From a virus (taxonomy: Duplodnaviria; Caudoviricetes): a stretch of 64,000 nucleotides of DNA. Made by a program: the position numbers and the translations under genes. The DNA lies in IMG/VR virus record IMGVR_UViG_3300021400_000491, positions 1-64,000 of that record. One strand, written 5' to 3'. Below, one piece after another: positions 1 to 64,000 of this stretch. Position 1 is the stretch's first letter. Each line of letters starts with the position of its first letter. The notes beneath the pieces were generated by a model. The model saw only the letters and a list, made by a program, of their open reading frames with translations. It was not told where the DNA came from and searched no databases.

Positions 1-267
1 AGAACCGTCTTTCAGTAGACACGGTATATTGCACTGTATGCCCACGTCTAAGGCTTCTGCATTGAAAATCTCATACAAATCAAGCCAATTATCATATTCT
101 TCTTCCGTAAGATACTGATAAAGAGATTCTTCTTTGTTTGTGCAGTTTTCAAGATATGCGTTTATCAAGCGGGTAGACCAATAGCCTTTTGCTTCCCGAT
201 ATTCAATCGTCTTTTCACCGGACTTGATTTTTTCATACCATTGTTTTTTAAGTGGGAATGTCAGCAT
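1..267 (-). CDS. ASCH/PUA-like domain protein, 3' truncated by window edge
   Basis: Manual translation MLTFPLKKQWYEKIKSGEKTIEYRE...WSTRL matches the phage ASCH N-terminal motif; RBS GAGGTG; not in ORF track. Confidence 0.75.
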   Translation of the reverse strand, partial: MLTFPLKKQWYEKIKSGEKTIEYREAKGYWSTRLINAYLENCTNKEESLYQYLTEEEYDNWLDLYEIFNAEALDVGIQCNIPCLLKDGS

Positions 268-274
268 ATACACC

Positions 275-460
275 TCACACAATATCGAACAAAGTCGGCT
301 GTTTTGCGGCTTCGCGGTTCTTTCTTTCTTCAAGCAGTCTGTCTACTCTGGATTCAAGAATCTTTGACTTTTCGAGAGCTTCTTTTGAGCGTGTTTTGAA
401 ATACTCTTTTTGTGCGGCTCTCATGTCGTGTACCAAATCGGCGAATTCGCCTGTAGTCAT
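275..460 (-). CDS. Small hypothetical phage protein
   Basis: ORF 275..502, likely start ATG 460 after AGGAG; helical, ends PTLFDIV. Confidence 0.7.
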   Translation of the reverse strand: MTTGEFADLVHDMRAAQKEYFKTRSKEALEKSKILESRVDRLLEERKNREAAKQPTLFDIV

Positions 461-470
461 TTCTGCTCCT

Positions 471-556
471 AAAAAAAAAGAAGCCCGCGCAGTCCTCGAC
501 AACTACACGGGCAGTAAACGCCTTAAAAAAGCGTTCAATCATGTCGAGGGGAGATT
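471..556 (-). promoter_or_regulatory. Leader element A: hairpin plus intrinsic terminator with complementary loops
   Basis: Terminator GCCCGTGTAGT-TGTCGAGG-ACTGCGCGGGC-TTCTTTTTTTT; upstream loop contains CCTCGACA (549-542). Confidence 0.75.
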
Positions 557-584
557 CAACGCTCTTTTCTTGTTTATAAATCGA

Positions 585-669
585 ATTTACACCGATAATT
601 ATTATTTGTCAATACTAAAAACAGTAAAAGATACTATAAATTGACAGAATAACGGAATGAATGTATTAT
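585..669. promoter_or_regulatory. Divergent sigma70-like promoters
   Basis: Plus strand: TTGACA(641)-17-TATTAT(664). Minus strand: TTGACA(612)-16-TAAATT. Confidence 0.6.
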
Positions 670-698
670 AGAAAATAAGATTGTGGTGAGGTGGAAAA

Positions 699-2201
699 GT
701 GCTGAATGGCTTGATAAACGGCAAAAAAGAAGGTTACTCGCGTTATATTGCACAAGCCCCACAGCCGATTGTTAAGATTATTGATTTTAAGCCAAAAACA
801 GGGATTGAAATTCTTGTAGTAGAATTTCGTAAATCAAACACAACACATATTTATCAAGCCGGAGAAGAGCAGAATGTCTTACAGGGATATTCTTTTAAAT
901 TCTCCACAAATGATACAGACGGTAGCTTTTCACTCACTTTGCATCCGGGAAATTCAAGCAATCCATACTTTGACGAAATAAAGCCGTTGCAGATTGTAAA
1001 AATCTATGAGGACGGAAACGATGATAAAGTTCCCGATTTTGTAGGTGTAATCAACAGAAAGAAATTTGTCGCTCAACCGGGAAGCGGTTTAAGAATCAGT
1101 GTAATAGGAAAATCAGTAGCAAGTCTTATTAGCAGATTCAAGATTAGTCTTGACCTTAACGCTATGTCATTGACAAATCAGCTCGTAGAGCAAAACGCAT
1201 TGAACAAAGACCTTACAGCAGAACTTGCAAAGGAAGCGCAGACTGTATCATCTGTATTAAAAGCAATCTGGAAACACGCTGTAAATATGTCTACGAAATA
1301 TCTACAGTTAAGTAATTCTGGAATGGAAAAATACATCAGCAATTATCTTGGAAGTAATTTCTTTGATATTCAAGAAGGGTTAAAAATCAATTATCCAATC
1401 GCAAGTGTTTTTAACGGACAGAATACGGTGCAGTTTTGGGATATTGTGAGCGGTATTATTCCTTTTCCTGTTTATGAAAAATTTGCATTTATTGACGAAA
1501 AAGGAAAGACAAAAATTAAAGTCCGCGAAGTTCCTTTTGATTGTTCGGGTGACGGACTAGGATATTCTTCATGGGATAAACTCGAAAAAAACAAGATAGA
1601 AATAGACCCTGCAATCGTCAAAGGTTTTGATTTTGATGTTTCAGATGATGAAGTTTATACAGCGTTTTTCTCATATATCATAGGTTCACCAATCGAACAG
1701 GATAAGGCTTTAAGGCTTGCTGCACAAACAGACGGTTACGGCAAGAATGAATTGGCTCTTTACAAGGCAAAGGCAGAAATGTACGGATATAGCCCTCTTA
1801 CCGTTCAGTTTAATGGGTATGGAAAAACCGAAACAGAATACACAGGGGATTCCGAAACCTTAAAGAAACTAAATGAACGCCTGCAGGCATGGTACGGACA
1901 TCTTGAAGAGATGTTAAAAGGCACTATCACAATCGCAACTATTGTAAACAAAGAAGAGAGCAAAGACGAAAAAACGCCTATGTGTGGTGAGATTGTTTCT
2001 TTTCTTGGCGGTGAATTCTATGTAAACGAAGTTGAACATACTTGGAATTTCGGCGGAAACCCGGAAACAAAATTGACGGTATCACGCGGCGGAAACTATG
2101 AAAAGAAAAAGTTTGCTCCATTAGAGGGTATTACAAAACGCTATGTACTCTTTAAGCAGCTTCTTGATACGGCAAAGGCTAAGGGAATCAATATTCTGTA
2201 G
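699..2201 (+). CDS. Baseplate hub / tail protein (gpD/gp27-like)
   Basis: 500 aa, first gene of baseplate module; C-terminal FYVNEVEHTWNFGG..TKLTVSRG typical of hub proteins. Confidence 0.6.
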   Translation: MLNGLINGKKEGYSRYIAQAPQPIVKIIDFKPKTGIEILVVEFRKSNTTHIYQAGEEQNVLQGYSFKFSTNDTDGSFSLTLHPGNSSNPYFDEIKPLQIVKIYEDGNDDKVPDFVGVINRKKFVAQPGSGLRISVIGKSVASLISRFKISLDLNAMSLTNQLVEQNALNKDLTAELAKEAQTVSSVLKAIWKHAVNMSTKYLQLSNSGMEKYISNYLGSNFFDIQEGLKINYPIASVFNGQNTVQFWDIVSGIIPFPVYEKFAFIDEKGKTKIKVREVPFDCSGDGLGYSSWDKLEKNKIEIDPAIVKGFDFDVSDDEVYTAFFSYIIGSPIEQDKALRLAAQTDGYGKNELALYKAKAEMYGYSPLTVQFNGYGKTETEYTGDSETLKKLNERLQAWYGHLEEMLKGTITIATIVNKEESKDEKTPMCGEIVSFLGGEFYVNEVEHTWNFGGNPETKLTVSRGGNYEKKKFAPLEGITKRYVLFKQLLDTAKAKGINIL

Positions 2202-2208
2202 GTGATTT

Positions 2209-3168
2209 ATGGCGAAAGAAATAAGCATTGTATTAAATCGTAATTCCTCACCTATGAACAATCCAACAATTCCCGCTCCAATGCCGCCTATAAAAAACAT
2301 GATTGGATTCTGGGGAACTGTAACGGAAGTACACCCGGAAAACTGTACTTGCCGTGTAAGAATGGCAAGCGGTTATGTAATTGCGAATGTTCGCGTTATG
2401 GTTCAGTCATGGGTAACTGTTGATGATGAAAAAGGGTATTTGAGCGGTGAGCGATATTTACCGCCTGTTGATACTTTCGTTCTTTGTGTATGCCCGGAAG
2501 GAAACTTAGCGGACACCGTGATTATTGGTAGCGGTTTTGCTCTTTCTGCTGCTGTTCATGCGGATTTTAAGACAGATTCAGACGACAAGAAAGAACTTGA
2601 TAACGCTGCAAACACAAGAAAGATTGTAAAGAATTCGGGCTGGACTTTTGAAACCGACTACCGAAACGGCTCTAAAAAAATCCGTAATGCGCCGGAAGAA
2701 GGTGACGCAACAATCAGCATAGAAGTGAATCAAGGCGAGGACGGCGAAAAAGCGGACGGCGGAGTAACAACGATTAAGGCATACGGTACGACACTTACAC
2801 TGACTGAAAAAGACGACCCGGAAATAAAGGTTGAAACAATCGGAAATACAATCTTTGACATAACAGAAGATACGATTGAGTTTTCGACTGACGCTGAAAT
2901 TAAGCGGACTATTAAAAAGGCTCTTACGCTTGAAACACAGGACGCTTTGACTTTGACGGCTCAAAAAGATGTCGGCTTGAAGTCAAGCGGAAGCGGAAAA
3001 CTTGAACTTGGAAATACTGTAGCGACTTTGGGAGCTATGATAAATGACTTGCTCGGTTATCTTGCAAGCCTAAAGACAGTAGGAAGCCCGGCAAGTCATA
3101 CGGCAAGCCCGGATTTTATAGCACAGATACAGGCACTTAAAGCGAAGTGGGGGCAGGTGTTCAAATGA
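2209..3168 (+). CDS. Baseplate central spike (gpV/gp45-like)
   Basis: N-terminal OB-like GTVTEVHPENCTCRV, YLPPVDTFV, beta-rich C-terminus; follows hub. Confidence 0.65.
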   Translation: MAKEISIVLNRNSSPMNNPTIPAPMPPIKNMIGFWGTVTEVHPENCTCRVRMASGYVIANVRVMVQSWVTVDDEKGYLSGERYLPPVDTFVLCVCPEGNLADTVIIGSGFALSAAVHADFKTDSDDKKELDNAANTRKIVKNSGWTFETDYRNGSKKIRNAPEEGDATISIEVNQGEDGEKADGGVTTIKAYGTTLTLTEKDDPEIKVETIGNTIFDITEDTIEFSTDAEIKRTIKKALTLETQDALTLTAQKDVGLKSSGSGKLELGNTVATLGAMINDLLGYLASLKTVGSPASHTASPDFIAQIQALKAKWGQVFK

Positions 3169-3626
3169 GTTTAGTACAGTCAAAACTTAAAAATGATTTA
3201 CTCGCGGCTTTTAATTCCATGACAGACGGTGACGATACCGTTTTCGCAAAGAAGGTTTCTAAAGCTGTTGCGGATTATGCGCAGACAGGAGTTGTTTCTA
3301 CAACTGACGCAGGTGCAATTTCGGCAGGTGCTTTTACAGGAAAAGGCACAGGAAGTATAAGCGTACAATCTTCTATCTGTGAGAACATTCTGATTGCGGC
3401 TTGCCGTGCTATGGCGAATATGACAAGTGGCGGTGATACTTACCTTGCGGCACAAATGGCAAGCGGAATTCATGCGATGATTTCAGCCGGACAGGTAACA
3501 ACATCTGTTGTAGGTACGGTTATTCCGCCTAGTGGTGGCTCTTCTCCAATGGCAGGAAGCGCAAAGGGAAAAATGGTAGGTGTTTCTGCAACAATTCAAG
3601 CCGGACTTTTGGAAGCGGAAACATGA
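3165..3626 (+). CDS. Hypothetical baseplate-region protein (Gly/Ala rich)
   Basis: ATG 3165 overlaps the spike stop; 153 aa. Confidence 0.65.
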   Translation: MSLVQSKLKNDLLAAFNSMTDGDDTVFAKKVSKAVADYAQTGVVSTTDAGAISAGAFTGKGTGSISVQSSICENILIAACRAMANMTSGGDTYLAAQMASGIHAMISAGQVTTSVVGTVIPPSGGSSPMAGSAKGKMVGVSATIQAGLLEAET

Positions 3627-3643
3627 TGTAGAGGTAATAGAAA

Positions 3644-6061
3644 ATGGCAAGAATAATGAATCTGGGAGTATGGCACAAGGCTTATATGCTTGAAATTATG
3701 GGGCTACAAAAAGAAGACGGTTTTAGCCTTAGTTCTGCTTTGAATTTCAGCGGTTCAGAAGTGTTTACTTTTGCCTTGCCTCCAGAAGCGGAAGATTTTG
3801 ACTATTCTCAAAGAGTGACCGAAACAAAGACTTTCGGCGGTGCTGTATTCGATGATTACGGCAACGATACTTTCAAAATTACCATTTCCGGCTCTACAGT
3901 AAACAATGAAAAGAAACTTATTTACAGGGGAACAAAAGCAGTTCCCGAATATCTGACAGGCGAAAAAGAAATATTCAAGTTGCGTGATTTACTCTACAGA
4001 AGCGGGAAACTTGAAAACCTTGAAGGAAAGAAAGTCTATCTGTATGACCTTTCTAAGATGTCGGCTTTGCAGATTGCAGCCGGAAGCCCTTCTAAAAATA
4101 GCTGGTGGCGGGTACAGATTAAGTCACTCAAAATCAAAAGGTCAAAAGACAAGCCATTTACATACAATTACACACTCGAAATGATTGGATATTATGAGGA
4201 CAAGAAATCAATTCCAAGTCTTTTCGGTGGCGGTGTAGCTGATTTTATTTCCGGGGCGCAAAATGTTCTTGAAACTATCAACACAGCCTTTGCAACGGTT
4301 GAAATGGCAGCAGGGCTTTGTGCTGATATTAAAGCAAAAATAGACGAAACTAGCAAACTTATAGAAAACATTGACAATCCACAAGAAGCAATTCAAGTTA
4401 TAGGTGGCTTTGAAAGGGCTTTAATTGGTACATCTACCGTAAATGCCACTTATAATTCAGCAAAATCATGTGCCGCCTTATGTGGAAAATTAACAGAATT
4501 CAATGATGCAATGGGGCTTTCTGATGATACATCGAAGAGCGGAAGCATAAGCGAAGATGAAAAGTTTATCGTAACATTTGACGCAAACGGCGGACATTTT
4601 ATTGTCAAAGAAGAAGAGGTAGACAAGATAACAGAATCGGTTTCTTATTCTCAATCTGCAACAAAGCCGGAAACTGACCCGACAAGAACGAATTACGAAT
4701 TCGCTTATTGGTATCAGCTTTCAAGCCCGGACACAGAATTCAATTTCAAAGACACACCGATTAAGGCTGATATTATTCTTTTTGCAAAATGGGTACAGAA
4801 AAAAGCCGTTGTCACTTTCAATTCTCGCGGTGGTTCTGCTGTTGATTCGCAGACGGTTGATATTGGCGGAAAAGCCACAAAGCCGGAAACTGACCCGACA
4901 AGAGCAGGATATAACTTTACTCAATGGTGTTCAAATTATGCGGCAACTATCGCCTTTAATTTTGATACCGTGATAAATGAAGATACGACTATCTATGCTG
5001 CATGGGCAAGAATAACGGCGGTTACTGTCACATTCGACAGCAAGGGCGGTTCTGATGTTCCTTCGCAGAGTGTAGAGCCGGGAAATAAAGTTGTAAAGCC
5101 GGATAATCCGACTAAAGATAATTGTGTTTTTGGCGGCTGGTTTTCGGACGCTGAGTGTACAACGGAATTTGATTTCAGCCAGAATATCACTTCATCTATT
5201 ACTCTTTATGCAAAGTTTACACAGAGCTATTTCGATGTGACTTTTGACGCAAACGGCGGAAGTGCGGTAGAAAAGCAGACTGTAATAGGTGGTGGTACGG
5301 CAACAATCCCGGAACAACCGACAAAAGACGGTTACACTTTTGATTTCTGGTGTACAGATTCGGGGGCAACAAACGAATTCGACTTTACAACACCGATTAC
5401 GGCAGATACCACACTTTACGCAAGGTGGGTTTTGAATCAGTACACAGTAGCATTTAACAGTAACGGCGGAAGCAGCGTACAAAGCCAGAGCGTAGAGCAT
5501 GGAAAACTCGTTGTATTCCCGATTATGCCGACAAAGACAAACTACTCATTCTTTATGTGGTGTAAGGATAAATACCTTGAAGAAGAATTTAGTTTCTCAA
5601 CGCCTGTTACATCTGATTTGACCTTATACGCTCGCTGGTTCGGAAGTTCTTATAGTTTTGCTTTCGATTCTAACGGCGGTAATACTATTCCGACACAGAC
5701 GATTGAGAACGGCAAGAAAGCAACAAGAGTTGTACCTGCAAAGGCAGGAAACACTTTTGAAGGCTGGTTCTCTGATGAAGAACTAACAAAAGAATTCAGC
5801 TTTGACACGGCGATTGTGCATGACATGACTGTTTGGGCGAAATGGCAGCCGGACACATTCACGGTTACTTTTGAATCTAACGGCGGTTCGGAAGTAGACC
5901 CACAGACTATTGAATACGGAAACACGGTAACACAGCCGGACAATCCAACTAAGAGCGGAAGCGCATTTAGTGGCTGGGATTCTGATGAAGAACTGACACA
6001 GGGCTATGATTTTAGTAGTTCTGTTACATCTGATATAACGCTTTACGCAAAATGGAGCTGA
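3644..6061 (+). CDS. Tail/baseplate initiator-like protein with 7 InlB B (Listeria-Bacteroides) repeats
   Basis: N-terminal FTFALPPE..TETKTFGG..ITISGST domain; 7 repeats of about 70 aa, VTFDxNGG..PT(K/R)xGYxFxxW..FDF..ITxDxTLYAKW. Confidence 0.8.
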   Translation: MARIMNLGVWHKAYMLEIMGLQKEDGFSLSSALNFSGSEVFTFALPPEAEDFDYSQRVTETKTFGGAVFDDYGNDTFKITISGSTVNNEKKLIYRGTKAVPEYLTGEKEIFKLRDLLYRSGKLENLEGKKVYLYDLSKMSALQIAAGSPSKNSWWRVQIKSLKIKRSKDKPFTYNYTLEMIGYYEDKKSIPSLFGGGVADFISGAQNVLETINTAFATVEMAAGLCADIKAKIDETSKLIENIDNPQEAIQVIGGFERALIGTSTVNATYNSAKSCAALCGKLTEFNDAMGLSDDTSKSGSISEDEKFIVTFDANGGHFIVKEEEVDKITESVSYSQSATKPETDPTRTNYEFAYWYQLSSPDTEFNFKDTPIKADIILFAKWVQKKAVVTFNSRGGSAVDSQTVDIGGKATKPETDPTRAGYNFTQWCSNYAATIAFNFDTVINEDTTIYAAWARITAVTVTFDSKGGSDVPSQSVEPGNKVVKPDNPTKDNCVFGGWFSDAECTTEFDFSQNITSSITLYAKFTQSYFDVTFDANGGSAVEKQTVIGGGTATIPEQPTKDGYTFDFWCTDSGATNEFDFTTPITADTTLYARWVLNQYTVAFNSNGGSSVQSQSVEHGKLVVFPIMPTKTNYSFFMWCKDKYLEEEFSFSTPVTSDLTLYARWFGSSYSFAFDSNGGNTIPTQTIENGKKATRVVPAKAGNTFEGWFSDEELTKEFSFDTAIVHDMTVWAKWQPDTFTVTFESNGGSEVDPQTIEYGNTVTQPDNPTKSGSAFSGWDSDEELTQGYDFSSSVTSDITLYAKWS
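4560..6058 (+). repeat. Seven tandem coding repeats of about 210 bp (InlB B-repeat)
   Basis: Protein-level repeats; exact 27-bp DNA duplicate ACAAAGCCGGAAACTGACCCGACAAGA at 4661 and 4877. Confidence 0.85.
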
Positions 6062-6795
6062 TTATGATGTTAGAAACTGATGATGATAAGAAAGATTCTC
6101 TGATTGACGCGGAAACAGAGTTGAATTCTTGCGTATGTAAAATTGTTGCAGCCGTAAAACAGAAACAGACGATGTACGAGCCTGTTGTTTATGTTGATAC
6201 AGAAGGAAATGACGCTATCGCTTATGTGTACGATTCCCGGAAAATCCGCATGAGTTCAACAATGACGCTTGATAAACTCGCCGAAAAGTTTTTCGGAAAT
6301 GCGGATTATGCAAGTCTTATTGCTTACTACAACAATATTCAGAATGAGCATGAAATAGAAGCAGGAACGATTATAAAGATTCCTATTCTTTCGCCAGACG
6401 AATCAAACGCAAACAACCGTATCTATGCCATTCCGGGAGATACTGACAATTACGGTCGTGACATTGCGCTTGATGATGAGGGCGATTTTGCCGTACAGAA
6501 CGGAGATTTTGCCACAACAAGCAGCGTTGAAAACCTTAATCAAGCTATCGCAATGCGCCTTACAACAGCTTCGGAAAAACGCATAAGGTACAACGCTTAC
6601 GGTATCAAGGCACAAATCGGAGAAGAAGCCGTAAAGAATTACCTTTTGAGTACGGTTGAGCAGACTGTTTTAGCTGACCCTCGCGTAATGGAAATCAACG
6701 AGATTTCGGCAAGCAGCGACAATGACAAGATTTATATTGCCGTGGATTACACGGATATAAACGGAAATAAACAAAAAATGAATGAAGAGGTGTAA
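6052..6795 (+). CDS. LysM-like plus gp25/GPW-like baseplate wedge protein
   Basis: TLDKLAEKFFGNADYASLIAYYN..GTIIKIP (LysM-like), then GRDIALD..ENLNQAIAMRLTT..DPRV (gp25-like). Confidence 0.7.
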   Translation: MELIMMLETDDDKKDSLIDAETELNSCVCKIVAAVKQKQTMYEPVVYVDTEGNDAIAYVYDSRKIRMSSTMTLDKLAEKFFGNADYASLIAYYNNIQNEHEIEAGTIIKIPILSPDESNANNRIYAIPGDTDNYGRDIALDDEGDFAVQNGDFATTSSVENLNQAIAMRLTTASEKRIRYNAYGIKAQIGEEAVKNYLLSTVEQTVLADPRVMEINEISASSDNDKIYIAVDYTDINGNKQKMNEEV

Positions 6796-6797
6796 AT

Positions 6798-7871
6798 ATG
6801 GCAGACATCAAAAGATACGATGAACTTATGGAAGAAGCCTGCGCGAATATGATTGCAAGGCAGAACAAGATAACCGACTTTAACGAAGGTTCTATCATTC
6901 ACACGATTTTAGACACTTTTTGCCGCATTGTGGAAAGAGTGTATATTGCCATTCGTTCCGGGTTCAATCAAGGCTTGATTATGCTGATTTATTCCGTATT
7001 TAAGTTTGAGAAGAAAAGCGGAACTTATGCAAGCGGAAAAGTAACATTCAGCCGGGCTAGTGCATTGGACGCAAGAACGGTTATTCCTTCGGGCGTGAAG
7101 GTTTCGGGGAATGGTTTTAATTTTGTAACAACGGAAGCCGGAGCTATTGAAGCTGGCGCGGTTGATTCTGATGAAATCACGATAAAGGCAGAAGAAGCCG
7201 GAAGTGACTATAACTTGGAAGCTGGGGCAATTACAAGTATTGATTCATCTGTACCTAGCGACATTTCAGCCGTAACAAACAAAAACGCAATCACAGGCGG
7301 AACAAACGAAGAAACAGACGCGGAAGTAGAAGAACGGTTTACAAAGAAACTCGCCGGACTTTCCGGCACAAATCTTTACGGCATTGAGGACGCAGCTTTA
7401 AGCGTTGATTCTGTACGCTCTGTATCGGTAAAGAATCACAAGCCACCGTTGAAGAATGTTTATCATGTTTCGGTTTATGTTGACGATGGCTCTGGAACGG
7501 CAAGCGATGAACTTTTGCAGGAAGTGAAGAAAGCCGTTGAAGGAACGGAAACGCAGAACGGACACCTTGCACCGGGAGTAAACGCCCGCTATCTTGCTCC
7601 AACCGCCGTACCTGTTGATTTTGAGATTGAAGTTTCTACAGGTGATGTTGATACGGCAGAAACACAGGCAGAGATTAAAAAGATTGTTCAATCTTATGTA
7701 AATTCGCTCCGTATTGGCGGTACGGTTATTCTTTCAACGATTGTCGCAAAAATCCGGGCATTGTCTTATGTGTCTGATGTTACGATTAAATCACCGACTG
7801 AAAACTTTACCGTAAATAGTGAGCAGATTGCACGGTTTGGAAACGCAGAAATTACAGTTGTGGAGAGTTAA
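6798..7871 (+). CDS. Baseplate J-like protein
   Basis: ITDFNEGS, ITGGTNEETDAEVEERF, EAGSDYN motifs of the Baseplate_J family. Confidence 0.9.
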   Translation: MADIKRYDELMEEACANMIARQNKITDFNEGSIIHTILDTFCRIVERVYIAIRSGFNQGLIMLIYSVFKFEKKSGTYASGKVTFSRASALDARTVIPSGVKVSGNGFNFVTTEAGAIEAGAVDSDEITIKAEEAGSDYNLEAGAITSIDSSVPSDISAVTNKNAITGGTNEETDAEVEERFTKKLAGLSGTNLYGIEDAALSVDSVRSVSVKNHKPPLKNVYHVSVYVDDGSGTASDELLQEVKKAVEGTETQNGHLAPGVNARYLAPTAVPVDFEIEVSTGDVDTAETQAEIKKIVQSYVNSLRIGGTVILSTIVAKIRALSYVSDVTIKSPTENFTVNSEQIARFGNAEITVVES

Positions 7872-7873
7872 AA

Positions 7874-9163
7874 ATGAAACTTGGCGATTTTATAAAAAGT
7901 CCTTTTTCTACTCTCATAAACAGAAAAGGAATCATATTCAAAGCTCTTCTTGCTGACAATGGAAACGGCACAATGGAAAAGCTGATTTCTGGTGTTGAAA
8001 CTTGTCGCTCTGAATGGTGTAACGACACGGATTTTTACAACATGAGCGGTGAACGCTTTGAAAAATGCGCCGCATTGTTCAGCGTTCTTAAAAGAATGTA
8101 TGAAGAAAGTGACGAATCTTTCAAGAACAGAATTGGTTTGCTTTTGCACAGAAACGGTGATGATATTTGGGGCGACAAGTGGAATATCCTTCATATCTTG
8201 CAGACCTACTTTGATACAAAATCGGTATGGATTCGCAACAGCACGGATAAACCTAGCCTTAATATTCTTGCTGACCCGGATTTTGAAAAGATGTCTGCAT
8301 GGGCACTTGAAGGCGGGGCTGCATATTCACAGCAGGCGAATTTCAGCGGTGCTTTGGGTATGGCTTTTTCTTCTGTTGGTTCATGCTCGCAGATTGTTTC
8401 CGTATCACAGGACACTACATATTTTCTTCATTTCTTTGTGCAGGGAAAGATAAGTGTATCTGTAAGGGATAATAACGGTCGCTATTACTGTACGAAAGCG
8501 GGTGATTTCGGAGCATGGCAACAGAATAAATGTGTCGCAACTTTTTCTTCTGATGAATGGGATGCTAAAAGCCTGTTCTTTATTACTGATTCTGATGTCA
8601 GCGCGGTGACAATCACTTTTGAATATGTGGACATTGAAACATACCTTGATTATACAAGGCTTTTTGCAATGGACGGAAGCATTACATTCTCTGTAATCGT
8701 TCAGTTCAAAGGCGTTCACAGTGATTCAACGCTTATTCTTGCGCCGGGCGAAGCTGACCCGATTAAAGCTCCTGTTTTGGACTTTGCGGGATTCTTCGCA
8801 GAAGGTACGCAAGATGTAAAAGAAATAGACAGTGCAGACCAGAGCTTCTATGACTTTGATTCTGCTGCTGCAATAGCTGATGTTTCGCCACTTTTAACAG
8901 GTGGGGAAGAGGACTTTATACCGACTGCAAACCTCGACGGCAGGGCGTATATAGAGCTTGATACATGGTGCATGGCGGGCAATACGGACGGCGATGTAAT
9001 CACGATTGATTATGATTCAATGTCTTATTACGACAACGCATTTGTGTATGGAGCTACAGGCACTAAATCGCAGGCAGTTTACGAAGAATTGCTTGAGATT
9101 GTGGCTGCTGCGGGAACAACGCCATTCATTGAGCTAGTCACTCGTGAAAGTGCGGAAGAATAA
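7874..9163 (+). CDS. Baseplate wedge (gpI-like) protein with beta-sandwich/carbohydrate-binding-like insert
   Basis: Follows J; N-terminal LKRMYEESDESFKNRI pattern; NILADPDFE..W beta-rich domain. Confidence 0.55.
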   Translation: MKLGDFIKSPFSTLINRKGIIFKALLADNGNGTMEKLISGVETCRSEWCNDTDFYNMSGERFEKCAALFSVLKRMYEESDESFKNRIGLLLHRNGDDIWGDKWNILHILQTYFDTKSVWIRNSTDKPSLNILADPDFEKMSAWALEGGAAYSQQANFSGALGMAFSSVGSCSQIVSVSQDTTYFLHFFVQGKISVSVRDNNGRYYCTKAGDFGAWQQNKCVATFSSDEWDAKSLFFITDSDVSAVTITFEYVDIETYLDYTRLFAMDGSITFSVIVQFKGVHSDSTLILAPGEADPIKAPVLDFAGFFAEGTQDVKEIDSADQSFYDFDSAAAIADVSPLLTGGEEDFIPTANLDGRAYIELDTWCMAGNTDGDVITIDYDSMSYYDNAFVYGATGTKSQAVYEELLEIVAAAGTTPFIELVTRESAEE

Positions 9164-9184
9164 AATATCGAGGAGGCATTTTAT

Positions 9185-11653
9185 ATGTCTAATTTGGCAG
9201 GAGCGGTAACGCTTGAAAACGAAATCGTGAAAGCGACAGACTTTCAGTATGCTCACGACCAGCAGTATAAGAACATTGCACTTGTACTGAAAACTATTGT
9301 ATCTGGGAGCGGGCATAACTTCATTCTTGGCGGTTCTGTAGCACCATATACAAACGGCGGAATGAATGTACAGGTTGACGGCTTGCTTGCGTATTGTGAC
9401 GCAAACAAGGAAGTAGGAATTGAAACAGAAATGACTAAGCCTGTTTCTGTTGAAGCTGCTGACGACACACTTGACCGTAAGGACATTGTGCAGGTTGCTA
9501 TTTCAGAAGTCGGCTTTGACGAGCAGAGCCGTGCATTTATCGACCCGGACACAAAAGTTAAGACTTTTGAACACATCAACACAAAGAAAAAAGTTGTGCT
9601 GACTATTTCTGTAAAGAAAGGTTCAAACGGTTCTGAAATTGCGCCTGCAGTTGATGAAGGTTGCGTAAAAATCGCTGAAATTTCTGTTCCGGCTGGCACT
9701 CTTAACATTACATCTGACTTGATTGAAAATGTTTCTTCAAGAGTTGCGGGCGGTGAAAATGTGAATTGGACGGCTGATAAAGATTCTACTTTTGCGCCGA
9801 TTTACCTTGCTTCACTCATTCGGAGCTATCTTACACAGCACAATGAGGATGGCACACACAAGAATAATTCCATTGTTGCGGCAATGCTGAAATTCGGCAC
9901 TGAATCCGGCTCAATCAATGCAAGCCTTTTGCCTGTTGGCGAGAGCATGACATTGAATAAGGTTTCTCACGAATCTGTAGAAAGCACAAAAGAGCTTATT
10001 AAGGCTATCGTGACTTTCTGCAATGGTGTCTATGCTTACACAAACAATATTTTCTCACGCTATGAATATCTTGAAGATGTTCCGGCAGCAGTTTCAACAG
10101 AAAATATTGATGTAACCGAAGGTGGGGAAACAACTATTGACGGCGTTTCTGTAACAGCAGGTCAGATTGTTTTCTTGAAAGACCAGACAGACAAAAAAGA
10201 AAACGGCTTGTGGGAAGTTCAGACAGGAAGCTGGAACAGAGCGGACGACTACGAAGAATCGACAACAGCCTTTGACCACAAACTTGTTTTTGCAGCAGCA
10301 GGAACAGTGAATAAGGGGAAGGTTTTCTTTTTGCCGGGCAACACTTACATAATCGGCACTGATGAACTTGATTTTACAGAAGCAAACTTCACTTCTGACA
10401 AACAGGCTCACAAATTCGTTATGCGTGACGAGAACGGACGCGCAAAAATGGCAGAGCCGGAAGAAGATGATGATATTGCTACAAAGCATTATACAGATTC
10501 ACAGGTAGCCGCTCTTGATACAACTATCGGTCGTGGTGTAAGAAATATCTGGTTTCCTCGTAAAAGATGGTTGCGTTTTGACTTCTCTGATTCTAGCCAT
10601 AAATCGGTTAAAATTGACAAGGGTGTTTATATTCCGCTTGATTCAAGCCGTGTATTCTATGCAGACACAGAAAAACACATTGATTTGTCGGAGTATTTAA
10701 CACTCGCAGGTAAAGATTATTATATTTACCTTGTACCGAATGGCGAAGGAACAAAATTTGTAGCTTCTATCAATTCATCAGCTCCTAGCGATGTTTCGGA
10801 AAATTACACAACTGAAAATACTCGCAGAATCGGACAGCTCCACACGGAATGTGTAGCAATTCCTGCTGACACAACTATGCGTCACAAAGATTCTACGGCT
10901 ATAACAGATATTCAGCCTATGCTTTTGATTCCTTATACTGACGAAGATTCAGACTTTAAGGAATTCTACACAAAAACACCTACTAACATTACAACAGGAA
11001 CAAACTTCAACACTTTCACTGTACCTCACCCTCTTGCTGGTTGGAGCGCTGGTGATATTATCCCGGAAAGTATTTTCTGTATCGGATTTATGCCGCTTTC
11101 TTCTGCCGATGGAATGTTCTATGTAAAAGAGCTTGATGTAGCTATAGACATTTATTTGCAAAGTGGAAGAGGAAGTCTTACAAAATCTGTTTACGGTGGT
11201 GCAACAACAAGAAGTAGAGCGCAGGTAAATCATACAGACGATATGCTTGCAGTCGGTAAACAGCTTCTTTCTGACGCTGAATTTACACTTGGAGCTATGG
11301 GAAGTAACGAGCAGACATCTATATCTGGTGCTGCTGAATCGTCAATTACTACCGCAGGTGGTCATGTAGATTCTGCTGGTCGCCGTATGGTCAGCGCAAG
11401 AGGTGGCGAGGACTTCTGTGGTGGAGTATGGCAATGGCTTAGAGATGTTTCTGCTAACGGCGGTTCTGATTGGTCAGATTATGCAGGTGGTGTAAAGTTT
11501 GGTCAAACTTATGGTTCTTCCTACGCCTTGCTGGCGGGCGGCGCTTGGAACAGTTCTTCGAATTGCGGTTCTCGTTCGCGGGGTGGTGACTATTCGCGTG
11601 CCATTGTGTATGCGAATTTCGGGGGGCGCGGGTCGAGCCGCATAAAAGCGTAA
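9185..11653 (+). CDS. Tail fibre / receptor-binding protein, DGR target (Mtd-like C-type lectin C-terminus)
   Basis: Follows baseplate genes; C-terminal GRRMVS.RG.EDFCGGVWQW and ALLAGGAW..SSNCGSRSR..R..V....GGRG; carries VR. Confidence 0.9.
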   Translation: MSNLAGAVTLENEIVKATDFQYAHDQQYKNIALVLKTIVSGSGHNFILGGSVAPYTNGGMNVQVDGLLAYCDANKEVGIETEMTKPVSVEAADDTLDRKDIVQVAISEVGFDEQSRAFIDPDTKVKTFEHINTKKKVVLTISVKKGSNGSEIAPAVDEGCVKIAEISVPAGTLNITSDLIENVSSRVAGGENVNWTADKDSTFAPIYLASLIRSYLTQHNEDGTHKNNSIVAAMLKFGTESGSINASLLPVGESMTLNKVSHESVESTKELIKAIVTFCNGVYAYTNNIFSRYEYLEDVPAAVSTENIDVTEGGETTIDGVSVTAGQIVFLKDQTDKKENGLWEVQTGSWNRADDYEESTTAFDHKLVFAAAGTVNKGKVFFLPGNTYIIGTDELDFTEANFTSDKQAHKFVMRDENGRAKMAEPEEDDDIATKHYTDSQVAALDTTIGRGVRNIWFPRKRWLRFDFSDSSHKSVKIDKGVYIPLDSSRVFYADTEKHIDLSEYLTLAGKDYYIYLVPNGEGTKFVASINSSAPSDVSENYTTENTRRIGQLHTECVAIPADTTMRHKDSTAITDIQPMLLIPYTDEDSDFKEFYTKTPTNITTGTNFNTFTVPHPLAGWSAGDIIPESIFCIGFMPLSSADGMFYVKELDVAIDIYLQSGRGSLTKSVYGGATTRSRAQVNHTDDMLAVGKQLLSDAEFTLGAMGSNEQTSISGAAESSITTAGGHVDSAGRRMVSARGGEDFCGGVWQWLRDVSANGGSDWSDYAGGVKFGQTYGSSYALLAGGAWNSSSNCGSRSRGGDYSRAIVYANFGGRGSSRIKA
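11524..11636 (+). repeat. DGR variable repeat (VR) ending in GC-rich IMH GGGGGGCGCGGGTCGA
   Basis: Aligns ungapped to 11809-11921 (offset 285). Confidence 0.95.
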
Positions 11654-11680
11654 GACCGCACAAAGAAAAAAGAAAAACGA

Positions 11681-11722
11681 CACCGCGTAGCGGTGCTTAG
11701 TGGTGCGGCGTAAGCCGCCCAC
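11681..11722 (+). other. Two GC-rich hairpins downstream of VR (DGR target-recognition cruciforms)
   Basis: CACCGC-GTA-GCGGTG (11681-11695); GTGG(T)GCGGC-GTAA-GCCGCCCAC (11700-11722). Confidence 0.7.
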
Positions 11723-11808
11723 ATTCTAGCTTTATTTGTAGGGATAACAGTAATTGAATCAATCAAATTATTGTTATATATTAAAAGAAGTAGTGAAAGG
11801 TTAAATCG

Positions 11809-11921
11809 CGCCTTGCTGGCGGGCGGCAATTGGAACAATTCTTCGAATTGCGGTTCTCGTGCGCGGAATGGTAACAATTCGCGTGCCAATGTGAATACGA
11901 ATATCGGGGGGCGCGGGTCGA
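11809..11921 (+). ncRNA. DGR template repeat (TR)
   Basis: 10 AAY codons plus ACG and ATC; no other adenines in the coding-frame part. Confidence 0.95.
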
Positions 11922-12036
11922 TACGGGGTAGAGTAACTCCGGCTGAATCTTTCACTCTGGCGGAATGCCTAAACACGAAAAGGAGTGGCAGCCCTACTAG
12001 TAGCAATATGCAAATGCAGGGCTGCCTTTTCTGTCT

Positions 12037-13056
12037 ATGAAAACTTGGGGTAATTTGTGGACTCCGTTTATTACGGAAGATAACTTTGGTATTGCACATA
12101 CATTAGCAGGAAAAGGAAAATCAAAGCAGAAATTAGTACAGGAATTTGAAAAAGATTCTGATGGAAACCTTGCCGAATTAAGGCAAGAAAATATAGACGG
12201 CACTTATCATACATCGAAGTATCAGAGTATGACGATTTATGAGCCGAAAAAGCGTATAATTTATGTATTACCATTCAAAGACAGAATAGAACATCACGCT
12301 ATTGTAAATGTATTAAAACCTTATTACGAGCGTTATTTTATAGCGGATAGTTACGCTTGTCTTGATGGTCGCGGACAACAGGCAGCAGTACAAAGATGTA
12401 TGCAAGCCCTTAGAAGAAATACATTTTGTATGGAAGGTGATATACATCATTTTTATCCGTCAATCTGGCATGACAAACTGTTTAATCAATACAAAGCTAA
12501 AATCAGAGATAACAGATTCCTTGAAGTATTGGAAGATAATATATATTCGTTTCCGGGAGAGAGAAATATCCCGATTGGAAACCTTACAAGTATATGGCAT
12601 GGGAATTTCCATTTAACACAATTAGATTTGTTTTGCAAACATGAGTTAGGCATACATGATTATTTGCGTTATTGTGATAATTTCTGGTTATTCGGCAATG
12701 ATAAAGCATATTTGCATGAGTGCAGAAAACGAATAGAAGAATTTATTTGGGAACAAATGGGATTGGAGTATAGCAAAGCAAATGTATTCAATGTAAAACA
12801 GGGCGTAGATTGTCTTGGCTATAGGCTTTTTGATAATTATATTCTTGTAAGGAAGAGTACGGCAAAGCGTATGAAGAATAACATAGCAAAACTTCCAGAA
12901 CAGTTTGAAGCCGGAGAATTGACCGTAGAACAGTTACGCTCTAAACTTGCAAGTGCTTCTGGTTGGTTACAACACGCCAATGCTCATAATCTTGCAATAA
13001 GTATGAGAATAGATGAAATAAGGGAAAAGTATATTCCATTGAATACAGCAGCATAG
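12037..13056 (+). CDS. DGR reverse transcriptase with atypical YCDN motif
   Basis: KKRII..PFKDRIEHHA, FIADSYAC..GRG, GDI.HFYPSI, IPIGNLTS, RYCDNF, GVDCLGY. Confidence 0.93.
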   Translation: MKTWGNLWTPFITEDNFGIAHTLAGKGKSKQKLVQEFEKDSDGNLAELRQENIDGTYHTSKYQSMTIYEPKKRIIYVLPFKDRIEHHAIVNVLKPYYERYFIADSYACLDGRGQQAAVQRCMQALRRNTFCMEGDIHHFYPSIWHDKLFNQYKAKIRDNRFLEVLEDNIYSFPGERNIPIGNLTSIWHGNFHLTQLDLFCKHELGIHDYLRYCDNFWLFGNDKAYLHECRKRIEEFIWEQMGLEYSKANVFNVKQGVDCLGYRLFDNYILVRKSTAKRMKNNIAKLPEQFEAGELTVEQLRSKLASASGWLQHANAHNLAISMRIDEIREKYIPLNTAA

Positions 13057-13074
13057 TGGGAGTATAATAGAGAT

Positions 13075-13377
13075 ATGCACAAGTTTTCAGACTTCGCAAC
13101 GGACGATGAACACCTTGAAGGTGACAAAGTTTCGTTTAAAGATATTATAGACAAGCAAATAATCATTTGGAAATACATTCAAATGCGTTCTCAATTCCAA
13201 TCAGAGTATTGCGCAATGATTCAGTTTTCTTATGAAGAAAAAGGTGTTAAGTATGTCACTTTTTCTTCTAGCGAAGTAATTCTTACGCAGCTTGAAAAGT
13301 ATAAGGAGCAAATGCCTTTTGAAGCTACAATTCAGCAAAGAAAGAGCGGGAAGCATTACTATTACATAATCACATAA
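13075..13377 (+). CDS. Small DGR-associated accessory protein, not Avd-like
   Basis: Directly after RT; F.D.....LEGDK....DI..K.I...C..IQF...V.F.SS.V..QL.KY...PF.A.I pattern, which I recall beside RT in Avd-less DGRs. Confidence 0.6.
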   Translation: MHKFSDFATDDEHLEGDKVSFKDIIDKQIIIWKYIQMRSQFQSEYCAMIQFSYEEKGVKYVTFSSSEVILTQLEKYKEQMPFEATIQQRKSGKHYYYIIT

Positions 13378-13390
13378 TTAAGAAACTCAT

Positions 13391-13490
13391 TGATTTTTAA
13401 TTCTATATATCGTATAATTTACTATAAAAGGTATTTTGTAGCAACAAAAGCCGCTGAAATGACACGCCATTGTCTTTCGGCGGCTTTTTT
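13391..13490 (+). terminator. Sigma70-like promoter followed by long intrinsic terminator before lysis genes
   Basis: TTGATT(13391)-17-TATAAT; hairpin AAAGCCGCTGAAA..TTTCGGCGGCTTT plus T tract, 13447-13490. Confidence 0.65.
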
Positions 13491-13517
13491 ATTTCTACAG
13501 GAAAAGGACTTAGGGCA

Positions 13518-14330
13518 ATGTTGGAATTCATATCTAAAAGTACACCGCTTAATCTCATTATCATAGGAATCTTTGTGTTGTGTGCGATTTTAATAATCGT
13601 AAAGACAATCAAAGAGTTATCCGTGAAAGTTGGCGACAAGAGCGTTTCTTTTTCGAGCAAGAAAACGCAGTCGGAAATTGTAAAAGTCGTAACGGATTAC
13701 GCAGATTTTAAGTACAAGATTAAGGAAGAGCAGGCAGAAGGTGTAAACGACCTGCATTTACAGGCTAAAAGGGTGGTACAGGTTCAGATTGACCAATATG
13801 TAAAAAGAATTACGGTTGATTACATGGGAGCATTGAACAAGAGCGGGGCTGAAAATGCCGGGCTTACTATAAATATCTTTTCACTTCTTATGCGAATCCT
13901 TTATAACGAAATGTACAAATTCTGCATGGAGATATACGAAAGAAATCATCTTAAAGATAAGTCGGATTCTGAATTAAAAGAACTTGCAGAAACAAACTAT
14001 CAGCGGCTTGCCGATATTTTCCGGGAATTTATGCAAACGAATTGGCTTGATGTAATGGGGGATTACGAAGTCCTTCATAATATCTGTGTGGCAGAGATAA
14101 ACTTTGTGCGGAATCTTATGTATCAGATTCTTGCTTCTTTCCGGGATTTGAGCAGTCAAAAATACGAGCTTATCAATACTATCAATGACATAGATTGCAG
14201 GGTTAGGGAGAAAGTGCAAAATAATGGCGTTCTCCCCACCAATGCAATCTCAATTCTTTCAGACCTTTACATTCCCGGAACAGGACTTAACCGAAACAGC
14301 GTAGAAAAGTGGCTATCCACAACAAAATAA
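13518..14330 (+). CDS. Hypothetical membrane-anchored helical protein of lysis region
   Basis: ORF 13470..14330, ATG 13518; one N-terminal TM segment. Confidence 0.65.
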   Translation: MLEFISKSTPLNLIIIGIFVLCAILIIVKTIKELSVKVGDKSVSFSSKKTQSEIVKVVTDYADFKYKIKEEQAEGVNDLHLQAKRVVQVQIDQYVKRITVDYMGALNKSGAENAGLTINIFSLLMRILYNEMYKFCMEIYERNHLKDKSDSELKELAETNYQRLADIFREFMQTNWLDVMGDYEVLHNICVAEINFVRNLMYQILASFRDLSSQKYELINTINDIDCRVREKVQNNGVLPTNAISILSDLYIPGTGLNRNSVEKWLSTTK

Positions 14331-14347
14331 AACAGGGGGCTAAAAAA

Positions 14348-14656
14348 ATGATTGATTCACAGCTTATCTTGAAAATTTGTGTTGCAGCTTTTGCAACTGT
14401 AGGAATTGAAGAGTACATCAAGAACTTTCTGAAAACAGAAAAGACTAAAATCTATGCTCTTATTATGATTCCGCTTTCTCTCGGTTGCTTCTTTGCCATT
14501 GAGAAATTACCAATCTGGGTAATCGGTGGGCTTCTTACAGTCGGTTGTGTGCAGATTGCTTATCAGACAATCATACAGGGATTCAAGGCTATTATTGACG
14601 GTCTTGTAGATAAACTAAAGGGAATGGGAAAAGAAAACAATGACAGCCGCGATTAA
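14348..14656 (+). CDS. Holin-like membrane protein
   Basis: About 100 aa, 2-3 hydrophobic segments, charged C-terminus, in lysis cluster. Confidence 0.5.
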   Translation: MIDSQLILKICVAAFATVGIEEYIKNFLKTEKTKIYALIMIPLSLGCFFAIEKLPIWVIGGLLTVGCVQIAYQTIIQGFKAIIDGLVDKLKGMGKENNDSRD

Positions 14657-14930
14657 ACTTCTTCTGATTGTTTGCGCCGTTTTTCTTTTTGCAGCTTTGA
14701 TTTTCTTTTTTTTGTGGCGGCTCTCTGTTGGCAAGAGAAAGTCGCAGAAGGAAACGATTGACAAGCTCGTGCAGCAGATAAACGAAGCGAAACAGACGAA
14801 TTCCGAATTGGAATACACGATTAGTGTTCTGAAAAAGAACAGGGAGAAAGCAAATGAAAAAATCAATGATTTGCATAATGGCGATGTTCTTGGCAATGCT
14901 CTTGATAGGTTGCACAAGCACAAAGGTTGA
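14640..14930 (+). CDS. Inner-membrane spanin (Rz-like)
   Basis: N-terminal TM, then coiled coil; overlaps lipoprotein gene. Confidence 0.65.
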   Translation: MTAAIKLLLIVCAVFLFAALIFFFLWRLSVGKRKSQKETIDKLVQQINEAKQTNSELEYTISVLKKNREKANEKINDLHNGDVLGNALDRLHKHKG

Positions 14931-15132
14931 GTACATCGAAAAGCCTTATTTGCCAGAACTGAACTTTCCTTTTTTTCCCGAATTGTACGGCGATGTAAGA
15001 AACCCGGACGACACAGTAACAGTGCCGGGAGATTGGATTATCCAGATTAGTGACTTCCAGATTTACTATGAGGAATTGGAAGATAACTACAACGACTTGA
15101 AAAAGAAGTATAAGGGAGAAAGTGACAAATGA
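14854..15132 (+). CDS. Outer-membrane lipoprotein spanin (Rz1-like)
   Basis: Signal peptide with lipobox LIG-C, proline-rich mature region; RBS AGGGAG. Confidence 0.7.
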   Translation: MKKSMICIMAMFLAMLLIGCTSTKVEYIEKPYLPELNFPFFPELYGDVRNPDDTVTVPGDWIIQISDFQIYYEELEDNYNDLKKKYKGESDK

Positions 15133-15554
15133 GCATGACATTAACACAGTTCATAAACACATACAAGGGTACGAAAGTTGATTACAAAGACGAAAACTTC
15201 AAGGGTGACGGCTCTTTTCAGTGCGTAGATTTGGCGCGACAGTATTACAAAGATGTTCTGAATGTTCCGCAGTTTCCGGCTCTCGGTGCTGACGGCGGGG
15301 CAAAGGATATTATCAAGAATCCGGGCAGCAAGCTGAAAGTCATAAAAGAAGATTTGCTTGCTGATTATTCTGCAGGCGATGTCCTTGTCTGGGGAGCGAG
15401 CAAAACAAACAAATACGGTCATGTCGCTATTCTTGTGGCAATCTACAACACGAAGTATTTCATTGTTCTTGAACAGGACGGCTTCAAGCAGGACGGCGTA
15501 AAACTTGCTTTCAGAAGCCGTGAGAATCTTTTGGGCGGATTGTACAAGGCTTAA
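15129..15554 (+). CDS. CHAP-domain endolysin
   Basis: QCVDLAR (catalytic Cys), AGDVLVW, YGHVAI (catalytic His), VLEQD. Confidence 0.88.
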   Translation: MSMTLTQFINTYKGTKVDYKDENFKGDGSFQCVDLARQYYKDVLNVPQFPALGADGGAKDIIKNPGSKLKVIKEDLLADYSAGDVLVWGASKTNKYGHVAILVAIYNTKYFIVLEQDGFKQDGVKLAFRSRENLLGGLYKA

Positions 15555-15614
15555 AGGGGAAAATGGGCGGTATGCTCATAAATATAAAATGCCTTTTAAG
15601 GCAGGGGGTAAGAT

Positions 15615-15965
15615 ATGAAAAAGAATATTTTTCTTATCATTGGTTTGCTGATGGTTGTTGCAGGTGTCGCTATTGCGTACTTTGCAAAGTTTGAGCTTGC
15701 CGACATGACAGGTTTTGCACTTACAATGTTTGGTGCAGGAATTGCCACTTCACAGCTTTGGCAGAAACGCGACAAGACACAGAAAACATGGCTTGCCTTT
15801 CTTGCGGTTAGCTTGGTCGGTATCGGCGCATATCTGCTTGGATTCGGCGGATTCAGCAAGGAAACAATGACAACTGTAATGACTATGGTTTTTGGACTTG
15901 TGGGAATTATTGCCGGACTTATTATTGCTGCCATTCAGTCAAAGAACGCAAAGCAGATTGAATGA
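15615..15965 (+). CDS. Four-TM membrane protein (holin/antiholin candidate)
   Basis: 116 aa, almost entirely hydrophobic helices; follows endolysin. Confidence 0.55.
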   Translation: MKKNIFLIIGLLMVVAGVAIAYFAKFELADMTGFALTMFGAGIATSQLWQKRDKTQKTWLAFLAVSLVGIGAYLLGFGGFSKETMTTVMTMVFGLVGIIAGLIIAAIQSKNAKQIE

Positions 15966-15984
15966 TTTTTTACTAAGGCTTGAA

Positions 15985-16015
15985 AAACCGCTCTCTTTTT
16001 GCAAGGGAGCGGTTT
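15985..16015 (+). terminator. Intrinsic terminator-like hairpin
   Basis: AAACCGCTCTC..GGGAGCGGTTT. Confidence 0.55.
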
Positions 16016-16039
16016 ATCTGTTTTCTTTGAGGTGATTTT

Positions 16040-18673
16040 ATGGCGGATATTGGTATTAGCGTAGGCTTAGACACTTCTCAATTACAGCAGGGCGCAAGGG
16101 GTGCTGCTGGTTCCATTGGAGAGTTATATGAGGAAATGGCGAAGTTGCAGACCGCAGGAGAAAAGCGCAATGCCATTTATGACTACCTCAATAATGCAAA
16201 AGGTTCAGCAGATGAATTAACACAGGCTTTTCAAGGTGTTGCAAATCTTTTTGGCGTAATGCAGACACAAATGCAAAATAATAATCGCCCTTCTGTTGAG
16301 CAAATATATAATCAAGAGTTTTATCAAAAAAGTGAATCTTTCGTGGAAAAATTACGAAATGCAAATATTGCACGGTTGAAAACAGAGATAGGCTTTTGTG
16401 ATGAAAAACTTGGTGAAATGCACTCCAATATGTTAAACATGAATTCAGAATCAAAAGAGTTCGCTGATAACATCAAAACTATTTCACAGTTAGAAACAAA
16501 TAAGCAAAGACTTGTGAAAGAATTAAAAGCCGCCGAAGCAGAAAAAAACGGCGAAAATGACGGAAATAAAGCAATAAATTTATTTAAGCAGTTCTTTGGT
16601 GGCGGTCAGTTAGGTTTTCTCGGCAAACTTGGAATAGGTGGGGCGATTGCTGCAGGCGTAGTAAAAGCCGTAGACATGGGATTAAAGACTTATTCCGGGA
16701 AAACTCAAACGGATATTGCAGCAGAAGGGCAGTATCTTAACGGCGATGTAATTAACGCAAATATCACAGAAAAAGAAAACTCATGGTGGACTAAGATTCC
16801 GCTTATTGGCGGTACGATTAAAAGCGGAATACAGGTTTTTGACACAAACGAACAACGCCGGGCAGTTACGGAGTTGAACGGCTGGATTAAAGAAGCAACT
16901 CCAACAATGGATTCTCTTAGTATGTACGGAAACCTTAATCAAGGTAACGCAATAGAGAATTCACGCAAAATCGCAGACAGTTATGCGCGTATGGCTGACC
17001 TTGTTTCCAGAGGTGAAACAGGTTATAGCACAAATGAAGGTGTTGAAGTAAAGAATCAGCTTGCGCAGTATGGATATAAAAGCGAAAACGCAGAAATTGA
17101 CGCAAATTCAATTCTCAAATGGCAGAGAGCGACAGGAGCGGGAAGAAGTGAGCTTATTGACTTTGTAGGTTATGCTTCACGCTATGGTGGCGCAAACGGT
17201 GCTACAAACGCTCTCGGTATTGCTTACGGCGGATTGACCGCAAGCGGAATGGAGAAGGGGCAACTTTCGGAATTCTTGCGTGGTATGCAGGGTGTAATGG
17301 AAGAAGGAATTTCAAAGGGCTTTGTTTATGGAGCTGATGAAGTCGCAAGGAATATGTCTTTCTTCTCTAAACTCACAGGCAATAACGCAATGTGGAGCGG
17401 TGAAAACGCTGCCAGAAAAATTTCCGGGATAAATTCATCTATTGAAAACTCTACAAATCTTGATTCTGTTGCAGCCGTGATGAACTTTCAAGTTGCACAG
17501 AGCCTTATCGGAAAGACGAAAGAAGGTTTTGACGCTTATATGAAAACATTTGATATAGGCAAAAAAGATGCTGGTTTGTCGCTTTATACTGGTACGCCTC
17601 TTGATGTTTTTATGGCAATGGAAAAAGGTCTTAGCACTAAGACTGTCGAAGTAACTATGGACGCTTTATCAAAGCAGTTTAACATCGGCTATGGTGAAGA
17701 CGGCACATTAACAGGCGATGTTTTGAGTGCCGCAACTATGCTTTCTCAAATGTGGGGTTTGAACAATACAGGCGCAGTCCAGATGATGAAAACATGGGCT
17801 GTAAATGGGGTTTTTACGAATGATGATATAGAAAAAATTACATCAGACCCAACAATGACTACAAAGGAAACACAGGCACAAAAAACTATAGAGGATATAA
17901 AGACTGATGTTCAGAAGATTGCTTCTACAGGAATTACTACGGCTCAGAGTATTCTTGATGAAATAAAGGCTAAGAACGGCACAAAGATAGAGAAAAATGA
18001 CGAAAAGAGAAATCCTAATGCAATGGATTTTGACGCAATAATGGGAGATTTGTATGGAGAGAAGAGCGTTTGGGGTAGCCAAGATAAAAGGGCTTATAAA
18101 ACATTAAAAGAAAGATTTAAAAATGCAAAAGGAAATGATGCAGATATAGCAGTAAAAATACTTGATTATGCTTCAACGCTTTCAGCCGAAGATAAAAACA
18201 ACCTTGATACAAGCGGTGTCGCCAATTCATTTGAAAATATGTCTTTTGATGAAATTTTGCAAACTATTCAGAAAAAAGAATATGGAGTAGGCAATGCAGC
18301 AATTTTATCTCCGTTTAGCAACTTAGACGATGATTTCAAGTATTCTTTACCGGGAACACAAAAAAAATGGTATGGTCTTTCTGTTCCTTATAGTTTCGAT
18401 GATTTCTTGAAAAACGAAGCGGCACCTCTTGTTAATGGTGTGGCAACGGAAAACGGAACAACCGTTGATAAGGTTATCGCTCAAATAAAGAGAGACCAGC
18501 CATATTTAACAAGTGTATATGAAACTCAAAAATCAGACGGTATCATCAATGCAGGAGAAATGAAAACTCTTTTACAACTGATATTATCAGCAATCAAGCA
18601 GCAGACTTCAAACGGTCAGATGTTAAAGGACGCTATGGAAGCAATGAGCATAAATATCAATGTTCAGCAATAG
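16040..18673 (+). CDS. Tape measure-like protein
   Basis: 877 aa helical Ala/Gly-rich protein with hydrophobic GGGQLGFLGKLGIGGAIAAG segment. Confidence 0.6.
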   Translation: MADIGISVGLDTSQLQQGARGAAGSIGELYEEMAKLQTAGEKRNAIYDYLNNAKGSADELTQAFQGVANLFGVMQTQMQNNNRPSVEQIYNQEFYQKSESFVEKLRNANIARLKTEIGFCDEKLGEMHSNMLNMNSESKEFADNIKTISQLETNKQRLVKELKAAEAEKNGENDGNKAINLFKQFFGGGQLGFLGKLGIGGAIAAGVVKAVDMGLKTYSGKTQTDIAAEGQYLNGDVINANITEKENSWWTKIPLIGGTIKSGIQVFDTNEQRRAVTELNGWIKEATPTMDSLSMYGNLNQGNAIENSRKIADSYARMADLVSRGETGYSTNEGVEVKNQLAQYGYKSENAEIDANSILKWQRATGAGRSELIDFVGYASRYGGANGATNALGIAYGGLTASGMEKGQLSEFLRGMQGVMEEGISKGFVYGADEVARNMSFFSKLTGNNAMWSGENAARKISGINSSIENSTNLDSVAAVMNFQVAQSLIGKTKEGFDAYMKTFDIGKKDAGLSLYTGTPLDVFMAMEKGLSTKTVEVTMDALSKQFNIGYGEDGTLTGDVLSAATMLSQMWGLNNTGAVQMMKTWAVNGVFTNDDIEKITSDPTMTTKETQAQKTIEDIKTDVQKIASTGITTAQSILDEIKAKNGTKIEKNDEKRNPNAMDFDAIMGDLYGEKSVWGSQDKRAYKTLKERFKNAKGNDADIAVKILDYASTLSAEDKNNLDTSGVANSFENMSFDEILQTIQKKEYGVGNAAILSPFSNLDDDFKYSLPGTQKKWYGLSVPYSFDDFLKNEAAPLVNGVATENGTTVDKVIAQIKRDQPYLTSVYETQKSDGIINAGEMKTLLQLILSAIKQQTSNGQMLKDAMEAMSININVQQ

Positions 18674-18680
18674 TGAAAAT

Positions 18681-19520
18681 CTAAGAATTCTCACTTCTTA
18701 TGATTGTCGCTTTTGCCTGTAACAGTTGGGTTTCACCTAGTTTTAATTGGTTCATAAATTCATTGATGGCATTTGTACATTGACTTCTGACACCCTCAAC
18801 GGAATTTAAAAAATTGTCCATAAACTCATTGCCAAAGTCAAATTTTTTACATTGTTTTATGTAATCATTACACAATGCTTGCAGTTCTTTGGTTTGAGTA
18901 TTAACTTCTGATTCTAGGGTTTTTAATGTTTTTAATATATTGTCACATTCTTCTACTGTATGAACTACTTTATTGTTAAATGTTGCGTTTAATAAATCCC
19001 CTTTCGCCGCAAGAATTCCCATTTCTTGCTGAATCCTGTTCCCAAATGTTTTACCAAGTGCTTGAAATTCGTCTTTGTGTTTGTTCTGCTCTTCGATTAT
19101 TTTAATGTTTTTCTGATTCTGCTCTATCTCTTGCTTCAAATCATAAGAATCAATGTAATTATGATTGTTTTCTTCATACCATTTTTTAGCTTTTTCATGT
19201 GCATTTTGAACAGGTACAACCCCAATACAAAGACTTAATGCTAATCCTGCAATACCTACACCGGGATTTATAAACAATGCAAATACTGAAATTGCGCCTA
19301 AAATGCTTCCTACAATTATGCCCCAAGTTCCAGCATTTCTTTTATTATTATAATCAATATCTAAGGCGCATTTTGCACAAACACATCTCATGCCGTAATG
19401 TGCTGTTGTAGAAGTATGTACATTTCCTCTTGTACTTACACCGATTCTGTTAGAATTGCCTGTATATACAGACCGCCTATATTCTGCATGAGATTTCCCA
19501 CAAATATAACAAGTTGCCAT
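18681..19520 (-). CDS. Membrane protein (Zn-finger N-terminus, 2 TM, coiled coil); moron-like
   Basis: CxxC..CxxC, two TM helices, own leftward promoter, AT-rich. Confidence 0.65.
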   Translation of the reverse strand: MATCYICGKSHAEYRRSVYTGNSNRIGVSTRGNVHTSTTAHYGMRCVCAKCALDIDYNNKRNAGTWGIIVGSILGAISVFALFINPGVGIAGLALSLCIGVVPVQNAHEKAKKWYEENNHNYIDSYDLKQEIEQNQKNIKIIEEQNKHKDEFQALGKTFGNRIQQEMGILAAKGDLLNATFNNKVVHTVEECDNILKTLKTLESEVNTQTKELQALCNDYIKQCKKFDFGNEFMDNFLNSVEGVRSQCTNAINEFMNQLKLGETQLLQAKATIIRSENS

Positions 19521-19605
19521 TTTTTACCCTATGTATGATTATAATACAAATTTGTGCAAATTCGCAAATAAAAAAGGTGTTTACTACAGATTGTAATAAA
19601 AAATG

Positions 19606-19902
19606 TCAATCGTTTTTCACTTTTTCGATAAACCTTTCAATATCTGCAAGAAGCGTATCATACTTCTTTTTATAGATGTTCTTTTCTTTGCCTGTAGCAA
19701 GATATTCAACGGAAGTTTCAAGCCGTTCTGCAATTTTACAAGCATCAAATACATCTGGGGCAACATTTTTGGAAATCCTACCTCGGTGCGATTGCAAGTT
19801 TATTCTGCATGATTCGCAAAGTTCTATCTGTGAGATTTCTTTTTCCTTGCACTTCGCCTTAACTCGCTCATAAAAGGCTTTGATTTCATCTTCTGTACTC
19901 AT
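19606..19902 (-). CDS. XRE-family HTH regulator
   Basis: ISQIELCESC..IAERLETSVEYLATG; divergent from antirepressor. Confidence 0.8.
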   Translation of the reverse strand: MSTEDEIKAFYERVKAKCKEKEISQIELCESCRINLQSHRGRISKNVAPDVFDACKIAERLETSVEYLATGKEKNIYKKKYDTLLADIERFIEKVKND

Positions 19903-20114
19903 ATTCGTATTACATTGCTATTATCGTATTTTTTAGAAAAAAAGACAAGTGAAAAATAGTCAAAAAGAAATTATTTTGAAAGAAAATATTGACAAAGATT
20001 TCTAAATGGAATAATAATAATAATATAAAATAGCCGTATGGCAATTTTAATAAAACAAGTGATTTTAGGTGTTCAAGTCTGCAAACCTACTGCCTAAAAT
20101 CACAAGGAGCTTTT

Positions 20115-20966
20115 ATGCAAAACCCAATTAGTTTATCGGCTGAAAATGCCGTTGGTTTAGCACGGAATGATGTAATGACATTCAACAGTGCTGAATTTGG
20201 AAATGTGCGGACGGTCGTAATTAACGGCGAGCCGTGGTTTGTTGGAAAAGATGTTGCGGTGTCTTTGGGATATAAGGAAACTGCAAAAGCCGTCAGAGAA
20301 CACATTGATAATGATGATAAAGGGGTGTCCGTTTTAGACACCCCCGGCGGAAAGCAAAATGTAACAATCATCAACGAAAGCGGCTTGTATTCGCTCATTC
20401 TTGGCTCAAAGCTGGAATCCGCAAAGAAATTCAAGCATTGGGTAACAAGTGAAGTCTTGCCGTCAATCAGAAAGACAGGCGGCTACAATGTACCGAAAAC
20501 TTATGCGGAAGCCTTGCAGATTGCGGCAAATCAAGCAAAGCAGATTGAGGAAAAGAACAGGCAGATAGCGCAGATGAAGCCGTCCGCTGATTCTTGGGAA
20601 ACTTACGCCGGGGATATGAAGCAGCGAAGCAAGGAAAAATCTTTCCGTGATGTTGCGAAGCTCTTGGGGCTTACGCCGCAGAAAGCACTTATCAAATGGT
20701 TCTTTGATAACGGCTATATCATGCGTGGCGGTGACGGTTGGACTGCAACCCAGAGGGGAATAGAAAGCGGAATGTTGGTAAATCGCATTATCACGGCGCA
20801 GAACGGACACGCCGGGGAACAATGCAAGGTTACGACATTTGGCATGATGAAGCTCTCCTACTTGAAGGGGGAGGGAACTTTTGACAACTGCATAGCGCAG
20901 GAAAGGACTTTCGGCGAGCGCAGAAAGCCGAGGAATTACCGCAACAAGTCCACTCTGACGGACTAA
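20115..20966 (+). CDS. Phage antirepressor (BRO-N plus KilA-C/ANT)
   Basis: VRTVVINGEPWFVGKDVA, INESGLYSLI, FKHWVTSEVLPSIRKTGGY. Confidence 0.92.
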   Translation: MQNPISLSAENAVGLARNDVMTFNSAEFGNVRTVVINGEPWFVGKDVAVSLGYKETAKAVREHIDNDDKGVSVLDTPGGKQNVTIINESGLYSLILGSKLESAKKFKHWVTSEVLPSIRKTGGYNVPKTYAEALQIAANQAKQIEEKNRQIAQMKPSADSWETYAGDMKQRSKEKSFRDVAKLLGLTPQKALIKWFFDNGYIMRGGDGWTATQRGIESGMLVNRIITAQNGHAGEQCKVTTFGMMKLSYLKGEGTFDNCIAQERTFGERRKPRNYRNKSTLTD

Positions 20967-21007
20967 AAGAACAACCCAACGATACATTTTTAAGAGGAGA
21001 TAACGAT

Positions 21008-21280
21008 ATGACTATAGGCGAAATTTACGGAACGGCACTAAAAGTGCAGAATCTTTCCAACGAAGAATGGGATGCGTTCAATTCATTTTTTGACGAGCGC
21101 GATGTAATCAACAACGACATGAAGAAGGAAAACCCGGCTTTGTTCAATGCCCTTTGCCGAATGAAGGAGAATCAAGCGAAGATTGAAACGATTGACGCTC
21201 TTTTCTGCTCGTGTGACGGCAAATTTGAGGACATGACGGTTTCAACAAGCCGGGAACTTGCGATAGCAAGCAATTTTTAA
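21008..21280 (+). CDS. Hypothetical protein
   Basis: RBS GAGGAG, 90 aa. Confidence 0.7.
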   Translation: MTIGEIYGTALKVQNLSNEEWDAFNSFFDERDVINNDMKKENPALFNALCRMKENQAKIETIDALFCSCDGKFEDMTVSTSRELAIASNF

Positions 21281-21293
21281 ACTTTGTAAAAGA

Positions 21294-21329
21294 GAAGAGG
21301 TCGTGAGAAATCACGACTTCTTTTTTTTC
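21294..21329. terminator. Bidirectional terminator between convergent operons
   Basis: GTCGTGA-GAAA-TCACGAC flanked by A and T tracts. Confidence 0.7.
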
Positions 21330-21577
21330 TCAAAGAATTCCTGTACTCTTACCGTTGCGTTTTCGTGAATTTTGTTCATTGCTTCAAGAGCGTCTTTCTT
21401 TGAAGTTTTGCCGAAAACGCCGATTATAAGTCGGGCGTAAATATCGGTGAATAGAAAGGCAATGCTTCCAGCTGTACCTTTAGCGAAGTTCTTTTCAATT
21501 TTTCCGCCTTTTACTTTGATTTCAATTTCGGTTTCCTGTACACGGTTGATAAAGTCTTTTACATCAGTCTGTTTCAT
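21311..21577 (-). CDS. Hypothetical protein
   Basis: Last gene of leftward operon, 88 aa. Confidence 0.6.
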   Translation of the reverse strand: MKQTDVKDFINRVQETEIEIKVKGGKIEKNFAKGTAGSIAFLFTDIYARLIIGVFGKTSKKDALEAMNKIHENATVRVQEFFEKKKKS

Positions 21578-21965
21578 TTTTCTGTTTCTCCTGTTCTTCT
21601 GGTATTTTGTGGTTGTAATCTATGATGTTCCCAAAGGTAAAAAGTGCAAAATCATTCGCACATGATTCACAAAGGCTCATGTTGCAGTTAGAAGCACCTC
21701 TTATATCAAGATTCAAGAACAGTGTGGAATTCTGTTTTATTTCCTTTTTGCAACGGCTGCAATGTTTTTTCGGCTTTACTTTCATATATCGTGTGTCTAC
21801 CTGCATTTTCCCGGTATCATACAGATACATCATGTAAATATAGGTCGGCACGAGAAGAAGCGATACAGTGCCTAAGAAAGCCCATTTTTTATTGAAGCGT
21901 TTGGCAATTTTCCAGACATTGGGAATTTCCTTAAATTGTGCTATATAATACTGTCCGAATGTCAT
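21564..21965 (-). CDS. Hypothetical protein with TM segment and CxxC..CxxC
   Basis: Operon-coupled to MTase; CSRC..CESC. Confidence 0.6.
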   Translation of the reverse strand: MTFGQYYIAQFKEIPNVWKIAKRFNKKWAFLGTVSLLLVPTYIYMMYLYDTGKMQVDTRYMKVKPKKHCSRCKKEIKQNSTLFLNLDIRGASNCNMSLCESCANDFALFTFGNIIDYNHKIPEEQEKQKNETD

Positions 21966-21967
21966 TT

Positions 21968-22714
21968 CTATTCTGCCTCCTCAAAAAGTGATTGCATTTT
22001 AATATGTTTGTTTTCATCGATAAGTTCTGATTCATCGAAAAGAGAAGGACAAAAACCGCCCTCGCTTTTAAGCCGTTCAATGGCTGGAATAAAGTATTTT
22101 CCCCGAAGCTCACAGCCTAAGAAATGCCTGCTTTCATTTCCCGCAACTAAAAGCGTTGAGCCACTTCCGGCACATGGGTCAAAGACTGTCTGATTAGGTC
22201 GTGAATTTTCTATGATAAGCTGCCTTAATAAATCGTGATTCTTTTCTGTCGGGTGTAGTTTTCCTGTTCCTTGCGGATATGTAAGCACGGAAGGAATACA
22301 GAAGCCGCCGAAATATGCGCCGGGCTTTTTAGTCCATACGGCGTTTTCTACTGAATTAAGGTATTCTTTTTCGCCGTTCATTACGCTTGGATTTGTCTTA
22401 GCCCACACTAAATGTCGGGTAGGGTATTTTTTTTTCTTAAAGTATGTGAAGATTTGCGCAAGCTGTTCTATTCCGCAGAATATGACGATTGAGCCTTTTG
22501 TCACTTTATCTACGAGTGGCAAAAACTCTGACAGCTCGAATGTCTTAGTGTCTGCATCGCCTTTATCCAGATTCCTTCTATCCATGCCGTTATGTCCGAT
22601 ATTGGTATTAACTTCGCAATACGGTATGTCGGTAAGTGTGAGGTCAACGGAATTCTTAGGCATATTCTTCATGTATTCTATGCAGTCGCAATGTATGAGC
22701 GTGTCAAAGTCCAT
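21968..22714 (-). CDS. DNA N6-adenine/N4-cytosine methyltransferase (beta class)
   Basis: TDIPY (motif IV variant), HPTEK, VFDPCAGSGSTL (motif I). Confidence 0.9.
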   Translation of the reverse strand: MDFDTLIHCDCIEYMKNMPKNSVDLTLTDIPYCEVNTNIGHNGMDRRNLDKGDADTKTFELSEFLPLVDKVTKGSIVIFCGIEQLAQIFTYFKKKKYPTRHLVWAKTNPSVMNGEKEYLNSVENAVWTKKPGAYFGGFCIPSVLTYPQGTGKLHPTEKNHDLLRQLIIENSRPNQTVFDPCAGSGSTLLVAGNESRHFLGCELRGKYFIPAIERLKSEGGFCPSLFDESELIDENKHIKMQSLFEEAE

Positions 22715-22740
22715 TTTGTTTTAGTTCCTCTTTATATAAT

Positions 22741-23976
22741 CTATTTAGTCATTTCTTTTAGAATCTGACTGAACATTGCTTTTGCAAAACATGGCGGTAC
22801 GGCATTTCCGATTTGTTTAACAATCTCAACTTTCGTACCTGTAAACTTATAATCAGCCGGAAAACCTGTAGCGGCTGCAAGTTCATTCGGCTGCAACATT
22901 CTGAATCCTAGTTCTATTCCGTATGCGCCGGAAACAATGTCAAAATTGTCTTTTACAAATTCGTTTGGAATAGGTACGCCGATTTGATAGTTTTTGCCTT
23001 TTCGGTTTATGAGCGGTTCGACAACTCCGTAACGGTTGCTTGTGTCTAGTGTCGGTACAGGTTCAGAAATTGCGTGAACACGGTTATTGCCGCCGTTATA
23101 TCTTGCGAGAAATGGACGGATTAACATATGATGTGCGCCGCTGCAAGAGATAGTTGAAAGCGGCATTTCTAAGCTCTCTGCATTTGATTGTCCGTAAAGC
23201 CTAGCAATAAATGGCTCTGCATTATCTCCCCAAAATTCTCGGATTCCGTATTCAATCCTTCTTAATGTCGCGTCTGCAAGAGGCTTCTTTCTTTTGCTGA
23301 TAAGCTGGCAAGGAATAGACCAATCTATAATTTCGCTCGCAGCTCTCCATTTCGGAAGGAATAAGTCGCCGTTCTTAGTGTTTGTCTGGTCAGCCCAAAC
23401 AATCCTTTTTCCGCAATCTTTTCTAACGGCTTGAATAAACAATCTTCTTCGTGTTGTTGGTGCGCCATAATCAGCAGCACAAAGAACTTTATAAGAAACC
23501 GTGTAATTAAGAGATTGAAGAGAGCGAATATAAGCCTTGAATGTTTTTCCTTTTTCAGACGGAATCGGTTTTCCTTCTGGTGTCAAAGCTCCCCATGACT
23601 GAAATTCTGGTACATTCTCAATAATTACTCTTTTTGGGTGAAGTGTTTCGACAAACCGAAGCACTTCCCAAGCTGGGGCGCGTTGCTGTTCATTTCGCGG
23701 TTTTCCGCCACGAGCTACGCTGAAATGTTGACAACCGGGGCTTGCCCATAGTAAATCGGTATTCACCGCAGCTTTTAGTGATTCTGGATTTATTGTCTGT
23801 ACATCTTCTATTCTGTGTTCAGCAAACGGATAATTCGCCGCGTGAGTTTCAATCGCTCTTTCCCAATGATTTATTGCTGAAATGTTAACATTGAAGCCGT
23901 ATTCTTCGGCGGCGTTTATCAATCCTGTAGATTCGCCACCGCCACCGCAGAACATATCTATTATGTTCAGATTCAT
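22741..23976 (-). CDS. DNA cytosine-5 methyltransferase
   Basis: DMFCGGGG, SPGCQHFS, IENVPEF, YGAPTTRRRLF, KQIGNAVPP. Confidence 0.93.
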   Translation of the reverse strand: MNLNIIDMFCGGGGESTGLINAAEEYGFNVNISAINHWERAIETHAANYPFAEHRIEDVQTINPESLKAAVNTDLLWASPGCQHFSVARGGKPRNEQQRAPAWEVLRFVETLHPKRVIIENVPEFQSWGALTPEGKPIPSEKGKTFKAYIRSLQSLNYTVSYKVLCAADYGAPTTRRRLFIQAVRKDCGKRIVWADQTNTKNGDLFLPKWRAASEIIDWSIPCQLISKRKKPLADATLRRIEYGIREFWGDNAEPFIARLYGQSNAESLEMPLSTISCSGAHHMLIRPFLARYNGGNNRVHAISEPVPTLDTSNRYGVVEPLINRKGKNYQIGVPIPNEFVKDNFDIVSGAYGIELGFRMLQPNELAAATGFPADYKFTGTKVEIVKQIGNAVPPCFAKAMFSQILKEMTK

Positions 23977-23978
23977 TG

Positions 23979-25100
23979 TTATTTACTTCCTTTCACATGA
24001 ACATCAAGAAGCAGATAGCCCTTGTATGATGATTTTTCGTAAACAAAGCCGTTTGATTCCATTGCAGAACGGAAATCTTTCATCTGCTGCATTGTGGCTC
24101 TCATAAGTATAGGCTCTGATTCAATTCCACACTGTTTAGCGAGTGTTGCAATAGGCATTGTCACATAGAAGTCAAAGAGTTTTTCTATCGGCTGTTTTGG
24201 CTGTTCCGGCTGAACTTCTGTCACTTCGTGTGTGCTGAAATCAACATTGTATGTCGGCTGTTCCGTACTCTCTGTTGTTTCTACTGTCTGTGGCTGTTCC
24301 GGCTCGTTTGCCCTCTGCATTAAGGCTGCCTGTCTTTCGGCTTCAAGCTGGGCTTTGCGTTCTTCTTCTTCCTGCAGGCGTTTTCTGTTCTCCCGGAGTT
24401 CAGCACCACGGCGCAAGGTTGCCTGTAAATCAAGTGTGGTAAGATACAATTCTTTGAGTGTCGCGGTGTCCTCTCCGAACTGTTCAATGCTCTGTAAGTC
24501 ACCTGTGATACGGTCAATGATATGTGCAATATCATCATGAATCTGTTTTGTTTTGTATGATTTGTTAAGCCATTTTTCGTTGAAGATTTTTTCAAGCGGA
24601 ACAAGATTGAAGTCGTACACTTTCCAGATGTCGGCAATTTCGGCGCGTTTTGCTTCCTTCTCTCTTCGCTCTTCTTCCTTAACAACGCCGTCAAGCTGAA
24701 TTGTGCAGCTTTTGACAAGGTTTACTGATTCGCTTACAAGGTCTTTGAATCCGTTGAAAGGTTGCATCCATTCCTTTTCATAGGCGATACGAGCGTCATT
24801 CATCTGTTTTGCGAGTGTGTTTAATTTTGCCTTGCGGTCGGCGGCTTTTTTCGGGTTTCCGATGTATTCTTCGATTGAGAAGTTATCTGTAAGGGCTTTG
24901 ATTGAATCCCTAATAACCCTTGCGTTTGTTGTCAGAGTTCCGATTTTCATGTCGGCAACGAAATTCAATGATTCAATCGGCAAGATTGCGATTTCGTTCT
25001 TTGGCTCTTCTGCCGTAAGTTCCGGCTGAACTACAGCTTCTTTTTCCTGTTCTGTCTGATTCTCTGGAACAAGAACATTCTTTTTTGTTGTTCTAGGCAT
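23979..25100 (-). CDS. DUF1351-like coiled-coil phage protein
   Basis: Start ATG 25100 after GAGGAG; AKLN.LAK..ND.RI..EK...PF..F..VK pattern. Confidence 0.75.
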   Translation of the reverse strand: MPRTTKKNVLVPENQTEQEKEAVVQPELTAEEPKNEIAILPIESLNFVADMKIGTLTTNARVIRDSIKALTDNFSIEEYIGNPKKAADRKAKLNTLAKQMNDARIAYEKEWMQPFNGFKDLVSESVNLVKSCTIQLDGVVKEEERREKEAKRAEIADIWKVYDFNLVPLEKIFNEKWLNKSYKTKQIHDDIAHIIDRITGDLQSIEQFGEDTATLKELYLTTLDLQATLRRGAELRENRKRLQEEEERKAQLEAERQAALMQRANEPEQPQTVETTESTEQPTYNVDFSTHEVTEVQPEQPKQPIEKLFDFYVTMPIATLAKQCGIESEPILMRATMQQMKDFRSAMESNGFVYEKSSYKGYLLLDVHVKGSK

Positions 25101-25116
25101 TGTGTTTTTCTCCTCT

Positions 25117-25225
25117 AAAAAAAAGAAAGCCGTCTGTATTCTTGCCTCTACAGACGGCTTAAAATGTCGTTTGCACGACACACCGCATAAAGCGGTTTAG
25201 AAAAGGCAAGATATTTTCTAAACCG
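25117..25225 (-). promoter_or_regulatory. Leader element B: loop-complementary hairpin/terminator
   Basis: 12-bp hairpin with loop TATCTTGCC; ACCGC-TTTAT-GCGGT; TGTCGT-GCAA-ACGACA; 12-bp terminator with loop GAGGCAAGAA plus TCTTTTTTTT. Confidence 0.85.
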
Positions 25226-25236
25226 TTCTATTTTAG

Positions 25237-25294
25237 AATTGCTTTATTAAGCAACTCTAAAATAATCTTATTGCTAAATAGCGTAATTTGTCAA
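25237..25294 (-). promoter_or_regulatory. Promoter plus palindromic operator TTGCTT-N4-AAGCAA
   Basis: TTGACA(25294)-18-TAAGAT; AATTGCTTTATTAAGCAA identical to 34386-34403. Confidence 0.75.
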
Positions 25295-25411
25295 TAAGAA
25301 AATTATGTAATTAAGCAGGAATTTGAGTAAATTTGTTAAAATTTTTGAAATAATTATGTAATTAAGTAATTTTTCATTGAATTTCTGAATAAAAGTGTTT
25401 AAAATGGAGTT

Positions 25412-25990
25412 ATGGAATTAGACGAATCAAACACCGTTCTATTAAGTCCTTCGTTTTGTAAATTACACGGAATTATTTATTTCTTATTACTTGATAAAGA
25501 AGTAGTTTATGTAGGGCAATCAAAAAATGGACTTTCAAGGGCATTAAGCCATCCAGATATAAAACATGACAGCATTGCTATATATGAATGTGAAATTCCA
25601 GAGTTAGATTATTTTGAAGATTTCTTCATTGCAAAATATCAGCCTGTCTGCAACAAAAAATTTAACGGAGCTTTGTATAAAAAATGCAAGAAAGGGGCTA
25701 GGTATAAAGAAACTGTGACGCTAAACGATAATATGTATTATAAATCTCGCAGGGTTACTTATAACTTAGAGGACAATTCTTTTTATAAAATGATTCAGCA
25801 GATATTAACCCACAGGCAAAAGGACTTTAGATTTATTGCAAATAAACTTTCACTAGAAAAAAAAGATTTTTTAAAAAGAATCGCAGAGCAAAAATTAAAG
25901 ATTTCAGATTTAGAAATGCTTGCAGATGTATTAGACATAGATATAAAAATTTCATTTATTGACCGGGAAACAGGAAAGGCGATTATATGA
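25412..25990 (+). CDS. GIY-YIG nuclease-like domain fused to HTH
   Basis: GIIYFLL..VVYVGQS..SR..H; C-terminal LKISDLEMLADVLD; own promoter TTGAAT(25377)-17-TAAAAT. Confidence 0.7.
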   Translation: MELDESNTVLLSPSFCKLHGIIYFLLLDKEVVYVGQSKNGLSRALSHPDIKHDSIAIYECEIPELDYFEDFFIAKYQPVCNKKFNGALYKKCKKGARYKETVTLNDNMYYKSRRVTYNLEDNSFYKMIQQILTHRQKDFRFIANKLSLEKKDFLKRIAEQKLKISDLEMLADVLDIDIKISFIDRETGKAII

Positions 25991-26265
25991 GCGATTTTGA
26001 TTTCAGTAAGGTTACTTGTGACAATATAAAGTTTATTCCTCAAAAATCACAGGCAGTAAAAGACCTTGAAAAAGAGTACGAAAAGCAGAGTAAATACATC
26101 TTAGATAAGATAAATGAAAAATACTCCGGCTCTATTATGTCTGACAGAATCAAGCTGCAAAGGCGACAGGAACTTATGGGGTTAAAAAGAATGTTTCTTG
26201 ACCCGATTTCGGAAAAAATCACGGAGCTTGCATTGCTTGAAGCAAATCAGCAGGAATACTTCTAA
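25987..26265 (+). CDS. Hypothetical protein
   Basis: ATGA overlap with upstream gene. Confidence 0.6.
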   Translation: MSDFDFSKVTCDNIKFIPQKSQAVKDLEKEYEKQSKYILDKINEKYSGSIMSDRIKLQRRQELMGLKRMFLDPISEKITELALLEANQQEYF

Positions 26266-26403
26266 AGCCCTGTTGTTTATATTCATCTGTACAAATTCAA
26301 TGGCAAAACAACCGAATATATAACCGACTGTGAACTTTTTAATTTTCATGCGTCACGCTCCCTTTCTTCCCGGCATTACGCCGGGAGATTTCAAGATATG
26401 AGT

Positions 26404-27219
26404 TTACTCGCTATCAGCGGTAAACTCGAAAGCGGGCGCAACGCCGCCATCACTATTACTTGCACCGCTGCCGCTGCTATTACCATAGTCGTTGACACGG
26501 CAAAAGTAGGAAGCGTTCGACGCATAAGGCGTACCGAGCCACCACCACCAAGTATCGTTTTCAAAAGCAAGAACTTTTATTCTGTTTTTAATTGCCTTGA
26601 AATACGGCATAAAATCCTTACTGTCCTCATTGAAAACATTGTCTTTTGAGAGCAGGGAAACATTGACTTTTCCTGTGTATTCTTTGAGGGCTTCTGCAAA
26701 GTGTTTGGCAAGGTAGACACCAAGTGGAGTTTCATCAAACGGCATGCCGGATTCTTCATAATCAACATCATGTCTGAAAAGAATATCCTCAAAGTTAAAA
26801 ACTACACGGTGTGGCTCTACATGAACCACTGTAATCACGACATTTTCAAGGTCGATTTTGTCAAATTCTTCACCTTCGCAATCTTTGACGGCTGGAACTT
26901 TGAAATGTGGTATAAGAATCTGCTGACCGGGCTTAATATTCGCATCCGCTACACCTTCATTGCAGCATTTTTTGATTGTTGAAAAAACATCAGTTGTAAA
27001 AATATCCGCAGGTGGAATAGTTTTTACTTCTGGGTGTTCAATCTTTGCAGGATTTGCCGAAGCAGGTTCTGCAATATCAATCTGATAGACATTTCCGCCA
27101 CCAAAGGCGTTTTTCTTTGTGATATTGAGAATTTCAGCTCCCAAATCCTCAATCGACTGTGCAAGTAATGCAACTTTCATATTATTTTCCTCCTTCATAT
27201 AGGATATATTTGTTTTCAA
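26404..27219 (-). CDS. DUF6273-like protein with DGR VR-like C-terminus
   Basis: Ends WWWWLGTPYASNASYFCRVNDYGNSSGSGASNSDGGVAPAF. Confidence 0.7.
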   Translation of the reverse strand: MKTNISYMKEENNMKVALLAQSIEDLGAEILNITKKNAFGGGNVYQIDIAEPASANPAKIEHPEVKTIPPADIFTTDVFSTIKKCCNEGVADANIKPGQQILIPHFKVPAVKDCEGEEFDKIDLENVVITVVHVEPHRVVFNFEDILFRHDVDYEESGMPFDETPLGVYLAKHFAEALKEYTGKVNVSLLSKDNVFNEDSKDFMPYFKAIKNRIKVLAFENDTWWWWLGTPYASNASYFCRVNDYGNSSGSGASNSDGGVAPAFEFTADSE

Positions 27220-27652
27220 TCAGTTCTTTCATGTCGTCTGCCTGCAGAATTACAGGCGTTCTACCGTAAGGAATTGAAACGAACAGGTAGAAATGATGTG
27301 TGTAGGCTGCAGCTCCTTCTTTCGTAAAAGGGGCGTGTTCCCAGACAAGATTTGTTTTCGGAAAAAATGTCTTGATAATTTTTGCTGCTTTTTTGTGGTC
27401 GAACGGCTGAATATAACTTTTGCCGTTTTTCGTAATACCGCAGAAAGTCAAAGACAGGTAATAGCAACTGTTAAGCAAGCGGTTCTTGAAGCCGGATTTA
27501 TCCAGCAAGTTGAAAGTACAGATTACTTTTTCTTCTTGAAAGATAAATGTTGAGCTGTCAGAATTCTGAATGCCGTCAGTGCAGATGTTTTTATTTGCGT
27601 GTTCAATAATCTTTCCAACTGATTTTGAATCACATTTTGGAAATGTTTTCAT
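27182..27652 (-). CDS. Hypothetical protein
   Basis: RBS GAGGTG; first gene of leftward operon. Confidence 0.65.
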   Translation of the reverse strand: MKTFPKCDSKSVGKIIEHANKNICTDGIQNSDSSTFIFQEEKVICTFNLLDKSGFKNRLLNSCYYLSLTFCGITKNGKSYIQPFDHKKAAKIIKTFFPKTNLVWEHAPFTKEGAAAYTHHFYLFVSIPYGRTPVILQADDMKELIENKYILYEGGK

Positions 27653-27666
27653 GGAAACACCTCACC

Positions 27667-27770
27667 AAAAAAGAAGGGCTTTGAAACCGTTTCGTATTCT
27701 GGCAATACTACGCGGCACAAAGCCCTAAGTCTGCATAAAGCAGTTTTGGAAAAGCCAGATAATTCCAAAA
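27667..27770 (-). promoter_or_regulatory. Leader element J2: loop-complementary hairpin/terminator
   Basis: TTTTGGA-ATTATCTGGCTTT-TCCAAAA; CTGC-TTTAT-GCAG; terminator AGGGCTTTG..GTATT-GCCAG-AATAC..CAAAGCCCT-TCTTTTTT. Confidence 0.75.
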
Positions 27771-27789
27771 ATGCCTTATCGTTTTTCTT

Positions 27790-27830
27790 CAAAAAAGAAA
27801 CCCCTTGCAAGCTCTGACCCAAGCAAGGGG
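27790..27830 (-). terminator. First of two tandem leader terminators
   Basis: CCCCTTGC-14 nt-GCAAGGGG-TTTCTTTTTT. Confidence 0.7.
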
Positions 27831-28056
27831 CAGAAGAAAAACCCAACGATAACCTCTAAGAGGCTTGTTGATATTTAGTATAATAATACTTGTAATCGTA
27901 TTATGTCAATGATAAATCGTATTGAAATCGTTATAAAATACTATAAAGTGTAAATAGTCCGAAAAACAGAATAAAAGGACTATAATTTACTGTTTTATAC
28001 TTAATTTTGGTCGAAATATTGAATATTTGCGTAAAATTGACGATAATAGTAGCAGA

Positions 28057-28488
28057 ATGGAAAACTTCAACGATAGATTTGAACGCCTTATAGCCGAAAA
28101 AGGCAAGAATAAGGCTGACATTGCCGATGCCGTTGGTATATCTCGTACAGGTATGTCGTCATGGAAAGACAACGACAGAATACCACGCGCCGATGTCGCT
28201 GTAAAAATTGCAAAGATTCTTGATGTTCCTGTGGACTATCTTGTATTGGGTGAAGATGTCGGATTGAAACCCGGAAACGAAAAATTACCCGGAAGATTGC
28301 AGGAACTTTCGCAGGCTCAACAAGCCGTTGTAAACTCCCTTGTAGATTTATTGAGAGCGCAAACACTCACGCCGGAAGGTGCTTCTGTTGGTACAAGGTG
28401 GCAGATGTTGCCGCCGAACAAACAGCAGATTATCCTTGATATGATGAGCGATATGGAAGCAGCACAAAAGGGAATAGAAAGGGAATAA
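28057..28488 (+). CDS. XRE-family HTH repressor
   Basis: KADIADAVGISRTGMSSWK..IPRADVAVKIAKILDVPVDYLV; likely start ATG 28057. Confidence 0.88.
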   Translation: MENFNDRFERLIAEKGKNKADIADAVGISRTGMSSWKDNDRIPRADVAVKIAKILDVPVDYLVLGEDVGLKPGNEKLPGRLQELSQAQQAVVNSLVDLLRAQTLTPEGASVGTRWQMLPPNKQQIILDMMSDMEAAQKGIERE

Positions 28489-28712
28489 AACAAATTATCT
28501 ATAATTGATTTTACTACAGAATTTTGTAAAATATTAGAAAAAAGAAGATTAAAATTGCTACAAATTGACGGAAATTAAAGGGGAAAGACGGAGACTTCCC
28601 CTCTACGGCAATTTTAGCACATTTTGTTTAATCTATGCAATATAACAAATTAGACAATTTTTAATTCTGTAGAAAAATCACTTTTTGCCGAAAAGAGAAT
28701 AAAAAGGGAATA
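28467..28712. other. Putative attP (arm-type repeats flanking inverted repeats)
   Basis: AAAG(G/A)GAATA at 28467, 28478, 28692, 28703; 17-bp inverted repeat 28507/28663; directly upstream of integrase. Confidence 0.6.
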
Positions 28713-28749
28713 GATTTTTTATTTTTTTTGAATTACGCTAGAGGTGGTT

Positions 28750-29991
28750 ATGAAAAAAGAAAGGCACTTGTTCAAAAGGACTGAAACAAAGAACGGTAGG
28801 AAAGAAACACGGTGGTATTATTGGTTCTATGACGAGAACGGAAAGCAAGTTAAAAAATCATGTGGTCAGCATGGGAAACCCTGTTATCTGAAAAAAGAAG
28901 CGGAAGCCTATTTAGCACTTCTGGAAGAGCAGGACAGAAGGGGAGAAGAAGAGTACAGACTAGCCCGGCAAATCCGGCTCTATGATGTCGGCTCTACTTT
29001 GTATGACGATGATTCGCTTTTTATGAAGCTGAAAGCGGCTCACGGAAAAGCATTGCAGCCGCAAACGATAACACAGAAAAAACGGCTGATGAAAATTATT
29101 CTTGCTGAATTCGGCGAGAGAATCCCGGAAACAATCGAAGAGGGCGAGATTGAGAATTTCTTGATTTCGCTTGAATATAAAAACTCTTACAAGAATACGA
29201 TTCTAGGTGTTTTGCGTGATTTGTTCGGAGAGTGTAAAAGATTACAGCTCGTAAAACATCGGCTTGATGTTGACGGCTTTATCAGAAGTGACAGACAGAA
29301 AAAAGACATTCTGACTATGGAGCAGCTTTCTTTATTGTTCCCGGACGATGTAGAAAAACTTACGGAAAATTGGAGCGTAAAGGGAACTGATAAATACATC
29401 GGTATTGACGGAAAACCTCACGCTTACGGCTTTATGTTCGGTGTAATGTTCCGGCTTATGGCAAGTACAGGATTAAGACCGGGAGAAACAAGAGCAATCT
29501 GCATAGACCAGATACAGGACGGTGGACTTTTCATAAACCGTATGATTGACAGTTACGATGTGGAGCAGCCTTACTTGAAAAAGGGAAGCATAGAGAATCC
29601 GAAGCAAAGAACTGTATTGTTACCGTCAAAAATGGCTGAATTGCTGAATGATTATCTTGAAGTAAGACCGCAATGTAAGAAAAACTACATCTTTTCAAAA
29701 GACGGCGAATTTATCTTGCAGGGGTTGCTTGATACACGATTCAAATATTGCATTAAGAAGCTGGGAATTTATGACGCTTCAAAGGTCATAACACCACACT
29801 CATTGAGATTCACATACAACACTTACACGGTGAATTCTAACCTCATTCCGGCGGAAGTTTTGCGGAAAATGATAGGTCATAACTCGCAGATTATGACGGA
29901 TTACTACACAAGACCAGACCTTGAGGCACAGTTGCAGGGCTTGCAGCCGTACCAAAAAAATGTTGATGAAATCTGGAACAAAGTAAAATAA
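28750..29991 (+). CDS. int: Tyrosine integrase
   Basis: TGLRPGETRA, TPHSLR, KMIGH, MTDYYT catalytic residues. Confidence 0.93.
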   Translation: MKKERHLFKRTETKNGRKETRWYYWFYDENGKQVKKSCGQHGKPCYLKKEAEAYLALLEEQDRRGEEEYRLARQIRLYDVGSTLYDDDSLFMKLKAAHGKALQPQTITQKKRLMKIILAEFGERIPETIEEGEIENFLISLEYKNSYKNTILGVLRDLFGECKRLQLVKHRLDVDGFIRSDRQKKDILTMEQLSLLFPDDVEKLTENWSVKGTDKYIGIDGKPHAYGFMFGVMFRLMASTGLRPGETRAICIDQIQDGGLFINRMIDSYDVEQPYLKKGSIENPKQRTVLLPSKMAELLNDYLEVRPQCKKNYIFSKDGEFILQGLLDTRFKYCIKKLGIYDASKVITPHSLRFTYNTYTVNSNLIPAEVLRKMIGHNSQIMTDYYTRPDLEAQLQGLQPYQKNVDEIWNKVK

Positions 29992-30038
29992 AGACCGCTA
30001 CTATTTTACTTTTTAGCTTGAATGTAAAATAACGCTTG

Positions 30039-30069
30039 AAAGCTCTCTTTTTGGAAGAGGGCTTTTTTT
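30039..30069 (+). terminator. Intrinsic terminator after integrase
   Basis: AAAGCTCTCTT..AAGAGGGCTTT-TTTT. Confidence 0.7.
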
Positions 30070-30194
30070 ATTGTCAAAAGCAATTATGATGTTTCTATAA
30101 TGTAGTCACGATTTCAGCAAGTAAAATCAAGATGTTACTAGATTTAATCAGCGGTCAGTCATTAGTTATTATTGATTTCGTCAGCACTCTATCA

Positions 30195-30300
30195 ATGGCT
30201 AGTCAAGATTTATCATGACAAAATCATGATACTATCATGCAAGATAAGAATAGATTAGATAAGATTAGACTAGAAGAGATAAGAGAAGATGAGATAAATT
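30195..30300 (+). other. Putative replication origin (iteron-like repeats plus AGAT tract)
   Basis: ATCATG x3 at 11-bp period (30212, 30223, 30234), then AGAT(A/T)/AGA repeats; reads QNHDTIMQDKNRLDKIRLEEIRED. Confidence 0.5.
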
Positions 30301-30337
30301 TAAAATACTTACCGCCGTAATTTTTTTCCGGCAAAAA

Positions 30338-30976
30338 TCAGTCGATGTGTTTCAAGACATAGTGAACTCTTCCGACAATTCCTAAACACTGTGAATCCTG
30401 TGGTTCTTCTTTGGTCGGATAAAGCGGATTGTCTGACTTGATGATGAACTTCCCGGAATCTTTATAAACTCGTTTTACATAACCGTCACCGTCACGCATT
30501 ATTGCGTAAAGCCCTTCGCCGCTATAACCGCATGAATCGCAAAGCACCAAGTCACCGCGCCTTAAAGTGGGTTCCATGCTGTCACCGTCCACATAAAGCA
30601 AAGCTAAGTTTTCGCCGAATTGTTTTAAGTATCGCGGCACTTCCATGTAGCCGATTACTTGCGGCTCTTCCTGTAGGTACTGACCGTACCCGGCTGAAAG
30701 TTTTTGATTAAGTACAGGCACAAAGAATTTATCTGTGTCGGAATTTCTGACAACTCGCCTTTCGTTTTCTTCCAGACCGTCAATCAAAAAATCAAAAGAT
30801 ACACCGAAGATTTCAGATAGTTTTTTCAGTTCCGCAATGTTTGGCAGGCTGTTTCTCTGAATTTTGATTTCAAGATTACGCGCTCCATAGCCCAATTTTT
30901 CAGACAATTCTCTTTGAGTGATACCGTTGCTTTTGCAGAGATTTTGTATTCTTTCCCAGAATGAAGTTATTTCCAT
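30338..30976 (-). CDS. cI: CI-like repressor (XRE HTH plus S24 peptidase)
   Basis: ITQRELSEKLG HTH; LSAGYG, VDGDSMEP, YVKR autocleavage motifs. Confidence 0.92.
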   Translation of the reverse strand: MEITSFWERIQNLCKSNGITQRELSEKLGYGARNLEIKIQRNSLPNIAELKKLSEIFGVSFDFLIDGLEENERRVVRNSDTDKFFVPVLNQKLSAGYGQYLQEEPQVIGYMEVPRYLKQFGENLALLYVDGDSMEPTLRRGDLVLCDSCGYSGEGLYAIMRDGDGYVKRVYKDSGKFIIKSDNPLYPTKEEPQDSQCLGIVGRVHYVLKHID

Positions 30977-31130
30977 GCTCAAATTTTCGGCAGAAAACAT
31001 CAAAAAAAGCACTGTTTTTTAAGAAATGTTGTGAAAAAGCACAAAATGGTGTAAAAACTTATTGACTTTAAAATCAAACAGGTGTAAAAACAGAATCAAG
31101 ACAACATCAAAACGATGTAACGACAGAGCC

Positions 31131-31221
31131 ATTAACATTACAGCGCGTTGTTAATTGCTTTGGCAATTTGGGGAAACCCGGAAAGCCTGTTGGTTTGCGC
31201 TGAAACTGACAGGCTTTTTTT
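31131..31221 (+). promoter_or_regulatory. Leader element C: loop-complementary hairpin/terminator
   Basis: ATTAACA-TTACAGCGCGT-TGTTAAT; AATTGC-TTTG-GCAATT; GGG-GAAA-CCC; 15-bp terminator with loop GCGCTG plus T7. Confidence 0.85.
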
Positions 31222-31241
31222 GTTGCAGGGGGATTGAAGGT

Positions 31242-31454
31242 ATGACAGACGCTAGAAAAGATGCGGTGTTGGCACTGACCGAGCAGATTTTGCGTGAAGC
31301 TGATGACGAGTTTAAGGGCATGGCTATTCATAAGGTCGGGGATATGTACGACAGCGTAGATATTTTCAAGGGCGTGGGCAAGATAAATGTCCGTATTGCC
31401 GGAGATAGCCCTCTTGCAATCTTCAAGGATATAGCAAGGGCGATACCTTGTTAA
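31242..31454 (+). CDS. Hypothetical protein, first gene right of cI
   Basis: ATG 31242 after GGGGG/GAAGG. Confidence 0.65.
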   Translation: MTDARKDAVLALTEQILREADDEFKGMAIHKVGDMYDSVDIFKGVGKINVRIAGDSPLAIFKDIARAIPC

Positions 31455-31461
31455 AAATATG

Positions 31462-31558
31462 GCGCGTGTAAGCCGCTAAAGGTTAAGCGGTGTATGTTCT
31501 TTTTTCAAAAGTTTTTCCGAAAGTAAATAACTTGCAGGTTCAAATCCTGTCACGCGCA
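31462..31558 (+). tRNA. Degenerate tRNA-like element (possible TTC anticodon; irregular D and anticodon arms)
   Basis: Acceptor GCGCGTG/CACGCGC plus A; T-arm GCAGG-TTCAAAT-CCTGT; D-like CCGCT-AAAGGTTA-AGCGG; no encoded CCA. Confidence 0.4.
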
Positions 31559-31826
31559 AGAGGAGTTGCTGGAAACAGGGCGCAAAGAGTACGCAGAGGG
31601 TGTGAGTAGAGTATGCGAAGGGTATGCGAAAAGAATAACAAAGGGGCTGTAGAGTTGCTCAAAGGCTACAGTGAGTATGTTATCCCGGACAAGCGAGGAA
31701 AAAATCTAATCCTTGCCACGCGCTCGCAGCGGAGTTTTCGGTGTAGGTAGTGTTTTGTCTGTTCAAGAGATGTAGAGTGCCAGACCGCAGCAATGCGTTA
31801 ATTGCAAAAAAAACAGGAGAAGAAGA

Positions 31827-32627
31827 ATGACCAACGAGAACATTTTAGAGAACTTGAAAAAACTGTATCAGTGCAAGACCGAATTCACGGTAACGCAGAC
31901 AGGAAAGCAGAGCAAAAAAGTAAACGGATTTTATAAGCCGCTGACACATGAAATATTCTTGCATAACAAAAACTTCAAATCCGACAACGCCTTAATGTTC
32001 ACGGCGATTCACGAGCTTACGCACCATATCCAGAATGAAAACGGCGTGAAAGCCGCAAGAGCGCACAACAACGCTTTTTGGAGTACATTCTACAACCTTC
32101 TTGATGAAGCTGAAAGAATCGGCATTTATTCACGCGAACGAAGCGAAAGCGTAGCGGCAAAAGCAAAAGAACTTACAGACATTCAAAAACAGATTATCGA
32201 ATTGCAGAAAAAACAGGGAAAACTTCTTGCCGAACTTCACAGGGAATGTGAAGAGCAAGGCGACAGATACGAAGATGTGCTTGAACATGATTTGCAGATT
32301 TCCAGAAACAAGGCAAAAGAATTACAGAAACAGGCTTATTTGACATCTGATGTTTCTGATGAAATGTCAAAGGCAATCAATTCAGCAAAAGACGCAATGA
32401 TGAAAAACGCAGCAATACAGGCGGCTGACAGCGGGGCAACCGTTGAGCAGGTAAAGGCGATTGCAAAAGACACGGCGAAAAAAACTAAGCCTGCAGACGA
32501 TGGACTTGATTCACCTTCAAGCCTTATGCGCGAAAAGAAGCGTATTGAAAAAACAATCGAGCAGTTACAAGACAGACTTGTAAACATTGACGAACAGCTT
32601 ATAAGCATGGGGGTAGATGATGATTGA
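31827..32627 (+). CDS. Zincin (SprT-like) metallopeptidase-domain protein with coiled coil
   Basis: AIHELTHH and AH...F motifs. Confidence 0.65.
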   Translation: MTNENILENLKKLYQCKTEFTVTQTGKQSKKVNGFYKPLTHEIFLHNKNFKSDNALMFTAIHELTHHIQNENGVKAARAHNNAFWSTFYNLLDEAERIGIYSRERSESVAAKAKELTDIQKQIIELQKKQGKLLAELHRECEEQGDRYEDVLEHDLQISRNKAKELQKQAYLTSDVSDEMSKAINSAKDAMMKNAAIQAADSGATVEQVKAIAKDTAKKTKPADDGLDSPSSLMREKKRIEKTIEQLQDRLVNIDEQLISMGVDDD

Positions 32628-32853
32628 CGGTAACGAAATCAAGCTGAATACCACCCAGCAGAGAGTTTTTAATTACATCATGGATTTTGGGTCAATCACG
32701 ACACTTGAAGCGTGTGTGGATTTAGGCGAAACAAGGCTTTCAGCACGGATTTTTGAGCTGAAAAGCAAGGGTGTGAATATTTCAAGTGATTGGATTGAAG
32801 TCCAGAACAGGTACAAGGAAAAACGCCATGTAAAGCGATATTACATCGGCTAA
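32617..32853 (+). CDS. Winged HTH protein (HTH_39-like)
   Basis: GSITTLEA..LG.TRLSARIFELKSKG..I. Confidence 0.8.
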   Translation: MMIDGNEIKLNTTQQRVFNYIMDFGSITTLEACVDLGETRLSARIFELKSKGVNISSDWIEVQNRYKEKRHVKRYYIG

Positions 32854-32877
32854 AAATAAACAAAAAGGAGTTCTGAA

Positions 32878-33795
32878 ATGGAATTGTTCGGAAAAGAAAT
32901 CAAGAAGAAGCACATTATCACATCAATCGTGATTTTGCTTGCTCTTGTAGTAGGTATCAACTCATGCTCAACCGTAAAACAGCGTGAGCGCGGAGTTGAA
33001 TATGTTTTCGGTAAAGTAAAAGGCGATGTTATCAAGCCGGGCTTGAAATTCCATGCGCCATTTATCGCAAATGTAACAAAGTATTCAATCGCGCCAAAAA
33101 CTTTTGAAGCTACTTTTGCAGTCGGAAATGACGGAGCAATTACCCGCGATATGCAGACGGTCGGAACGACTGTAAATGTCAAATATGCTTATGACGAATC
33201 GCGCATTATGGATATTGCCACAAGATACGGCGATAGTGTGATTGAATCTGCAATGAAATCAAATATTATCGCAAGCGTTAAGGAAGTCGTAGGCTGCTAT
33301 TCGATTTATGAACTTGTAGAAAAACAGCCGGAAGTTACAAGCCGTGTTTCTGAATCCATTTTAGCAAGAATGGTCGATTATCCTATCACAATTTCACAGA
33401 CAACTATCACAAATTGGGATTGGTCAGATGATTTTGACCGCCAGATTAAAGAAACGGCAAATCGTACACAGCAGGTAAAACAGGCGGAGCAGGAAGCAAA
33501 TATTGCCGCCGCAAACGCGCAGAAACTTGTCAAAGAAGCCGAAGCAAAAAAACAGGCTATTCAGCTTGAAGCAGAAGCCGCATTGATTAAGGCACAGAAT
33601 GAAGCCAAAGCAAAACAGGCTGAGGCTGACGGTATCGCATATTATAACGCAAAAATTGCACAGAACATGACTATTCAACAGCAGCAATGGAAACATGAGG
33701 AACAAATGGCATATTACGACAAGTGGAACGGAATCCTTGTATCGCAGTACATACCTCTTACGGCTGCAGGCGGAATTGTCAATCTCTCTAAATAA
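32878..33795 (+). CDS. SPFH/Band7/prohibitin-family protein
   Basis: N-terminal TM; ERGVEYVFGKV..PGLKFHAPF; DDF...I; C-terminal KWNG. Confidence 0.9.
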   Translation: MELFGKEIKKKHIITSIVILLALVVGINSCSTVKQRERGVEYVFGKVKGDVIKPGLKFHAPFIANVTKYSIAPKTFEATFAVGNDGAITRDMQTVGTTVNVKYAYDESRIMDIATRYGDSVIESAMKSNIIASVKEVVGCYSIYELVEKQPEVTSRVSESILARMVDYPITISQTTITNWDWSDDFDRQIKETANRTQQVKQAEQEANIAAANAQKLVKEAEAKKQAIQLEAEAALIKAQNEAKAKQAEADGIAYYNAKIAQNMTIQQQQWKHEEQMAYYDKWNGILVSQYIPLTAAGGIVNLSK

Positions 33796-33822
33796 CTATC
33801 GGGCAAAAAGTGAGGTGGGAAA

Positions 33823-33966
33823 ATGGGAAGGAGAATCTATGTAGAACAGTACACACCGAAGATGTACACAATGCACAAAAACGGCGTACAGACTAGGCGC
33901 ATTAGCTTTATCCGTTACCTGTTTTTGAAGCTTTGCGGTAGCAAGGATATAAAAGTCCTTCGCTAA
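33823..33966 (+). CDS. Small hypothetical protein (47 aa)
   Basis: RBS GAGGTG; below ORF-track cutoff. Confidence 0.4.
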   Translation: MGRRIYVEQYTPKMYTMHKNGVQTRRISFIRYLFLKLCGSKDIKVLR

Positions 33967-34304
33967 AAATCCTGCTGCTTTTCAGATTGCTTTTTGAACA
34001 AGTCAATCTGGAATTGCAGCGAGGACATGAGGAATGATTTTTGATTTTCATTCAGCGTGTCTAGTTCTGCAAAAAGAAGCCGTATTTCTTGCGGAAAATC
34101 ACATTTCTCTTGACCTGTAATCAGAAAATCAAGGGAAACTTTGAAATGCTTTGCGATTGCTACTAAATCCGGGAGAGCCGGGAAGCGTTTAGCCTGTTGG
34201 CTGGAATAGTAAGACGATTGCACGATTCCGTTTTTTTCAAGCATTTCTTTCAGCGAGATACCTTCTTTTTTGCAGAGTTCTTTAATCCGTTCGTAAATAT
34301 CCAT
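33963..34304 (-). CDS. XRE-family HTH repressor
   Basis: MDIYERIKELCKKEGISLKEM..PDLVAIAKHFKVSLDFLITG. Confidence 0.88.
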   Translation of the reverse strand: MDIYERIKELCKKEGISLKEMLEKNGIVQSSYYSSQQAKRFPALPDLVAIAKHFKVSLDFLITGQEKCDFPQEIRLLFAELDTLNENQKSFLMSSLQFQIDLFKKQSEKQQDF

Positions 34305-34347
34305 GCTTTTATGTTCGGAATAATTGCTTAAAAACATAATTATTATC

Positions 34348-34403
34348 TTGACAGATTACGCGAAAAAGCAATAATATAAAAGTGTAATTGCTTTATTAAG
34401 CAA
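34348..34403 (+). promoter_or_regulatory. Promoter plus palindromic operator
   Basis: TTGACA(34348)-18-TAATAT; AATTGCTTTATTAAGCAA 34386-34403. Confidence 0.75.
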
Positions 34404-34414
34404 TTTTATAACAG

Positions 34415-34523
34415 AGCAATGGAAAAAGAACCGTGACCTTTTTTGATTGCTTTGGCAGTCACTCCCGAAAGGGGAATGAAAGCCGTAGGTTTTTGTCACG
34501 GAAAGCCTGCGGCTTTTCTTTTT
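34415..34523 (+). promoter_or_regulatory. Leader element D: loop-complementary hairpin/terminator
   Basis: AAAAAG-AACCGTGAC-CTTTTT; GATTGC-TTTG-GCAGTC; CCC-GAAA-GGG; 15-bp terminator with loop TGTCACGG plus TCTTTTT. Confidence 0.85.
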
Positions 34524-34537
34524 GGGGGATAAAGAAA

Positions 34538-35155
34538 ATGAATGAGATTGCTACAGAAAAAACAGTTACAACAAAAGAATTGGCTGAAATGTTGGGTGTA
34601 GATGTAGATACAGTAAACAATACCGTAAACCGATTAGGCTTTTCCGATGTACTTCGGAAAAGTACAGGTGGTAGACCTACAAGAGTTTTCAACGAAAAGC
34701 AAGCAACACTCATTAAACAAGCAATTCAAAGGCATCACAATCTTGCGACAAGACAAATTGATAATATTTCTACAGACCTAGAGGGTGAATTGCTTGTACA
34801 GAAAGCAATGGCTTATCAACAAATGAAAATAAATCAGCTACAGGCAAAAGTAAAAGAAATGCAACCTAAAGCCATTATTTATGATGAATTTGTAAGTCGT
34901 GATAGATTCTGCAATTTCCGGGACGGTGCTAATTATCTCCACATTTCACAATCTGACTTAATGAATCTTCTGAAAACTCGCTACATCTACAAAAATAATG
35001 TAGGTGAATATCGCTGCTATGGTGAATACTCGCAGTATTTCACTTTAAGACCATTTACTTTGGGCGACAAAACAAAACAGCAACTAATGTTCACGATTAA
35101 GGGTTTAGAGTTCTTCAAAAATAAAATCAATTCAACAAAAAGGGTGGAAGCATGA
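34538..35155 (+). CDS. Antirepressor (HTH plus KilA-C/ANT domain)
   Basis: TTKELAEMLGV; EMQPKAIIYDEFV..NFRDGANYL..T.KG. Confidence 0.8.
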   Translation: MNEIATEKTVTTKELAEMLGVDVDTVNNTVNRLGFSDVLRKSTGGRPTRVFNEKQATLIKQAIQRHHNLATRQIDNISTDLEGELLVQKAMAYQQMKINQLQAKVKEMQPKAIIYDEFVSRDRFCNFRDGANYLHISQSDLMNLLKTRYIYKNNVGEYRCYGEYSQYFTLRPFTLGDKTKQQLMFTIKGLEFFKNKINSTKRVEA

Positions 35156-35502
35156 CCTTACAGATTGATGATGAAGGGGAACTTGGAAAACTTCTTCAAC
35201 TTCTCCCGGAAGCGATAAACACATTCAAACAGGCTGCAAGCGTACAAAACAATCAGCTTACGGCGCAATGGTACGACTTGGAAGCCTGTTACAACTTGCG
35301 CGGCGTGGGTGCTTTTTCGACCTTCAAAAATAACAGGTGGTATCAGCCGAAGGGCGGAATCCCGGACGGCATCGTACAGGGGCGGCACGCTTGGAGCAGG
35401 GAAACGGTGGCGGAATGGCTGACTTATACGGACAAAACGCTTCCAGAATACCACAAGAAATATTGCACAGGTGCAAGGAATCCGAAGGGGGCGCAGAAAT
35501 GA
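35152..35502 (+). CDS. Hypothetical DNA-binding protein (excisionase-like candidate)
   Basis: Ends RHAWSRETVAEWL, resembling AlpA/Xis winged helix. Confidence 0.45.
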   Translation: MTLQIDDEGELGKLLQLLPEAINTFKQAASVQNNQLTAQWYDLEACYNLRGVGAFSTFKNNRWYQPKGGIPDGIVQGRHAWSRETVAEWLTYTDKTLPEYHKKYCTGARNPKGAQK

Positions 35503-35696
35503 TGTTGAAATGCACTACAACGAAGTTTAACGGTAAGGATATAAAACTTTACGAATCTTCCTACAAGGGCAAAAAGCAGACCTTCGGAAGCGTGAGAGAA
35601 GCACTTTTATACAGCATGGGTTACGGTTCTGACCAAGCGGCAGAATTGCGCTACATGATGAAAAAAAAGATAGACGAGAAATCCAACGAAGCATAA
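35499..35696 (+). CDS. Hypothetical protein
   Basis: ATGA coupling to upstream gene. Confidence 0.6.
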   Translation: MMLKCTTTKFNGKDIKLYESSYKGKKQTFGSVREALLYSMGYGSDQAAELRYMMKKKIDEKSNEA

Positions 35697-35707
35697 GGAG
35701 GCAAAAA

Positions 35708-36760
35708 ATGCTTTATGAAGAAATCTTGAAAAACGGATTCTGTACGGCTGAAAGTACGGAAGGTATGAGCGAAGATGTGTGGCTTGATAAACGCCGTGAG
35801 GGTATCGGCGGCAGTGATTCCGGGGCAATCCTTAACATGAATCGCTTTGCTACACCGTTGAGCGTTTACATCGCAAAGAAAAACCTTCTTGATTCTGATT
35901 TGAATAAAAACAATCAGTCTATCAAGTGGGGAAAAATGGCGGAAGCTGCAATCAGAAAAGGGCTTGCAGACGATTTGAATTTGCAGATTGAAACCGCTCC
36001 TGTAATGTTCAAGAGCGTTAAAAATCCGTTCATGCTTGCTGATTTGGACGGCGTGATTTTTGTGCCGGAAGCAAGAGAAATCAACGGAAAGACCGTTAAG
36101 GGAATCGGCGGGCTTGAAATCAAAACCGCAACTTCACGCAATACGGAATTTGGAAGTGATGAAATTCCAGACAGCTATTATTGCCAAGTCCAGCATTACA
36201 TGGCTGTAACCGGGCTTGATTGGTTCGTTCTTTGTGTGCTTATTGACAAGGCAGACGGCAGAATCTACACAGTGCCTAGAAATGACGACTTTATCAACAA
36301 CACTCTTATTCCGGCTGAAAAATCATTCTGGAATGACTATGTACTTGCAGAAGTAATGCCAGCTCCAACAGGCAATGAATACGAATCAAAGATTGTTGAC
36401 GGCGTTTATAAAGAGTGTGCCGCCGAGGTTGAACTTCCCGAAGAGGTTTCTTTGCTCTGTGATGAATACAATCTTGCAGCACAGGAAGAAAAAGCCGCCG
36501 GAGAGAAAAAAGAAATCATCAAGGAAAAAATCAAGATTGCCATTATGAAAGCCTCGCCGACCGCTGATGTCGAGAAGCAGAAAATCATCGCAAAGGCGGG
36601 CGGTGCAAAAATATCTTGGAACAAGCAGGTTCGCAAGATTGCCGACACAGACAAGCTCAAAAAATCCGGGCTTTTTGATGAATATTGCAAGGAATCAGCA
36701 AGCCTTGTAATGAGAATCACGGCAGAGAAAAAAGCAGCGGGGGCGGCTGATGTATTCTGA
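35708..36760 (+). CDS. YqaJ-like (lambda exonuclease family) recombination nuclease
   Basis: WL..RR.GIGGSD, ADLDG, LEIKT, YYCQVQHYMAVTG. Confidence 0.93.
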   Translation: MLYEEILKNGFCTAESTEGMSEDVWLDKRREGIGGSDSGAILNMNRFATPLSVYIAKKNLLDSDLNKNNQSIKWGKMAEAAIRKGLADDLNLQIETAPVMFKSVKNPFMLADLDGVIFVPEAREINGKTVKGIGGLEIKTATSRNTEFGSDEIPDSYYCQVQHYMAVTGLDWFVLCVLIDKADGRIYTVPRNDDFINNTLIPAEKSFWNDYVLAEVMPAPTGNEYESKIVDGVYKECAAEVELPEEVSLLCDEYNLAAQEEKAAGEKKEIIKEKIKIAIMKASPTADVEKQKIIAKAGGAKISWNKQVRKIADTDKLKKSGLFDEYCKESASLVMRITAEKKAAGAADVF

Positions 36761-36947
36761 TGATGAAGATTTGAGAGTGGATAGGTGCTGTTGTGGCGGA
36801 AATCCGCAGGTAGAAAGTAAGTACGGCTCTTTCTTTGTCATTTGTAAAGAGTGTGGTTGCTCTGGTTCTTCATATCCAACACAGAAACAGGCAATCCGCT
36901 CTTGGAACAAGAAAAACAGACGAATTAAGGGGGAATCTGAAAAATGA
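36750..36947 (+). CDS. Lar-family restriction alleviation-like protein
   Basis: CCCGGNP..FVICKECG....AIRSWN. Confidence 0.7.
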   Translation: MYSDDEDLRVDRCCCGGNPQVESKYGSFFVICKECGCSGSSYPTQKQAIRSWNKKNRRIKGESEK

Positions 36948-37543
36948 AAGTTCTTTGGTGTGACACAGAAACAACAGGTTTAAAGCCGGAAAACAGCGGA
37001 GCTTTTCAAGTCGCAATGCTTTTTAAGCACGGCATGGATAAAACAAAAGTGTGGCAGCGGCTTTTCTTTCTGAATCCGCTGGACGAAGAAAAGGGCATTT
37101 TATACCACGAAGAAGCATACGAAACCCACGGCGTAAAGAAAGAAACGATTGAAGGGTACGCAAAGGCGGCGGAAGTAATGCCGAGAATCGCTTCTTTCTT
37201 TCTGGAATACGGCAAAGGTTTCAATGACGATGGGAAGTTTGAAAAGATGTACTTTGCAGGATATAACCCGTTTTTCGATTGGCAACATCTGGACGAACTT
37301 TTCAAGCGTTACACCGAATACAAGATGTCAGATTTCTTTGAGCCGAAATTGCTTGATGTTCTGGAACAGGTAAAGCGGGCAACGGCAATGGGGAAACTGA
37401 ATACCGTAAACAAGAAACTTACAACGGTTTGCAAATCGCTTGAAATTCCGCTTGTAAACGCGCATGACGCTATGGGCGACATCGAAGCAACAAGAGAATT
37501 GGCGGTAAGACTTCAAAGAATTGGTGTACCTTTGGTTTTGTAA
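36944..37543 (+). CDS. DEDDh 3'-5' exonuclease (DnaQ-like)
   Basis: WCDTETTG, GYNPFFD, NAHDAMGDI. Confidence 0.9.
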   Translation: MKVLWCDTETTGLKPENSGAFQVAMLFKHGMDKTKVWQRLFFLNPLDEEKGILYHEEAYETHGVKKETIEGYAKAAEVMPRIASFFLEYGKGFNDDGKFEKMYFAGYNPFFDWQHLDELFKRYTEYKMSDFFEPKLLDVLEQVKRATAMGKLNTVNKKLTTVCKSLEIPLVNAHDAMGDIEATRELAVRLQRIGVPLVL

Positions 37544-37636
37544 ATTTGTGCAAATTTGCACAAATTCGTATTGACTGATACGATAAATAGATTTACAATC
37601 GTATTAGATACGAGAAAAAGTATCTAACCCAACGAT
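37543..37636 (+). promoter_or_regulatory. recT promoter with several operator-like sites
   Basis: 24-bp perfect palindrome 37543-37566; TTGACT(37571)-17-TACAAT; TCGTAT-N6-ATACGA over the -35; AACCCAACGAT 37626. Confidence 0.75.
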
Positions 37637-37659
37637 ATATAGACATGGAGGCATTTTTT

Positions 37660-38664
37660 ATGAAAACAGACGGCTCTGACGCACAGAACAGACAAGTTGC
37701 GACACAGACACAGCAGAAGCAGGGAACTTTGAGGGATTGGCTGGAAGTTCAGCAAAAAAGGGTTGCTTCATCAATTCCAGCTGGAACGGTAAGCCTTGAA
37801 AGGTTTATGGAGAGCGTGAAATTCGCTATCTTAGACCCTAAAAATCCGCTCTTGCGTACTTGTGACAAGGAAAGTTTGCAGCGTTCTATTGCACAGGCAG
37901 CAAATTACGGTTTGGAACCGGGCGGAGTTTTAGGACAGGCTTATTTTATCCCATACAATGAATCTGTCAAGTTGCCAAACGGACAGTGGCAGAAAGTTAT
38001 GACCTGCCATTTTCAGATTGGTTATAAGGGATTGGTTGAACTTGCCAGACGCTCAAAGACAATCAAGACTATCGCCGCAGAACCTGTATATGCCAATGAT
38101 GAATTCGAGTGTGAATTGGCAAGCGGACGGAGCATACACCATAAAATCAACATCTTCAAAGACCGAGGCGAAGTTGTAGCTTATTACTGTCTTGTTGAAC
38201 TTACAAACGGCGGTGAGCAATTCGCAATCCTTACAAAATCAGACGCAGAGAAATTCCGCGATAAGTATTCAAAATCTTATGTCATGGCAAAGAACAGCGG
38301 CAAAGGGCTTGAAGAAAATAATTGGGTGAAGAACTTTGACGCAATGGCTTTGAAAACTTGCGTTATTAAAGCTCTTAAACTCTGTCCTATCAGCATTGAA
38401 ACATTGCGGGCAGTCCAGACAGAAGAAAGCGGAGATTACAACGATACAGCCGTTGAAGTTAATCCAGAAGCTGAAACTGTTACCTATTCGGTAAGTGAAG
38501 AGCCTAGTCAGATTGCAGCTCCTGCACAGACAGAAGAGCCTGCACCTAGCGATTTGGCACAGGAAGCACTTGAAAGTGGAATGTCCGTTGAAGATGAAGC
38601 TGCAATGAACGCCGCTTTTGATTCAATGCCACCACAGGCACAAGACCCTAGTGAGATATTCTAA
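37660..38664 (+). CDS. recT: RecT single-strand annealing protein
   Basis: GLEP..LGQAY.IPY, FQIGYKGLVELARRS, WVKNFDAMALKT. Confidence 0.93.
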   Translation: MKTDGSDAQNRQVATQTQQKQGTLRDWLEVQQKRVASSIPAGTVSLERFMESVKFAILDPKNPLLRTCDKESLQRSIAQAANYGLEPGGVLGQAYFIPYNESVKLPNGQWQKVMTCHFQIGYKGLVELARRSKTIKTIAAEPVYANDEFECELASGRSIHHKINIFKDRGEVVAYYCLVELTNGGEQFAILTKSDAEKFRDKYSKSYVMAKNSGKGLEENNWVKNFDAMALKTCVIKALKLCPISIETLRAVQTEESGDYNDTAVEVNPEAETVTYSVSEEPSQIAAPAQTEEPAPSDLAQEALESGMSVEDEAAMNAAFDSMPPQAQDPSEIF

Positions 38665-38675
38665 GGCGGTAGGGA

Positions 38676-39470
38676 ATGAAAGTCACAGGCTATTTTCACG
38701 GCATACTTTTCAAAGATAACTCAATTATTTTAAGACCGAGTGATAGCCGTGACTTAATCCCTATTAGAAAGGTTTTCAAAAGCAAGAAAGACCGGGAAGA
38801 AAGAAGCGGACTTGAAATCCTTTTGAGGTGTGAAATTGACGCACCTTTACAGAAACGGAGCATAAAAGAATTAAACACGGCTTGGAAGCTGATTTCAATT
38901 ATTTATGAATCAATGGAAGGTCGGCGCGGAACGGACGAAGAACTTTATAGCTTGTATGAAGATTTGCTGACCGAATACGCCGAAAAGACACCTTGCACAC
39001 TGTACCCGAACAGATTACGCCCGGTACGGTTGAGCGAAGCAAACACGGTACAAGCTGCAACTTTCATTGACGGCTTGATTTATCACCTGTGTATGCTTTG
39101 CGACTTGAAGCAGGATTTACAGGCTGATGTACGAATGGTTATTTACGAATTCGAGGAATGGCGGGGAAAGCAGAAAGAAGATTTTACCGCCACAATGACA
39201 GAATCGAAGTGGAGAGAAAGGGCGGTTTATTCCGAAGCGAGCGGAATAGGAACAGATATAGACCTTCATCACATGATGGGAAAGGGAGCGCACGAGATTT
39301 TACGGAATGACCCGGAAAATTGGATTGCGTTAAACCGTGTGGAGCATGACGAATTCCACAACGAAGGGGAAGAAAAGTTTTTGCAGAAATACCCGCACTT
39401 AAAGGGGCGTTTCGAGCATATACATAAAAAGGCGGCGAGCCTTTACGAAGATAAAAGAAATTTGGGGTGA
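38676..39470 (+). CDS. Hypothetical protein with C-terminal HNH-like (DUF968-like) motif
   Basis: DLHH..GKGAH..NW.ALNR.EH.EFH. Confidence 0.55.
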   Translation: MKVTGYFHGILFKDNSIILRPSDSRDLIPIRKVFKSKKDREERSGLEILLRCEIDAPLQKRSIKELNTAWKLISIIYESMEGRRGTDEELYSLYEDLLTEYAEKTPCTLYPNRLRPVRLSEANTVQAATFIDGLIYHLCMLCDLKQDLQADVRMVIYEFEEWRGKQKEDFTATMTESKWRERAVYSEASGIGTDIDLHHMMGKGAHEILRNDPENWIALNRVEHDEFHNEGEEKFLQKYPHLKGRFEHIHKKAASLYEDKRNLG

Positions 39471-39479
39471 CAGGTAAAA

Positions 39480-40121
39480 ATGACAAGAGAGATACCATTG
39501 AGCCGGATTCTTTACGGCACGAATGTCAGAAGCGAGCGTGACGAAGATATTATCGAGCTTGCAAAGAGCATTGAAGCACATGATATTTTACAGCCTTTAG
39601 TTGTAAGACCAAAGGGCAATAAGTATGAAGTTATTTGCGGACACAGACGGCTTAAAGCCTTGCAGCTTGTCGGCGGTGATATTTCTGTACCTTGCATTAT
39701 CCGTGAGGATATTCCAGATTCAGAAGTTATCAAAGTTCAGCTTGAAGAGAATATTCAGCGTAAGCAAATGAGCGCGATTGAACTTGTAGAAGCGTTTGAC
39801 AAGATTAAGGCACAAAGCCGGTTAAAAGTTACGAATGAACGGCTTGCCACAATGCTGAACAAAAGCGTTAGTTGGGTTTTGAATCAGTATTATGCGGTAA
39901 AGAACATTGAAAAAGTATATGGCGACAACGGCAAGGAGTATGTGAGAAAAAATCACATCGCTGCTGGAAAGATTATCGGTGACTTGCAGAAAAAGAATCG
40001 GGAAGGCACAAAGATTCAGAAAAACGGTTTTACCATTGAACATAACGGAAAGACTATCACAGTCAAATGTGAGAGCGTTGATGTGGTGAATTATGTTGTC
40101 GCAGAACTTAAAAAAATCTAA
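39480..40121 (+). CDS. ParB/Spo0J N-terminal domain protein
   Basis: ELAKSI..ILQPLVVR..YEVICGHRRLKA..EENIQR. Confidence 0.88.
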   Translation: MTREIPLSRILYGTNVRSERDEDIIELAKSIEAHDILQPLVVRPKGNKYEVICGHRRLKALQLVGGDISVPCIIREDIPDSEVIKVQLEENIQRKQMSAIELVEAFDKIKAQSRLKVTNERLATMLNKSVSWVLNQYYAVKNIEKVYGDNGKEYVRKNHIAAGKIIGDLQKKNREGTKIQKNGFTIEHNGKTITVKCESVDVVNYVVAELKKI

Positions 40122-40132
40122 GGGGAATTGAT

Positions 40133-40750
40133 ATGTCAGAAGAAAAGCCGATTGAGAAGCCTAGAGCCGTAAAGCTCGTTTACAATCTGAATGATGATTA
40201 CAGGACACCGCGCTATCTTGTTTCGTGCCTTGATACATTCATCTTTGATTTTATGCAGCGTCATAACATCAACCGTAAATTGGTTGTGTACTGTCCTTTT
40301 GACACCGAAGAAAGCGAGTATGTACGCTACTTCAAAGAAAACGGCGCGGAAGTAATTCATGGGGATATAAAGACAGGGCAGGATTTCTTTGAGAATCCTA
40401 TCCCAGAATGTGATTTAGTTATTTCAAATCCGCCTTTTTCACGAAAGCGAGAGGTTTTTTCTAAATTGTTTGCGGCTGGTATTCCGTTTGCTTTGTTAAT
40501 GAATCTACAGGCAATGCAGTATCAAGAAATGGGGCAGTTGTTCTTTGAGGAACAGCAGAGAACGGAAGCAATTCAGTTTATTATCCCGGATAAGAAAGTG
40601 TCTTTTGACGGTCATACATCGGCTTTTTGCAGCGGTTATTATTGCTGGAAGTTCGTTGAGAAAACATCATTCGTACACCTTCCACATAACAATAGCGGGA
40701 AGTTTTATGTTCCGGCTTATTCACTTACAAAACAGGGAGATGTGCAATAA
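40133..40750 (+). CDS. Phage adenine DNA methyltransferase
   Basis: YRTP, VYCPFD..SEYV, GQDFF, ISNPPFS. Confidence 0.8.
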   Translation: MSEEKPIEKPRAVKLVYNLNDDYRTPRYLVSCLDTFIFDFMQRHNINRKLVVYCPFDTEESEYVRYFKENGAEVIHGDIKTGQDFFENPIPECDLVISNPPFSRKREVFSKLFAAGIPFALLMNLQAMQYQEMGQLFFEEQQRTEAIQFIIPDKKVSFDGHTSAFCSGYYCWKFVEKTSFVHLPHNNSGKFYVPAYSLTKQGDVQ

Positions 40751-41610
40751 TGAAATGGTTTAAGCATGATTCAGACGCAATGACAGACAGCAAAATCAGA
40801 AAGTTAATCTTGAAGCATGGGGCGGTAGGTTACGCCGTTTATTTTCACTGTTTGGAGCTGATAGCAAGCAGCGTCAGCGAAACAAACATCAATTTTGAGT
40901 TGGAGCATGACGCGGAAATCATAGCCGATGATTTGAAAATCAACGGAAGTGGAACGGAAAGCGGAGCGCAGATTGTTGAGAACATCATGCGCACCATTAT
41001 TGACCTTAAACTTTTCGAGGAATCAGACGGTCACATCTTTTGCTTGAAGCTCTTGAAAAGGCTTGATACTTCCATGACTTCAAACAAATATTTCCGTACT
41101 TTGATTGCGGAAGCAAAAAGCGCAAGAACACCACAGGCACAAATTCCGGCTCTTGAAGCGACACAGACAGAAGAGCCGCAGCAGGAAGAAATACCTTACG
41201 AAGTCCAGACACCGGGCGAAGAACAGTTTTCTTATGCTCAGAAAGAATACGCAAAGAAAATCTTTGACTTATGGAATGGAGCAGGGCTTCCTTGTCCTAA
41301 ATCCGGCTACATTACATTTATGCTCTCTGATTTCAGACTGGCAGTAGCAGAGTTGCAGAAAGAAAAGCTGCACAGCAGTTCAGTTATTGCCGCCGTTGAG
41401 AACTACATCAAGGTTATGGAGCTGAAAAAAGCAGGTAAAACTTGGTGGAATGTCAAATACAGTTTTGATAACTTTGCAAAGTTCAAGAACATAAAAAGAT
41501 TCTTGCCGGACTATTTCGACATAACAGAATATCAAGACATGAAGAAAAAGAACGGTTCAGCGGTCGCACAATCGGGAGCAGATTCTAGCGGCGAGGGGGT
41601 AGATTTCTAA
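40750..41610 (+). CDS. Replication initiator / replisome organiser
   Basis: MKWFKHDSDA..GY.VYF..LE.IA..FELEHDAEIIA; directly upstream of helicase loader. Confidence 0.8.
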   Translation: MKWFKHDSDAMTDSKIRKLILKHGAVGYAVYFHCLELIASSVSETNINFELEHDAEIIADDLKINGSGTESGAQIVENIMRTIIDLKLFEESDGHIFCLKLLKRLDTSMTSNKYFRTLIAEAKSARTPQAQIPALEATQTEEPQQEEIPYEVQTPGEEQFSYAQKEYAKKIFDLWNGAGLPCPKSGYITFMLSDFRLAVAELQKEKLHSSSVIAAVENYIKVMELKKAGKTWWNVKYSFDNFAKFKNIKRFLPDYFDITEYQDMKKKNGSAVAQSGADSSGEGVDF

Positions 41611-42377
41611 TGAGCGAAGAAGAAAAGAAAAACAAAGACCCTATAAAAACCGTGCCGGAAGTTATGAAGAATGTTTTTGCGGGTATTACCGTTGCTTCTG
41701 ATGAAGATATTGCGAAGCGTGAAGAAGAAATTCGCAAGTATGAAGAAGAGCAGAGAAAAGCAAGCCGGGAGCGCAATTTCTTGAACAGCGGAATAGCAGA
41801 GAAATTCGAAAATGTAGAACTTTCTGACATTCTGGAGGCAGGAATTGCAGAAATGAAAGACAAAGACGGAAACATCATCACAGATATAAATGTCTTTGAG
41901 AAGTTCATTTCTGACATTGCGGAAGGAAAGCCTAGAGGCTTGTGGCTTTGCGGAAAATATGGAACAGGAAAAAGCGTTTTTGCAATCGCTCTTATGCACG
42001 AGCTTTGCCGTCGTGGTGTTTCCTGTTCATACTTCAAAACACATGAAGTCATGCAGCGGCTTGATGATGTGAAATGGCATTTAAGCCATGAAACAAGAGC
42101 GGGAATTGTGAAAGAGCTTTGCAGCTCTGATTTTCGTATCTTTGATGAAATCGGGCGTTATCCAGATTCAAAGTGGGAGCAGTTTATCTTGTTTGATGTA
42201 ACAAATAAATGTTACGAAAGCTATAAATCAATGCTCTTTATCTCAAATCTGACAAGAAACGAATTAGGCGAGTTTTTGGGCGGAGCTGCTACTGACAGAT
42301 TCAAGGGTTTAGGAATGACTATTGAATTCAGCGGCAAATCGTTCAGAGGTTCGGAAAAAGAATTGTACACAAAGTAG
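41610..42377 (+). CDS. DnaC/IstB-like AAA+ helicase loader
   Basis: Walker A GKYGTGKS, Walker B IFDEIG, ISNL, DRF. Confidence 0.9.
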   Translation: MSEEEKKNKDPIKTVPEVMKNVFAGITVASDEDIAKREEEIRKYEEEQRKASRERNFLNSGIAEKFENVELSDILEAGIAEMKDKDGNIITDINVFEKFISDIAEGKPRGLWLCGKYGTGKSVFAIALMHELCRRGVSCSYFKTHEVMQRLDDVKWHLSHETRAGIVKELCSSDFRIFDEIGRYPDSKWEQFILFDVTNKCYESYKSMLFISNLTRNELGEFLGGAATDRFKGLGMTIEFSGKSFRGSEKELYTK

Positions 42378-42389
42378 GAGAATGAATAT

Positions 42390-42863
42390 ATGACAGACTT
42401 AAATCATGTTGTTTTGATTGGACGGCTTACTCGCGATTTAGGAAGCGATGAAAGAGATTTCGGCTATTTGCCTAACGGACAGGCAAGGGCAAATGTAAGT
42501 ATTGCCGTAAACAGAAGCAAAAAACAGGGTGATGAATGGATTGATGAAGTTTCATACTTTGAAGTTGCAATTTTCGGAAAGACCGCCGAAAACTTGAAGC
42601 CGTATCTTTTGAAGGGTAAACAAATCTGTGTAGACGGACACCTTAAGCAAGACCGCTGGAAAGACCAGCAGGGCAATAACAAAAGCAAAATCAGCATTGT
42701 TGCGGAAAATGTTCAGCTTTTGGGCGGCAAGAGTGAAGATACAACACAGAACGCGGGCGGAAATTATCAGCAGCAGTCTTTCACGCCGAAAGCAAACACA
42801 CAGTATCAGACACCACCTGCACCACCAAGCGATGATGAATTCCCGGAAGATATTCCCTTCTGA
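42390..42863 (+). CDS. ssb: Single-stranded DNA-binding protein
   Basis: NHVVLIGRLTRD, GKQICVDG.L, C-terminal DIPF. Confidence 0.96.
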   Translation: MTDLNHVVLIGRLTRDLGSDERDFGYLPNGQARANVSIAVNRSKKQGDEWIDEVSYFEVAIFGKTAENLKPYLLKGKQICVDGHLKQDRWKDQQGNNKSKISIVAENVQLLGGKSEDTTQNAGGNYQQQSFTPKANTQYQTPPAPPSDDEFPEDIPF

Positions 42864-42877
42864 TGTGAGGTTGGAGC

Positions 42878-43051
42878 ATGAAACTTGTTGAGCTTACAGG
42901 AAGATTACAGGCACTTTGTCATAACGGTTATTCACTTTCAGAAGTGAAGTTCAAAATCAACGGCGTGGAATATACGCCGGAAGATGTGAAGCTGGTTTTT
43001 CCTTCCGAAGTCGTAAAGGGCGGAGAAATTACCGTAAAAATTGAGGGCTGA
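42878..43051 (+). CDS. Small hypothetical protein (57 aa)
   Basis: RBS GAGG/GGAG; below ORF-track cutoff. Confidence 0.55.
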   Translation: MKLVELTGRLQALCHNGYSLSEVKFKINGVEYTPEDVKLVFPSEVVKGGEITVKIEG

Positions 43052-43055
43052 AATT

Positions 43056-43241
43056 ATGGAGATTCAGACAGACAGAAAAACATACAAGACTTTCAAGACG
43101 CTTCCATGCTGCTATAACTGTAAACACTCTTATTTCAGAATGGGTATTGCGCTTTATTGCAATAACCGCTCGGAGTGGATTAAAGAAGCGAGCGTAGAGC
43201 CGATAGGAACTTGTGACAGTTTCGAGGAAAAGAATGTTTGA
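43056..43241 (+). CDS. Small Cys-rich protein
   Basis: CCYNCKH..C..CDSF. Confidence 0.55.
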   Translation: MEIQTDRKTYKTFKTLPCCYNCKHSYFRMGIALYCNNRSEWIKEASVEPIGTCDSFEEKNV

Positions 43242-43437
43242 CAAGAAAATAAAAGAGCATTGCGGAAACTGTGTTTCTTTTCTGACTGATGAAGATGATA
43301 AAGGCAATGTTACGGAATTTCACCATGACAGGAATAAAGATTGCGGATTTTGTGCCATGCGGGATTTGTTCTACACGGTGCAAAATGATTCAGAGCCTTG
43401 CGATAGCTGGGTGCATGACGGAGAAAAAGAGGAATGA
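43234..43437 (+). CDS. Small Cys-rich protein
   Basis: CGNCVSF..GFC..PCDSW. Confidence 0.55.
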   Translation: MFDKKIKEHCGNCVSFLTDEDDKGNVTEFHHDRNKDCGFCAMRDLFYTVQNDSEPCDSWVHDGEKEE

Positions 43438-43817
43438 ACAAAAACGAATTCGTAAAAGAGATAAAGAAACTTGATAAATCATGCTTTTATCTTGTGACTG
43501 TAGATGAAAGTTATGATTTTCAGACAATGGCAAATATCGCAGATATACTTGATAAACAGGGTATAAAATCTGTTGTCATGCCTAAAAACATCAACTTCAA
43601 AGAATTGCCTGCAGAAAGCAAAGATGAACTTCTTGAATACATTAAGCGTGAAATCGGAATCAAAGACGGCTTCGATGTTGCGCTTACTCCAGAACAAGAG
43701 CGTTGTAGAAACTGTTTGAATTGGGGCGGCAGGGAATGTACAGCAAAAGGAATTTGCGTAAAAGGCAGCGAGTATGTACAGAGAATCAAATTCAAAAAGG
43801 CGGTTCAGCATGAATAG
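43434..43817 (+). CDS. Hypothetical protein
   Basis: Coupled ORF, C-terminal CRNC..C. Confidence 0.6.
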   Translation: MNKNEFVKEIKKLDKSCFYLVTVDESYDFQTMANIADILDKQGIKSVVMPKNINFKELPAESKDELLEYIKREIGIKDGFDVALTPEQERCRNCLNWGGRECTAKGICVKGSEYVQRIKFKKAVQHE

Positions 43818-44202
43818 CAGATTTGGAAGAGGCTTTTACAAAGGATATGTAAATCTTGATGCATTTCCCTTTAAGAAAAATAAATACGGTAACAGAAAAA
43901 CAACGGTTGAAGGAATTACCTTCGATTCTGCAAAAGAAGCGAATCGTTACCGCGAGCTTAAAATGCTTGAAATTTCGGGGCTGATTTCTGACTTGAAGAT
44001 TCAGCAGCGTTTTGAGATTGTACCGAAAGCGGGCGGGAATAAAAGAGCAAGGTTTTATGTCGCTGATTTCACATATCTGGAAGGTGGAAAGAAAATCATT
44101 GAAGATGTGAAGTCCGAAATAACAAGAAAAAACCCTGTTTATACACTTAAAAAAGCGTTAGTGCTTTGGCAATATCCAGATTGGATATTTCGGGAATCTT
44201 AG
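43810..44202 (+). CDS. DUF1064 PD-(D/E)XK nuclease-like protein
   Basis: NKYGNRKT..GITFDS.KEA.RY..YVADFTY..EDVK. Confidence 0.88.
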   Translation: MNSRFGRGFYKGYVNLDAFPFKKNKYGNRKTTVEGITFDSAKEANRYRELKMLEISGLISDLKIQQRFEIVPKAGGNKRARFYVADFTYLEGGKKIIEDVKSEITRKNPVYTLKKALVLWQYPDWIFRES

Positions 44203-44314
44203 TCATATTTTAGGTGGAAAGTATGAAAAATTTGCAAACTTTGACATAATAGGTTATAAAATAAAAAAGAAAAACCCAACGAAGAAAACATAACGGTGAT
44301 TCTGACCTAGCCGT

Positions 44315-44638
44315 ATGGGGTGGATTATGTCATATTCGTTGGATAAACTTGTAAAATCTCTTGAAAACCGCATACAGAAAATTGACAGCGGTTATATAAA
44401 ACTCGGATTTGAAAGCGGAAAACTTGTAGCCGCTGCACAATACAACAATCCCACAGAAGAAGAAAGAAAATACCCTGTTGTCAAAGAGGGCTTTTCACTT
44501 GCGGAAGAACTGAAAGAAGCAAGCGTAAGCACTTTTTACGGCACTTTGGGCTTTGTCTTTTCTGGAAAGAAAATCACAAATTGCTATAAATCTCAATCAT
44601 GGAAAGGCTCAACTTTGGAGCTTTTTATCGGGGGCTGA
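44315..44638 (+). CDS. Hypothetical protein
   Basis: Downstream of TTGCAA(44232)-17-TATAAA promoter-like site. Confidence 0.6.
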   Translation: MGWIMSYSLDKLVKSLENRIQKIDSGYIKLGFESGKLVAAAQYNNPTEEERKYPVVKEGFSLAEELKEASVSTFYGTLGFVFSGKKITNCYKSQSWKGSTLELFIGG

Positions 44639-44640
44639 TT

Positions 44641-44826
44641 ATGCAATTATGCCCGAAATGCAGAAAAGAAATCAGATATATTCCTGTCAATTTTGATGAA
44701 GTTGTTATGTGTGAAGCTGATGTAACAACAATCTACACAGAGCGTGGGCGGTGTGTGGAAGGGTATCAACCGCATAAATGCAAGGAGCTGAACAATGCCA
44801 AGAGCGAAGAAAACAACAACGGCTGA
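44641..44826 (+). CDS. Small Zn-binding hypothetical protein
   Basis: CPKC..GY.PH.C. Confidence 0.55.
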   Translation: MQLCPKCRKEIRYIPVNFDEVVMCEADVTTIYTERGRCVEGYQPHKCKELNNAKSEENNNG

Positions 44827-45562
44827 AAAAGAACAGAAAGAAAAAAAGCCTCGCAAACCGACAAAGAAAACAATTCCGGCAGAAGGTGAGCCGACAAACT
44901 TAGACATTGATTTGAACTCTTTTGATTGGGGCGAAGATTGCAAGCTGAACGACAGACAGAAGTATTTTGTTATCTGGTTCACATATCCAGGAAGGACATA
45001 TCACAACGCTATGCAATCTGCAATAAAAGCAGGATATACCAAAAAGACGGCTAATGTTTTGTCGCCCGCCATACGAAGAAACCCGGAAATTTCCGCACTC
45101 ATTAAAAAGTTTGATGATATGTATGTCAGAGAATCGCTTGATGATTTCTACCACCGGGCAATAACTGACAAGATTGCAAGAGCGACTTTTGATGTAAACG
45201 ATTTTCACGAAGTCAAGAAATACACGGACAAGGACGGCAACGAAAGGGAGTATTTAAGCATTAAAGACCCTTCGACACTTACGCCGGAGCAGAGAAAGTG
45301 TATTGACGGTGTAAAGTTCAACAATAACGGAACGCCAAGCTATGAATTCGCAAACAGAACGCACGAAATGGAAGTTTTGATGAAGCTGCACGAAATGGCA
45401 AGCGGCGAGAAGAAAAACACAGAGAGCGAAATGGAATTGACCATTGAGCAGATAAAAGACAAAGTGACCGCAAAGCTGAAAGTCATTCAGAAAAAGGACG
45501 AAGAAGAAGAGCTTGCGGGTAAATACATTGACGAGCCGGACAATTTGCTAGAGGAAGCGTAA
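44795..45562 (+). CDS. terS: Terminase small subunit
   Basis: LNDRQKYF..NAMQSAIKAGY; directly before large subunit. Confidence 0.85.
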   Translation: MPRAKKTTTAEKEQKEKKPRKPTKKTIPAEGEPTNLDIDLNSFDWGEDCKLNDRQKYFVIWFTYPGRTYHNAMQSAIKAGYTKKTANVLSPAIRRNPEISALIKKFDDMYVRESLDDFYHRAITDKIARATFDVNDFHEVKKYTDKDGNEREYLSIKDPSTLTPEQRKCIDGVKFNNNGTPSYEFANRTHEMEVLMKLHEMASGEKKNTESEMELTIEQIKDKVTAKLKVIQKKDEEEELAGKYIDEPDNLLEEA

Positions 45563-47215
45563 ATGTTTACACCCGATGAAAGATTGCGGTTTTGTTACAC
45601 CTTTATGAAGTTCAATGAGCGTGATATTGATTTAGACTTCTGGCAAAACCGCTATATCCGCAGTATGTCAAGATTCTCTATTCTGGTAAAATCACGCCGT
45701 ACAGGTTTTTCTTTTGTGACTTCCATGAAGGGAGTTGTCAAAGCGATAGACCCGGATAGAGTAGCATATACAAAGCAGTTTGTTTCTTACAACGAATCGG
45801 ACGCGGTAGAAAAAATAAACTATGCCGCGCAATTCTATGAATCTCTTCCGGGAAATGTACGGAAAGTATGCAAGACAAACAACAAGACAGAACTTGATTT
45901 TCTTGACAAAAACGGAAAGACAATAAGCCGTCTTATCTCTATTCCTTGTCGCCCGCCTCGCGGAAAGGGAGGCGATATTGCCCTTGATGAATATGCGATT
46001 TATTTACCGAAAATGTCAGACGCAGTTTATACGGCTGCATTACCTGTAATTTCTCGTGGTGGTTGTATCGAAATGGGAAGCTCACCACTCGGAAAAATCG
46101 GCAAGTTTTATGAAATCTATTCTGACAAAGAAACATATAAGAGTTACGAACGCTATAACATTCCGTGGTGGTTCTCTTCTGGCTTGTGTGTTGATGTTCC
46201 AATGGCGGTAAAGATTGCGCCGGAAATGACAACAGAAGAGCGTGTTTTCACTTTTGGTACTGACATCATCAAAGAGATTTACAACTCTATGGAGCTGGAA
46301 AAGTTTCAGCAGGAATATGAATGTCGGTTCATTGATGAAGCTGCAAGTTATATCCCGCTTGAATTGATTTATGAAAACACTCCCGGACGCGATAACGAAG
46401 AAAAACTTATCGAAATGAGTAAAGATGAATCAATCACCGATGAAGAGTATTGGGAATACAACAGGGGCGTTGATTTTCAAGCGTACACTTCGGAAGATGA
46501 AGCGATTCTGCAATACAACAAAGAAATGCACGGTTCACCTTTATTTCTGGGCTTCGATGTTGCAAAACATCGGGATGCTATGTCTATTTATTTAATCGGT
46601 ATGAAGGGCGACAAAAAAAGAAGTTTTGCCCGGATTGAAAGAAAAGGCATGAGCTATGAGCAGCAGGGAGATATTGCCGAAAAGCTCTTTAGAGAATTAC
46701 CGATTTACCGTGGCGCAATCGACCGAACAGGTAGCGGCGATGGCGTTTATGAGCGGCTCTACAAGAAATTCGGGGATAAAATAGATGGTGTATATTTCAC
46801 TCCACAAATGAAAGAACAGCTTGCAATCGAAGCAAAAAGGGGATTGGAACAACACGAATTCGCACTTGAAAACAACAAAGATTTTCACTCACAGATTCAC
46901 AGTATTAAGCGCATGGACGCTGTAGGAAAGTATTTCAGATATGACGCAGAGCGAAACGAGAAAGGTCATGCAGATAGTTTCTGGGCATGGGCTTTAGCGA
47001 ACTTTGCGAGCATGGACGCTAAAAAAATATCGTTCTACAAACAATATGCTAGTCAAAAAAGCAATACTGTGGTACAATCGGTAGTAGATTCTACGATAAA
47101 TCGCACAGAAAACGAAGTAAAACCCATCGAAAAACGCGCCGAAGCTCTGACCCATAAGCGCGGAAAATCGCTTGATAGCGTTATGCGGGGTTTTACAAAT
47201 GCTTGGAATAAATAA
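45563..47215 (+). CDS. terL: Terminase large subunit
   Basis: KSRRTGFS, LDEYA, SSPLG, FQQEYECRF, LGFDVAK, HADSFWA. Confidence 0.95.
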   Translation: MFTPDERLRFCYTFMKFNERDIDLDFWQNRYIRSMSRFSILVKSRRTGFSFVTSMKGVVKAIDPDRVAYTKQFVSYNESDAVEKINYAAQFYESLPGNVRKVCKTNNKTELDFLDKNGKTISRLISIPCRPPRGKGGDIALDEYAIYLPKMSDAVYTAALPVISRGGCIEMGSSPLGKIGKFYEIYSDKETYKSYERYNIPWWFSSGLCVDVPMAVKIAPEMTTEERVFTFGTDIIKEIYNSMELEKFQQEYECRFIDEAASYIPLELIYENTPGRDNEEKLIEMSKDESITDEEYWEYNRGVDFQAYTSEDEAILQYNKEMHGSPLFLGFDVAKHRDAMSIYLIGMKGDKKRSFARIERKGMSYEQQGDIAEKLFRELPIYRGAIDRTGSGDGVYERLYKKFGDKIDGVYFTPQMKEQLAIEAKRGLEQHEFALENNKDFHSQIHSIKRMDAVGKYFRYDAERNEKGHADSFWAWALANFASMDAKKISFYKQYASQKSNTVVQSVVDSTINRTENEVKPIEKRAEALTHKRGKSLDSVMRGFTNAWNK

Positions 47216-48824
47216 ACCTACTCCCATAAACATTAAGAAAGAAGTTGCAAGGCGAGCCGAATTTGACAAAATGGGGCTGGGGCTGGGCGAAGGTTCTTTC
47301 TTCAATGACAACGGCAGACTACACGGCGCAAGTTCTTCATTCTTTGACCCATTCACAGTATCAGACACTTCAATCGCAGGATTACGATGTGTAAGCCGGG
47401 CAATGAACGGCTCTGTAAGTGCAAGCGTTTTACGCAGAATTGCAGATAAAGCATGGGTTATAAACATCTGTATCAACAACATTCAGAAAAAAGTTAAACC
47501 GTTTTTGAAACCTTCTACCGACCGCAACATTCGCGGTTTCGTAATCCTCAAAAAAGGCGAGGAACTCGGAAAAGCCGCCGGACAGAAAAGCGCAAAGCGA
47601 AAAGAAATCGAAGATTTCATAGTTCATACAGGAAACTACAAAGATACCGACCGTGACACTCTTACAGTGTTTTCAGAAAAGATTATCCGGGATTGGCTGA
47701 CGATTGCACAGGCAAGTACAGAAATGCAGTACAATGTGGCAGGACAGCCGATAGCATTTTTTGCCGTGGATTCCGGCACAATCGAGCGTGTTTTGCCGAA
47801 TTCGGAACACCCGGAATTCAAATATGCGCAGGTAATACACGGTATGGCGCGGGTAGCATACACTGACAAGGAAATGATTGTTCAGATTGCAAATCCGCAG
47901 ACTGATATTTACCGCTCATTCTATGGACACTCACCAATCGAACAGGCAATAGACCTTATTGCAAGCGAAATCAACACAATCACATATAATGCCGGAGCAT
48001 TTACAGAAAACAAATTGCCGCGCGGTATGCTTCTTGTTGACGGTGATTTGGATTATGAATCAACGGAAGAAATGGTTGATTATGTTTCTGAAATTATGAA
48101 CGGAAGCCCGGCTAATCAGTGGCGAGTGCCTATCATTCCTTCTGGTGGCGGAAAAGAGGGCGGAAACAATTCTATCAAGTGGGTACAGCTTGGCGGAAAT
48201 AACCGCGATATGGAATTCTCAAATTGGCTCGACTTCCTTGTTTCAAATGTCGTAGCCCTTTTTGGTTGCAGCATGGAAGAGCTGGGGCTTCATTCGCAGA
48301 AGTCACAGGCAATGTTTGAGCGTGAAGGAAAGACACGAATTGAGCAGGCAAAATCTACAATTCTTGGCGATACTCTCTCTTTCTTGCAAGATTACATCAA
48401 CCGTATTCTTGATATTGCATACCCAGATTATGAGCTTGAATTCGTAGGGTACGAAAAAGACGACCCTAAAGCAATCGTTGACATTGATAAATCAGAAGTC
48501 GAAGCATACAAGACTTTGAACGAAAAGCGCGAAGAAAAGGGCATGAAAAAACTTGATGCCGAATGGGCTGACATTCCGCTTAATCCGCAAGCCGTGCAGC
48601 TTTTCCAGAGCGCACAGGCACAACAGCAGCAGGGCGGAGATATGGGCGGCTCTGATGATGATTCATGGGGCGATTATCAAGGCGCAATTATGGGTGACGA
48701 TGCCGAAGCTGGCGACTTTGGAAGTGAAGGAAATGCAGAAGAGCCTGCAGAAGAAAACGGCGGGGAAGAAATGCAGAAGTCACTTCTTGAAAGAACAAGG
48801 GAACTTGTGAGAATCCGAATATGA
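47199..48824 (+). CDS. Portal protein
   Basis: FYGHSPIEQA, FTENKLPRG, RDMEF; follows terminase. Confidence 0.88.
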   Translation: MLGINKPTPINIKKEVARRAEFDKMGLGLGEGSFFNDNGRLHGASSSFFDPFTVSDTSIAGLRCVSRAMNGSVSASVLRRIADKAWVINICINNIQKKVKPFLKPSTDRNIRGFVILKKGEELGKAAGQKSAKRKEIEDFIVHTGNYKDTDRDTLTVFSEKIIRDWLTIAQASTEMQYNVAGQPIAFFAVDSGTIERVLPNSEHPEFKYAQVIHGMARVAYTDKEMIVQIANPQTDIYRSFYGHSPIEQAIDLIASEINTITYNAGAFTENKLPRGMLLVDGDLDYESTEEMVDYVSEIMNGSPANQWRVPIIPSGGGKEGGNNSIKWVQLGGNNRDMEFSNWLDFLVSNVVALFGCSMEELGLHSQKSQAMFEREGKTRIEQAKSTILGDTLSFLQDYINRILDIAYPDYELEFVGYEKDDPKAIVDIDKSEVEAYKTLNEKREEKGMKKLDAEWADIPLNPQAVQLFQSAQAQQQQGGDMGGSDDDSWGDYQGAIMGDDAEAGDFGSEGNAEEPAEENGGEEMQKSLLERTRELVRIRI

Positions 48825-50500
48825 ACAAAACCGTAGTATTGGAATTCACAAACATTACACCTCAAAATTGCCGCTACAAGTTTGAAAAGGCGATTCACGC
48901 AGTTTCTAAACAACTCGGAATTCCTGTTTCTGTCGAAAAGCAGAATACAGAACATACAGGAGAGGCTTTTGCTTTTTCTTCGCAGGAGCAATTAACCTAT
49001 AAGTGGTATGACTATTTCAATAACGCAATCAAAGAAGTTTATTATTTTGTCGCTGATTATTTTGATTTACCGATTCAGAATGTACTTCAAAAAGCCGGGG
49101 AACTTATTCACAGAGGGCAGATTCTTTACTCACCCGAAACAGGAAAGCCGATTAAAAAGGCTGATTGGGATAGATTTGTAAAGGCTCTTGAAAAGATTCT
49201 CAATCAGAAATTCAACGGCAGCGGAGAAAAGATTGTACTTGAAAGCAAGGCGTTAGGAAAACTTCTTGACCGTATGCTTAAATACAATAAGTTGCCGGAA
49301 GTAAAAGACATCAGCCTTTCAGACATAAGATATTCAAACAAAACTTTTGACTACATCGCCGAAAGCACAAAGACCGCTGAAAAAGTTTTCGGGGCAATGG
49401 ATAATACCCGGATAGAGCTTATTCAGCAGAGCGCGGCAGAAAGAATATCGGGAATGACTGACGAACTCAAAACCGAAGTAAAGCAGACCCTTATTGACGG
49501 CATAAAGTCACGCAAGGGAAAGCAGCAGATTTCACAAGACCTGTTCAACAGACTTTCCGGCACAAACAGAGATTTCCGAAAAATTGCCGACACAGAGATT
49601 CAGAACAACATAAACAATTCATTCATTGAAGAAGAAGTGTCTAACGCCGAGGCGGGGGAAAAAGTCTACTTTCAGCGCATGGAGATTGTAGACGGCGCAA
49701 CTTGTCCTTTCTGCAAGAAGATGAACGGAGTAATTGCCGTATGGAGCGAAACACCACTTTCAAACGACAAGGTAGACGGCGACCCATACGCAACAGTAGC
49801 ACTCTGGGAAGGTAAGGATTGGAACGGACAAAAGAACTATGTCGCAAACGGAGCTTTTCACCCTTATTGCCGGGGAATCTGGACTAGGTGGAATTCACGC
49901 ATTAACGCATATTCCGCAATGCTCAAAAAGCGTAGTGAGGATTACAACAAGGCAATAGACAAAGCCCGCGAGGAATGGAAAGCAAAGGGAATCGAAAACC
50001 CGAACGACAAAACACCGGGATATATCGACCGTATCAATGAATTGTACAACGGCACTATTCAGAAATCACTCACTTGGAGCGGTCACGAATTGCAGGACAG
50101 ATACAATTTTGCGGGGCTGAAAATCTCGGTAGAGAACAAGAAGGGAAGCACCCGAAGCGGAAAAGACAAAGACGGTCATGAGTGGCACACATTCATGCAC
50201 TATGACTATGGCTATATACGAGGTACGGAAGGAACTGACGGCGACCATGTAGATTGCTATATAGGCGATAACGAGGACGCAAAGAATGTTTACATCATTC
50301 ATCAGAACGACCCTGTAACAAACAAGTATGATGAAGATAAATGTATGCTTGGTTTTGATTCTCTTGAATCTGCAAAGGCTGCATACCTCAAACAGTATGA
50401 CAGACCGGGATTTTTAGGAAGCATTACCACAATGAGCATTGACGAATTCAAAGATTATGTACTTGCAAAAGAAAATCACGGAGAGCGAATTCAACCTTGA
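48821..50500 (+). CDS. MuF/gp7-like head morphogenesis protein fused to inorganic pyrophosphatase-like domain
   Basis: IADTE..CPFC..HPYCRG (MuF); ISVEN.KGS.RSG..YDYGYIRGT.G.DGDHVDCY..DEDKCMLGF (InPase). Confidence 0.85.
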   Translation: MNKTVVLEFTNITPQNCRYKFEKAIHAVSKQLGIPVSVEKQNTEHTGEAFAFSSQEQLTYKWYDYFNNAIKEVYYFVADYFDLPIQNVLQKAGELIHRGQILYSPETGKPIKKADWDRFVKALEKILNQKFNGSGEKIVLESKALGKLLDRMLKYNKLPEVKDISLSDIRYSNKTFDYIAESTKTAEKVFGAMDNTRIELIQQSAAERISGMTDELKTEVKQTLIDGIKSRKGKQQISQDLFNRLSGTNRDFRKIADTEIQNNINNSFIEEEVSNAEAGEKVYFQRMEIVDGATCPFCKKMNGVIAVWSETPLSNDKVDGDPYATVALWEGKDWNGQKNYVANGAFHPYCRGIWTRWNSRINAYSAMLKKRSEDYNKAIDKAREEWKAKGIENPNDKTPGYIDRINELYNGTIQKSLTWSGHELQDRYNFAGLKISVENKKGSTRSGKDKDGHEWHTFMHYDYGYIRGTEGTDGDHVDCYIGDNEDAKNVYIIHQNDPVTNKYDEDKCMLGFDSLESAKAAYLKQYDRPGFLGSITTMSIDEFKDYVLAKENHGERIQP

Positions 50501-50569
50501 TTTTTTAGGTTGATTTAGGAAAAAACACCGAATTTGAGCAAATTTGCACAAACATTAAGGAGATATAAA

Positions 50570-53500
50570 ATGCTGATAATCAACAAAGAAAAGTTTGCAG
50601 AGATTCTTAAATCTGCTCTTGGTTCACAGAAAGGCGACCACGATTACATCTACCGTGTACCGATTGCAGAGAAACATAGTGGAAAGTCTGTTAGAAGGTA
50701 TAAATATTTATACGCTTGGGAACAGATTAAAAAGCCTTTTGAAAAGCTGGCAGAGTTTTTCGGAATCAACGAAAAACAGGTTGATGAAATGTATGCGAAA
50801 GAAAACATACAGAAAGATTTTAATGCCGACAAAAAGACTTTTGCGCAGCACCTTGTTGAATACTTCTCACATCGCAAACAGTGGGACGACCGATTTGCAC
50901 CAAAAGAGAATCAGCAGAAATTCAATAAGCCTGTAAAAATGGCGACATTCAAAGAAAACGCCGATGTACTCTCAAAGGACATGGAAACACCCGCACCAGA
51001 GAATGACGAGCCGTCTTTATTCAGCGACAAGGAACTTAAAAAACTTGGGGCAAAAGATAAAGGCGAGTGGAAAGCAAACCCTTATTTAATGCGCCGTATC
51101 TGGGGAATGTTTACAGGAAAGACAATTCAGCAGCAGGAAAAACAGGAACAGGCAGCAGAAAAGAAAGTTGCTGATGAATCGGCAAAGAAAGAAGAGCAGA
51201 AGAAACTCATTGCGGAATTTGCTGAAAAGCATAACCTTGACCCAAAGAAAGTTGAAGCCGGAATGAAACAGGCTTTCAAAGAACTTGATAACATCGGGAA
51301 GAAAACCGAAAAGAAGCCGACAAAAGCGCAGCTTCTTAAAGATGTTATCAAGCCGCAGTTGTTTGATTTGGGAATTATCCCACATTCACAGATTGAAGCG
51401 ACAAACACAGAGCAGATTGACAATGTACAGGCACTTCTTGAAACAATCGCAACAATGCCGAAGATGTACGAGGGCGACCATACGGCAAGGCTGCATTACT
51501 TTGTCGGCGGTATGGATTACTACATTACAGAGCTTGGCGACGATGGCGTAGGCTATGGTTATGTAGACAACAACGGCGACCCAATGACTAGCGAATGGGG
51601 ATATGTAGACCTTAAAGAGCTTGCTTCTGCAGGCGACATGAAGGGCTTGAATATTGACTATTTCTTCACTCCAAAACTTGTAGGCGACCTTATCAAAGAG
51701 AGCGGACACCGCGAACTTGCCGAAGAGTACGAAGATACTTACGGCGAAGAAGAAGCCGAAATGAAAGAAAAGGTAGAGGACAAGAAGCCTGCTGCACCTA
51801 AAAAAGTAGATTGGTATGAGGCTTTTGCTGGCTCATGGAATACTTTCTACCCAACAGGTACAGGAATGAAGCCTTATATCAACATTTCAAGAAAAGGCGC
51901 AAGAGGTGAGAAAATCGGAGAATCGAAAAGGGCAAATTCAAAAACAGATTTAAGCGGACTTTTTGACGGAGTAAACGATTTTGTTTTCAATACTGAATAC
52001 ATCGGGGAAAAATCAAGACAGAACTTTATCGAAAGACTTGCTGATTTGGGATTCCATGCGCAAAAAGAGTACACGGACGAAAAAGGCAATACAAAGTATA
52101 TGCTTATGATTCGTGACGGCTCAAAAGCCGGACTTGTCGAAATGATTCCGAATTCTGATTACAAGAAAAAAGAATACACCGTTATTACTCACGATGAAGC
52201 CGGAAACGAAACCGATAAGCAGGTATTCAGCGACATTGACAGCGCACAGGCTTTCATGGATAAGCAGAGAAAAGCACTTGAAGCCGGGGAAAGTGAAGCG
52301 GAGAAACACGAAAACCGCAGTAATGCAATGCTCGGAAATCAGAACGCAAAGAAATTCGGTATGCCGGAAGATGTTTACGAAATCATGCGAAACATGGTGA
52401 GTGAACAGGTAAACGGACAGGGAATAAAAAATCGTCAAATACTGTTTGAAAAACTGTATAAAAAAGACGATTATTTTAGAAAGAAACTTGATATGTACGG
52501 TGGTACAAGCAATGAAGAAATCACAGGCTATAAACGGTCTGATATTTTCAATGCTCTGTATGATGATGTAACAGGAGGCGAACATGGAGAAGATAACTCT
52601 GGAATTGGACGAAATGGACTTTCCGCAGGTACTAGCGACTTACGGAGCGGAACAGGCGAAGGAAATGGCAATAGCGATGTGTCTGAAACAGAATCAGCCA
52701 TTGACGGAAACGAATTTGTACAGCAACCTCGCGAATCTGGAATCGGACTTGGAGAGCGAAGTTCTGACAATGGACGAAACGGAGCAGGAAGCGGACGAGT
52801 AACAAAAGCGACCGCAAAACAAATCCGCGCAAAATGTCTTGAACTTCTCGCAACAAAGAAAGATTCTGAAATGACCGCAGAAGATAAGGCACTTCTCGCA
52901 CAATATGAAGGTGGCGGCGGATTAAATGAGGGCGGGCAGTCTACAAAAGCTGTACTCACTGAATTCTACACTCCTAGAGATGTAATCTCTAAGGTGTGGG
53001 AGCTTGTAGACAAATACAATCCGAATCAGAAGAAAAAAGTCTTAGAGCCGTCTAGCGGTATTGGACGCTTTGCAGAAGGAAGAAACGAAGATTTCACGCT
53101 TTGCGAACTTGACGAAACAAGCGCACGAATTGCCGGAATTCTTCACCCGGATTCAGAAGTAAAGCAGGGGGCATTTCAAAAGCTCTTCATGCAGAATAAC
53201 GCCGTAACAGGCTACAAAGGCGAACTGTACGATGTCGCAATCGGAAACCCGCCGTATGGAGCTTATAACGACCTTTACAAAGGCATGGGAGAAGGAAAAC
53301 ACCACACACGCTATGAAGAATACTTTATTGACCGCTCTCTTGATACTCTCAAAGACGGTGGTATTCTTGCTTTTGTCGTTCCTTCTTCATTCTTGCGGGG
53401 CAAAAACGGCAAGGGAAAAGAAGCGATTGCAAAGAAAGGAAAGCTGCTCGAAGCGTGGCGACTTCCAAAAGGTACATTCAGCAGTACAGATGTTGGAACA

Positions 53501-56500
53501 GATATTATTGTCATTCAGAAGGGCAAGGGCGATATTGCCGACTATTGCGACAATAAATATTTTGCCGATAATGAATCTCATGTAATCGGACACGAAACCG
53601 AAGGAAAAGACCGTTTCGGGAAGCCGACAAAGATTGTAAATCTCCCGGAAGGAAAGACAGTTGCAGAAGCAATTTCTATGATTGATACAAAAGCCGTTGA
53701 AGTCAAAGAGATTGCAAAGAATGTCGAAGTAAAGACCGTACAGGCTGATTTGTCAAAACGATTTACAGTTATTGGCAAGTTACAGGTAGGCGCGGAACTT
53801 ACACGCCCGGACGGAGCAAAAGGAAAAATCACATACATTACTGACGGCGGAATGATTGGTTACGAATTCGACAGTAAGACCAATCCGGGCGGAAGAACAA
53901 GCCTTGAAGATTTTACCGTATTGGACGACAAGGAAACCGCCGAAGAAATCAGCCGCAAGCGTAGCGAAGCCATGAAGGGCAACGACAACGCAAAAAAGGC
54001 TTTCCACAAGCAGATTGTAAAGAAAGCTACAAAAGGCGATGTATTCACACCTTCTATCGGTAAGAATATGACAGCGCAGGAATTCAACGCTAAATACTCA
54101 AAGGATATTCCAGAAGCTGACATGAAATTCTGGAAAGTAACCGATTGGGAAGGTAAGGTTGATGTAACAAAACTTACTGATGAAGAGCGTGAGGAACTTG
54201 GCAAAAACAAGAACTTTGTGACCGATGAAAACGGAAACTTTGTAAATGTCGCAAACTATGCAAGCGGAAACATTGTTGAAAAACTCGCAAAACTTGAAGC
54301 CGAAAAAGACCGCATAAGCAAAGAATCTTACGAAGAAAAGAAAGCTATTCTTGAAGCCGTATTGCCTGCAAGAAAAAACATCATGCAGTTTACAATCTCG
54401 CCAAAAGAAAACTTTGCTTTGCAGTTCAAAGACGAGGACGGTATTTCTCTTAAAGACAAATTCCTTGCATATTGCGGATTTAATGAAAACGGAAGAATCG
54501 GCTGGAACTCTCATTGTCCTATTCCAAAGTCAGAGCTTGCGGACGGAATGACAATGCAGGATATTTGGGATTATGTAAATCAGATTCCTGTAAGAACTGA
54601 AAGAACAAGAAACCCAGAGGACGCAGAAACCGCCAAAATGTTTGCGGAACAGAAAAAGAACGCAAGACGCGAAACAACAGAAAGACTTTTCAATAAGTGG
54701 TTGCGCGAACTCCCGGAAAGACAGCAGAACGCCATTGAAGATGAATGGAACGCAAGATTTAACTCACGCGTAAACCCAGATTATAAAAAGATTCCGCTTT
54801 TCGTTGACGGCATGAACACCCACAAGGGGAAGAAGAAATTCGACATGACCGAACAGCAGATTAAAGGCGTTTCTATGCTCTGCAATAAGGGTAATGGTAT
54901 TCTTGCTTATGATGTTGGAGTAGGAAAAACTGTAACAGGTATTGTTGCGACTGTAAATCAGATTCAGACAGGAAAAGCAAAACGCCCGATTATCTGTGTA
55001 CCAAAATCTGTTTACAAGAAATGGATTAAGGAAATTAAGCAGCATTTCCCAAATCAGACAATAAACGAACTCGGAAATTTCAGCGAAAAGGACTTAGGCA
55101 GATTCAAAGATTCTGACGGTAAAGTAAACTTGCCGGAAGGTGCATTGAATGTCTGTACTTACGAAGCATTGCAGAAAGTCACTTTCAAAGAGGAAACTCT
55201 TAACGGTGATTTGCGTGATGATATGCTTGATTCACAGTCGGTATATGATTATGACGAATACGGAAATCTTGTAGAAGATACCCGAAGTGAGCGCGAAAAG
55301 GCACAGGCAGAAGAAAAACTGATGAAAATGCTCGGTATTGCAGCAGAAGCAAAGCCGGGAGCGGTTTATTGGGAAGATTTGGGAATTGACCATATCACAG
55401 TAGACGAGCTGCACAACTTCAAAAATGTTTTCTCAATTCCACGCACTTTTGGTAAATCTGTACGAAGTACGAACGAAAAGAAAACCGATTATTGGGGAAG
55501 AAAGATTAAGGCAGACGACGACCCCGGACAGCTCTCAAACGAATACAGCGGTATGCAGGGAGCGACATCTGGACGCGCTATGAAACTCTTTGCAATTTCA
55601 CAGTTGATTCAGAGAGAAACAAACGGAAGGGGATTCTTCGGACTTTCAGCAACGCCTTTCAATAACTCGCCTGTAGAGATTTACAACATTCTTTCTATGG
55701 TGGCAAGAAACCGCCTCAAAGATTTGGAAATCTACAATTTGCAGGACTTTATGAAGCAGTTTGCAGAAATGAAGCCGGATTGGAAGGTACAGGCAAACGG
55801 TGATGTAGTATCAGCACAGGTTATGAAGAACTTCAAAAACCTTAACGCATTGCAGAATCTTATTACTGAATTCATCGACAAGGTAGACGGTGAAGAAGCC
55901 GGAGTAGTAAGACCATACAAGAGAGTACACAAGCCGGAGCTTGATTTGACACCATTGCAGAAAGCAATCATTAAGGCTGAAACTGACCGCATGGACGGCA
56001 AATTCTCAAAGCCGGGTGACGATAATAAAAACTCTGCTGACGCTCTTATTGCAATGAACAATATGCGAATGGCTACCCTCTCACCGTGTCTGATTGACCC
56101 TAAATTCTGGGCTGATTATGAGGATTACGAGGGCTGGCACAAACCGCAGATGAAGGACATCGTAAAAGAATCGCCTAAGCTGCAATTTGTTTGTGATATG
56201 ACAAGCACACAGTACAAGGCTAGACCGTCAGAAGGACAGGTAATCTATATGCCTCGTGGTGTAGAGCAGTATCATTATGTCAAAGATTATCTTGTTTCTA
56301 AAGGTGTTCCGGCTGACGCTATCGCCTTTATGGATTCAAGCACAAGCCTTGCAGACAAAGAGCGCATTAAGGACGACTTCAACGATGTGGACGGCAAGAT
56401 TAAAATTATTATCGGTTCGGAAACAATCAAGGAAGGTGTTTCACTCAATGGAAACTCTACAACGCTTTATAACACAATGCTTGGCTGGAATCCTACCGAA

Positions 56501-57424
56501 ACAATACAGGTAGAAGGTCGTATCTGGCGACAGAATAACAAACAGGGAATTACTCATATCGTTTATCCGCTTATGAATGATTCCATTGACGCTATGATGT
56601 ACCAGAAGTATGACGAAAAATCTAGCCGCCTTAACGCATTGTGGAGCTATAAGGGCGATTCTCTCAATGTTGAGGACATCAACCCGGAAGAGCTGAAATT
56701 TGAGCTTATCAAAGACCCGAAAAAGCGTGCAAGTATGAAAATCTTGCAGGAGCAGGCAGACTTGAAGAAGCAGCAGAAAATGACGGATGCGCTTTATGAT
56801 ACCATTGCCGAACAAATGAGCCAAAGAAAGAATCTGATAGGTAATACAGAGTATCAGACAAAGCAGATTCCAGAGTATGAAAAATCTGTTGCGAATTATA
56901 CTAACCTCGTGGAAGAAACAGAAAAGAAACTGAAAGCCGCAAAGAAAGCGAAAGAAGATACTTGGAAAATTGAGCGGGATTTGGAGAACTACAAATATTC
57001 TGTAAACTCTTACAAGTCGCAGCTTCGATTGGCAAACAAAGCCATTAAAGAAAATGGCGAATTGATTGCAGCCATTGAAAACTCTTGGAGAAAACAGGGA
57101 GTAGATAACCCGGAAAACATCGAGGAAAAACTTTCTGAAATCTCTGCAAGACGACACGAAATTTCAAACAAGCTCGGAGAAATTGAAGGTAAGTTTGATT
57201 TTTATGTGGCAGAAGCAAAGAAGCAAATTGAGGATGCACAGAGAAAACAGAAGCATTATTCTGTAGCTGACCGCGTAGATTACTATGCAAAGGAAATCGG
57301 AAACGACTTGAAGCCTTTTGAAGAAATCAAAGACCAGATTAAGGCAGACATGGAAAAGAAGCGTAACGGTGGAATTGCAAAAGCGATTATCTATAACGGT
57401 CGCCTGCTGATTCAAAGAGCATAA
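50570..57424 (+). CDS. Giant polyvalent DarB-like protein (DUF2958-like, adenine MTase, SNF2 helicase)
   Basis: LEPSSGIGRF, GNPPY; DVGVGKT, DELHNFKN, QVEGRIWRQ; ATG 50570 after AAGGAG. Confidence 0.9.
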   Translation: MLIINKEKFAEILKSALGSQKGDHDYIYRVPIAEKHSGKSVRRYKYLYAWEQIKKPFEKLAEFFGINEKQVDEMYAKENIQKDFNADKKTFAQHLVEYFSHRKQWDDRFAPKENQQKFNKPVKMATFKENADVLSKDMETPAPENDEPSLFSDKELKKLGAKDKGEWKANPYLMRRIWGMFTGKTIQQQEKQEQAAEKKVADESAKKEEQKKLIAEFAEKHNLDPKKVEAGMKQAFKELDNIGKKTEKKPTKAQLLKDVIKPQLFDLGIIPHSQIEATNTEQIDNVQALLETIATMPKMYEGDHTARLHYFVGGMDYYITELGDDGVGYGYVDNNGDPMTSEWGYVDLKELASAGDMKGLNIDYFFTPKLVGDLIKESGHRELAEEYEDTYGEEEAEMKEKVEDKKPAAPKKVDWYEAFAGSWNTFYPTGTGMKPYINISRKGARGEKIGESKRANSKTDLSGLFDGVNDFVFNTEYIGEKSRQNFIERLADLGFHAQKEYTDEKGNTKYMLMIRDGSKAGLVEMIPNSDYKKKEYTVITHDEAGNETDKQVFSDIDSAQAFMDKQRKALEAGESEAEKHENRSNAMLGNQNAKKFGMPEDVYEIMRNMVSEQVNGQGIKNRQILFEKLYKKDDYFRKKLDMYGGTSNEEITGYKRSDIFNALYDDVTGGEHGEDNSGIGRNGLSAGTSDLRSGTGEGNGNSDVSETESAIDGNEFVQQPRESGIGLGERSSDNGRNGAGSGRVTKATAKQIRAKCLELLATKKDSEMTAEDKALLAQYEGGGGLNEGGQSTKAVLTEFYTPRDVISKVWELVDKYNPNQKKKVLEPSSGIGRFAEGRNEDFTLCELDETSARIAGILHPDSEVKQGAFQKLFMQNNAVTGYKGELYDVAIGNPPYGAYNDLYKGMGEGKHHTRYEEYFIDRSLDTLKDGGILAFVVPSSFLRGKNGKGKEAIAKKGKLLEAWRLPKGTFSSTDVGTDIIVIQKGKGDIADYCDNKYFADNESHVIGHETEGKDRFGKPTKIVNLPEGKTVAEAISMIDTKAVEVKEIAKNVEVKTVQADLSKRFTVIGKLQVGAELTRPDGAKGKITYITDGGMIGYEFDSKTNPGGRTSLEDFTVLDDKETAEEISRKRSEAMKGNDNAKKAFHKQIVKKATKGDVFTPSIGKNMTAQEFNAKYSKDIPEADMKFWKVTDWEGKVDVTKLTDEEREELGKNKNFVTDENGNFVNVANYASGNIVEKLAKLEAEKDRISKESYEEKKAILEAVLPARKNIMQFTISPKENFALQFKDEDGISLKDKFLAYCGFNENGRIGWNSHCPIPKSELADGMTMQDIWDYVNQIPVRTERTRNPEDAETAKMFAEQKKNARRETTERLFNKWLRELPERQQNAIEDEWNARFNSRVNPDYKKIPLFVDGMNTHKGKKKFDMTEQQIKGVSMLCNKGNGILAYDVGVGKTVTGIVATVNQIQTGKAKRPIICVPKSVYKKWIKEIKQHFPNQTINELGNFSEKDLGRFKDSDGKVNLPEGALNVCTYEALQKVTFKEETLNGDLRDDMLDSQSVYDYDEYGNLVEDTRSEREKAQAEEKLMKMLGIAAEAKPGAVYWEDLGIDHITVDELHNFKNVFSIPRTFGKSVRSTNEKKTDYWGRKIKADDDPGQLSNEYSGMQGATSGRAMKLFAISQLIQRETNGRGFFGLSATPFNNSPVEIYNILSMVARNRLKDLEIYNLQDFMKQFAEMKPDWKVQANGDVVSAQVMKNFKNLNALQNLITEFIDKVDGEEAGVVRPYKRVHKPELDLTPLQKAIIKAETDRMDGKFSKPGDDNKNSADALIAMNNMRMATLSPCLIDPKFWADYEDYEGWHKPQMKDIVKESPKLQFVCDMTSTQYKARPSEGQVIYMPRGVEQYHYVKDYLVSKGVPADAIAFMDSSTSLADKERIKDDFNDVDGKIKIIIGSETIKEGVSLNGNSTTLYNTMLGWNPTETIQVEGRIWRQNNKQGITHIVYPLMNDSIDAMMYQKYDEKSSRLNALWSYKGDSLNVEDINPEELKFELIKDPKKRASMKILQEQADLKKQQKMTDALYDTIAEQMSQRKNLIGNTEYQTKQIPEYEKSVANYTNLVEETEKKLKAAKKAKEDTWKIERDLENYKYSVNSYKSQLRLANKAIKENGELIAAIENSWRKQGVDNPENIEEKLSEISARRHEISNKLGEIEGKFDFYVAEAKKQIEDAQRKQKHYSVADRVDYYAKEIGNDLKPFEEIKDQIKADMEKKRNGGIAKAIIYNGRLLIQRA

Positions 57425-57542
57425 TTGCAAAAACGGCTGTTATGCCTTATAATGCAATTAAAATATTTATTCTTGGTAGTTATGCAGAAGCAAACGCCGA
57501 TTATTCCATGATTCAATTCTTGGGATAGTCGGCGTTTTTTTT
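57425..57542 (+). terminator. Promoter followed by long intrinsic terminator in a leader
   Basis: TTGCAA(57425)-17-TATAAT; 17-bp stem 57492-57537 plus T tract. Confidence 0.7.
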
Positions 57543-57557
57543 GTTCCGGGGGATTAT

Positions 57558-59795
57558 ATGACAAAACTTGTTTTTAATGCTGAAACACTTGCAAAGTCAA
57601 TTAACAGTGAAAACGGAAACGAGATTGTTTTCGAGGAATACTTTGACATTCAGAAATCAGAAGGGGAGAATCCGAAAGACCCGAAATTTGAGTATTTCAA
57701 AAAAAAGATTCTTGACCATTTGGCAGAATTGGAGAAGAAAGAAAATCACTCCATTGCAAAGGCAATCGACATTGACGAGTGGATTCAGAAAGCAAATTTC
57801 CCGGTCGGAACTGTAAGAACTTGGAACGGTCAGAAGTTCAAGAAAATCACGCCTAAAAAGTGGGCGCGAGTTTATGAAACTGAAAGCAAGGGCGCAAAAC
57901 TTGCCGTTGCTGCATTGAGAAGAAAAGCCGCCGCCTGCAGAAACTCGGAAGAACTTTTACAGCTCTGTTTGGAGAACATGGAGCGATTCAGAGATAACAA
58001 CGGACACCCATTGCCATTCATGCAGGAGTTTTCAGAGTATGTTTCGGGGCTGAATGACGCTCACGAAGGAAAGAAGGGTAAAACCGTTACAGAAGCAAAA
58101 GCAAAAAGTGACAGTACCGCAAATATGCAGACAGGCGAAAAAACACAGGAAGCATTTTCAAAACTTGTGGAAGAAGCCACAAAGGAATGTGAAAAGCACG
58201 AATTAAGCCGGGCAGAAATGCTCAAAAAGCCTATTTCTACAATCCAGAAACACGCCAATTCAAAAGTTGAAGATTTTGAGGGCGGTATTGATGATTTTAT
58301 CGACTATATGAGAAAAGGACAGCCGAATATCTCAATGCAGGAAGTGGGAAAGGAATTTGCAAAACTCATAAATCACAATATCGCAAGAAAGATTTTTGAA
58401 GATTACGACAAAGGCTATTACACAATCGGAGCAGACGGAATACTTGAAGAAGCAAGCAAGACAAAACCGAATGAAGAGCCAAAAAAGACAGAACCTAAGC
58501 AGGATAACGAGCCGCCGAAAACCGACAATGAGCCGAAGAAAAAAGGCATTGAATCTATCCGGGAGAAATATCAATCTTCTTTATCCGTTGAAGGTGATGA
58601 AGATGAAATCTATGTTGGTAAGGAAGCAATACAAGGAAAGTGGAAACTTGTAGAAGCTGACGCACCTAGCGCAAGCCATGATGAAATCACTTTCCACAAG
58701 ACAGAAGGATTCCCGACCGCAAAAGACGGTAGCACGGTAAACGATAGAGATTATGAGCATGACACGGCGGCACAGGAAACCGTAATTGACATTGCTTCTG
58801 ATTTTGACGGCAGGGCTTTAGGCTTTGATTCTCCAATCGTTGTTACACAGGACGGCGTTGTTACATCTGGAAATAACCGCACAATGTCTAGCAAGATTGC
58901 CGCAAGAAAGGGAACTGATACAAAGTACATTGAAGCATTGAAGAAACGCGCTAAAAAGTTCGGTTTCTCTGCTGATGATGTGGCAAAGTTCAAGCACCCT
59001 CGTGTAGTTTTTGAAACAGAGCATACAGGCGACTACACAACAAGCGAATTCGCAAAATACAACGAATCGGGTAAAAAGGCTATGAATCCTGTTGAAAAAG
59101 CCGTAAAAGTTTCAAAGATGATTCAGCCGCAGACCATTGAAGATGTAGCAAGTATTATCGGCGAATTTGACACTATGGGCGATTTGTACGCTGATAAAAA
59201 AGCAAGTCAGAGTATTTTTAATACGCTTATTCAGTCAAACATCATTCAGAAAACAGACCTTCCGCAGTATTACAGTGACAACACAGTAACAGCATCCGGC
59301 AAGGAGTTTCTGGAAACTGTATTGATTGGTAGCGTTATCAACGAAACAAACATCAGAAACTTAAACACAGAGGGCGGACGCTCTATCAGACAGAAACTTG
59401 TAAGGGCAATTACTCCATTGATTGAAAACAAGGGAATGAAAGGTTATTCAATCAACAAGGAACTGAACGAAGCCGTAAGTATTGCCGTTGAGGTTACGCA
59501 CCATAAAGACCAATTCCCGAATGTGGAAGCATTTTCTAAGCAGCAGGATATGTTTAGAAAACTTGACCCTGTTTCAATCGAACTTGCAAAAAAACTTGAA
59601 GGAACGCAGAAAGGCTTTGCGGAATTCATGCTTGATATGAACGGCGGATTAAGACCAGCCGCAAACGGTGAGGTTGATATTTTCTTGGGCGAATGTGAGA
59701 GCAAAGAAGATATTGTAAACCGTGTATTGAACATCAAGAAGACTGTAGAAAAGGCATTAAGCCGATTCTTTAGGATTTTTGGAACAACAATGTAA
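57558..59795 (+). CDS. Polyvalent head-associated protein with DdrB-like ParB domain
   Basis: VNDRDYE, SPIVV..DG.V.SGNNRTM; N-terminal FPVGTVRTWNG..K...KW. Confidence 0.7.
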   Translation: MTKLVFNAETLAKSINSENGNEIVFEEYFDIQKSEGENPKDPKFEYFKKKILDHLAELEKKENHSIAKAIDIDEWIQKANFPVGTVRTWNGQKFKKITPKKWARVYETESKGAKLAVAALRRKAAACRNSEELLQLCLENMERFRDNNGHPLPFMQEFSEYVSGLNDAHEGKKGKTVTEAKAKSDSTANMQTGEKTQEAFSKLVEEATKECEKHELSRAEMLKKPISTIQKHANSKVEDFEGGIDDFIDYMRKGQPNISMQEVGKEFAKLINHNIARKIFEDYDKGYYTIGADGILEEASKTKPNEEPKKTEPKQDNEPPKTDNEPKKKGIESIREKYQSSLSVEGDEDEIYVGKEAIQGKWKLVEADAPSASHDEITFHKTEGFPTAKDGSTVNDRDYEHDTAAQETVIDIASDFDGRALGFDSPIVVTQDGVVTSGNNRTMSSKIAARKGTDTKYIEALKKRAKKFGFSADDVAKFKHPRVVFETEHTGDYTTSEFAKYNESGKKAMNPVEKAVKVSKMIQPQTIEDVASIIGEFDTMGDLYADKKASQSIFNTLIQSNIIQKTDLPQYYSDNTVTASGKEFLETVLIGSVINETNIRNLNTEGGRSIRQKLVRAITPLIENKGMKGYSINKELNEAVSIAVEVTHHKDQFPNVEAFSKQQDMFRKLDPVSIELAKKLEGTQKGFAEFMLDMNGGLRPAANGEVDIFLGECESKEDIVNRVLNIKKTVEKALSRFFRIFGTTM

Positions 59796-59822
59796 TTAAG
59801 GCAAGGAAGGAGATATAGCAAT

Positions 59823-61127
59823 ATGAATCTTGTTGTAAACATGGCGAAATTGAAACAGGCGGGATTTGGTGACATTATTGAAAAGGCACAGAAAAAGAAC
59901 TTTTCCGTATGGCACACAAAGAACGGAGATATACCGATGAAAAAAGTCGGTGAAAAATGGGTGCCTGCAAATGTCGGACAGGGAAATTCTGCTGATACAG
60001 AAATCCAGAAGCGCAAGCGCGTAGCAGATATTAAGGCAATGACAAAACGCGGTGACATGATTCGCTTTGAAAGAGAGAAGAAACTTATTGACGGTATGGT
60101 TGTCGCAAAAGGTGACGATGGCGTAACAGCAAAGAAAGAAGCGTTTGCTTATCAAGTGCCTTATGAAAACATCAAACAGAATTTGACCAAAGAGGGAACA
60201 ATAAGCCCGGAAAACTTCAACGCTGCTGATTATCGCAATAAATATCAAGATTCAAAAATTGCCGAATTGGAAAAAGCAAGTAAGGGCGCAGGTGTAAAAT
60301 ACTTCCTTGACAAATACCTTCCGGGAGCAGAAGGAAAGGAAATGTCAAAGAAAGCTGATGAAACCGAATTAAGGGTAAAAAATCAGATTGCAACAGACGG
60401 ACAGACAATCGACAATTTCAGAATTTCCGGCGAAGGTGTAGACGCTGTTTATTCAGATGAAAGAGCCGCCTTGCATGAGAAAATAATGGACTATTATTTC
60501 TCACCAGATAAGATTGCAAAAGCAAAACCGAAGCCCGGACAGAAGCCAATGCTCGTAATGCTCGGTGGAAGAGCGGGCGCGGGTAAATCATGGTTCACAA
60601 ATACAGAAGAAGGTGGCTTATACAATCCCGAAGAGTTTATTGTTTTGGACGCAGACGCAATCAAGAGCGGAGTATATGACAAGAACGGTAAAGAATTGTG
60701 TCCACCGCTTCCAGAATACGAAGGTTGGAACGCTGGAACAGTTCACGAAGAATCATCTGACTTAAACAAAAAACTCATTGATATGGCTATGAAAATGGGG
60801 CTGAATGTCATTATTGACGGCACTATGAACAGCCCTAAGAAATCCGTAAAACAGATACAGGATTTCAAGAAAGCCGGGTATTTCACAAGCTGTGATTATA
60901 TGTTTACGCCAATGCAGGAATCAATGCAAAGAGCCTGCAGCAGATTCAAAACACGAAAGAATGACTATTCGGGGCGTTTTGTTCCGCTCGGTATTATGAC
61001 CGAAATGACACAAAACGAGGACGCTTTTGAAGCTGTAAAAGGCTTGGTAGACAGGTATTCTTTCCGGGATAACTTCAATCAGACAAACGGAATGGCAACA
61101 TTGATTTGTCAAAAAGGAGATTATTAA
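59823..61127 (+). CDS. Zeta-toxin-like P-loop kinase
   Basis: GGRAGAGKS, LDADAIK, VHEESS, IIDGT, GRFVP. Confidence 0.82.
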   Translation: MNLVVNMAKLKQAGFGDIIEKAQKKNFSVWHTKNGDIPMKKVGEKWVPANVGQGNSADTEIQKRKRVADIKAMTKRGDMIRFEREKKLIDGMVVAKGDDGVTAKKEAFAYQVPYENIKQNLTKEGTISPENFNAADYRNKYQDSKIAELEKASKGAGVKYFLDKYLPGAEGKEMSKKADETELRVKNQIATDGQTIDNFRISGEGVDAVYSDERAALHEKIMDYYFSPDKIAKAKPKPGQKPMLVMLGGRAGAGKSWFTNTEEGGLYNPEEFIVLDADAIKSGVYDKNGKELCPPLPEYEGWNAGTVHEESSDLNKKLIDMAMKMGLNVIIDGTMNSPKKSVKQIQDFKKAGYFTSCDYMFTPMQESMQRACSRFKTRKNDYSGRFVPLGIMTEMTQNEDAFEAVKGLVDRYSFRDNFNQTNGMATLICQKGDY

Positions 61128-61197
61128 CACCAAAATTTACTACAAATTGTTGCAATAATGCCGATAGTGTAGTATATTATAAGTGGAGGTAGAGGCT

Positions 61198-61368
61198 ATG
61201 GAAAAGAAAAACGCAAAAGAATTCATGGAAAAGAACTTCCATAATCCCGAATGGTGGGCTTCTGGCGACTATGCTGACGACCCAAACAAAAAACCTTCTA
61301 AACAGCATACAGACCAATTAGAGCGGATTAAAAACCGCGCTAAAGAAGCTGGGGTAAAACTTTCATAA
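61198..61368 (+). CDS. Small hypothetical protein
   Basis: Own promoter TTGCAA(61150)-17-TATATT; RBS GGAGG/GAGG. Confidence 0.6.
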   Translation: MEKKNAKEFMEKNFHNPEWWASGDYADDPNKKPSKQHTDQLERIKNRAKEAGVKLS

Positions 61369-61424
61369 ACGAGATTTTCAAGCCGTGCAGATAATGTACG
61401 GCTTTTATTATCTAGGGGGCTTTT

Positions 61425-61952
61425 ATGAAGATTCATAACGCTATTATCTTTGCTTCAATCAAACATCAGAATCAGAAACGCAAGGGAACGAATCTACCGT
61501 ACATTGTTCACCCTATGGAAGTTATGCAGATTCTCACGGAAAACGGCTGTAGTGAGAATGTAATTGTTGCCGGAATTCTGCATGATACACTTGAAGATAC
61601 TGACACTCGCCCGGAAGAAATTGAAAAAGAATTTGGGAAAGATATTCTTGCGATAGTCCAGACTGAAAGCGAGGATAAATCAAAGACTTGGAAGGAACGA
61701 AAACAGCACACTATTGATTGTCTTAAAACAGATTCACTTGAAACAAAACTTGTTTGTTGTGCTGATAAACTCTCAAATATCCGCAGTATGTATGTTGACT
61801 TTCAGAATTGTGGGGCTGAACTCTGGAAGCGTTTTAATGCAAGTAAAGAAGATATAGGGTGGTATTATCATTCCATTGCAGACAATCTTTCGGGGCTTGA
61901 AGGTTATAAAATGTATGATGAATTGCAAAAATATGTAGGAATACTGTTTTAA
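61425..61952 (+). CDS. HD-domain hydrolase (SpoT/Mesh1-like small alarmone hydrolase)
   Basis: HQNQKRKGT..PYIVHP.EV, AGILHDTLEDT, ADKLSN. Confidence 0.88.
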   Translation: MKIHNAIIFASIKHQNQKRKGTNLPYIVHPMEVMQILTENGCSENVIVAGILHDTLEDTDTRPEEIEKEFGKDILAIVQTESEDKSKTWKERKQHTIDCLKTDSLETKLVCCADKLSNIRSMYVDFQNCGAELWKRFNASKEDIGWYYHSIADNLSGLEGYKMYDELQKYVGILF

Positions 61953-61974
61953 TACTATAAAAAGTATTCAATTC

Positions 61975-62187
61975 TTGACAGCGTATTATTTTACTGATAA
62001 AATAATCATAATTCTTGAAGGGGGAAATCGGGCTTCATGCCCGGCGTAATGAAAGTTACCTAGCCTTTCAAAGAGTTATTAAAATTACAATATTGTGTCG
62101 CCTGTAGGGGCGTGAATAAAAACGATATTCCTTAGAAAAGGCAGTCGGAACACTAAAAAGGTATTAGTGTTTTTGGCTGCTTTTTTT
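61975..62187 (+). promoter_or_regulatory. Head operon promoter with structured leader and terminator (element G)
   Basis: TTGACA(61975)-17-TAAAAT; CGGGC-TTCAT-GCCCG; TGAAAG-TTACCTAGC-CTTTCA; terminator with loop AAAGGTA plus T7. Confidence 0.7.
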
Positions 62188-62225
62188 ATTGCCTTGCGGT
62201 CAGAAGCACTAGGAGCAGGGCAAAA

Positions 62226-63761
62226 GTGGACTTTTACACTGAAAACGACATTGAAAAATCTCTCTCCAATGTTTATGTTCCCATTATCATTAAGTCTTTC
62301 GGTGAAGAGGACGAGGACGGAAACTATATCTTTGAAACCGAAGCCTCTAATGAAAATCTTGACTTACAGAATCAGATTATCCAGCAGAAAGCACTCACAG
62401 ACAGTAAAGAATATTTCCTTTCAAACGGCGTAATTTCAGACGACCACCAGCACAAAAGATATGACGCAAGCGGCAATGTAATCAGCGATAAAACAAAGAT
62501 TATCGGCGAGCCTATTTCAGTAAGAACGGAAGGAACAAGAACATTCGTAAAAGGCAAGCTCTATAGCCATGTAGAAGCTGCAAAGCCTTTTATCGACCTT
62601 CTTAAAGCTCATTCAAGCCGTGTAAAGGCAAGCGTAGGCGGTATTAAGCCTATTGTACGCAAAAACAAGGACGGTACGGAAACAGTAACGGCTTTTTTGT
62701 GGAATGACTTAGCCCTTACTTGTTCGCCTGTAAATTACACGGTGGGTAGTGCCGCTTTTGCTAAATCAATGTCAAATGTCGATTTCTGTAAAGCACTTTC
62801 AGCAGGTTACGGAACAGACGCAGCGACAATGACAGGCGGAAAATGTTTGCAGAAAGAAGATTTTGAAGGTGGAGTAGCAAACAATACGCCGGAAAACATC
62901 TTGCCTAATGAGATTTCAAAAACAGAAGAAAACGACATTGACGCAATCAATGAGCTTATGGCGGCAATCGCTACAGGCGAAATCAAAACACCACAGAAAA
63001 TGACTTCTTTCTTGACTGAAAGAGGATATTCAGAGGAAAAAGCGCGGGCTTCTGTCCGCGAAATAATATCACAAGGGGGTCATGTAATTATGGCTAAATC
63101 TGTTTTGGAACAGACAAAGAATCTCCTTAAATCGCTTGCGGGTGGCTCTCCTAGCAATGCAGACGATGGCGAGGAGAAGAACAAGAAGCCGGGTGAAAAT
63201 GTACCACCAGAGAATAACGGTGGCGCAGGTTCAGACAATGGCGGTGAAGGTGGTAATGGTAACGGTGAAGGTGGTGCAGAGCCTAACAACATCACTAAAT
63301 CATTGCCGGAAGGTTGTGTTGACGCAACAGATGCGCTTGCTGCAATTCTTGCAGAAGTAAAGAAGAGCAATGACGCAGTTGCAGCACTCACAAAGCGCAT
63401 GGATGGCTATGAAGCACAGCAGGAAGATGTTTCAAAGTCTATTCTTGAAGTTGCCGGAAGCGTTGCGCAGATTGCAAACACTCCACTTCCTACAAAGACA
63501 GCTACTTCTATCCAGAAGTCAGATGTCGGAAATGGTGCTTCTGCAGGCGGAAACGGCGGTTCTTTGCGCCCTACCACAGAAGATTATCAGATTGTAAAAA
63601 GCGCACTCAATGCCGCTTTCAAGGACAGAGCAAACACAGGTCTGACACTTGAAAAGTCTGAACATCTTTCTTCTGCTTTCAACAAGGCGGTTCATGGCGG
63701 AAAAATCAGCCGTGAAGATTTCAACGAAATTTCGGGTTATGTACGCAAGTACAAAGCCTAA
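62226..63761 (+). CDS. Prohead protease / scaffold
   Basis: EASNE..DLQ..II, DDHQH, IIGEP, VKASVGG, LALT..PVN; directly before capsid. Confidence 0.8.
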   Translation: MDFYTENDIEKSLSNVYVPIIIKSFGEEDEDGNYIFETEASNENLDLQNQIIQQKALTDSKEYFLSNGVISDDHQHKRYDASGNVISDKTKIIGEPISVRTEGTRTFVKGKLYSHVEAAKPFIDLLKAHSSRVKASVGGIKPIVRKNKDGTETVTAFLWNDLALTCSPVNYTVGSAAFAKSMSNVDFCKALSAGYGTDAATMTGGKCLQKEDFEGGVANNTPENILPNEISKTEENDIDAINELMAAIATGEIKTPQKMTSFLTERGYSEEKARASVREIISQGGHVIMAKSVLEQTKNLLKSLAGGSPSNADDGEEKNKKPGENVPPENNGGAGSDNGGEGGNGNGEGGAEPNNITKSLPEGCVDATDALAAILAEVKKSNDAVAALTKRMDGYEAQQEDVSKSILEVAGSVAQIANTPLPTKTATSIQKSDVGNGASAGGNGGSLRPTTEDYQIVKSALNAAFKDRANTGLTLEKSEHLSSAFNKAVHGGKISREDFNEISGYVRKYKA

Positions 63762-63776
63762 ACAGGGAGAATACAA

Positions 63777-64000
63777 ATGATTTTTGACGAAGGTGTAAAT
63801 GTCGAAGGTCTGTTTGACAATGAAAGTCAAGCGACACTTGAAAAAGCTCTTTCCGCCGGATATGGTACTGATGCGTCACAGTTTACAGACGGACGCGCAT
63901 TGCAGCCGGAAGATTTGGAATCGACACTTGTAAATGTGCTTGATGTTTTGCAGGACGATTGTAAGGTATTCAATTCAATCTACCGTCAGCCGTCAAAGTC
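63777..64000 (+). CDS. Major capsid protein, 5' part (A511/SPO1-like)
   Basis: MIFDEG..LEKALSAGYGTDASQFTDGRALQPEDLE resembles KS.TTGYG..GALR.E.L; RBS AGGGAG. Confidence 0.8.
   Translation, partial: MIFDEGVNVEGLFDNESQATLEKALSAGYGTDASQFTDGRALQPEDLESTLVNVLDVLQDDCKVFNSIYRQPSK

Follow-up and report, generated by a model that had tools for sequence, protein, structure and literature searches.

A DGR acting on a phage tail fibre is textbook material, and Avd is present in about 74% of curated DGRs without being universal. In Bordetella phage BPP-1 the elements are arranged as mtd-avd-TR-Sp-brt, and Avd, a basic protein, forms a pentamer of four-helix bundles (PMC5758913). Wu et al. 2018 noted RT lineages without avd and distinguished the accessory classes HRDC, MSL, CH1 and PAG1-4, with CH1 proteins being 160-169 aa long and acidic (pI 4.7) (PMC5758913). 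A different order, target-TR-RT-small ORF, is found in the DGR of the archaeal virus ANMV-1 (KP703175; PMC4372165) and in Caudoviricetes sp. vir525 (BK063673). The records of both give archaea as hosts and annotate the small ORF as a hypothetical protein only.

Here we describe a DGR with that same order, located in a 64,000-nt stretch of viral DNA (the window). We consider it very probable that this is a functional DGR of a tailed phage from ruminant/pig guts, that its RT belongs to an Avd-less clade with an OB-fold-like partner, and that the RT works despite a YCDN motif. The host is probably Treponema, judging from one related prophage in a MAG. All elements of the DGR lie on the + strand:

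9185-11653, + strand: DGR target, an 822-aa tail fibre / receptor-binding protein (Pfam, PHROG, PDB phmmer, Foldseek)
11524-11636, + strand: variable repeat (VR), a gapless 113-nt direct repeat with the TR, naturally variable in relatives
11619-11636, + strand: GC-rich 3' end common to VR and TR in the alignment, TCGGGGGGCGCGGGTCGA, beyond which the two diverge
11809-11921, + strand: template repeat (TR), a direct repeat of the VR, with 10 AAY codons, ACG and ATC in the VR frame
12037-13056, + strand: DGR reverse transcriptase (RT), 339 aa (Pfam RVT_1; phrog_1423, E 7e-94)
13075-13377, + strand: 100-aa accessory candidate with a predicted OB-fold (predicted structure; linkage to the RT clade)

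The gene map agrees with the original prediction, which had given the order target-TR-RT-accessory without avd: neither Avd (PF05635, PF22296; E up to 1) nor HRDC was detected in the complete 83-kb genome. The same Avd search was positive in four of five control phage records with more distant RTs, and in none of five accessory-clade records. The locus thus differs from BPP-1 in having no avd between target and TR or elsewhere, and in carrying an ORF of ~100 aa after the RT; its Avd-less TR-RT core with the target upstream resembles Architecture A1 (PMC5758913). Spacing is compact, with only 155 nt between the target stop codon and the TR and 115 nt between the TR end and the RT start. Across 26 clade loci the VR-to-TR gap is 80-325 nt.

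A repeat search aligned VR and TR over 113 nt without gaps, at an offset of 285 and 89% identity. Base-by-base comparison yielded 12 differences, 11 of them at TR adenines (binomial P = 2.4e-7 for at least 11 of 12 at A, given 23 A per 113 TR bases), and the single non-adenine difference is at 11576, where VR has T and TR has G. This confinement of the differences almost wholly to TR adenines is what characterizes a DGR. The 22 adenines of the 10 AAY codons, ACG and ATC sit at codon positions where substitution creates no stop, and the 23rd, within the GC-rich 3' end, is unvaried. From this codon content follow 4^22 = 1.8e13 DNA and 15^10 x 4 x 4 = 9.2e12 protein variants in theory. The repeat comparison and the codon count both reproduce the figures originally put forward (~1.8e13 and ~9e12 for the variants). 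The VR spans codons 781-817 of the 822-codon target (about the last 38 codons bar the tail), and a search of both strands of the 83,270-bp genome found no further match to the TR, which has one site. An adenine-specific VR/TR pair, a DGR-type RT and a VR at the 3' end of the target together uphold the assignment of the locus as a DGR. It is also like BPP-1 in combining a true Mtd homologue as target, a VR at the 3' end of that gene and a TR built of AAY codons, and in having a GC-rich shared end followed by hairpins, a structured spacer RNA after the TR and a diversified receptor-binding surface on the tail fibre. By comparison with BPP-1, the GC-rich shared end would occupy the position of an IMH-like homing signal (PMC5758913, PMC3240598).

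The target closes the baseplate module, as had been proposed. Its neighbours upstream are, in order, the two wedge genes listed here and a gene for a 429-aa protein:

6052-6795: gp25-like wedge protein, matching baseplate wedge PHROGs
6798-7871, + strand: Baseplate J-like wedge protein (Pfam PF04865, E 2e-34; phrog_6 baseplate wedge, E 1e-58)

Residues 468-564 of the target match Pfam mtd_2nd (35.8 bits against a cut-off of 24.6), residues 430-818 match the tail protein family phrog_11262, and phmmer aligned the protein with the Mtd chain 1yu4 from the PDB (E 7e-7). An AlphaFold model of residues 430-822 (pLDDT 87) superposes over its full length on Mtd 1yu4/1yu0 (Foldseek E 5e-18, TM 0.67-0.70, 400 columns), and the matches that follow the Mtd C-type-lectin domain are formylglycine-generating enzyme (FGE), TaqVP and TvpA. 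Homology to Mtd thus extends across the intermediate and C-type-lectin domains. Sequence and predicted fold together indicate that residues of about 430-822 form a complete Mtd homologue with a C-type-lectin fold at its end, in keeping with the Mtd-like lectin fold foreseen in the original prediction. The VR lies where the 3' end of the gene encodes a variation-tolerant ligand-binding fold. Unlike BPP-1 Mtd, the window's protein has a 430-aa N-terminal extension.

Natural variation of the VR was read from proteins of separate assemblies. The 90% cluster of the target contains 10 full-length members, which are 95-98% identical to the window's protein and carry 8 VR alleles. All 12 A-bearing VR codons vary among these near-identical proteins (3-6 alleles each, mean 4.5), as do 62 of the 810 other target columns, most of them with two alleles. 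A-to-N changes alone suffice to reach every residue seen at the 12 codons: AAY codons show residues of the NNY set, ACG shows T, A or P, and ATC shows I, V or F. Two of the proteins, P0289 and P0291, have different residues at 10 of 12 A-bearing codons and at a single one of the 810 other positions, and phages whose target proteins are 1-4 residues apart outside the VR have differing VR alleles, the differences being restricted to A-codons. Contigs break at the VR in three of four independent gut metagenomes, and one metagenome run gave two alternative short contigs spanning it. In scaffold, the VR alleles of the cluster follow the window's own TR and depart from the TR of L051, a related YCDN element. 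The adenine-specific VR variation proposed for inspection at the outset is therefore present in natural populations, as seen in assemblies, and the alleles of near-identical phages indicate that the DGR is active in nature.

The RT is the only RT match in the phage genome. The RTs closest to it come from loci that themselves carry A-biased VR/TR pairs, so that an RT of DGR lineage stands beside the TR. Identity is about 30-35% to other phage DGR RTs, and 47% to the RT of vir525, whose target is a phrog_11262 Mtd-like protein. Two of its motifs deviate from the canonical pattern:

12574-12594, + strand: RT signature motif IGNLTSI (motif comparison, 119 homologues)
12670-12681, + strand: RT motif C, YCDN, codons 212-215 (motif comparison, 119 homologues)

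Motif C is YCDN and not the canonical YxDD (YMDD in BPP-1), with Asn replacing the second catalytic Asp. RT catalysis is generally held to require the second aspartate of YxDD. The signature ends in SI, unlike the SQ of BPP-1 and of the consensus [IVL]GxxxSQ (PMC7826257). The RT of vir525 (the one checked) keeps both YCDD and SQ. In the RT 90% cluster, YCDN occurs in all members with sequence across the whole of motif C, and TSI in 12 of 12. Nine cluster representatives (70-98% identity) and two more (56-59%) keep DN in intact ORFs. SI or SM is conserved in the RT subclade at 64% identity or above, and SQ in the remainder of the clade. All 119 homologues retain the Asp of motif A (D135) and the first Asp of motif C (D214). 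A second YCDN element, L051 from a Treponema MAG, has an RT 75% identical to the window's, shows 12 of 12 VR/TR differences at A, and its TR has a different scaffold. From these comparisons, YCDN predates the VR diversification of the window's lineage. The substitution Q187P in bRT left adenine misincorporation unchanged (PMC7826257); SI is therefore a deviation from the signature and no evidence against function.

The 100-aa ORF had no match in Pfam, NCBIfam or PADLOC and belongs to an unnamed family of at least 244 cluster representatives. Its model (pLDDT 86) is a predicted five-stranded beta-barrel with one helix in the order beta1-3, helix, beta4-5 (E28-38, E45-52, E60-64, H67-75, E82-91, E94-99). 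Among the best VIA structural matches, most are OB-fold proteins that bind ssDNA or RNA, with Z of only 5-6.4, and Foldseek gave no match to the model below E 0.2. Because the matches are middling (Z <=6.4; Foldseek E >=0.2), the OB-fold label rests on the topology and on the uniform nature of the matches. One RT clade has strong support (SH-aLRT 98), and 37 of its 39 RTs come with a homologue, the two exceptions being loci that end at a contig end; the family is absent beside RTs outside the clade (130 loci). It follows the RT in elements whose backbones and hosts are unrelated (Treponema, Desulfovibrio, Muribaculaceae, Clostridia, Rickettsiales and viruses labelled archaeal), and lies upstream of the RT but still adjacent in L057 and L059. 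At least five natural in-frame fusions with the RT occur (P0233, P0259, L060, L061, L065). The small ORFs of ANMV-1 (31% identity, E 2e-4) and vir525 (29%, E 1e-16) are homologues. From sequence comparison, the family marks one RT clade, adjoining or fused to the RT, in which Avd is absent, and Avd and the OB-fold ORF were mutually exclusive in the sampled records. As a small protein encoded beside a DGR RT it would occupy the same slot as Avd (PF05635 / PF22296). Unlike Avd, it has a pI of 5.9 (family median 7.9), is a predicted beta-barrel and has no match to the Avd profiles. By their descriptions, CH1, MSL (MutS-like) and HRDC (helical) do not fit it either; the comparison covered these three classes. 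Most likely the protein binds template RNA or single-stranded cDNA and serves as a helper, as Avd does in BPP-1.

Between TR and RT the transcript is predicted to fold:

11937-12027, + strand: structured spacer RNA, TR to RT start (RNAalifold, 14 clade loci)

CUCC (11937-11940) pairs with GGAG (11982-11985), enclosing a small hairpin, and a 9-bp hairpin follows (11987-11995 with 12018-12026). Over the 14 clade loci 92% of cells are paired, against 39-49% with slid partners; both sides change in 8 of 10 pairs of the long helix, and none of 500 shuffles reached the score. The spacer RNA is thus conserved with compensatory changes, covarying within the RT clade. It scored 25.5 bits against Rfam RT-14 (RF02921; gathering cut-off 48.1), and none of 16 related loci matched that model at the cut-off. 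The 3' hairpin with its loop (UAGUAGC...GC.AAU) and the preceding small hairpin align with RT-14, and both RNAs adjoin RT genes, but the model's 51-nt 5' hairpin is missing from the window's spacer.

If the D-to-N change in motif C had killed the RT, the locus would be a recently silenced fossil whose VR is frozen in a favourable state. The departures from YxDD, with its second Asp normally regarded as catalytic, and from SQ are what one would expect of such a loss, but the retention of DN in intact ORFs, in nine representatives and in a second group at 56-59%, is not. Nor are the distinct, A-codon-restricted VR alleles of target proteins 1-4 residues apart, or the agreement of these alleles with the window's own TR scaffold and not with that of L051, and we regard silencing as extremely unlikely. 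An active VR could also be diversified in trans by a canonical YxDD DGR RT of the host or of a co-resident element, leaving the YCDN protein as an RNA-binding scaffold only. Treponema genomes do carry DGRs of their own (T. denticola DGRs, PMC4891356), and the link between the window's RT and the cDNA is inferential. The phage itself, however, has a single RT match; DGR RTs need their cognate TR-spacer RNA (BPP-1, bioRxiv 10.1101/2023.10.23.563531), and the spacer here co-evolves with the RT clade. The invariance of D135 and D214 would moreover be unexpected for a dead enzyme, and diversification in trans seems highly improbable.

The 100-aa ORF might instead be an unrelated neighbour, for example a replication SSB, next to a DGR that is accessory-free like 'Architecture A' of Wu et al. 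2018. This would suit the 29% of curated DGRs without a recognised accessory gene (PMC5758913), as well as a protein that is not basic and has no Pfam family or solved relative. Chance neighbourhood is nevertheless unlikely for an ORF that follows the RT whatever the backbone and host of the element, stays adjacent even when upstream of it, is fused to it in at least five cases and, in 130 loci, is absent from all RTs outside the clade. We favour, as the likelier account, a natural lineage of DGR RTs that performs mutagenic retrohoming with YxDN and relies on an OB-fold partner and a spacer RNA of its own in place of Avd.

In the mechanism that we propose, an RNA holding the TR and the structured spacer (11809-12027) would be made, probably on one transcript with the RT and the small ORF. 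The window's own RT would copy the TR into cDNA, placing random nucleotides opposite template adenines, with the ~100-aa predicted OB-fold partner, whose gene directly follows that of the RT or is joined to it, in Avd's helper place. Once primed, the cDNA would take the place of the VR at the tail-fibre gene's 3' end. The GC-rich stretch common to both repeats would direct this step, perhaps together with the hairpins that follow it. Up to about 9e12 ligand-face variants of the Mtd-type C-type-lectin domain could result, by which receptor binding may be retargeted.

As a DGR the element is ordinary; what is new is the helper candidate and the catalytic motif. For DGRs that work without Avd, including the 29% without an accessory in the 2018 survey, the OB-fold partner and the covarying spacer RNA are a candidate for the missing ribonucleoprotein. 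The YCDN enzyme, found here in elements with VRs that are still turning over, raises the question whether RTs must have both YxDD aspartates. If YxDN retrohoming is real, a metal-binding geometry considered essential in RTs is relaxed in this lineage, with a possible tie to the low efficiency and adenine-specific infidelity of DGR RTs, and the lineage would offer a second, simpler DGR chassis for engineering. Both questions matter for employing DGRs in programmable mutagenesis and for the relation between active-site chemistry and selective infidelity.

Two smaller features lie between the target and the TR:

11754-11782, + strand: sigma-70-like promoter pattern TTGAAT-17-TATATT, 27 nt 5' of the TR (pattern scan only; no evidence of function)
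11681-11722, + strand: two GC-rich hairpins 3' of the target stop (folding z -2.7)

The first hairpin has a 6-bp stem and a GTA loop (11681-11695), and the second a bulged 9-bp stem and a GTAA loop (11700-11722). They are candidates for a cruciform target-recognition element or a terminator. The same pair occurs in L051 and L005, and other clade members have GC hairpins after the VR.

The cassette is an ordinary member of a well-known kind, a phage tail-fibre diversity-generating retroelement (DGR) with an Mtd-type target, and the original prediction of a complete element hypermutating the tail fibre was correct as stated. Three features set it apart as a variant: the lack of Avd together with a clade-specific partner that is predicted to be OB-fold-like, a covarying spacer RNA of its own, and a reverse transcriptase (RT) with YCDN and SI motifs in elements that are still visibly diversifying. 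Beyond the sequence patterns, the mechanism is inferred throughout. The source genome is 83,270 bp long and rated complete by CheckV, and the window covers its first 64 kb. The features of the cassette are:

9185-11653, + strand, target gene (822 aa)
11524-11636, + strand, variable repeat (VR)
11809-11921, + strand, template repeat (TR)
12037-13056, + strand, RT gene
13075-13377, + strand, accessory ORF (100 aa)

A repeat search found a sole long direct repeat within 8000-15000, namely 11524-11636 / 11809-11921, with a length of 113 nt, an offset of 285 and 89% identity. The predicted ungapped alignment was reproduced base by base, with 12 differences, 11 at TR adenines and one at a TR guanine (11576). 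Given 23 adenines among the 113 TR bases, at least 11 of 12 differences would fall on adenines by chance with P = 2.4e-7, and a chance duplication as the origin of the pair is rejected on the strength of this value. In the frame of the target ORF the TR contains the ten AAY codons plus ACG and ATC that had been proposed, and by simple arithmetic these give the theoretical 1.8e13 DNA variants and 9e12 protein variants; no stop codon can be reached at them by A-to-N changes. The non-adenine difference is private to the window record, as residue 798 is the Ala encoded by the TR in all nine of the other full-length relatives. Neither strand of the complete 83-kb genome contains another match to the TR, so there is a single VR, and a second VR for the same TR is ruled out.

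VR and TR have a GC-rich end in common, TCGGGGGGCGCGGGTCGA, beyond which they diverge. Two hairpins rich in GC, one with a GTA loop and one with a GTAA loop, lie 3' of the target stop codon and are present again in the nearest relatives, and a promoter-like pattern, detected by pattern match alone, lies upstream of the TR. The first hairpin is preceded by an A-rich run, AAAGAAAAAAGAAAAA (11660-11696); on the minus strand it has the score of an intrinsic terminator directed towards the target gene. A megablast search of the cassette against GenBank phages gave no match.

Genes for a gp25-like wedge protein, a Baseplate_J protein and a 429-aa protein are found upstream of the target. Its C-terminal half is a complete Mtd homologue, with Pfam mtd_2nd above its cut-off and a phmmer match of residues 671-816 to Mtd crystal-structure chains (E 7e-7). 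The AlphaFold model that had been suggested for this region (residues 430-822; pLDDT 87, pTM 0.87) superposes on Mtd (1yu4/1yu0) across ∼400 columns (Foldseek E 5e-18, TM 0.67-0.70); lower in the same list are formylglycine-generating enzyme and two DGR targets, TaqVP and TvpA. The Pfam, phmmer and Foldseek matches and the upstream genes all support the reading of an Mtd-like target that ends the baseplate module. Residues 298-397 (10076-10375) resemble a capsid decoration protein (PDB 9nx3, E 7e-9) and head-decoration PHROGs, and this domain appears to be a module common to head and tail proteins. An Rz-like spanin match and an amidase/endolysin are located at 14854-15554, shortly 3' of the DGR, which places the cassette between the baseplate/fibre and lysis modules. 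The C-terminus of a further ORF (26404-27219, - strand) matches PHROGs of unknown function and a Hoc-like head-decoration family; this ORF is ruled out as a target of the cassette TR, because the TR matches nothing there or elsewhere in the 83 kb.

The RT is of the DGR type (phrog_1423, E 7e-94). All 119 homologues examined have the motif A Asp and the first Asp of motif C, and 108 also have the second; the window RT has YCDN instead of YxDD. The same D-N change occurs in nine representatives at 70-98% identity (YCDNFW, one FNDNFW), and a second D-N group is 56-59% identical to the window RT. Within the window RT's own cluster every member reading through motif C has YCDN, and 12 of 12 have TSI. 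Since the change is kept across representatives at 70-98% and 56-59% identity, it is not a fresh lesion but a conserved state. The signature SQ is replaced by SI or SM in the subclade at an identity of at least 64%; in the RT of Bordetella phage BPP-1, the Q187P substitution left adenine misincorporation unchanged (PMC7826257). Two homologues at 56-59% identity (P0050 and P0069) have the motif DNFNLY, with Asn at the second catalytic position and SQ retained, and may represent an independent YxDN origin inside the accessory-bearing clade.

Adenine-specific VR variation, which the original prediction proposed to look for, was found at the protein level. VR variation was read from ten full-length proteins of separate assemblies, 95-98% identical to the window target and forming its 90%-identity cluster. 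These carry eight VR alleles, and all 12 A-bearing codons vary, with 3-6 residues each, all reachable by adenine changes alone; 62 of 810 other target columns vary, nearly all with two alleles. Two of the proteins (P0289 and P0291) differ at 10 of 12 A-bearing sites and at one of the 810 other positions, and another pair (P0280 and P0284) at eight and four, respectively. Residues 791-792 (11555-11560; TCT and TCG, without A in the window TR) vary between S, T and A in close relatives, which points to additional adenines at this place in the TRs of some relatives. The phage is found on contigs of bovine, sheep, pig and other gut metagenomes. Contigs break at the VR in three of four runs compared, and one run has two alternative short contigs across it, consistent with VR heterogeneity.

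A prophage in a Treponema metagenome-assembled genome (MAG; L051) has a YCDN RT that is 75% identical, and all 12 differences between its VR and TR fall on adenines. The scaffold of its TR is a different one, and the VRs of the window target cluster follow the window TR; because the YCDN motif is shared while each TR scaffold is distinct, diversification took place after the origin of the D-N change. The VRs could conceivably have been diversified by another RT acting in trans, but the phage has one RT, and the spacer RNA co-evolves with it; both observations argue against this.

The target stop codon and the TR are separated by only 155 nt, and the sole ORF there (89 aa, 11771-12040) overlaps the TR and has no Pfam match; a concealed avd in this interval is therefore rejected. 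Across 26 loci of the clade, VR and TR lie 80-325 nt apart. A six-frame search of the complete genome for Avd (PF05635, PF22296) and HRDC gave nothing at E up to 1. As a positive control, the same search detected Avd in four of five viral records with RTs at most 36% identical to the window RT, and it lay between VR and TR in L033, the locus where its position was checked. It detected none in five records of the clade to which the window RT belongs, of which three are 97-100% complete. The predicted absence of avd is thus upheld by the null search and its control. DGRs without any accessory made up 29% in a 2018 survey, which listed Avd, HRDC, MSL and CH1 (160-169 aa, acidic) and four tentative genes (PMC5758913).

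The 115-nt spacer between TR and RT is kept across the clade as AACUCCGGCUGAA..UUGGCGGAAUGCC..AGGAG, followed by a hairpin. RNAalifold predicted 23 pairs from 14 loci, and 92% of alignment cells pair, vs 39-49% with partners slid by 1-3 columns. Alignment and structure come from the same sequences, which somewhat favours the structure, and the compensatory changes are the stronger evidence: eight of ten pairs in the long helix change on both sides, and the observed covariation was reached by 0 of 500 shuffles. The spacer scores 25.5 bits against Rfam RT-14, below the 48.1 cut-off, and no clade locus reaches a score at Rfam gathering thresholds. By position it corresponds to the BPP-1 spacer, which the RT-Avd complex requires for priming (bioRxiv 10.1101/2023.10.23.563531), and by analogy it may have the same role.

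Searches of Pfam, NCBIfam and PADLOC gave nothing for the product of 13075-13377; Pfam likewise matched none of 119 relatives, and profile searches found no solved relative. An exhaustive HMMER search yielded 244 cluster representatives at E ≤1e-3, nearly all of 90-130 aa; two (P0233 and P0259) are RTs with the accessory domain at the C-terminus. The AlphaFold model (pLDDT 86) has the order strand-strand-strand-helix-strand-strand of an OB-fold. In an all-against-representatives structural search, most matches were nucleic-acid binders with an OB-fold, led by the RuvBL2 OB domain (Z 6.4) and followed by Rim1 and bacterial SSBs (5.6), then PriB, Teb1 and editosome OB domains. As these Z-scores are intermediate and no Foldseek match fell below E 0.2, the OB-like fold is assigned with moderate confidence. 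A Phi29_Phage_SSB assignment in one neighbouring Atlas cluster (44% of members) was not confirmed by HMM. Unlike Avd, the accessory is not basic (pI 5.9; family median 7.9). Our literature search, with most subscription journals outside its reach, found no paper on an OB-fold DGR accessory or a YxDN RT.

A single-RT query gave two loci, and a clade alignment was needed to widen the set; in all, 130 RT loci were collected from viral and genome collections. Among these, the accessory accompanies every RT at least ∼40% identical to the window RT and none of the more distant ones, and its bearers form one RT-tree clade (SH-aLRT 98; 37 bearers and two loci cut off at a contig end). Its position is directly 3' of the RT or overlapping the RT end, and in L060, L061 and L065 the two are fused. 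Clade members come from Treponema, Desulfovibrio, Muribaculaceae, Clostridia, Rickettsiales and Gastranaerophilales MAGs, and from viruses with archaeal hosts named in their records. The probable host of the window phage is Treponema of the animal gut, as indicated by related prophages in MAGs. Homologues annotated only as hypothetical occur in vir525 (29% identity, E 1e-16) and ANMV-1 (31%). The target-TR-RT-small ORF cassette is also present in these two viruses (L001, BK063673, and L131, KP703175), with Methanosarcinales and an uncultured archaeon as recorded hosts; since these and a probable Treponema phage carry the same cassette, the RT-accessory pair has crossed very distant hosts. In a Treponema MAG (L057:512-934) and an Agathobacter MAG (L059:4384-4683) the OB-like ORF lies just upstream of the RT, in the usual avd slot.

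Follow-up and report, generated by a model that had tools for sequence, protein, structure and literature searches.

A lineage of DGR reverse transcriptases (RTs) appears to have permanently swapped the second Asp of the YxDD box for Asn and still to support adenine-specific diversification of the VR, the swap being part of a coordinated rebuilding of the palm. We put the probability of this reading at about 0.78. Conservation of the Asn, purifying selection, convergence, co-variation with other residues, and VR turnover at TR adenines were all observed in comparisons of related loci. From the same sequences we infer that the DN enzyme itself would make cDNA and that a glutamate in motif A, Glu133, would stand in for the lost Asp.

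Both YxDD aspartates have, to our knowledge, been regarded as essential to all reverse transcriptases, and mutants made inactive at YxDD are a standard negative control. In the literature searched, no description of a reverse transcriptase with YxDN was found. In the DiGReF survey, both Asp residues are 100% conserved in DGR RTs (PMC3521204). Metal binding at the polymerase site of HIV-1 RT is disrupted by D186N (PMC1976467), and the double change of D185N and D186N leaves the enzyme inactive (PMC5498913).

Layout of the DGR

The RT gene lies in a DNA stretch of 64,000 nucleotides (the window; positions 1 to 64,000 of IMG/VR record IMGVR_UViG_3300021400_000491), which is part of a virus record of 83,270 bp with a completeness rating of 100%. 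The DGR is a complete phage DGR with target, VR, TR, and RT all present, and its RT is the sole one encoded in the record. Coordinates are those of the window unless a relative is named, and all features described lie on the + strand. When the DGR region was compared with the GenBank phage collection by blastn in distant mode, no match was found, and an IMG/VR scan with the window RT returned two distant canonical relatives only.

The target gene (9185-11653) closes the baseplate module and encodes an 822-aa tail-fibre/receptor-binding protein with the VR at its C-terminal end. Residues 468-564 match the second domain of Mtd in Pfam (E 1e-8), and the protein matches a PHROG tail protein (E 3e-31). 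Baseplate genes lie upstream of it in the window, and in related loci it is syntenic with Baseplate_J and sheath-initiator genes. The VR (11524-11636, 113 nt) was recognized as a direct repeat with the TR at 89% identity, and ends 17 nt short of the stop codon of the target gene. Its G+C-rich 3′ end (11620-11636) is common to VR and TR, which diverge beyond it, and forms a putative IMH-like element.

Just 3′ of the target stop, two G+C-rich hairpins are predicted at 11680-11722, the second with a GTAA loop; the fold of 11654-11740 has an energy of −28.6 kcal/mol (z −2.7). A hairpin flanks the VR in the DGR of Bordetella phage BPP-1, and by analogy the hairpins here are candidates for a role in retrohoming. 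The TR (11809-11921, 113 nt), identified by its repeat match and located 285 nt downstream of the VR, contains 22-23 adenines, which in the VR frame fall on first and second codon positions only. The spacer between TR and RT (11922-12036) contains a predicted 9-bp G+C-rich hairpin at about 11987-12026, with a z of −1.7 only, which is presumably part of the template/primer RNA. The RT itself (12037-13056) is a 339-aa protein of the DN type, with matches to Pfam RVT_1 (E 8e-13) and to the BPP-1 enzyme, bRT.

The BPP-1 DGR (mtd VR, avd, TR, brt; structure 8ub7) resembles this one in several respects. Its RT is 32% identical and of the same RT family. Both systems have an Mtd-like tail-fibre target with a C-terminal VR, a TR directly upstream of the RT, an adenine-only VR/TR pattern (11/12 in the window), a G+C-rich 3′ repeat end, and hairpins after the VR. 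On the other hand, the gene order of BPP-1 is target-avd-TR-RT, whereas that of the window is target-TR-RT-small OB-like ORF, without an Avd gene. The two enzymes also differ at the active site, as bRT has K136...D138, YMDD, and SQ187, and the window RT has E133...D135, YCDN, and SI.

Avd is common, although not universal, in DGRs. No match to Avd (PF05635) was found at E ≤ 1 across the whole 83-kb record. Directly downstream of the RT is an ORF of 100 aa (13075-13377), whose AF2 model (pLDDT 84.8) has the OB-fold-like topology β1-β2-β3-α-β4-β5. Its best structural matches are OB folds of the SSB/PriB type (Z 4-6.3), and Foldseek of the model against PDB gave nothing below E 0.1. A homologue of this ORF occurs in 24 of 29 close loci and in 71 of 80 GTDB loci of the window RT family, the latter from many phyla, usually directly after the RT (for example at 7044-7346 in locus L004, 7043-7345 in L019, and 7001-7300 in L026) and in some loci overlapping the RT end. 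It is kept with DN and DD RTs alike, and is almost absent (2/84) from loci of another DGR RT family. Its product might serve as an accessory subunit that binds nucleic acid in place of Avd.

Active site of the RT

An earlier note on this DNA, made from its letters, had read the catalytic box as YCDN instead of YxDD, and the reading is correct. The codons TAT TGT GAT AAT at 12670-12681 give Y-C-D-N in the frame of the ORF 12037-13056, so that Asp214 of motif C is kept and the second Asp is Asn215, with position 12679 as the first base of its codon. The ORF is uninterrupted, as the note had said, and its length matches those of homologues. In motif A (E133-G134-D135, 12433-12441), the catalytic Asp135 is kept, and Glu133 stands where canonical relatives have Lys. 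A check for the canonical RT site thus found the motif A Asp (D135) and the first YxDD Asp (D214) present and the second absent (N215).

Residues 177-186 are N-I-P-I-G-N-L-T-S-I, and within this stretch motif B/4 (P-I-G-N-L-T-S-I, 12571-12594) reads IGNLTSI, which departs from the DGR signature [I/V/L]GxxxSQ by Ile in place of Gln. The note was right about this SI, although its view that NIPIG is also a deviation does not hold, since N177-x-P-I-G-N is invariant in 56 aligned relatives and is the family norm. Also invariant among these 56 are K71, R73, D135, I180, G181, and D214.

The best solved relative of the window RT was bRT (8ub7), found by phmmer against PDB with E 4e-39 over residues 6-321. 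In this alignment YCDN falls on the YMDD of bRT (D215, D216), with D214 on D215 and N215 on D216; E133-G-D135 falls on K136-S-D138; and SI falls on the SQ of I181-G-S-L-T-S-Q187, with Ile on Q187. The AF2 model of the window RT has a pLDDT of 91.3, and the top five Foldseek matches to it were all bRT (best 8ub7_A, TM 0.85/0.88).

Ile or Met takes the place of the SQ Gln across the whole clade of RT clusters P0001-P0020. SI/SM is older than DN and is also found in the YCDD relatives of the larger clade. The Gln is a marker rather than a requirement, because bRT Q187P left adenine misincorporation unchanged (PMC7826257). In loci L019-L025 (RTs P0009 and P0017), the RT has YCDD and SI, yet VR and TR differ at adenines only. 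Therefore, the Gln is not needed for adenine mutagenesis in nature either, in agreement with the Q187P result.

Inheritance of the Asn

The earlier note had left two choices for the altered box, namely an element recently switched off by point mutation or a divergent clade with an altered metal-binding site, and had proposed an alignment of homologous RTs as a check. Among 120 database homologues, the closest clusters (P0001-P0008, 70-98% identity) all have xxDN followed by F-W. These are clusters at 90% identity, about eight or nine of them down to 70% identity. The next twelve clusters (P0009-P0020, 64-70%) have YCDD-F-L, and nearly all the remaining homologues are YCDD. The Asn at the second catalytic position is thus conserved down to 70% protein identity, and the possibility that all close homologues carry YCDD, which would have made it a private allele, is contradicted by the closest clusters. 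In the tree, the DN RTs form a clade (aLRT 99) that lies within YCDD relatives with SI/SM.

The DN state is under purifying selection. Between the RTs of the window and of locus L010, dN/dS is 0.106. Other pairs of DN RTs have dN of 0.07-0.26 with saturated dS, similar to a pair of DD sisters at 0.05. Codons within the DN clade are GAA/GAG at 133, AAT/AAC at 215, and AAT/AAC at 249, with synonymous variation only.

A prophage in a Treponema MAG from roe deer omasum (L114) has an RT 75% identical to that of the window with the same motifs. Genome matches after L114 are mostly to Treponema or Spirochaetaceae, and because of them the host is probably a spirochaete; the window phage is probably a phage of Treponema.

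A recent private loss-of-function allele, or a sequencing error, could in principle have frozen a successful fibre variant, as one G-to-A transition suffices to change GAT to AAT. However, nine clusters made at 90% identity have the Asn, reaching down to 70% identity; it comes from independent samples as well as a MAG, and its codon varies between AAT and AAC. The same Asn codon occurs in independent assemblies, those of L010 (RT 98% identical) and of the Treponema MAG, which disposes of an error. Purifying selection on a clade-wide Asn with synonymous codons, and VRs that still differ between near-identical DN carriers, are at odds with a recent switching-off, and we give such an event practically no chance. 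The divergent clade, the other choice of the note, is supported as far as sequence comparison reaches, and a coordinated switch of three residues, described below, adds detail to it.

The canonical sisters of the DN clade (P0009-P0020; L019-L025) are 64-70% identical in RT and have in common with it SI/SM, the locus layout including the 100-aa ORF, adenine-only VR changes, and sometimes the phage backbone. They differ in having K-D-D at positions 133, 215, and 249 and FLLF after the box, where the window clade has E-N-N and FWL[F/G]. A common backbone was seen in L007 (DN RT with FNDN, P0005) and L019 (YCDD RT, P0009), both of which have GP46, Baseplate_J, Mu Gp48, target, RT, 100-aa ORF, 104-aa ORF, and D12 methyltransferase. 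The DN and YCDD types of RT therefore serve interchangeable modules.

Incidentally, the cluster representative P0157 is a DGR-type RT with YMDV that has kept Lys at the position two before the Asp of motif A (motif A −2). Unlike the DN lineages, it could be a truly inactivated enzyme.

Co-variation and repeated origin

In the sequences of 121 close homologues, DN is always accompanied by changes at 133 and 249, an association newly found here. The positions that change together with D215N between the DN clade and its YCDD sisters are K133E (motif A −2), D249N, L217W, and L119Q. A second DN group (P0042 and P0061, with FSDN/YADN followed by F-N) shows K133E, D249N, and L119Q again, but L217N. 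The Asn249 codon of the window is at 12781-12783, and this position is Asp or Glu in 92 of 110 DD relatives. Over 121 homologues, the triad 133/215/249 is K-D-D in 83, K-D-E in 9, and K/Q/R-D-x in a few, while all the DN RTs (11/11) have E-N-N. No mixed state between K-D-D/E and E-N-N was found among the 121.

Holding the two DN clades together was rejected by the AU test (ΔlnL 46, p-AU 0.0002), which was run on 27 rows with five trait columns removed and on a grouping named after a tree had been seen. By this test, the DN switch arose at least twice among close homologues. Recombination was considered as the source of the common E-N-N and rejected: in a scan with 40-residue windows, clade 1 was never closer to clade 2 than to the YCDD sisters, being equidistant in one of them.

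A more distant set consisted of the 150 best representatives from a search over 1.84 billion cluster representatives (29-50% identity). Four more DN RTs were found in it, with motif A −2 being Glu in P0128, Asp in P0190, and Ser in both P0210 and P0218; P0128 also has Asn at the equivalent of 249. In the 143 DD representatives, the same residue is Lys (106), Gln, His, Arg, or others, and never Glu, Asp, or Ser. None of these three residues was found at motif A −2 of DD RTs in 270 database homologues, nor in 159 further locus RTs from IMG/VR and GTDB. P0128 and P0190 lie in DGRs where 14/14 and 12/12 VR/TR mismatches are at adenines. When the YMDN representatives P0210 and P0218 were used to seek a DN locus in IMG/VR, none was found among 82 loci.

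On a 181-row tree, DN requires 6 changes, at least 5 of them on well-supported branches. The motif A −2 residue switches with DN in 5 of 5 independent pairs on this tree, with a sign-test p of 0.0625, which is the lowest that five pairs allow.

Diversification in DN loci

The claim of the earlier note that the VR has clearly been mutated was borne out, as the window VR differs from its TR at 12 of 113 positions, 11 of them TR adenines and one a TR G replaced with T. The lone non-adenine mismatch, T at 11576, is private to the window, and L010 has G there. The TR of the window also differs from that of the 96%-identical L010 phage, at 11837, 11840, and 11846.

Wherever a DN locus extends to the target, its VR and TR are 87.5-94% identical. 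The mismatches at TR adenines are 11/12 in the window, 13/13 in L010, 14/14 in L004, 11/12 in L005, 9/9 in L007, 8/9 in L009, 7/7 in L014, 10/10 in L015, 12/12 in L016, 12/12 in L114, 12/12 in L030, and 14/14 in L031. In DN loci, roughly 40-65% of the TR adenines were changed, compared with roughly 30-72% for DD loci, and neither in this share nor in the mutation spectrum was a difference evident.

Near-identical phages that carry DN RTs have different VRs. L004 and L005, whose DN RTs are identical, differ at 16 of 113 nt in the VR, 15 at TR-A sites, compared with 48 differences in the other 6,928 nt. L015 and L016, with identical RTs of the second DN clade, differ at 11 VR positions, all TR-A sites, and at 11 positions in 7,987 nt. 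The window and L010 (RT 98% and phage 96% identical) differ at 20 of 113 VR positions, 18 at TR-adenine sites, and at 91 in 2,845 nt. These VR changes happened under a DN RT, because DN is older than the entire clade at 70% identity. The three pairs are thus evidence, drawn from sequences, that diversification went on after the change from Asp to Asn.

Could the DN RT be dead or nearly so, with a canonical DD DGR RT from the host, or from another phage residing there, diversifying the VR in trans and the DN protein retained for something else, for example as an RNA chaperone or scaffold? A single D-to-N change at the second YxDD position impairs retroviral RT (PMC1976467, PMC5498913), and the Treponema MAG with the DN prophage encodes a further DGR-type RT, which is canonical. 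That RT is, however, very distant from the DN RT (profile E about 1e-30 in two pieces, with no significant BLASTP alignment), and DGR RTs use their own TR-spacer RNA, as for bRT-Avd (bioRxiv 10.1101/2023.10.23.563531). The window phage, for its part, encodes one RT only. The other catalytic residues and those binding dNTP are invariant at dN/dS of about 0.1, which a mere scaffold would not need, and the at least five independent DN origins, each with a matching motif A change, resemble compensation within an active site. Diversification in trans therefore seems improbable to us, and we favor a DN RT that works in its own DGR.

The second RT of the MAG (L195/L196; G001, contig 20, about 179431-180600) is 464 aa long. 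It has the canonical motifs K..D, SQ, and YVDD, and an insertion between fingers and motif B.

Two further observations concern the repeats and their surroundings. L004 and L005, which are bioreactor phages, have 48 differences in 5.5 kb upstream of the VR and none in the 1,457 nt (5585-7041) that begin at the VR end and take in the TR and the RT. This pattern points to a TR-RT module that has recently swept or been exchanged, or that is much more strongly constrained. In L003 (5773-5885), the VR is joined to the TR with 283 nt missing, giving a hybrid repeat that is VR-like on the 5′ side and TR-like on the 3′ side, and therefore the target ORF runs into the RT. Rather than a real deletion, the join most likely reflects a repeat that collapsed during assembly.

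Possible role of Glu133

In the RT model, strands are formed by residues 130-136 (motif A), 208-212 and 215-220 (the motif C hairpin), and 245-252. The strand order of an RRM-like palm sheet is β4-β1-β3-β2. From the modeled secondary structure and this general palm topology, residues 133, 215, and 249 would lie on three adjacent strands, with 133 in the central one, 215 and 217 on one side of it, and 249 on the other.

We propose that in the canonical state Lys133 would bridge Asp215 and Asp249, and that in the DN state a single Glu133 carboxylate would be held by the amides of Asn215 and Asn249. Changing K-D-D to E-N-N in this way would leave the net charge unchanged and keep an acid beside the catalytic center. 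Taken one step further, the third catalytic carboxylate would have moved, Glu or Asp at motif A −2 on the neighboring strand supplying the acid of the second YxDD Asp, and this rewiring would have evolved repeatedly. We offer this step only tentatively, and consider it somewhat unlikely. If it is true, metal preference, catalytic rate, or adenine misincorporation could have changed.

Alternatively, the DN RT is active and E-N-N is a structural swap of ion pairs only, the second Asp being dispensable and Glu133 being away from metal and substrate. The cryo-EM structure of bRT reports its cation on D138 and D215 only, at 2.2-2.3 Å from both (bioRxiv 10.1101/2023.10.23.563531), and the equivalents of these two residues, Asp135 and Asp214, are retained in the window RT. 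Also, the two distant DN lineages with Ser have no acid at motif A −2, which would argue against a strict need for one there, and Gln or His occupies this position in 33 of 143 DD representatives. On the other hand, an acid (Glu, Glu, Asp) is found at motif A −2 in 3 of 5 DN lineages and in no DD RT of the sets read, and the net charge is exactly kept between K-D-D and E-N-N. We regard a purely structural swap as a serious possibility, although with less than an even chance. A rebuilt palm with continued adenine-specific diversification is what we retain as the main reading.

Discussion

The change in the window RT falls at the same YxDD position as HIV-1 RT D186N. However, D186N is an engineered single change, whereas the one described here arose in nature, is conserved, and comes with changes at two more residues. 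A natural Asp-Asn pair is also found in motif C of the L polymerases of non-segmented negative-strand RNA viruses, which have GDNQ and are active (PMC5648267). We draw an analogy only and claim no homology, since these are RNA-dependent RNA polymerases, related to the window RT by the palm fold alone.

A natural RT lineage has thus been found that lacks the second Asp, is under strong purifying selection, belongs to an element that keeps rewriting its target at adenines, and shows recurrent partner substitutions. The change from K-D-D to E-N-N is a concrete three-residue hypothesis, testable by a few point mutants. Working DGRs would be overlooked by annotation pipelines in which an RT must have YxDD or SQ to be kept. 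For mutagenesis tools built on DGRs, the DN RTs offer natural variants of the active site, which may differ in rate, metal use, and error spectrum. If the third carboxylate has indeed moved, YxDD would be no universal requirement for reverse transcription, and the DN RTs would be a natural variant series for studies of DGR infidelity.

What the first reader, a model, noticed from the sequence alone, without database searches (positions are those of the whole stretch)
31131..31221. Family of leader RNAs whose terminator loop pairs with an upstream hairpin loop (type copy C, cI-divergent promoter)
At least five promoter-proximal leaders share one architecture: hairpin P1, a small GC-TTT(G/AT)-GC hairpin, often a GNRA hairpin, then a long intrinsic terminator ending just before the first RBS. 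In every copy the P1 loop is complementary to the terminator loop, yet the sequences all differ: CAGCGC/GCGCTG (C), CCGTGAC/GTCACGG (D), TCTTGCC/GGCAAGA (B), CCTCGACA/TGTCGAGG (A), TCTGGC/GCCAGA (J2). C and D also covary in the GAAA stem (GGG/CCC vs CCC/GGG). This covariation points to a selected kissing-loop or pseudoknot. Inference: an antitermination switch controlling early operons, functionally comparable to HK022 put RNA, lambda nut, or P4 CI/P1 C4 control. I do not recognise it as a named family.
Basis: partly seen in the sequence, partly recalled or inferred. Interest (0 to 1): 0.9.

Follow-up and report, generated by a model that had tools for sequence, protein, structure and literature searches.

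The report
Kissing-loop terminator leader RNA family
Five early operons of this Treponema phage begin with a folded leader RNA in which the tip of a first hairpin base-pairs with the tip of the transcription-stop hairpin; related phages keep this pairing through matched mutations, so it is a real, uncatalogued RNA control element, though what it does is untested.

Summary
The window is part of an 83-kb temperate phage of rumen and gut Treponema. Five leaders (A, B, C, D, J2) share one plan: sigma-70 promoter, 5' hairpin P0, long hairpin P1, optional GNRA hairpin P2, and a strong intrinsic terminator T just before the ribosome site.

In each copy, 6-8 nt of the P1 loop are complementary to the T loop. 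Cognate runs are 6-8 nt and non-cognate runs are at most 4.

Relatives supply at least 16 different loop pairs, all complementary. In 12 orthologous leaders the 8-bp loop-loop helix is paired in every cell, and 5 of 8 pairs change on both sides. A model of P1 alone found new members in Treponemataceae genomes. The 14 that have a terminator behind them each carry a matching terminator loop.

The small "GC-TTTG-GC" hairpin (P1b) is real but mutually exclusive with the base of P1, so the leader is a two-state switch. Rfam has no match.

Function is inferred, not shown. My best guess is a gate on read-through, possibly with trans competition by terminated leaders.

This scan has already noted analogous, non-homologous leaders in other phages.

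The parts
31062..31090 (+). Promoter of leader C (TTGACT, 17-nt spacer, TAAAAA), divergent from the S24/HTH cI-like repressor gene 30338-31012(-)
   Evidence: Read directly. Repressor family.
31104..31118 (+). P0, a 5'-proximal hairpin of leader C (ACATC / GATGT). A P0 hairpin of differing sequence is present in all family members.
   Evidence: P0 covariation, including G-U pairs, in E-type leaders: helix 1.
31124..31162 (+). P1 of leader C. Lower stem CAGAGC/GCUUUG, a 1x1 mismatch, a 7-bp upper stem, and an 11-nt loop at 31138-31148. The 'address' CAGCGC is at 31141-31146.
   Evidence: P1 is 90% paired, with covariation 0.609 against 0.225 in shuffles, across 17 leaders.
31153..31168 (+). P1b, the alternative hairpin AAUUGC-UUUG-GCAAUU. 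It reuses the 3' strand of P1 and is mutually exclusive with lower P1.
   Evidence: Across 17 leaders, 86% of cells are paired and 4 of 6 pairs change on both sides.
31170..31179 (+). P2, the GNRA hairpin GGG-GAAA-CCC. It is optional in the family.
   Evidence: Stem covariation and GAAA/GCAA loops in relatives.
31182..31221 (+). Intrinsic terminator T of leader C: a 14-16 bp stem, loop GCGCUG at 31197-31202 (the 'anti-address'), and a U7 tract
   Evidence: -18.8 kcal/mol.
31228..31454 (+). RBS GGGGGA and the first gene of operon C, a 70-aa ORF with no family. A 266-aa HExxH protein follows at 31827-32627.
34348..34537 (+). Leader D. Promoter at 34348-34377; operator-like palindrome / P0 at 34388-34403; P1 at about 34412-34454 with CCGTGAC at 34431-34437; GNRA hairpin; terminator 34478-34517 with GTCACGG at 34495-34501. 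It precedes the KilAC antirepressor gene 34538-35155 and the recombination/replication operon.
25101..25294 (-). Leader B. Promoter at 25294-25265; palindrome at 25254-25239; 12-bp upper P1 with loop UAUCUUGCC; GCAA hairpin; terminator with loop GAGGCAAGAA. It precedes the DUF1351 gene 23979-25100.
27653..27782 (-). Leader J2. P1 with UCUGGC in the loop, P1b CUGC-UUUAU-GCAG, and a long interrupted terminator with GCCAGA in its apical loop. It precedes a 156-aa gene at 27182-27652. It lies downstream of promoter 27909-27880 and a first terminator, J1, at 27831-27800.
461..610 (-). Leader A. Promoter TTGACA, 17-nt spacer, TAAATT. P1 with CCUCGACA in the loop (+ strand 542-549), P1b AACGC/GCGUU, and terminator 512-483 with UGUCGAGG in the loop (+ strand 494-501). 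It has no GNRA hairpin. It precedes a 61-aa gene.
   Evidence: R2 hit at 519-569, E = 2.7e-4.

Best explanation
SHOWN. The stretch is one member (copy C) of an uncatalogued family of promoter-proximal leader RNAs, about 110-140 nt long, in temperate phages and prophages of rumen and gut Treponema. The RNA runs from a strong sigma-70 promoter through P0, P1, optionally P2 (GNRA), and a strong intrinsic terminator T that ends 5-25 nt before the first ribosome site. Two features are under selection. One is a 6-9 bp Watson-Crick helix between the P1 loop and the T loop, whose sequence differs from leader to leader like an address. The other is a pair of mutually exclusive foldings of the P1 base: lower P1 (RGAGC with GCUUK) or hairpin P1b (NNGC-UUNN-GCNN).

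INFERRED. The leader is a transcription attenuator that sets how many polymerases pass T into the early operons: the cI-divergent operon, the antirepressor/replication operon, the DUF1351/methylase operon and two more.

The mechanism I commit to is this. As the T loop emerges it pairs in cis with the P1 loop. The linker between P1 and T is too short for full P1, the loop helix and full T to coexist, so the base of T cannot close in time and the polymerase reads through. This is a steric 'tug-of-war' type of antitermination. Opening the P1 base through P1b relieves the strain and lets T terminate. Terminated leaders carry the same two loops. As they accumulate they compete in trans for the loops of nascent leaders with the same address and restore termination. 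That would give address-specific negative feedback or immunity.
For: Anatomy and stability.

Selection on the loop-loop helix:
- G001's D leader is about 92% identical to the window's, yet CCGTGAC/GTCACGG has become CCGCAAC/GTTGCGG. G004 has CTACGAC/GTCGTAG.
- The C-type orthologue L031 has CCGTACA/TGTACGG.
- Among 12 E-type leaders the 8-bp helix is paired in 100% of cells, and 5 of 8 pairs change on both sides.
- Model R2 holds only P1 and P1b. It hit 13 of 151 Treponemataceae genomes. Each of the 14 leaders that have a hairpin and U-run behind them again has a complementary terminator loop, with new addresses.

Two-state base.

Addresses are orthogonal within the phage.

Attenuator role:
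- T is a strong hairpin plus U tract directly before the RBS.
- In relatives a single leader precedes the whole early operon of about 16 kb.
- The C-type and E-type leaders are positional orthologues.

Steric strain: a straight P1-K-T rod is about 100-120 A long, whereas the linker spans at most about 60-95 A with P2 folded (rough estimate).

Precedent: structures placed just upstream of terminators suppress termination (bioRxiv 10.64898/2026.06.17.733018).

Trans component: the three ant-leader alleles differ at 4-6 of 14 address positions, against 12-24 of about 148 other positions (p = 0.036, 0.024, 0.0028). This resembles the P1/P7 c4 heteroimmunity alleles, which I recall from my own knowledge.
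Against: No experiment and no usable transcript-end data are available; the RNA runs held only low-depth contigs.

The pairing covers loops only, so T can still fold. A kissing helix could just as well stabilise T.

The geometric argument is a back-of-envelope estimate that ignores bending of kissing complexes.

Address positions are not generally hypervariable. GCGUACUU is kept in leaders whose stems differ at 7-18 of about 61 positions. That fits a purely structural cis contact.

The promoters of C and D carry repressor or operator features, so a resident prophage may make little leader RNA.

T stems of -19 to -24 kcal/mol are the kind that upstream structures affected least in the tug-of-war study.
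Confidence: 0.35

Rival explanations
1. Terminator lock with a protein-dependent release. The cis loop-loop contact stabilises or speeds folding of T, or stabilises the terminated RNA, so the default is tight termination. A phage or host protein then binds the conserved P1 base / P1b motif and the GNRA hairpin, as N binds nut or as in Q-type systems, and loads onto the polymerase to read through.
For: The sequence at the P1 base is conserved (RGAGC...CCGCUUU). A GNRA hairpin like boxB is present in most copies. Other promoter-leader-terminator units in the late region of the same phage suggest a general antitermination factor. T can fold with its loop paired, so stabilisation is physically simple.
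Against: Pfam and PHROGs found no N-, Q-, RfaH/LoaP- or AlpA-like protein among the early genes. The GNRA hairpin is absent from A, J2, L039 and L049. A strong terminator of -19 to -24 kcal/mol needs no reinforcement. The model does not explain why addresses are orthogonal or why ant-leader alleles turn over.
Confidence: 0.25
2. Purely trans-acting riboregulator. The terminated leader is the functional product, a small RNA of about 130 nt. Cis kissing is sterically disfavoured. Docking would enforce termination, block the adjacent ribosome site or recruit RNase III. This would be an RNA immunity or timing device like P1/P7 C4 or P4 CI.
For: Strong promoters and strong terminators predict abundant short RNAs. 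The geometry disfavours a closed cis complex. Addresses are orthogonal. Changes are in excess at the address positions of the antirepressor leader. Copy D controls an Ant gene, as c4 does in P1.
Against: The local concentration favours the cis partner, which lies 60-70 nt away. Address sequences are often conserved across divergent phages. Leaders C and D have repressible promoters. There is no evidence of processing, and no transcript data.
Confidence: 0.2
3. No RNA-level function. The complementarity would be chance, a by-product of inverted duplication of a terminator hairpin, or a DNA-level inverted repeat such as a protein binding site.
For: P1 resembles a terminator hairpin: an A-rich 5' side and a GCUUU 3' side. 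The false positives of model R2 are plain terminators.
Against: The P1 and T stems are unrelated in sequence, so an inverted copy is excluded. At least 16 different loop pairs are all complementary, with compensatory changes. The chance probability per leader is 0.0003-0.009. A DNA-binding protein could not read 16 different sequences. G-U pairs in the stems point to RNA.
Confidence: 0.02

Closest known systems
P1/P7 c4 antisense RNA (immI: c4-icd-ant) and P4 CI RNA (seqB with seqA/seqC)
   Same: In both, a leader-borne RNA hairpin loop is complementary to other sites in the same early or immunity transcript. It controls an antirepressor or early operon through premature termination. Closely related phages differ by matched changes in loop and target, as in heteroimmunity. 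Here the ant leader has three alleles.
   Different: There is no match to Rfam C4 or any other Rfam family. There is no sign of a tRNA-like fold processed by RNase P. Here the partner of the loop is the loop of the intrinsic terminator itself. Five orthogonal copies exist in one genome. Trans action is not shown.
Zipper-type attenuator cATT of pLS20 conjugation operons (PMC13401043)
   Same: Both are leaders of an early operon of a mobile element in which an upstream hairpin is complementary to the terminator region across intervening hairpin(s). Both have two conformations of similar energy. Both have a conserved upstream stem suspected of binding a factor.
   Different: In pLS20 the upstream 3' stem pairs with the terminator's 5' stem and loop, so antiterminator and terminator exclude each other. 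Here only 6-9 loop bases pair and neither terminator strand is sequestered.
'Tug-of-war' antitermination by structures just upstream of intrinsic terminators (bioRxiv 10.64898/2026.06.17.733018)
   Same: There is no sequence overlap between the sensor and the terminator. A stable hairpin (P2 or P1b) lies 0-4 nt upstream of T. Steric or energetic competition is a plausible mechanism.
   Different: Those elements are ligand-bound aptamers or pseudoknots without any contact to the terminator loop. The effect was small on strong terminators. No ligand is known here.
IncI-alpha / IncB repZ control: an activator pseudoknot competed by Inc antisense RNA (own knowledge, not checked in a paper)
   Same: A hairpin loop pairs in cis with a distal complementary sequence to activate expression. 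A small RNA carrying the same sequence as the distal partner competes in trans.
   Different: That system acts on translation and has a separate antisense gene. Here the competitor would be the terminated leader itself and the target step would be termination.
HK022 put RNA (PMC9378689), lambda N/nut, and lambdoid PR'-6S RNA-tR'/Q
   Same: All are phage early or late operons gated by promoter-proximal terminators that a nascent RNA element or a factor overcomes. The GNRA hairpin resembles boxB.
   Different: put has two stem-loops that bind the polymerase, acts processively and does not touch a terminator loop. nut needs boxA, boxB and N. Q needs a DNA site and a pause. No N or Q homologue was found, and the GNRA hairpin is dispensable.

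Membership tests
Intrinsic (Rho-independent) terminator / 5' leader attenuator (general class) | G+C-rich hairpin directly followed by a U tract, located between a promoter and the first gene | tested here: met
   T of A, B, C, D and J2 has 11-17 bp, -18.6 to -23.6 kcal/mol and 6-9 U. Promoters lie 100-150 nt upstream and the ATG 15-30 nt downstream.
Intrinsic (Rho-independent) terminator / 5' leader attenuator (general class) | Alternative, mutually exclusive RNA structures that decide whether the terminator forms | tested here: inconclusive
   Two exclusive foldings exist at the P1 base, but neither overlaps the terminator strands.
Rfam C4 antisense RNA (P1/P7 c4, P4 CI type) | Match to the family covariance model | tested here: not met
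   cmscan found 0 matches in the window at gathering score and none on the leaders at E <= 1.
Rfam C4 antisense RNA (P1/P7 c4, P4 CI type) | Loop(s) complementary to target sites in the same operon transcript; controls ant or early genes | tested here: met
   The P1 loop is complementary to the T loop in every copy. Copy D precedes a KilAC antirepressor.
Rfam C4 antisense RNA (P1/P7 c4, P4 CI type) | Processed out of the leader (RNase P) and acting in trans | not testable with these tools
   Only low-depth assembled RNA contigs were available.
Zipper-type attenuator (pLS20 cATT, PMC13401043) | The upstream stem strand is complementary to the terminator's 5' stem and loop, so the long-range helix excludes the terminator | tested here: not met
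   Complementarity stops at the loop borders in C, D, B and the E-type. A nested long-range helix appears only when the 3' strand of T is withheld.
Lambda-type nut site (boxA + boxB + N) | boxB hairpin with a GNRA-like loop in every site, boxA consensus, and an N-like arginine-rich protein | tested here: not met
   The GNRA hairpin is present in B, C, D, L031 and most E-type leaders but absent in A, J2, L039 and L049. No boxA consensus was seen. No N-like family turned up.
HK022 put RNA | Two-stem-loop RNA that binds RNA polymerase and acts processively, independent of any particular terminator | tested here: not met
   The architecture differs: the selected contact is to the leader's own terminator loop. 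No Rfam match was found. Processivity is not testable here.
Tug-of-war antitermination | Stable structure within a few nt upstream of the terminator, without sequence overlap | tested here: met
   P2 or P1b ends 0-4 nt before T in all copies. The functional consequence is not tested.

The most novel reading that the evidence does not exclude
An RNA-only, address-coded gate. Each early operon of the phage is controlled by a leader that recognises itself. The cis loop-loop contact lets polymerase pass its own terminator. This would give operon-specific timing and an RNA layer of superinfection immunity whose specificity evolves by paired loop changes. Analogous leaders noted by this scan in Bacteroidota and other phages would make this a general, so far undescribed mode of phage transcription control.
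Probability: 0.2. Interest if true: 0.9.

Novelty: new variant of a known kind. Interest (0 to 1): 0.78.

Why it matters
Phage early transcription is the textbook case of regulated termination (N, Q, put, C4/CI). I found no published system in which the loop of the terminator hairpin is itself the selected pairing partner of an upstream hairpin.

The family offers a compact element of about 100 nt with at least 16 natural orthogonal 'addresses'. That makes its mechanism directly testable with compensatory mutants. If it gates termination, it would be attractive as a set of orthogonal RNA parts.

It is also the first structured regulatory RNA I know of for phages of Treponema, a host group whose phages are almost unstudied. 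It may also explain similar leaders that this scan keeps finding in unrelated phages.

Tried and rejected
- BLASTN of 30300-36800 against GenBank phages found no match.
- The cI-anchored search in IMG/VR gave only two near-identical phages and one unrelated locus, L003, which has no leader.
- Rfam gave nothing on the leaders at gathering score or at E <= 1. A weak Phe_leader hit lies on the integrase terminator.
It was replaced by R2.
- MAFFT could not align the terminator halves of the different leader types. Covariation of T and of the kissing helix was therefore counted on E-type orthologues only.
- Public RNA runs held only Logan contigs of low depth. They gave no transcript ends and no statement about termination or read-through.
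- I looked for extension of the loop complementarity into the stems, as in a classical or zipper antiterminator. There is none in C, D, B or the E-type.
- I looked for an antisense promoter inside leaders C and D. None was in the scan.
- I looked for diversifying selection on the address in E-type leaders. It was not seen, and the address is often more conserved than the stems.
- I looked for an antiterminator protein among the early genes with Pfam and PHROGs. None was recognised.
- I asked whether the 61-aa product behind leader A is a Rop-like protein that binds kissing complexes. AlphaFold gives a helical hairpin, but Foldseek and phmmer against the PDB give only generic helical hairpins. 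No conclusion is possible.
- A sequence look-up in the scan's earlier findings found no look-alike.

Full report
**What the window is.** The window is the first 64 kb of a single 83,270-bp IMG/VR virus record that CheckV rates 100% complete. It encodes an integrase (28744-29991) and an S24/HTH cI-like repressor (30338-31012, minus strand). It also encodes a KilAC antirepressor, RecE/RecT-type recombination genes, replication genes and structural genes. Relatives of its DUF1351 protein lie mostly in prophages of rumen and gut Treponema MAGs. It is therefore a temperate Treponema phage.

**Checking the observation.**
- Promoter: TTGACT, 17-nt spacer, TAAAAA.
- P0: a small 5' hairpin.
- P1: 31124-31162, with CAGCGC in an 11-nt loop.
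- Small hairpin: AATTGC-TTTG-GCAATT.
- P2: GGG-GAAA-CCC.
- Terminator T: a 14-16 bp stem with the 6-nt loop GCGCTG and seven U.
- Then the RBS and the ATG at 31242.

Copies A (minus, about 610-461), B (minus, about 25294-25101), D (plus, 34348-34537) and J2 (minus, 27782-27653) have the quoted loop pairs. All five fold far better than shuffled sequence, with z from -4.6 to -6.3.

Within the window the longest Watson-Crick run between a P1 loop and its own terminator loop is 6-8 nt. For all 20 non-cognate combinations it is at most 4. Two random 11-nt loops reach 6, 7 or 8 nt with probability 0.009, 0.002 and 0.0003.

**A correction to the anatomy.** RNAfold shows that the conserved GCUUU is the 3' strand of a lower P1 stem, which pairs with a conserved upstream RGAGC. 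The 'small GC-UUUR-GC hairpin', here called P1b, reuses those same bases. I tested both foldings on an alignment of 17 leaders of all types.
- P1: 90% of cells paired, covariation score 0.609 against 0.225 in shuffles, 8 of 14 pairs changed on both sides.
- P1b: 86% of cells paired, 4 of 6 pairs changed on both sides.

The leader therefore has two mutually exclusive, selected conformations.

**Relatives and covariation of the loop-loop helix.** Four lines of evidence support the pairing.

- *Near-identical phages.* G001 and G002 carry the same leaders, with telling differences. G001's D leader has CCGCAAC/GTTGCGG where the window has CCGTGAC/GTCACGG. A third allele, in Treponema genome G004, has CTACGAC/GTCGTAG.
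- *A C-type orthologue.* L031 has the same 70-aa first gene and carries CCGTACA/TGTACGG with a GCC-GCAA-GGC P2.
- *More distant Treponema prophages.* They carry one such leader ('E-type') in front of their whole early operon of about 16 kb. Its first gene, a 264-aa HExxH protein, is 59% identical to window gene 31827-32627. E-type and C-type leaders are therefore positional orthologues. Their loop pairs are GCGUACUU/AAGUACGC, GCACGUUU/AAACGUGC, GCACACUU/AAGUGUGC, GCGUCCUU/AAGGACGC and GGUGUCGU/ACGACACC. On an alignment of 12 E-type leaders the 8-bp loop-loop helix is paired in 100% of cells. Five of its 8 pairs change on both sides. Sliding the partner by one column drops pairing over the whole structure from 90% to 42-49%.
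- *An unbiased test.* Model R2 contains only P1 and P1b, not the loop sequence or the terminator. It hit 13 of 151 sampled Treponemataceae genomes. Each of the 14 leaders that have a hairpin and U-run downstream again has a terminator loop complementary to its P1 loop. For four of them (L082-L084 and G004's copy of C) I read the pairing off the printed sequence, because the script's terminator filter missed them. New pairs include UGCGUCG/CGACGCA, GCGAUC(C)UUU/AAAGAUCGC and GCGUCAAC/GUUGACGC. The remaining hits were plain terminators.

In a blind scan of all terminator loops against loops of upstream hairpins, complementary runs of at least 7 nt occurred 20 and 18 times. The same-sense control gave 2 and 3. 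Altogether at least 16 different 'addresses' keep the pairing.

**What it is not.**
- Rfam 15 has no match at gathering score in the window and none at E <= 1 on six loci carrying leaders.
- The complementarity stops at the loop borders, so neither terminator strand is sequestered. That separates the element from classical attenuators and from the pLS20 zipper-type attenuator, in which the upstream stem pairs with the terminator's 5' stem and loop (PMC13401043).
- The GNRA hairpin is missing in A, J2, L039 and L049, and no N-, Q- or NusG-like protein was recognised. It is therefore not a nut site.
- P1 and T have unrelated stems, so an inverted duplication cannot explain the complementary loops.

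**How it may work (inference).** T has every hallmark of an efficient intrinsic terminator and sits directly before the ribosome site. In relatives a single leader stands in front of all early genes. Control of read-through is therefore the natural function. Three observations constrain the mechanism.

- *A selected two-state switch at the P1 base.* When the 3' strand of T is withheld, as it is before it has been transcribed, the minimum-energy fold in several members (C, L039, L063, L049) opens P1 and forms P1b. It then pairs the address with the T-loop sequence as an ordinary long-range helix.
- *A steric limit.* A rough estimate gives a straight P1-kissing helix-T stack a length of about 100-120 A. 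The linker with P2 folded can span at most about 60-95 A. Full P1, the loop helix and full T may therefore not coexist in cis. Something has to give: the base of T, the base of P1, or P2.
- *A published precedent.* A recent preprint shows that stable structures placed within a few nucleotides upstream of an intrinsic terminator suppress termination without any sequence overlap. The effect was weaker on strong terminators (bioRxiv 10.64898/2026.06.17.733018).

My preferred model follows from these. The cis loop contact prevents timely closure of the terminator base and gives read-through. P1b relieves the strain and gives termination.

A trans component is suggested by three things. The addresses are orthogonal within the genome. 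Strong promoters and terminators are expected to produce abundant terminated leaders. And changes are in excess at address positions among the three alleles of the antirepressor leader: 4-6 of 14 against 12-24 of about 148, with p = 0.036, 0.024 and 0.0028. This recalls P1/P7 c4 heteroimmunity.

One observation argues against general diversifying selection. The E-type address GCGUACUU is conserved in leaders whose stems have diverged. The direction of the effect, and cis versus trans action, therefore remain open. I give the specific model 0.35, a terminator lock released by a protein 0.25, a purely trans riboregulator 0.2, and no RNA-level function 0.02. The remainder is left for mechanisms I have not thought of.

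**Comparison with what is known, and novelty.**
- In function the element is closest to leader-borne loop/target systems of phage immunity regions (P1/P7 C4, P4 CI).
- In logic it is closest to the IncI/IncB activator pseudoknot with a trans competitor.
- In context it is closest to the pLS20 zipper attenuator.

It is a member of none of these. The kind, a 5' leader attenuator of a mobile element, is known. The variant, in which a terminator loop is the selected, address-coded partner of an upstream hairpin loop and is combined with a P1/P1b switch, is not described in Rfam or in the papers I could find.

This scan has already flagged analogous leaders with a kissing-loop terminator in Bacteroidota, Flavobacterium and other phages. 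Those are unchecked AI notes and are not sequence look-alikes of this family. If they hold, the principle is widespread.

**Limits.** No transcript-end data could be obtained. All mechanistic statements beyond structure and selection are inference.

Noticed in passing
window 27909-27783 (-): Leader J has two terminators in tandem. A first unit, J1, has a hairpin and terminator at 27831-27800 with no loop-loop complementarity. It is flanked by an 8-nt complementarity, TTATCGTT...AACGATAA. The 3' half of that complementarity overlaps the 5' strand of J2's lower P1, which may add a further alternative pairing.
   Followed up: partly
window 57340-57560 and 61990-62215; genome 71230-71470 (+): The late region has further units of sigma-70 promoter, short leader and strong terminator (T at 57493, 62139, 71388). 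The last two share ATTCCTTAnnAAAGGCAG at the terminator base. None shows the P1-loop/T-loop complementarity, so they are a different leader type.
   Followed up: partly
window 25239-25254 and 34388-34403: The same 16-bp palindrome, TTGCTT-N4-AAGCAA, sits at about +1 to +20 of promoters B and D. It is probably an operator for one repressor, with the divergent HTH gene 33963-34337 as a candidate. It doubles as the P0 hairpin of these leaders.
   Followed up: no
window 31455-31826: A stretch of about 370 nt without a convincing ORF lies between the 70-aa gene and the 266-aa HExxH gene. It contains a small terminator-like hairpin at 31472-31491 and repeated GTATGCGAA motifs. E-type prophages lack this insert.
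   Followed up: no
window 278-460 (-): The only product behind leader A before the window edge is a 61-aa protein (phrog_15937, function unknown). It is predicted as a two-helix hairpin (pLDDT 85). The size and fold class are reminiscent of Rop/Rom, which binds kissing complexes, but no specific structural match was found.
   Followed up: partly
L078, L089, L094, L095 (Treponemataceae genomes): P1 itself looks like a weakened intrinsic terminator, with an A-rich 5' side and a GCUUU 3' side. The false positives of the P1 model are ordinary terminators of the form AAAAAAAGCGGUUUAGA...UCUAAACCGCUUUUUUU. P1 may derive from a terminator or act as a pause hairpin.
   Followed up: no
L057, L058, L065 (genome contigs): Some contigs carrying this phage group are binned as Lachnospiraceae or Clostridia MAGs, while most are Treponema. 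This is probably mis-binning of phage contigs, so the host assignment rests on the majority only.
   Followed up: no
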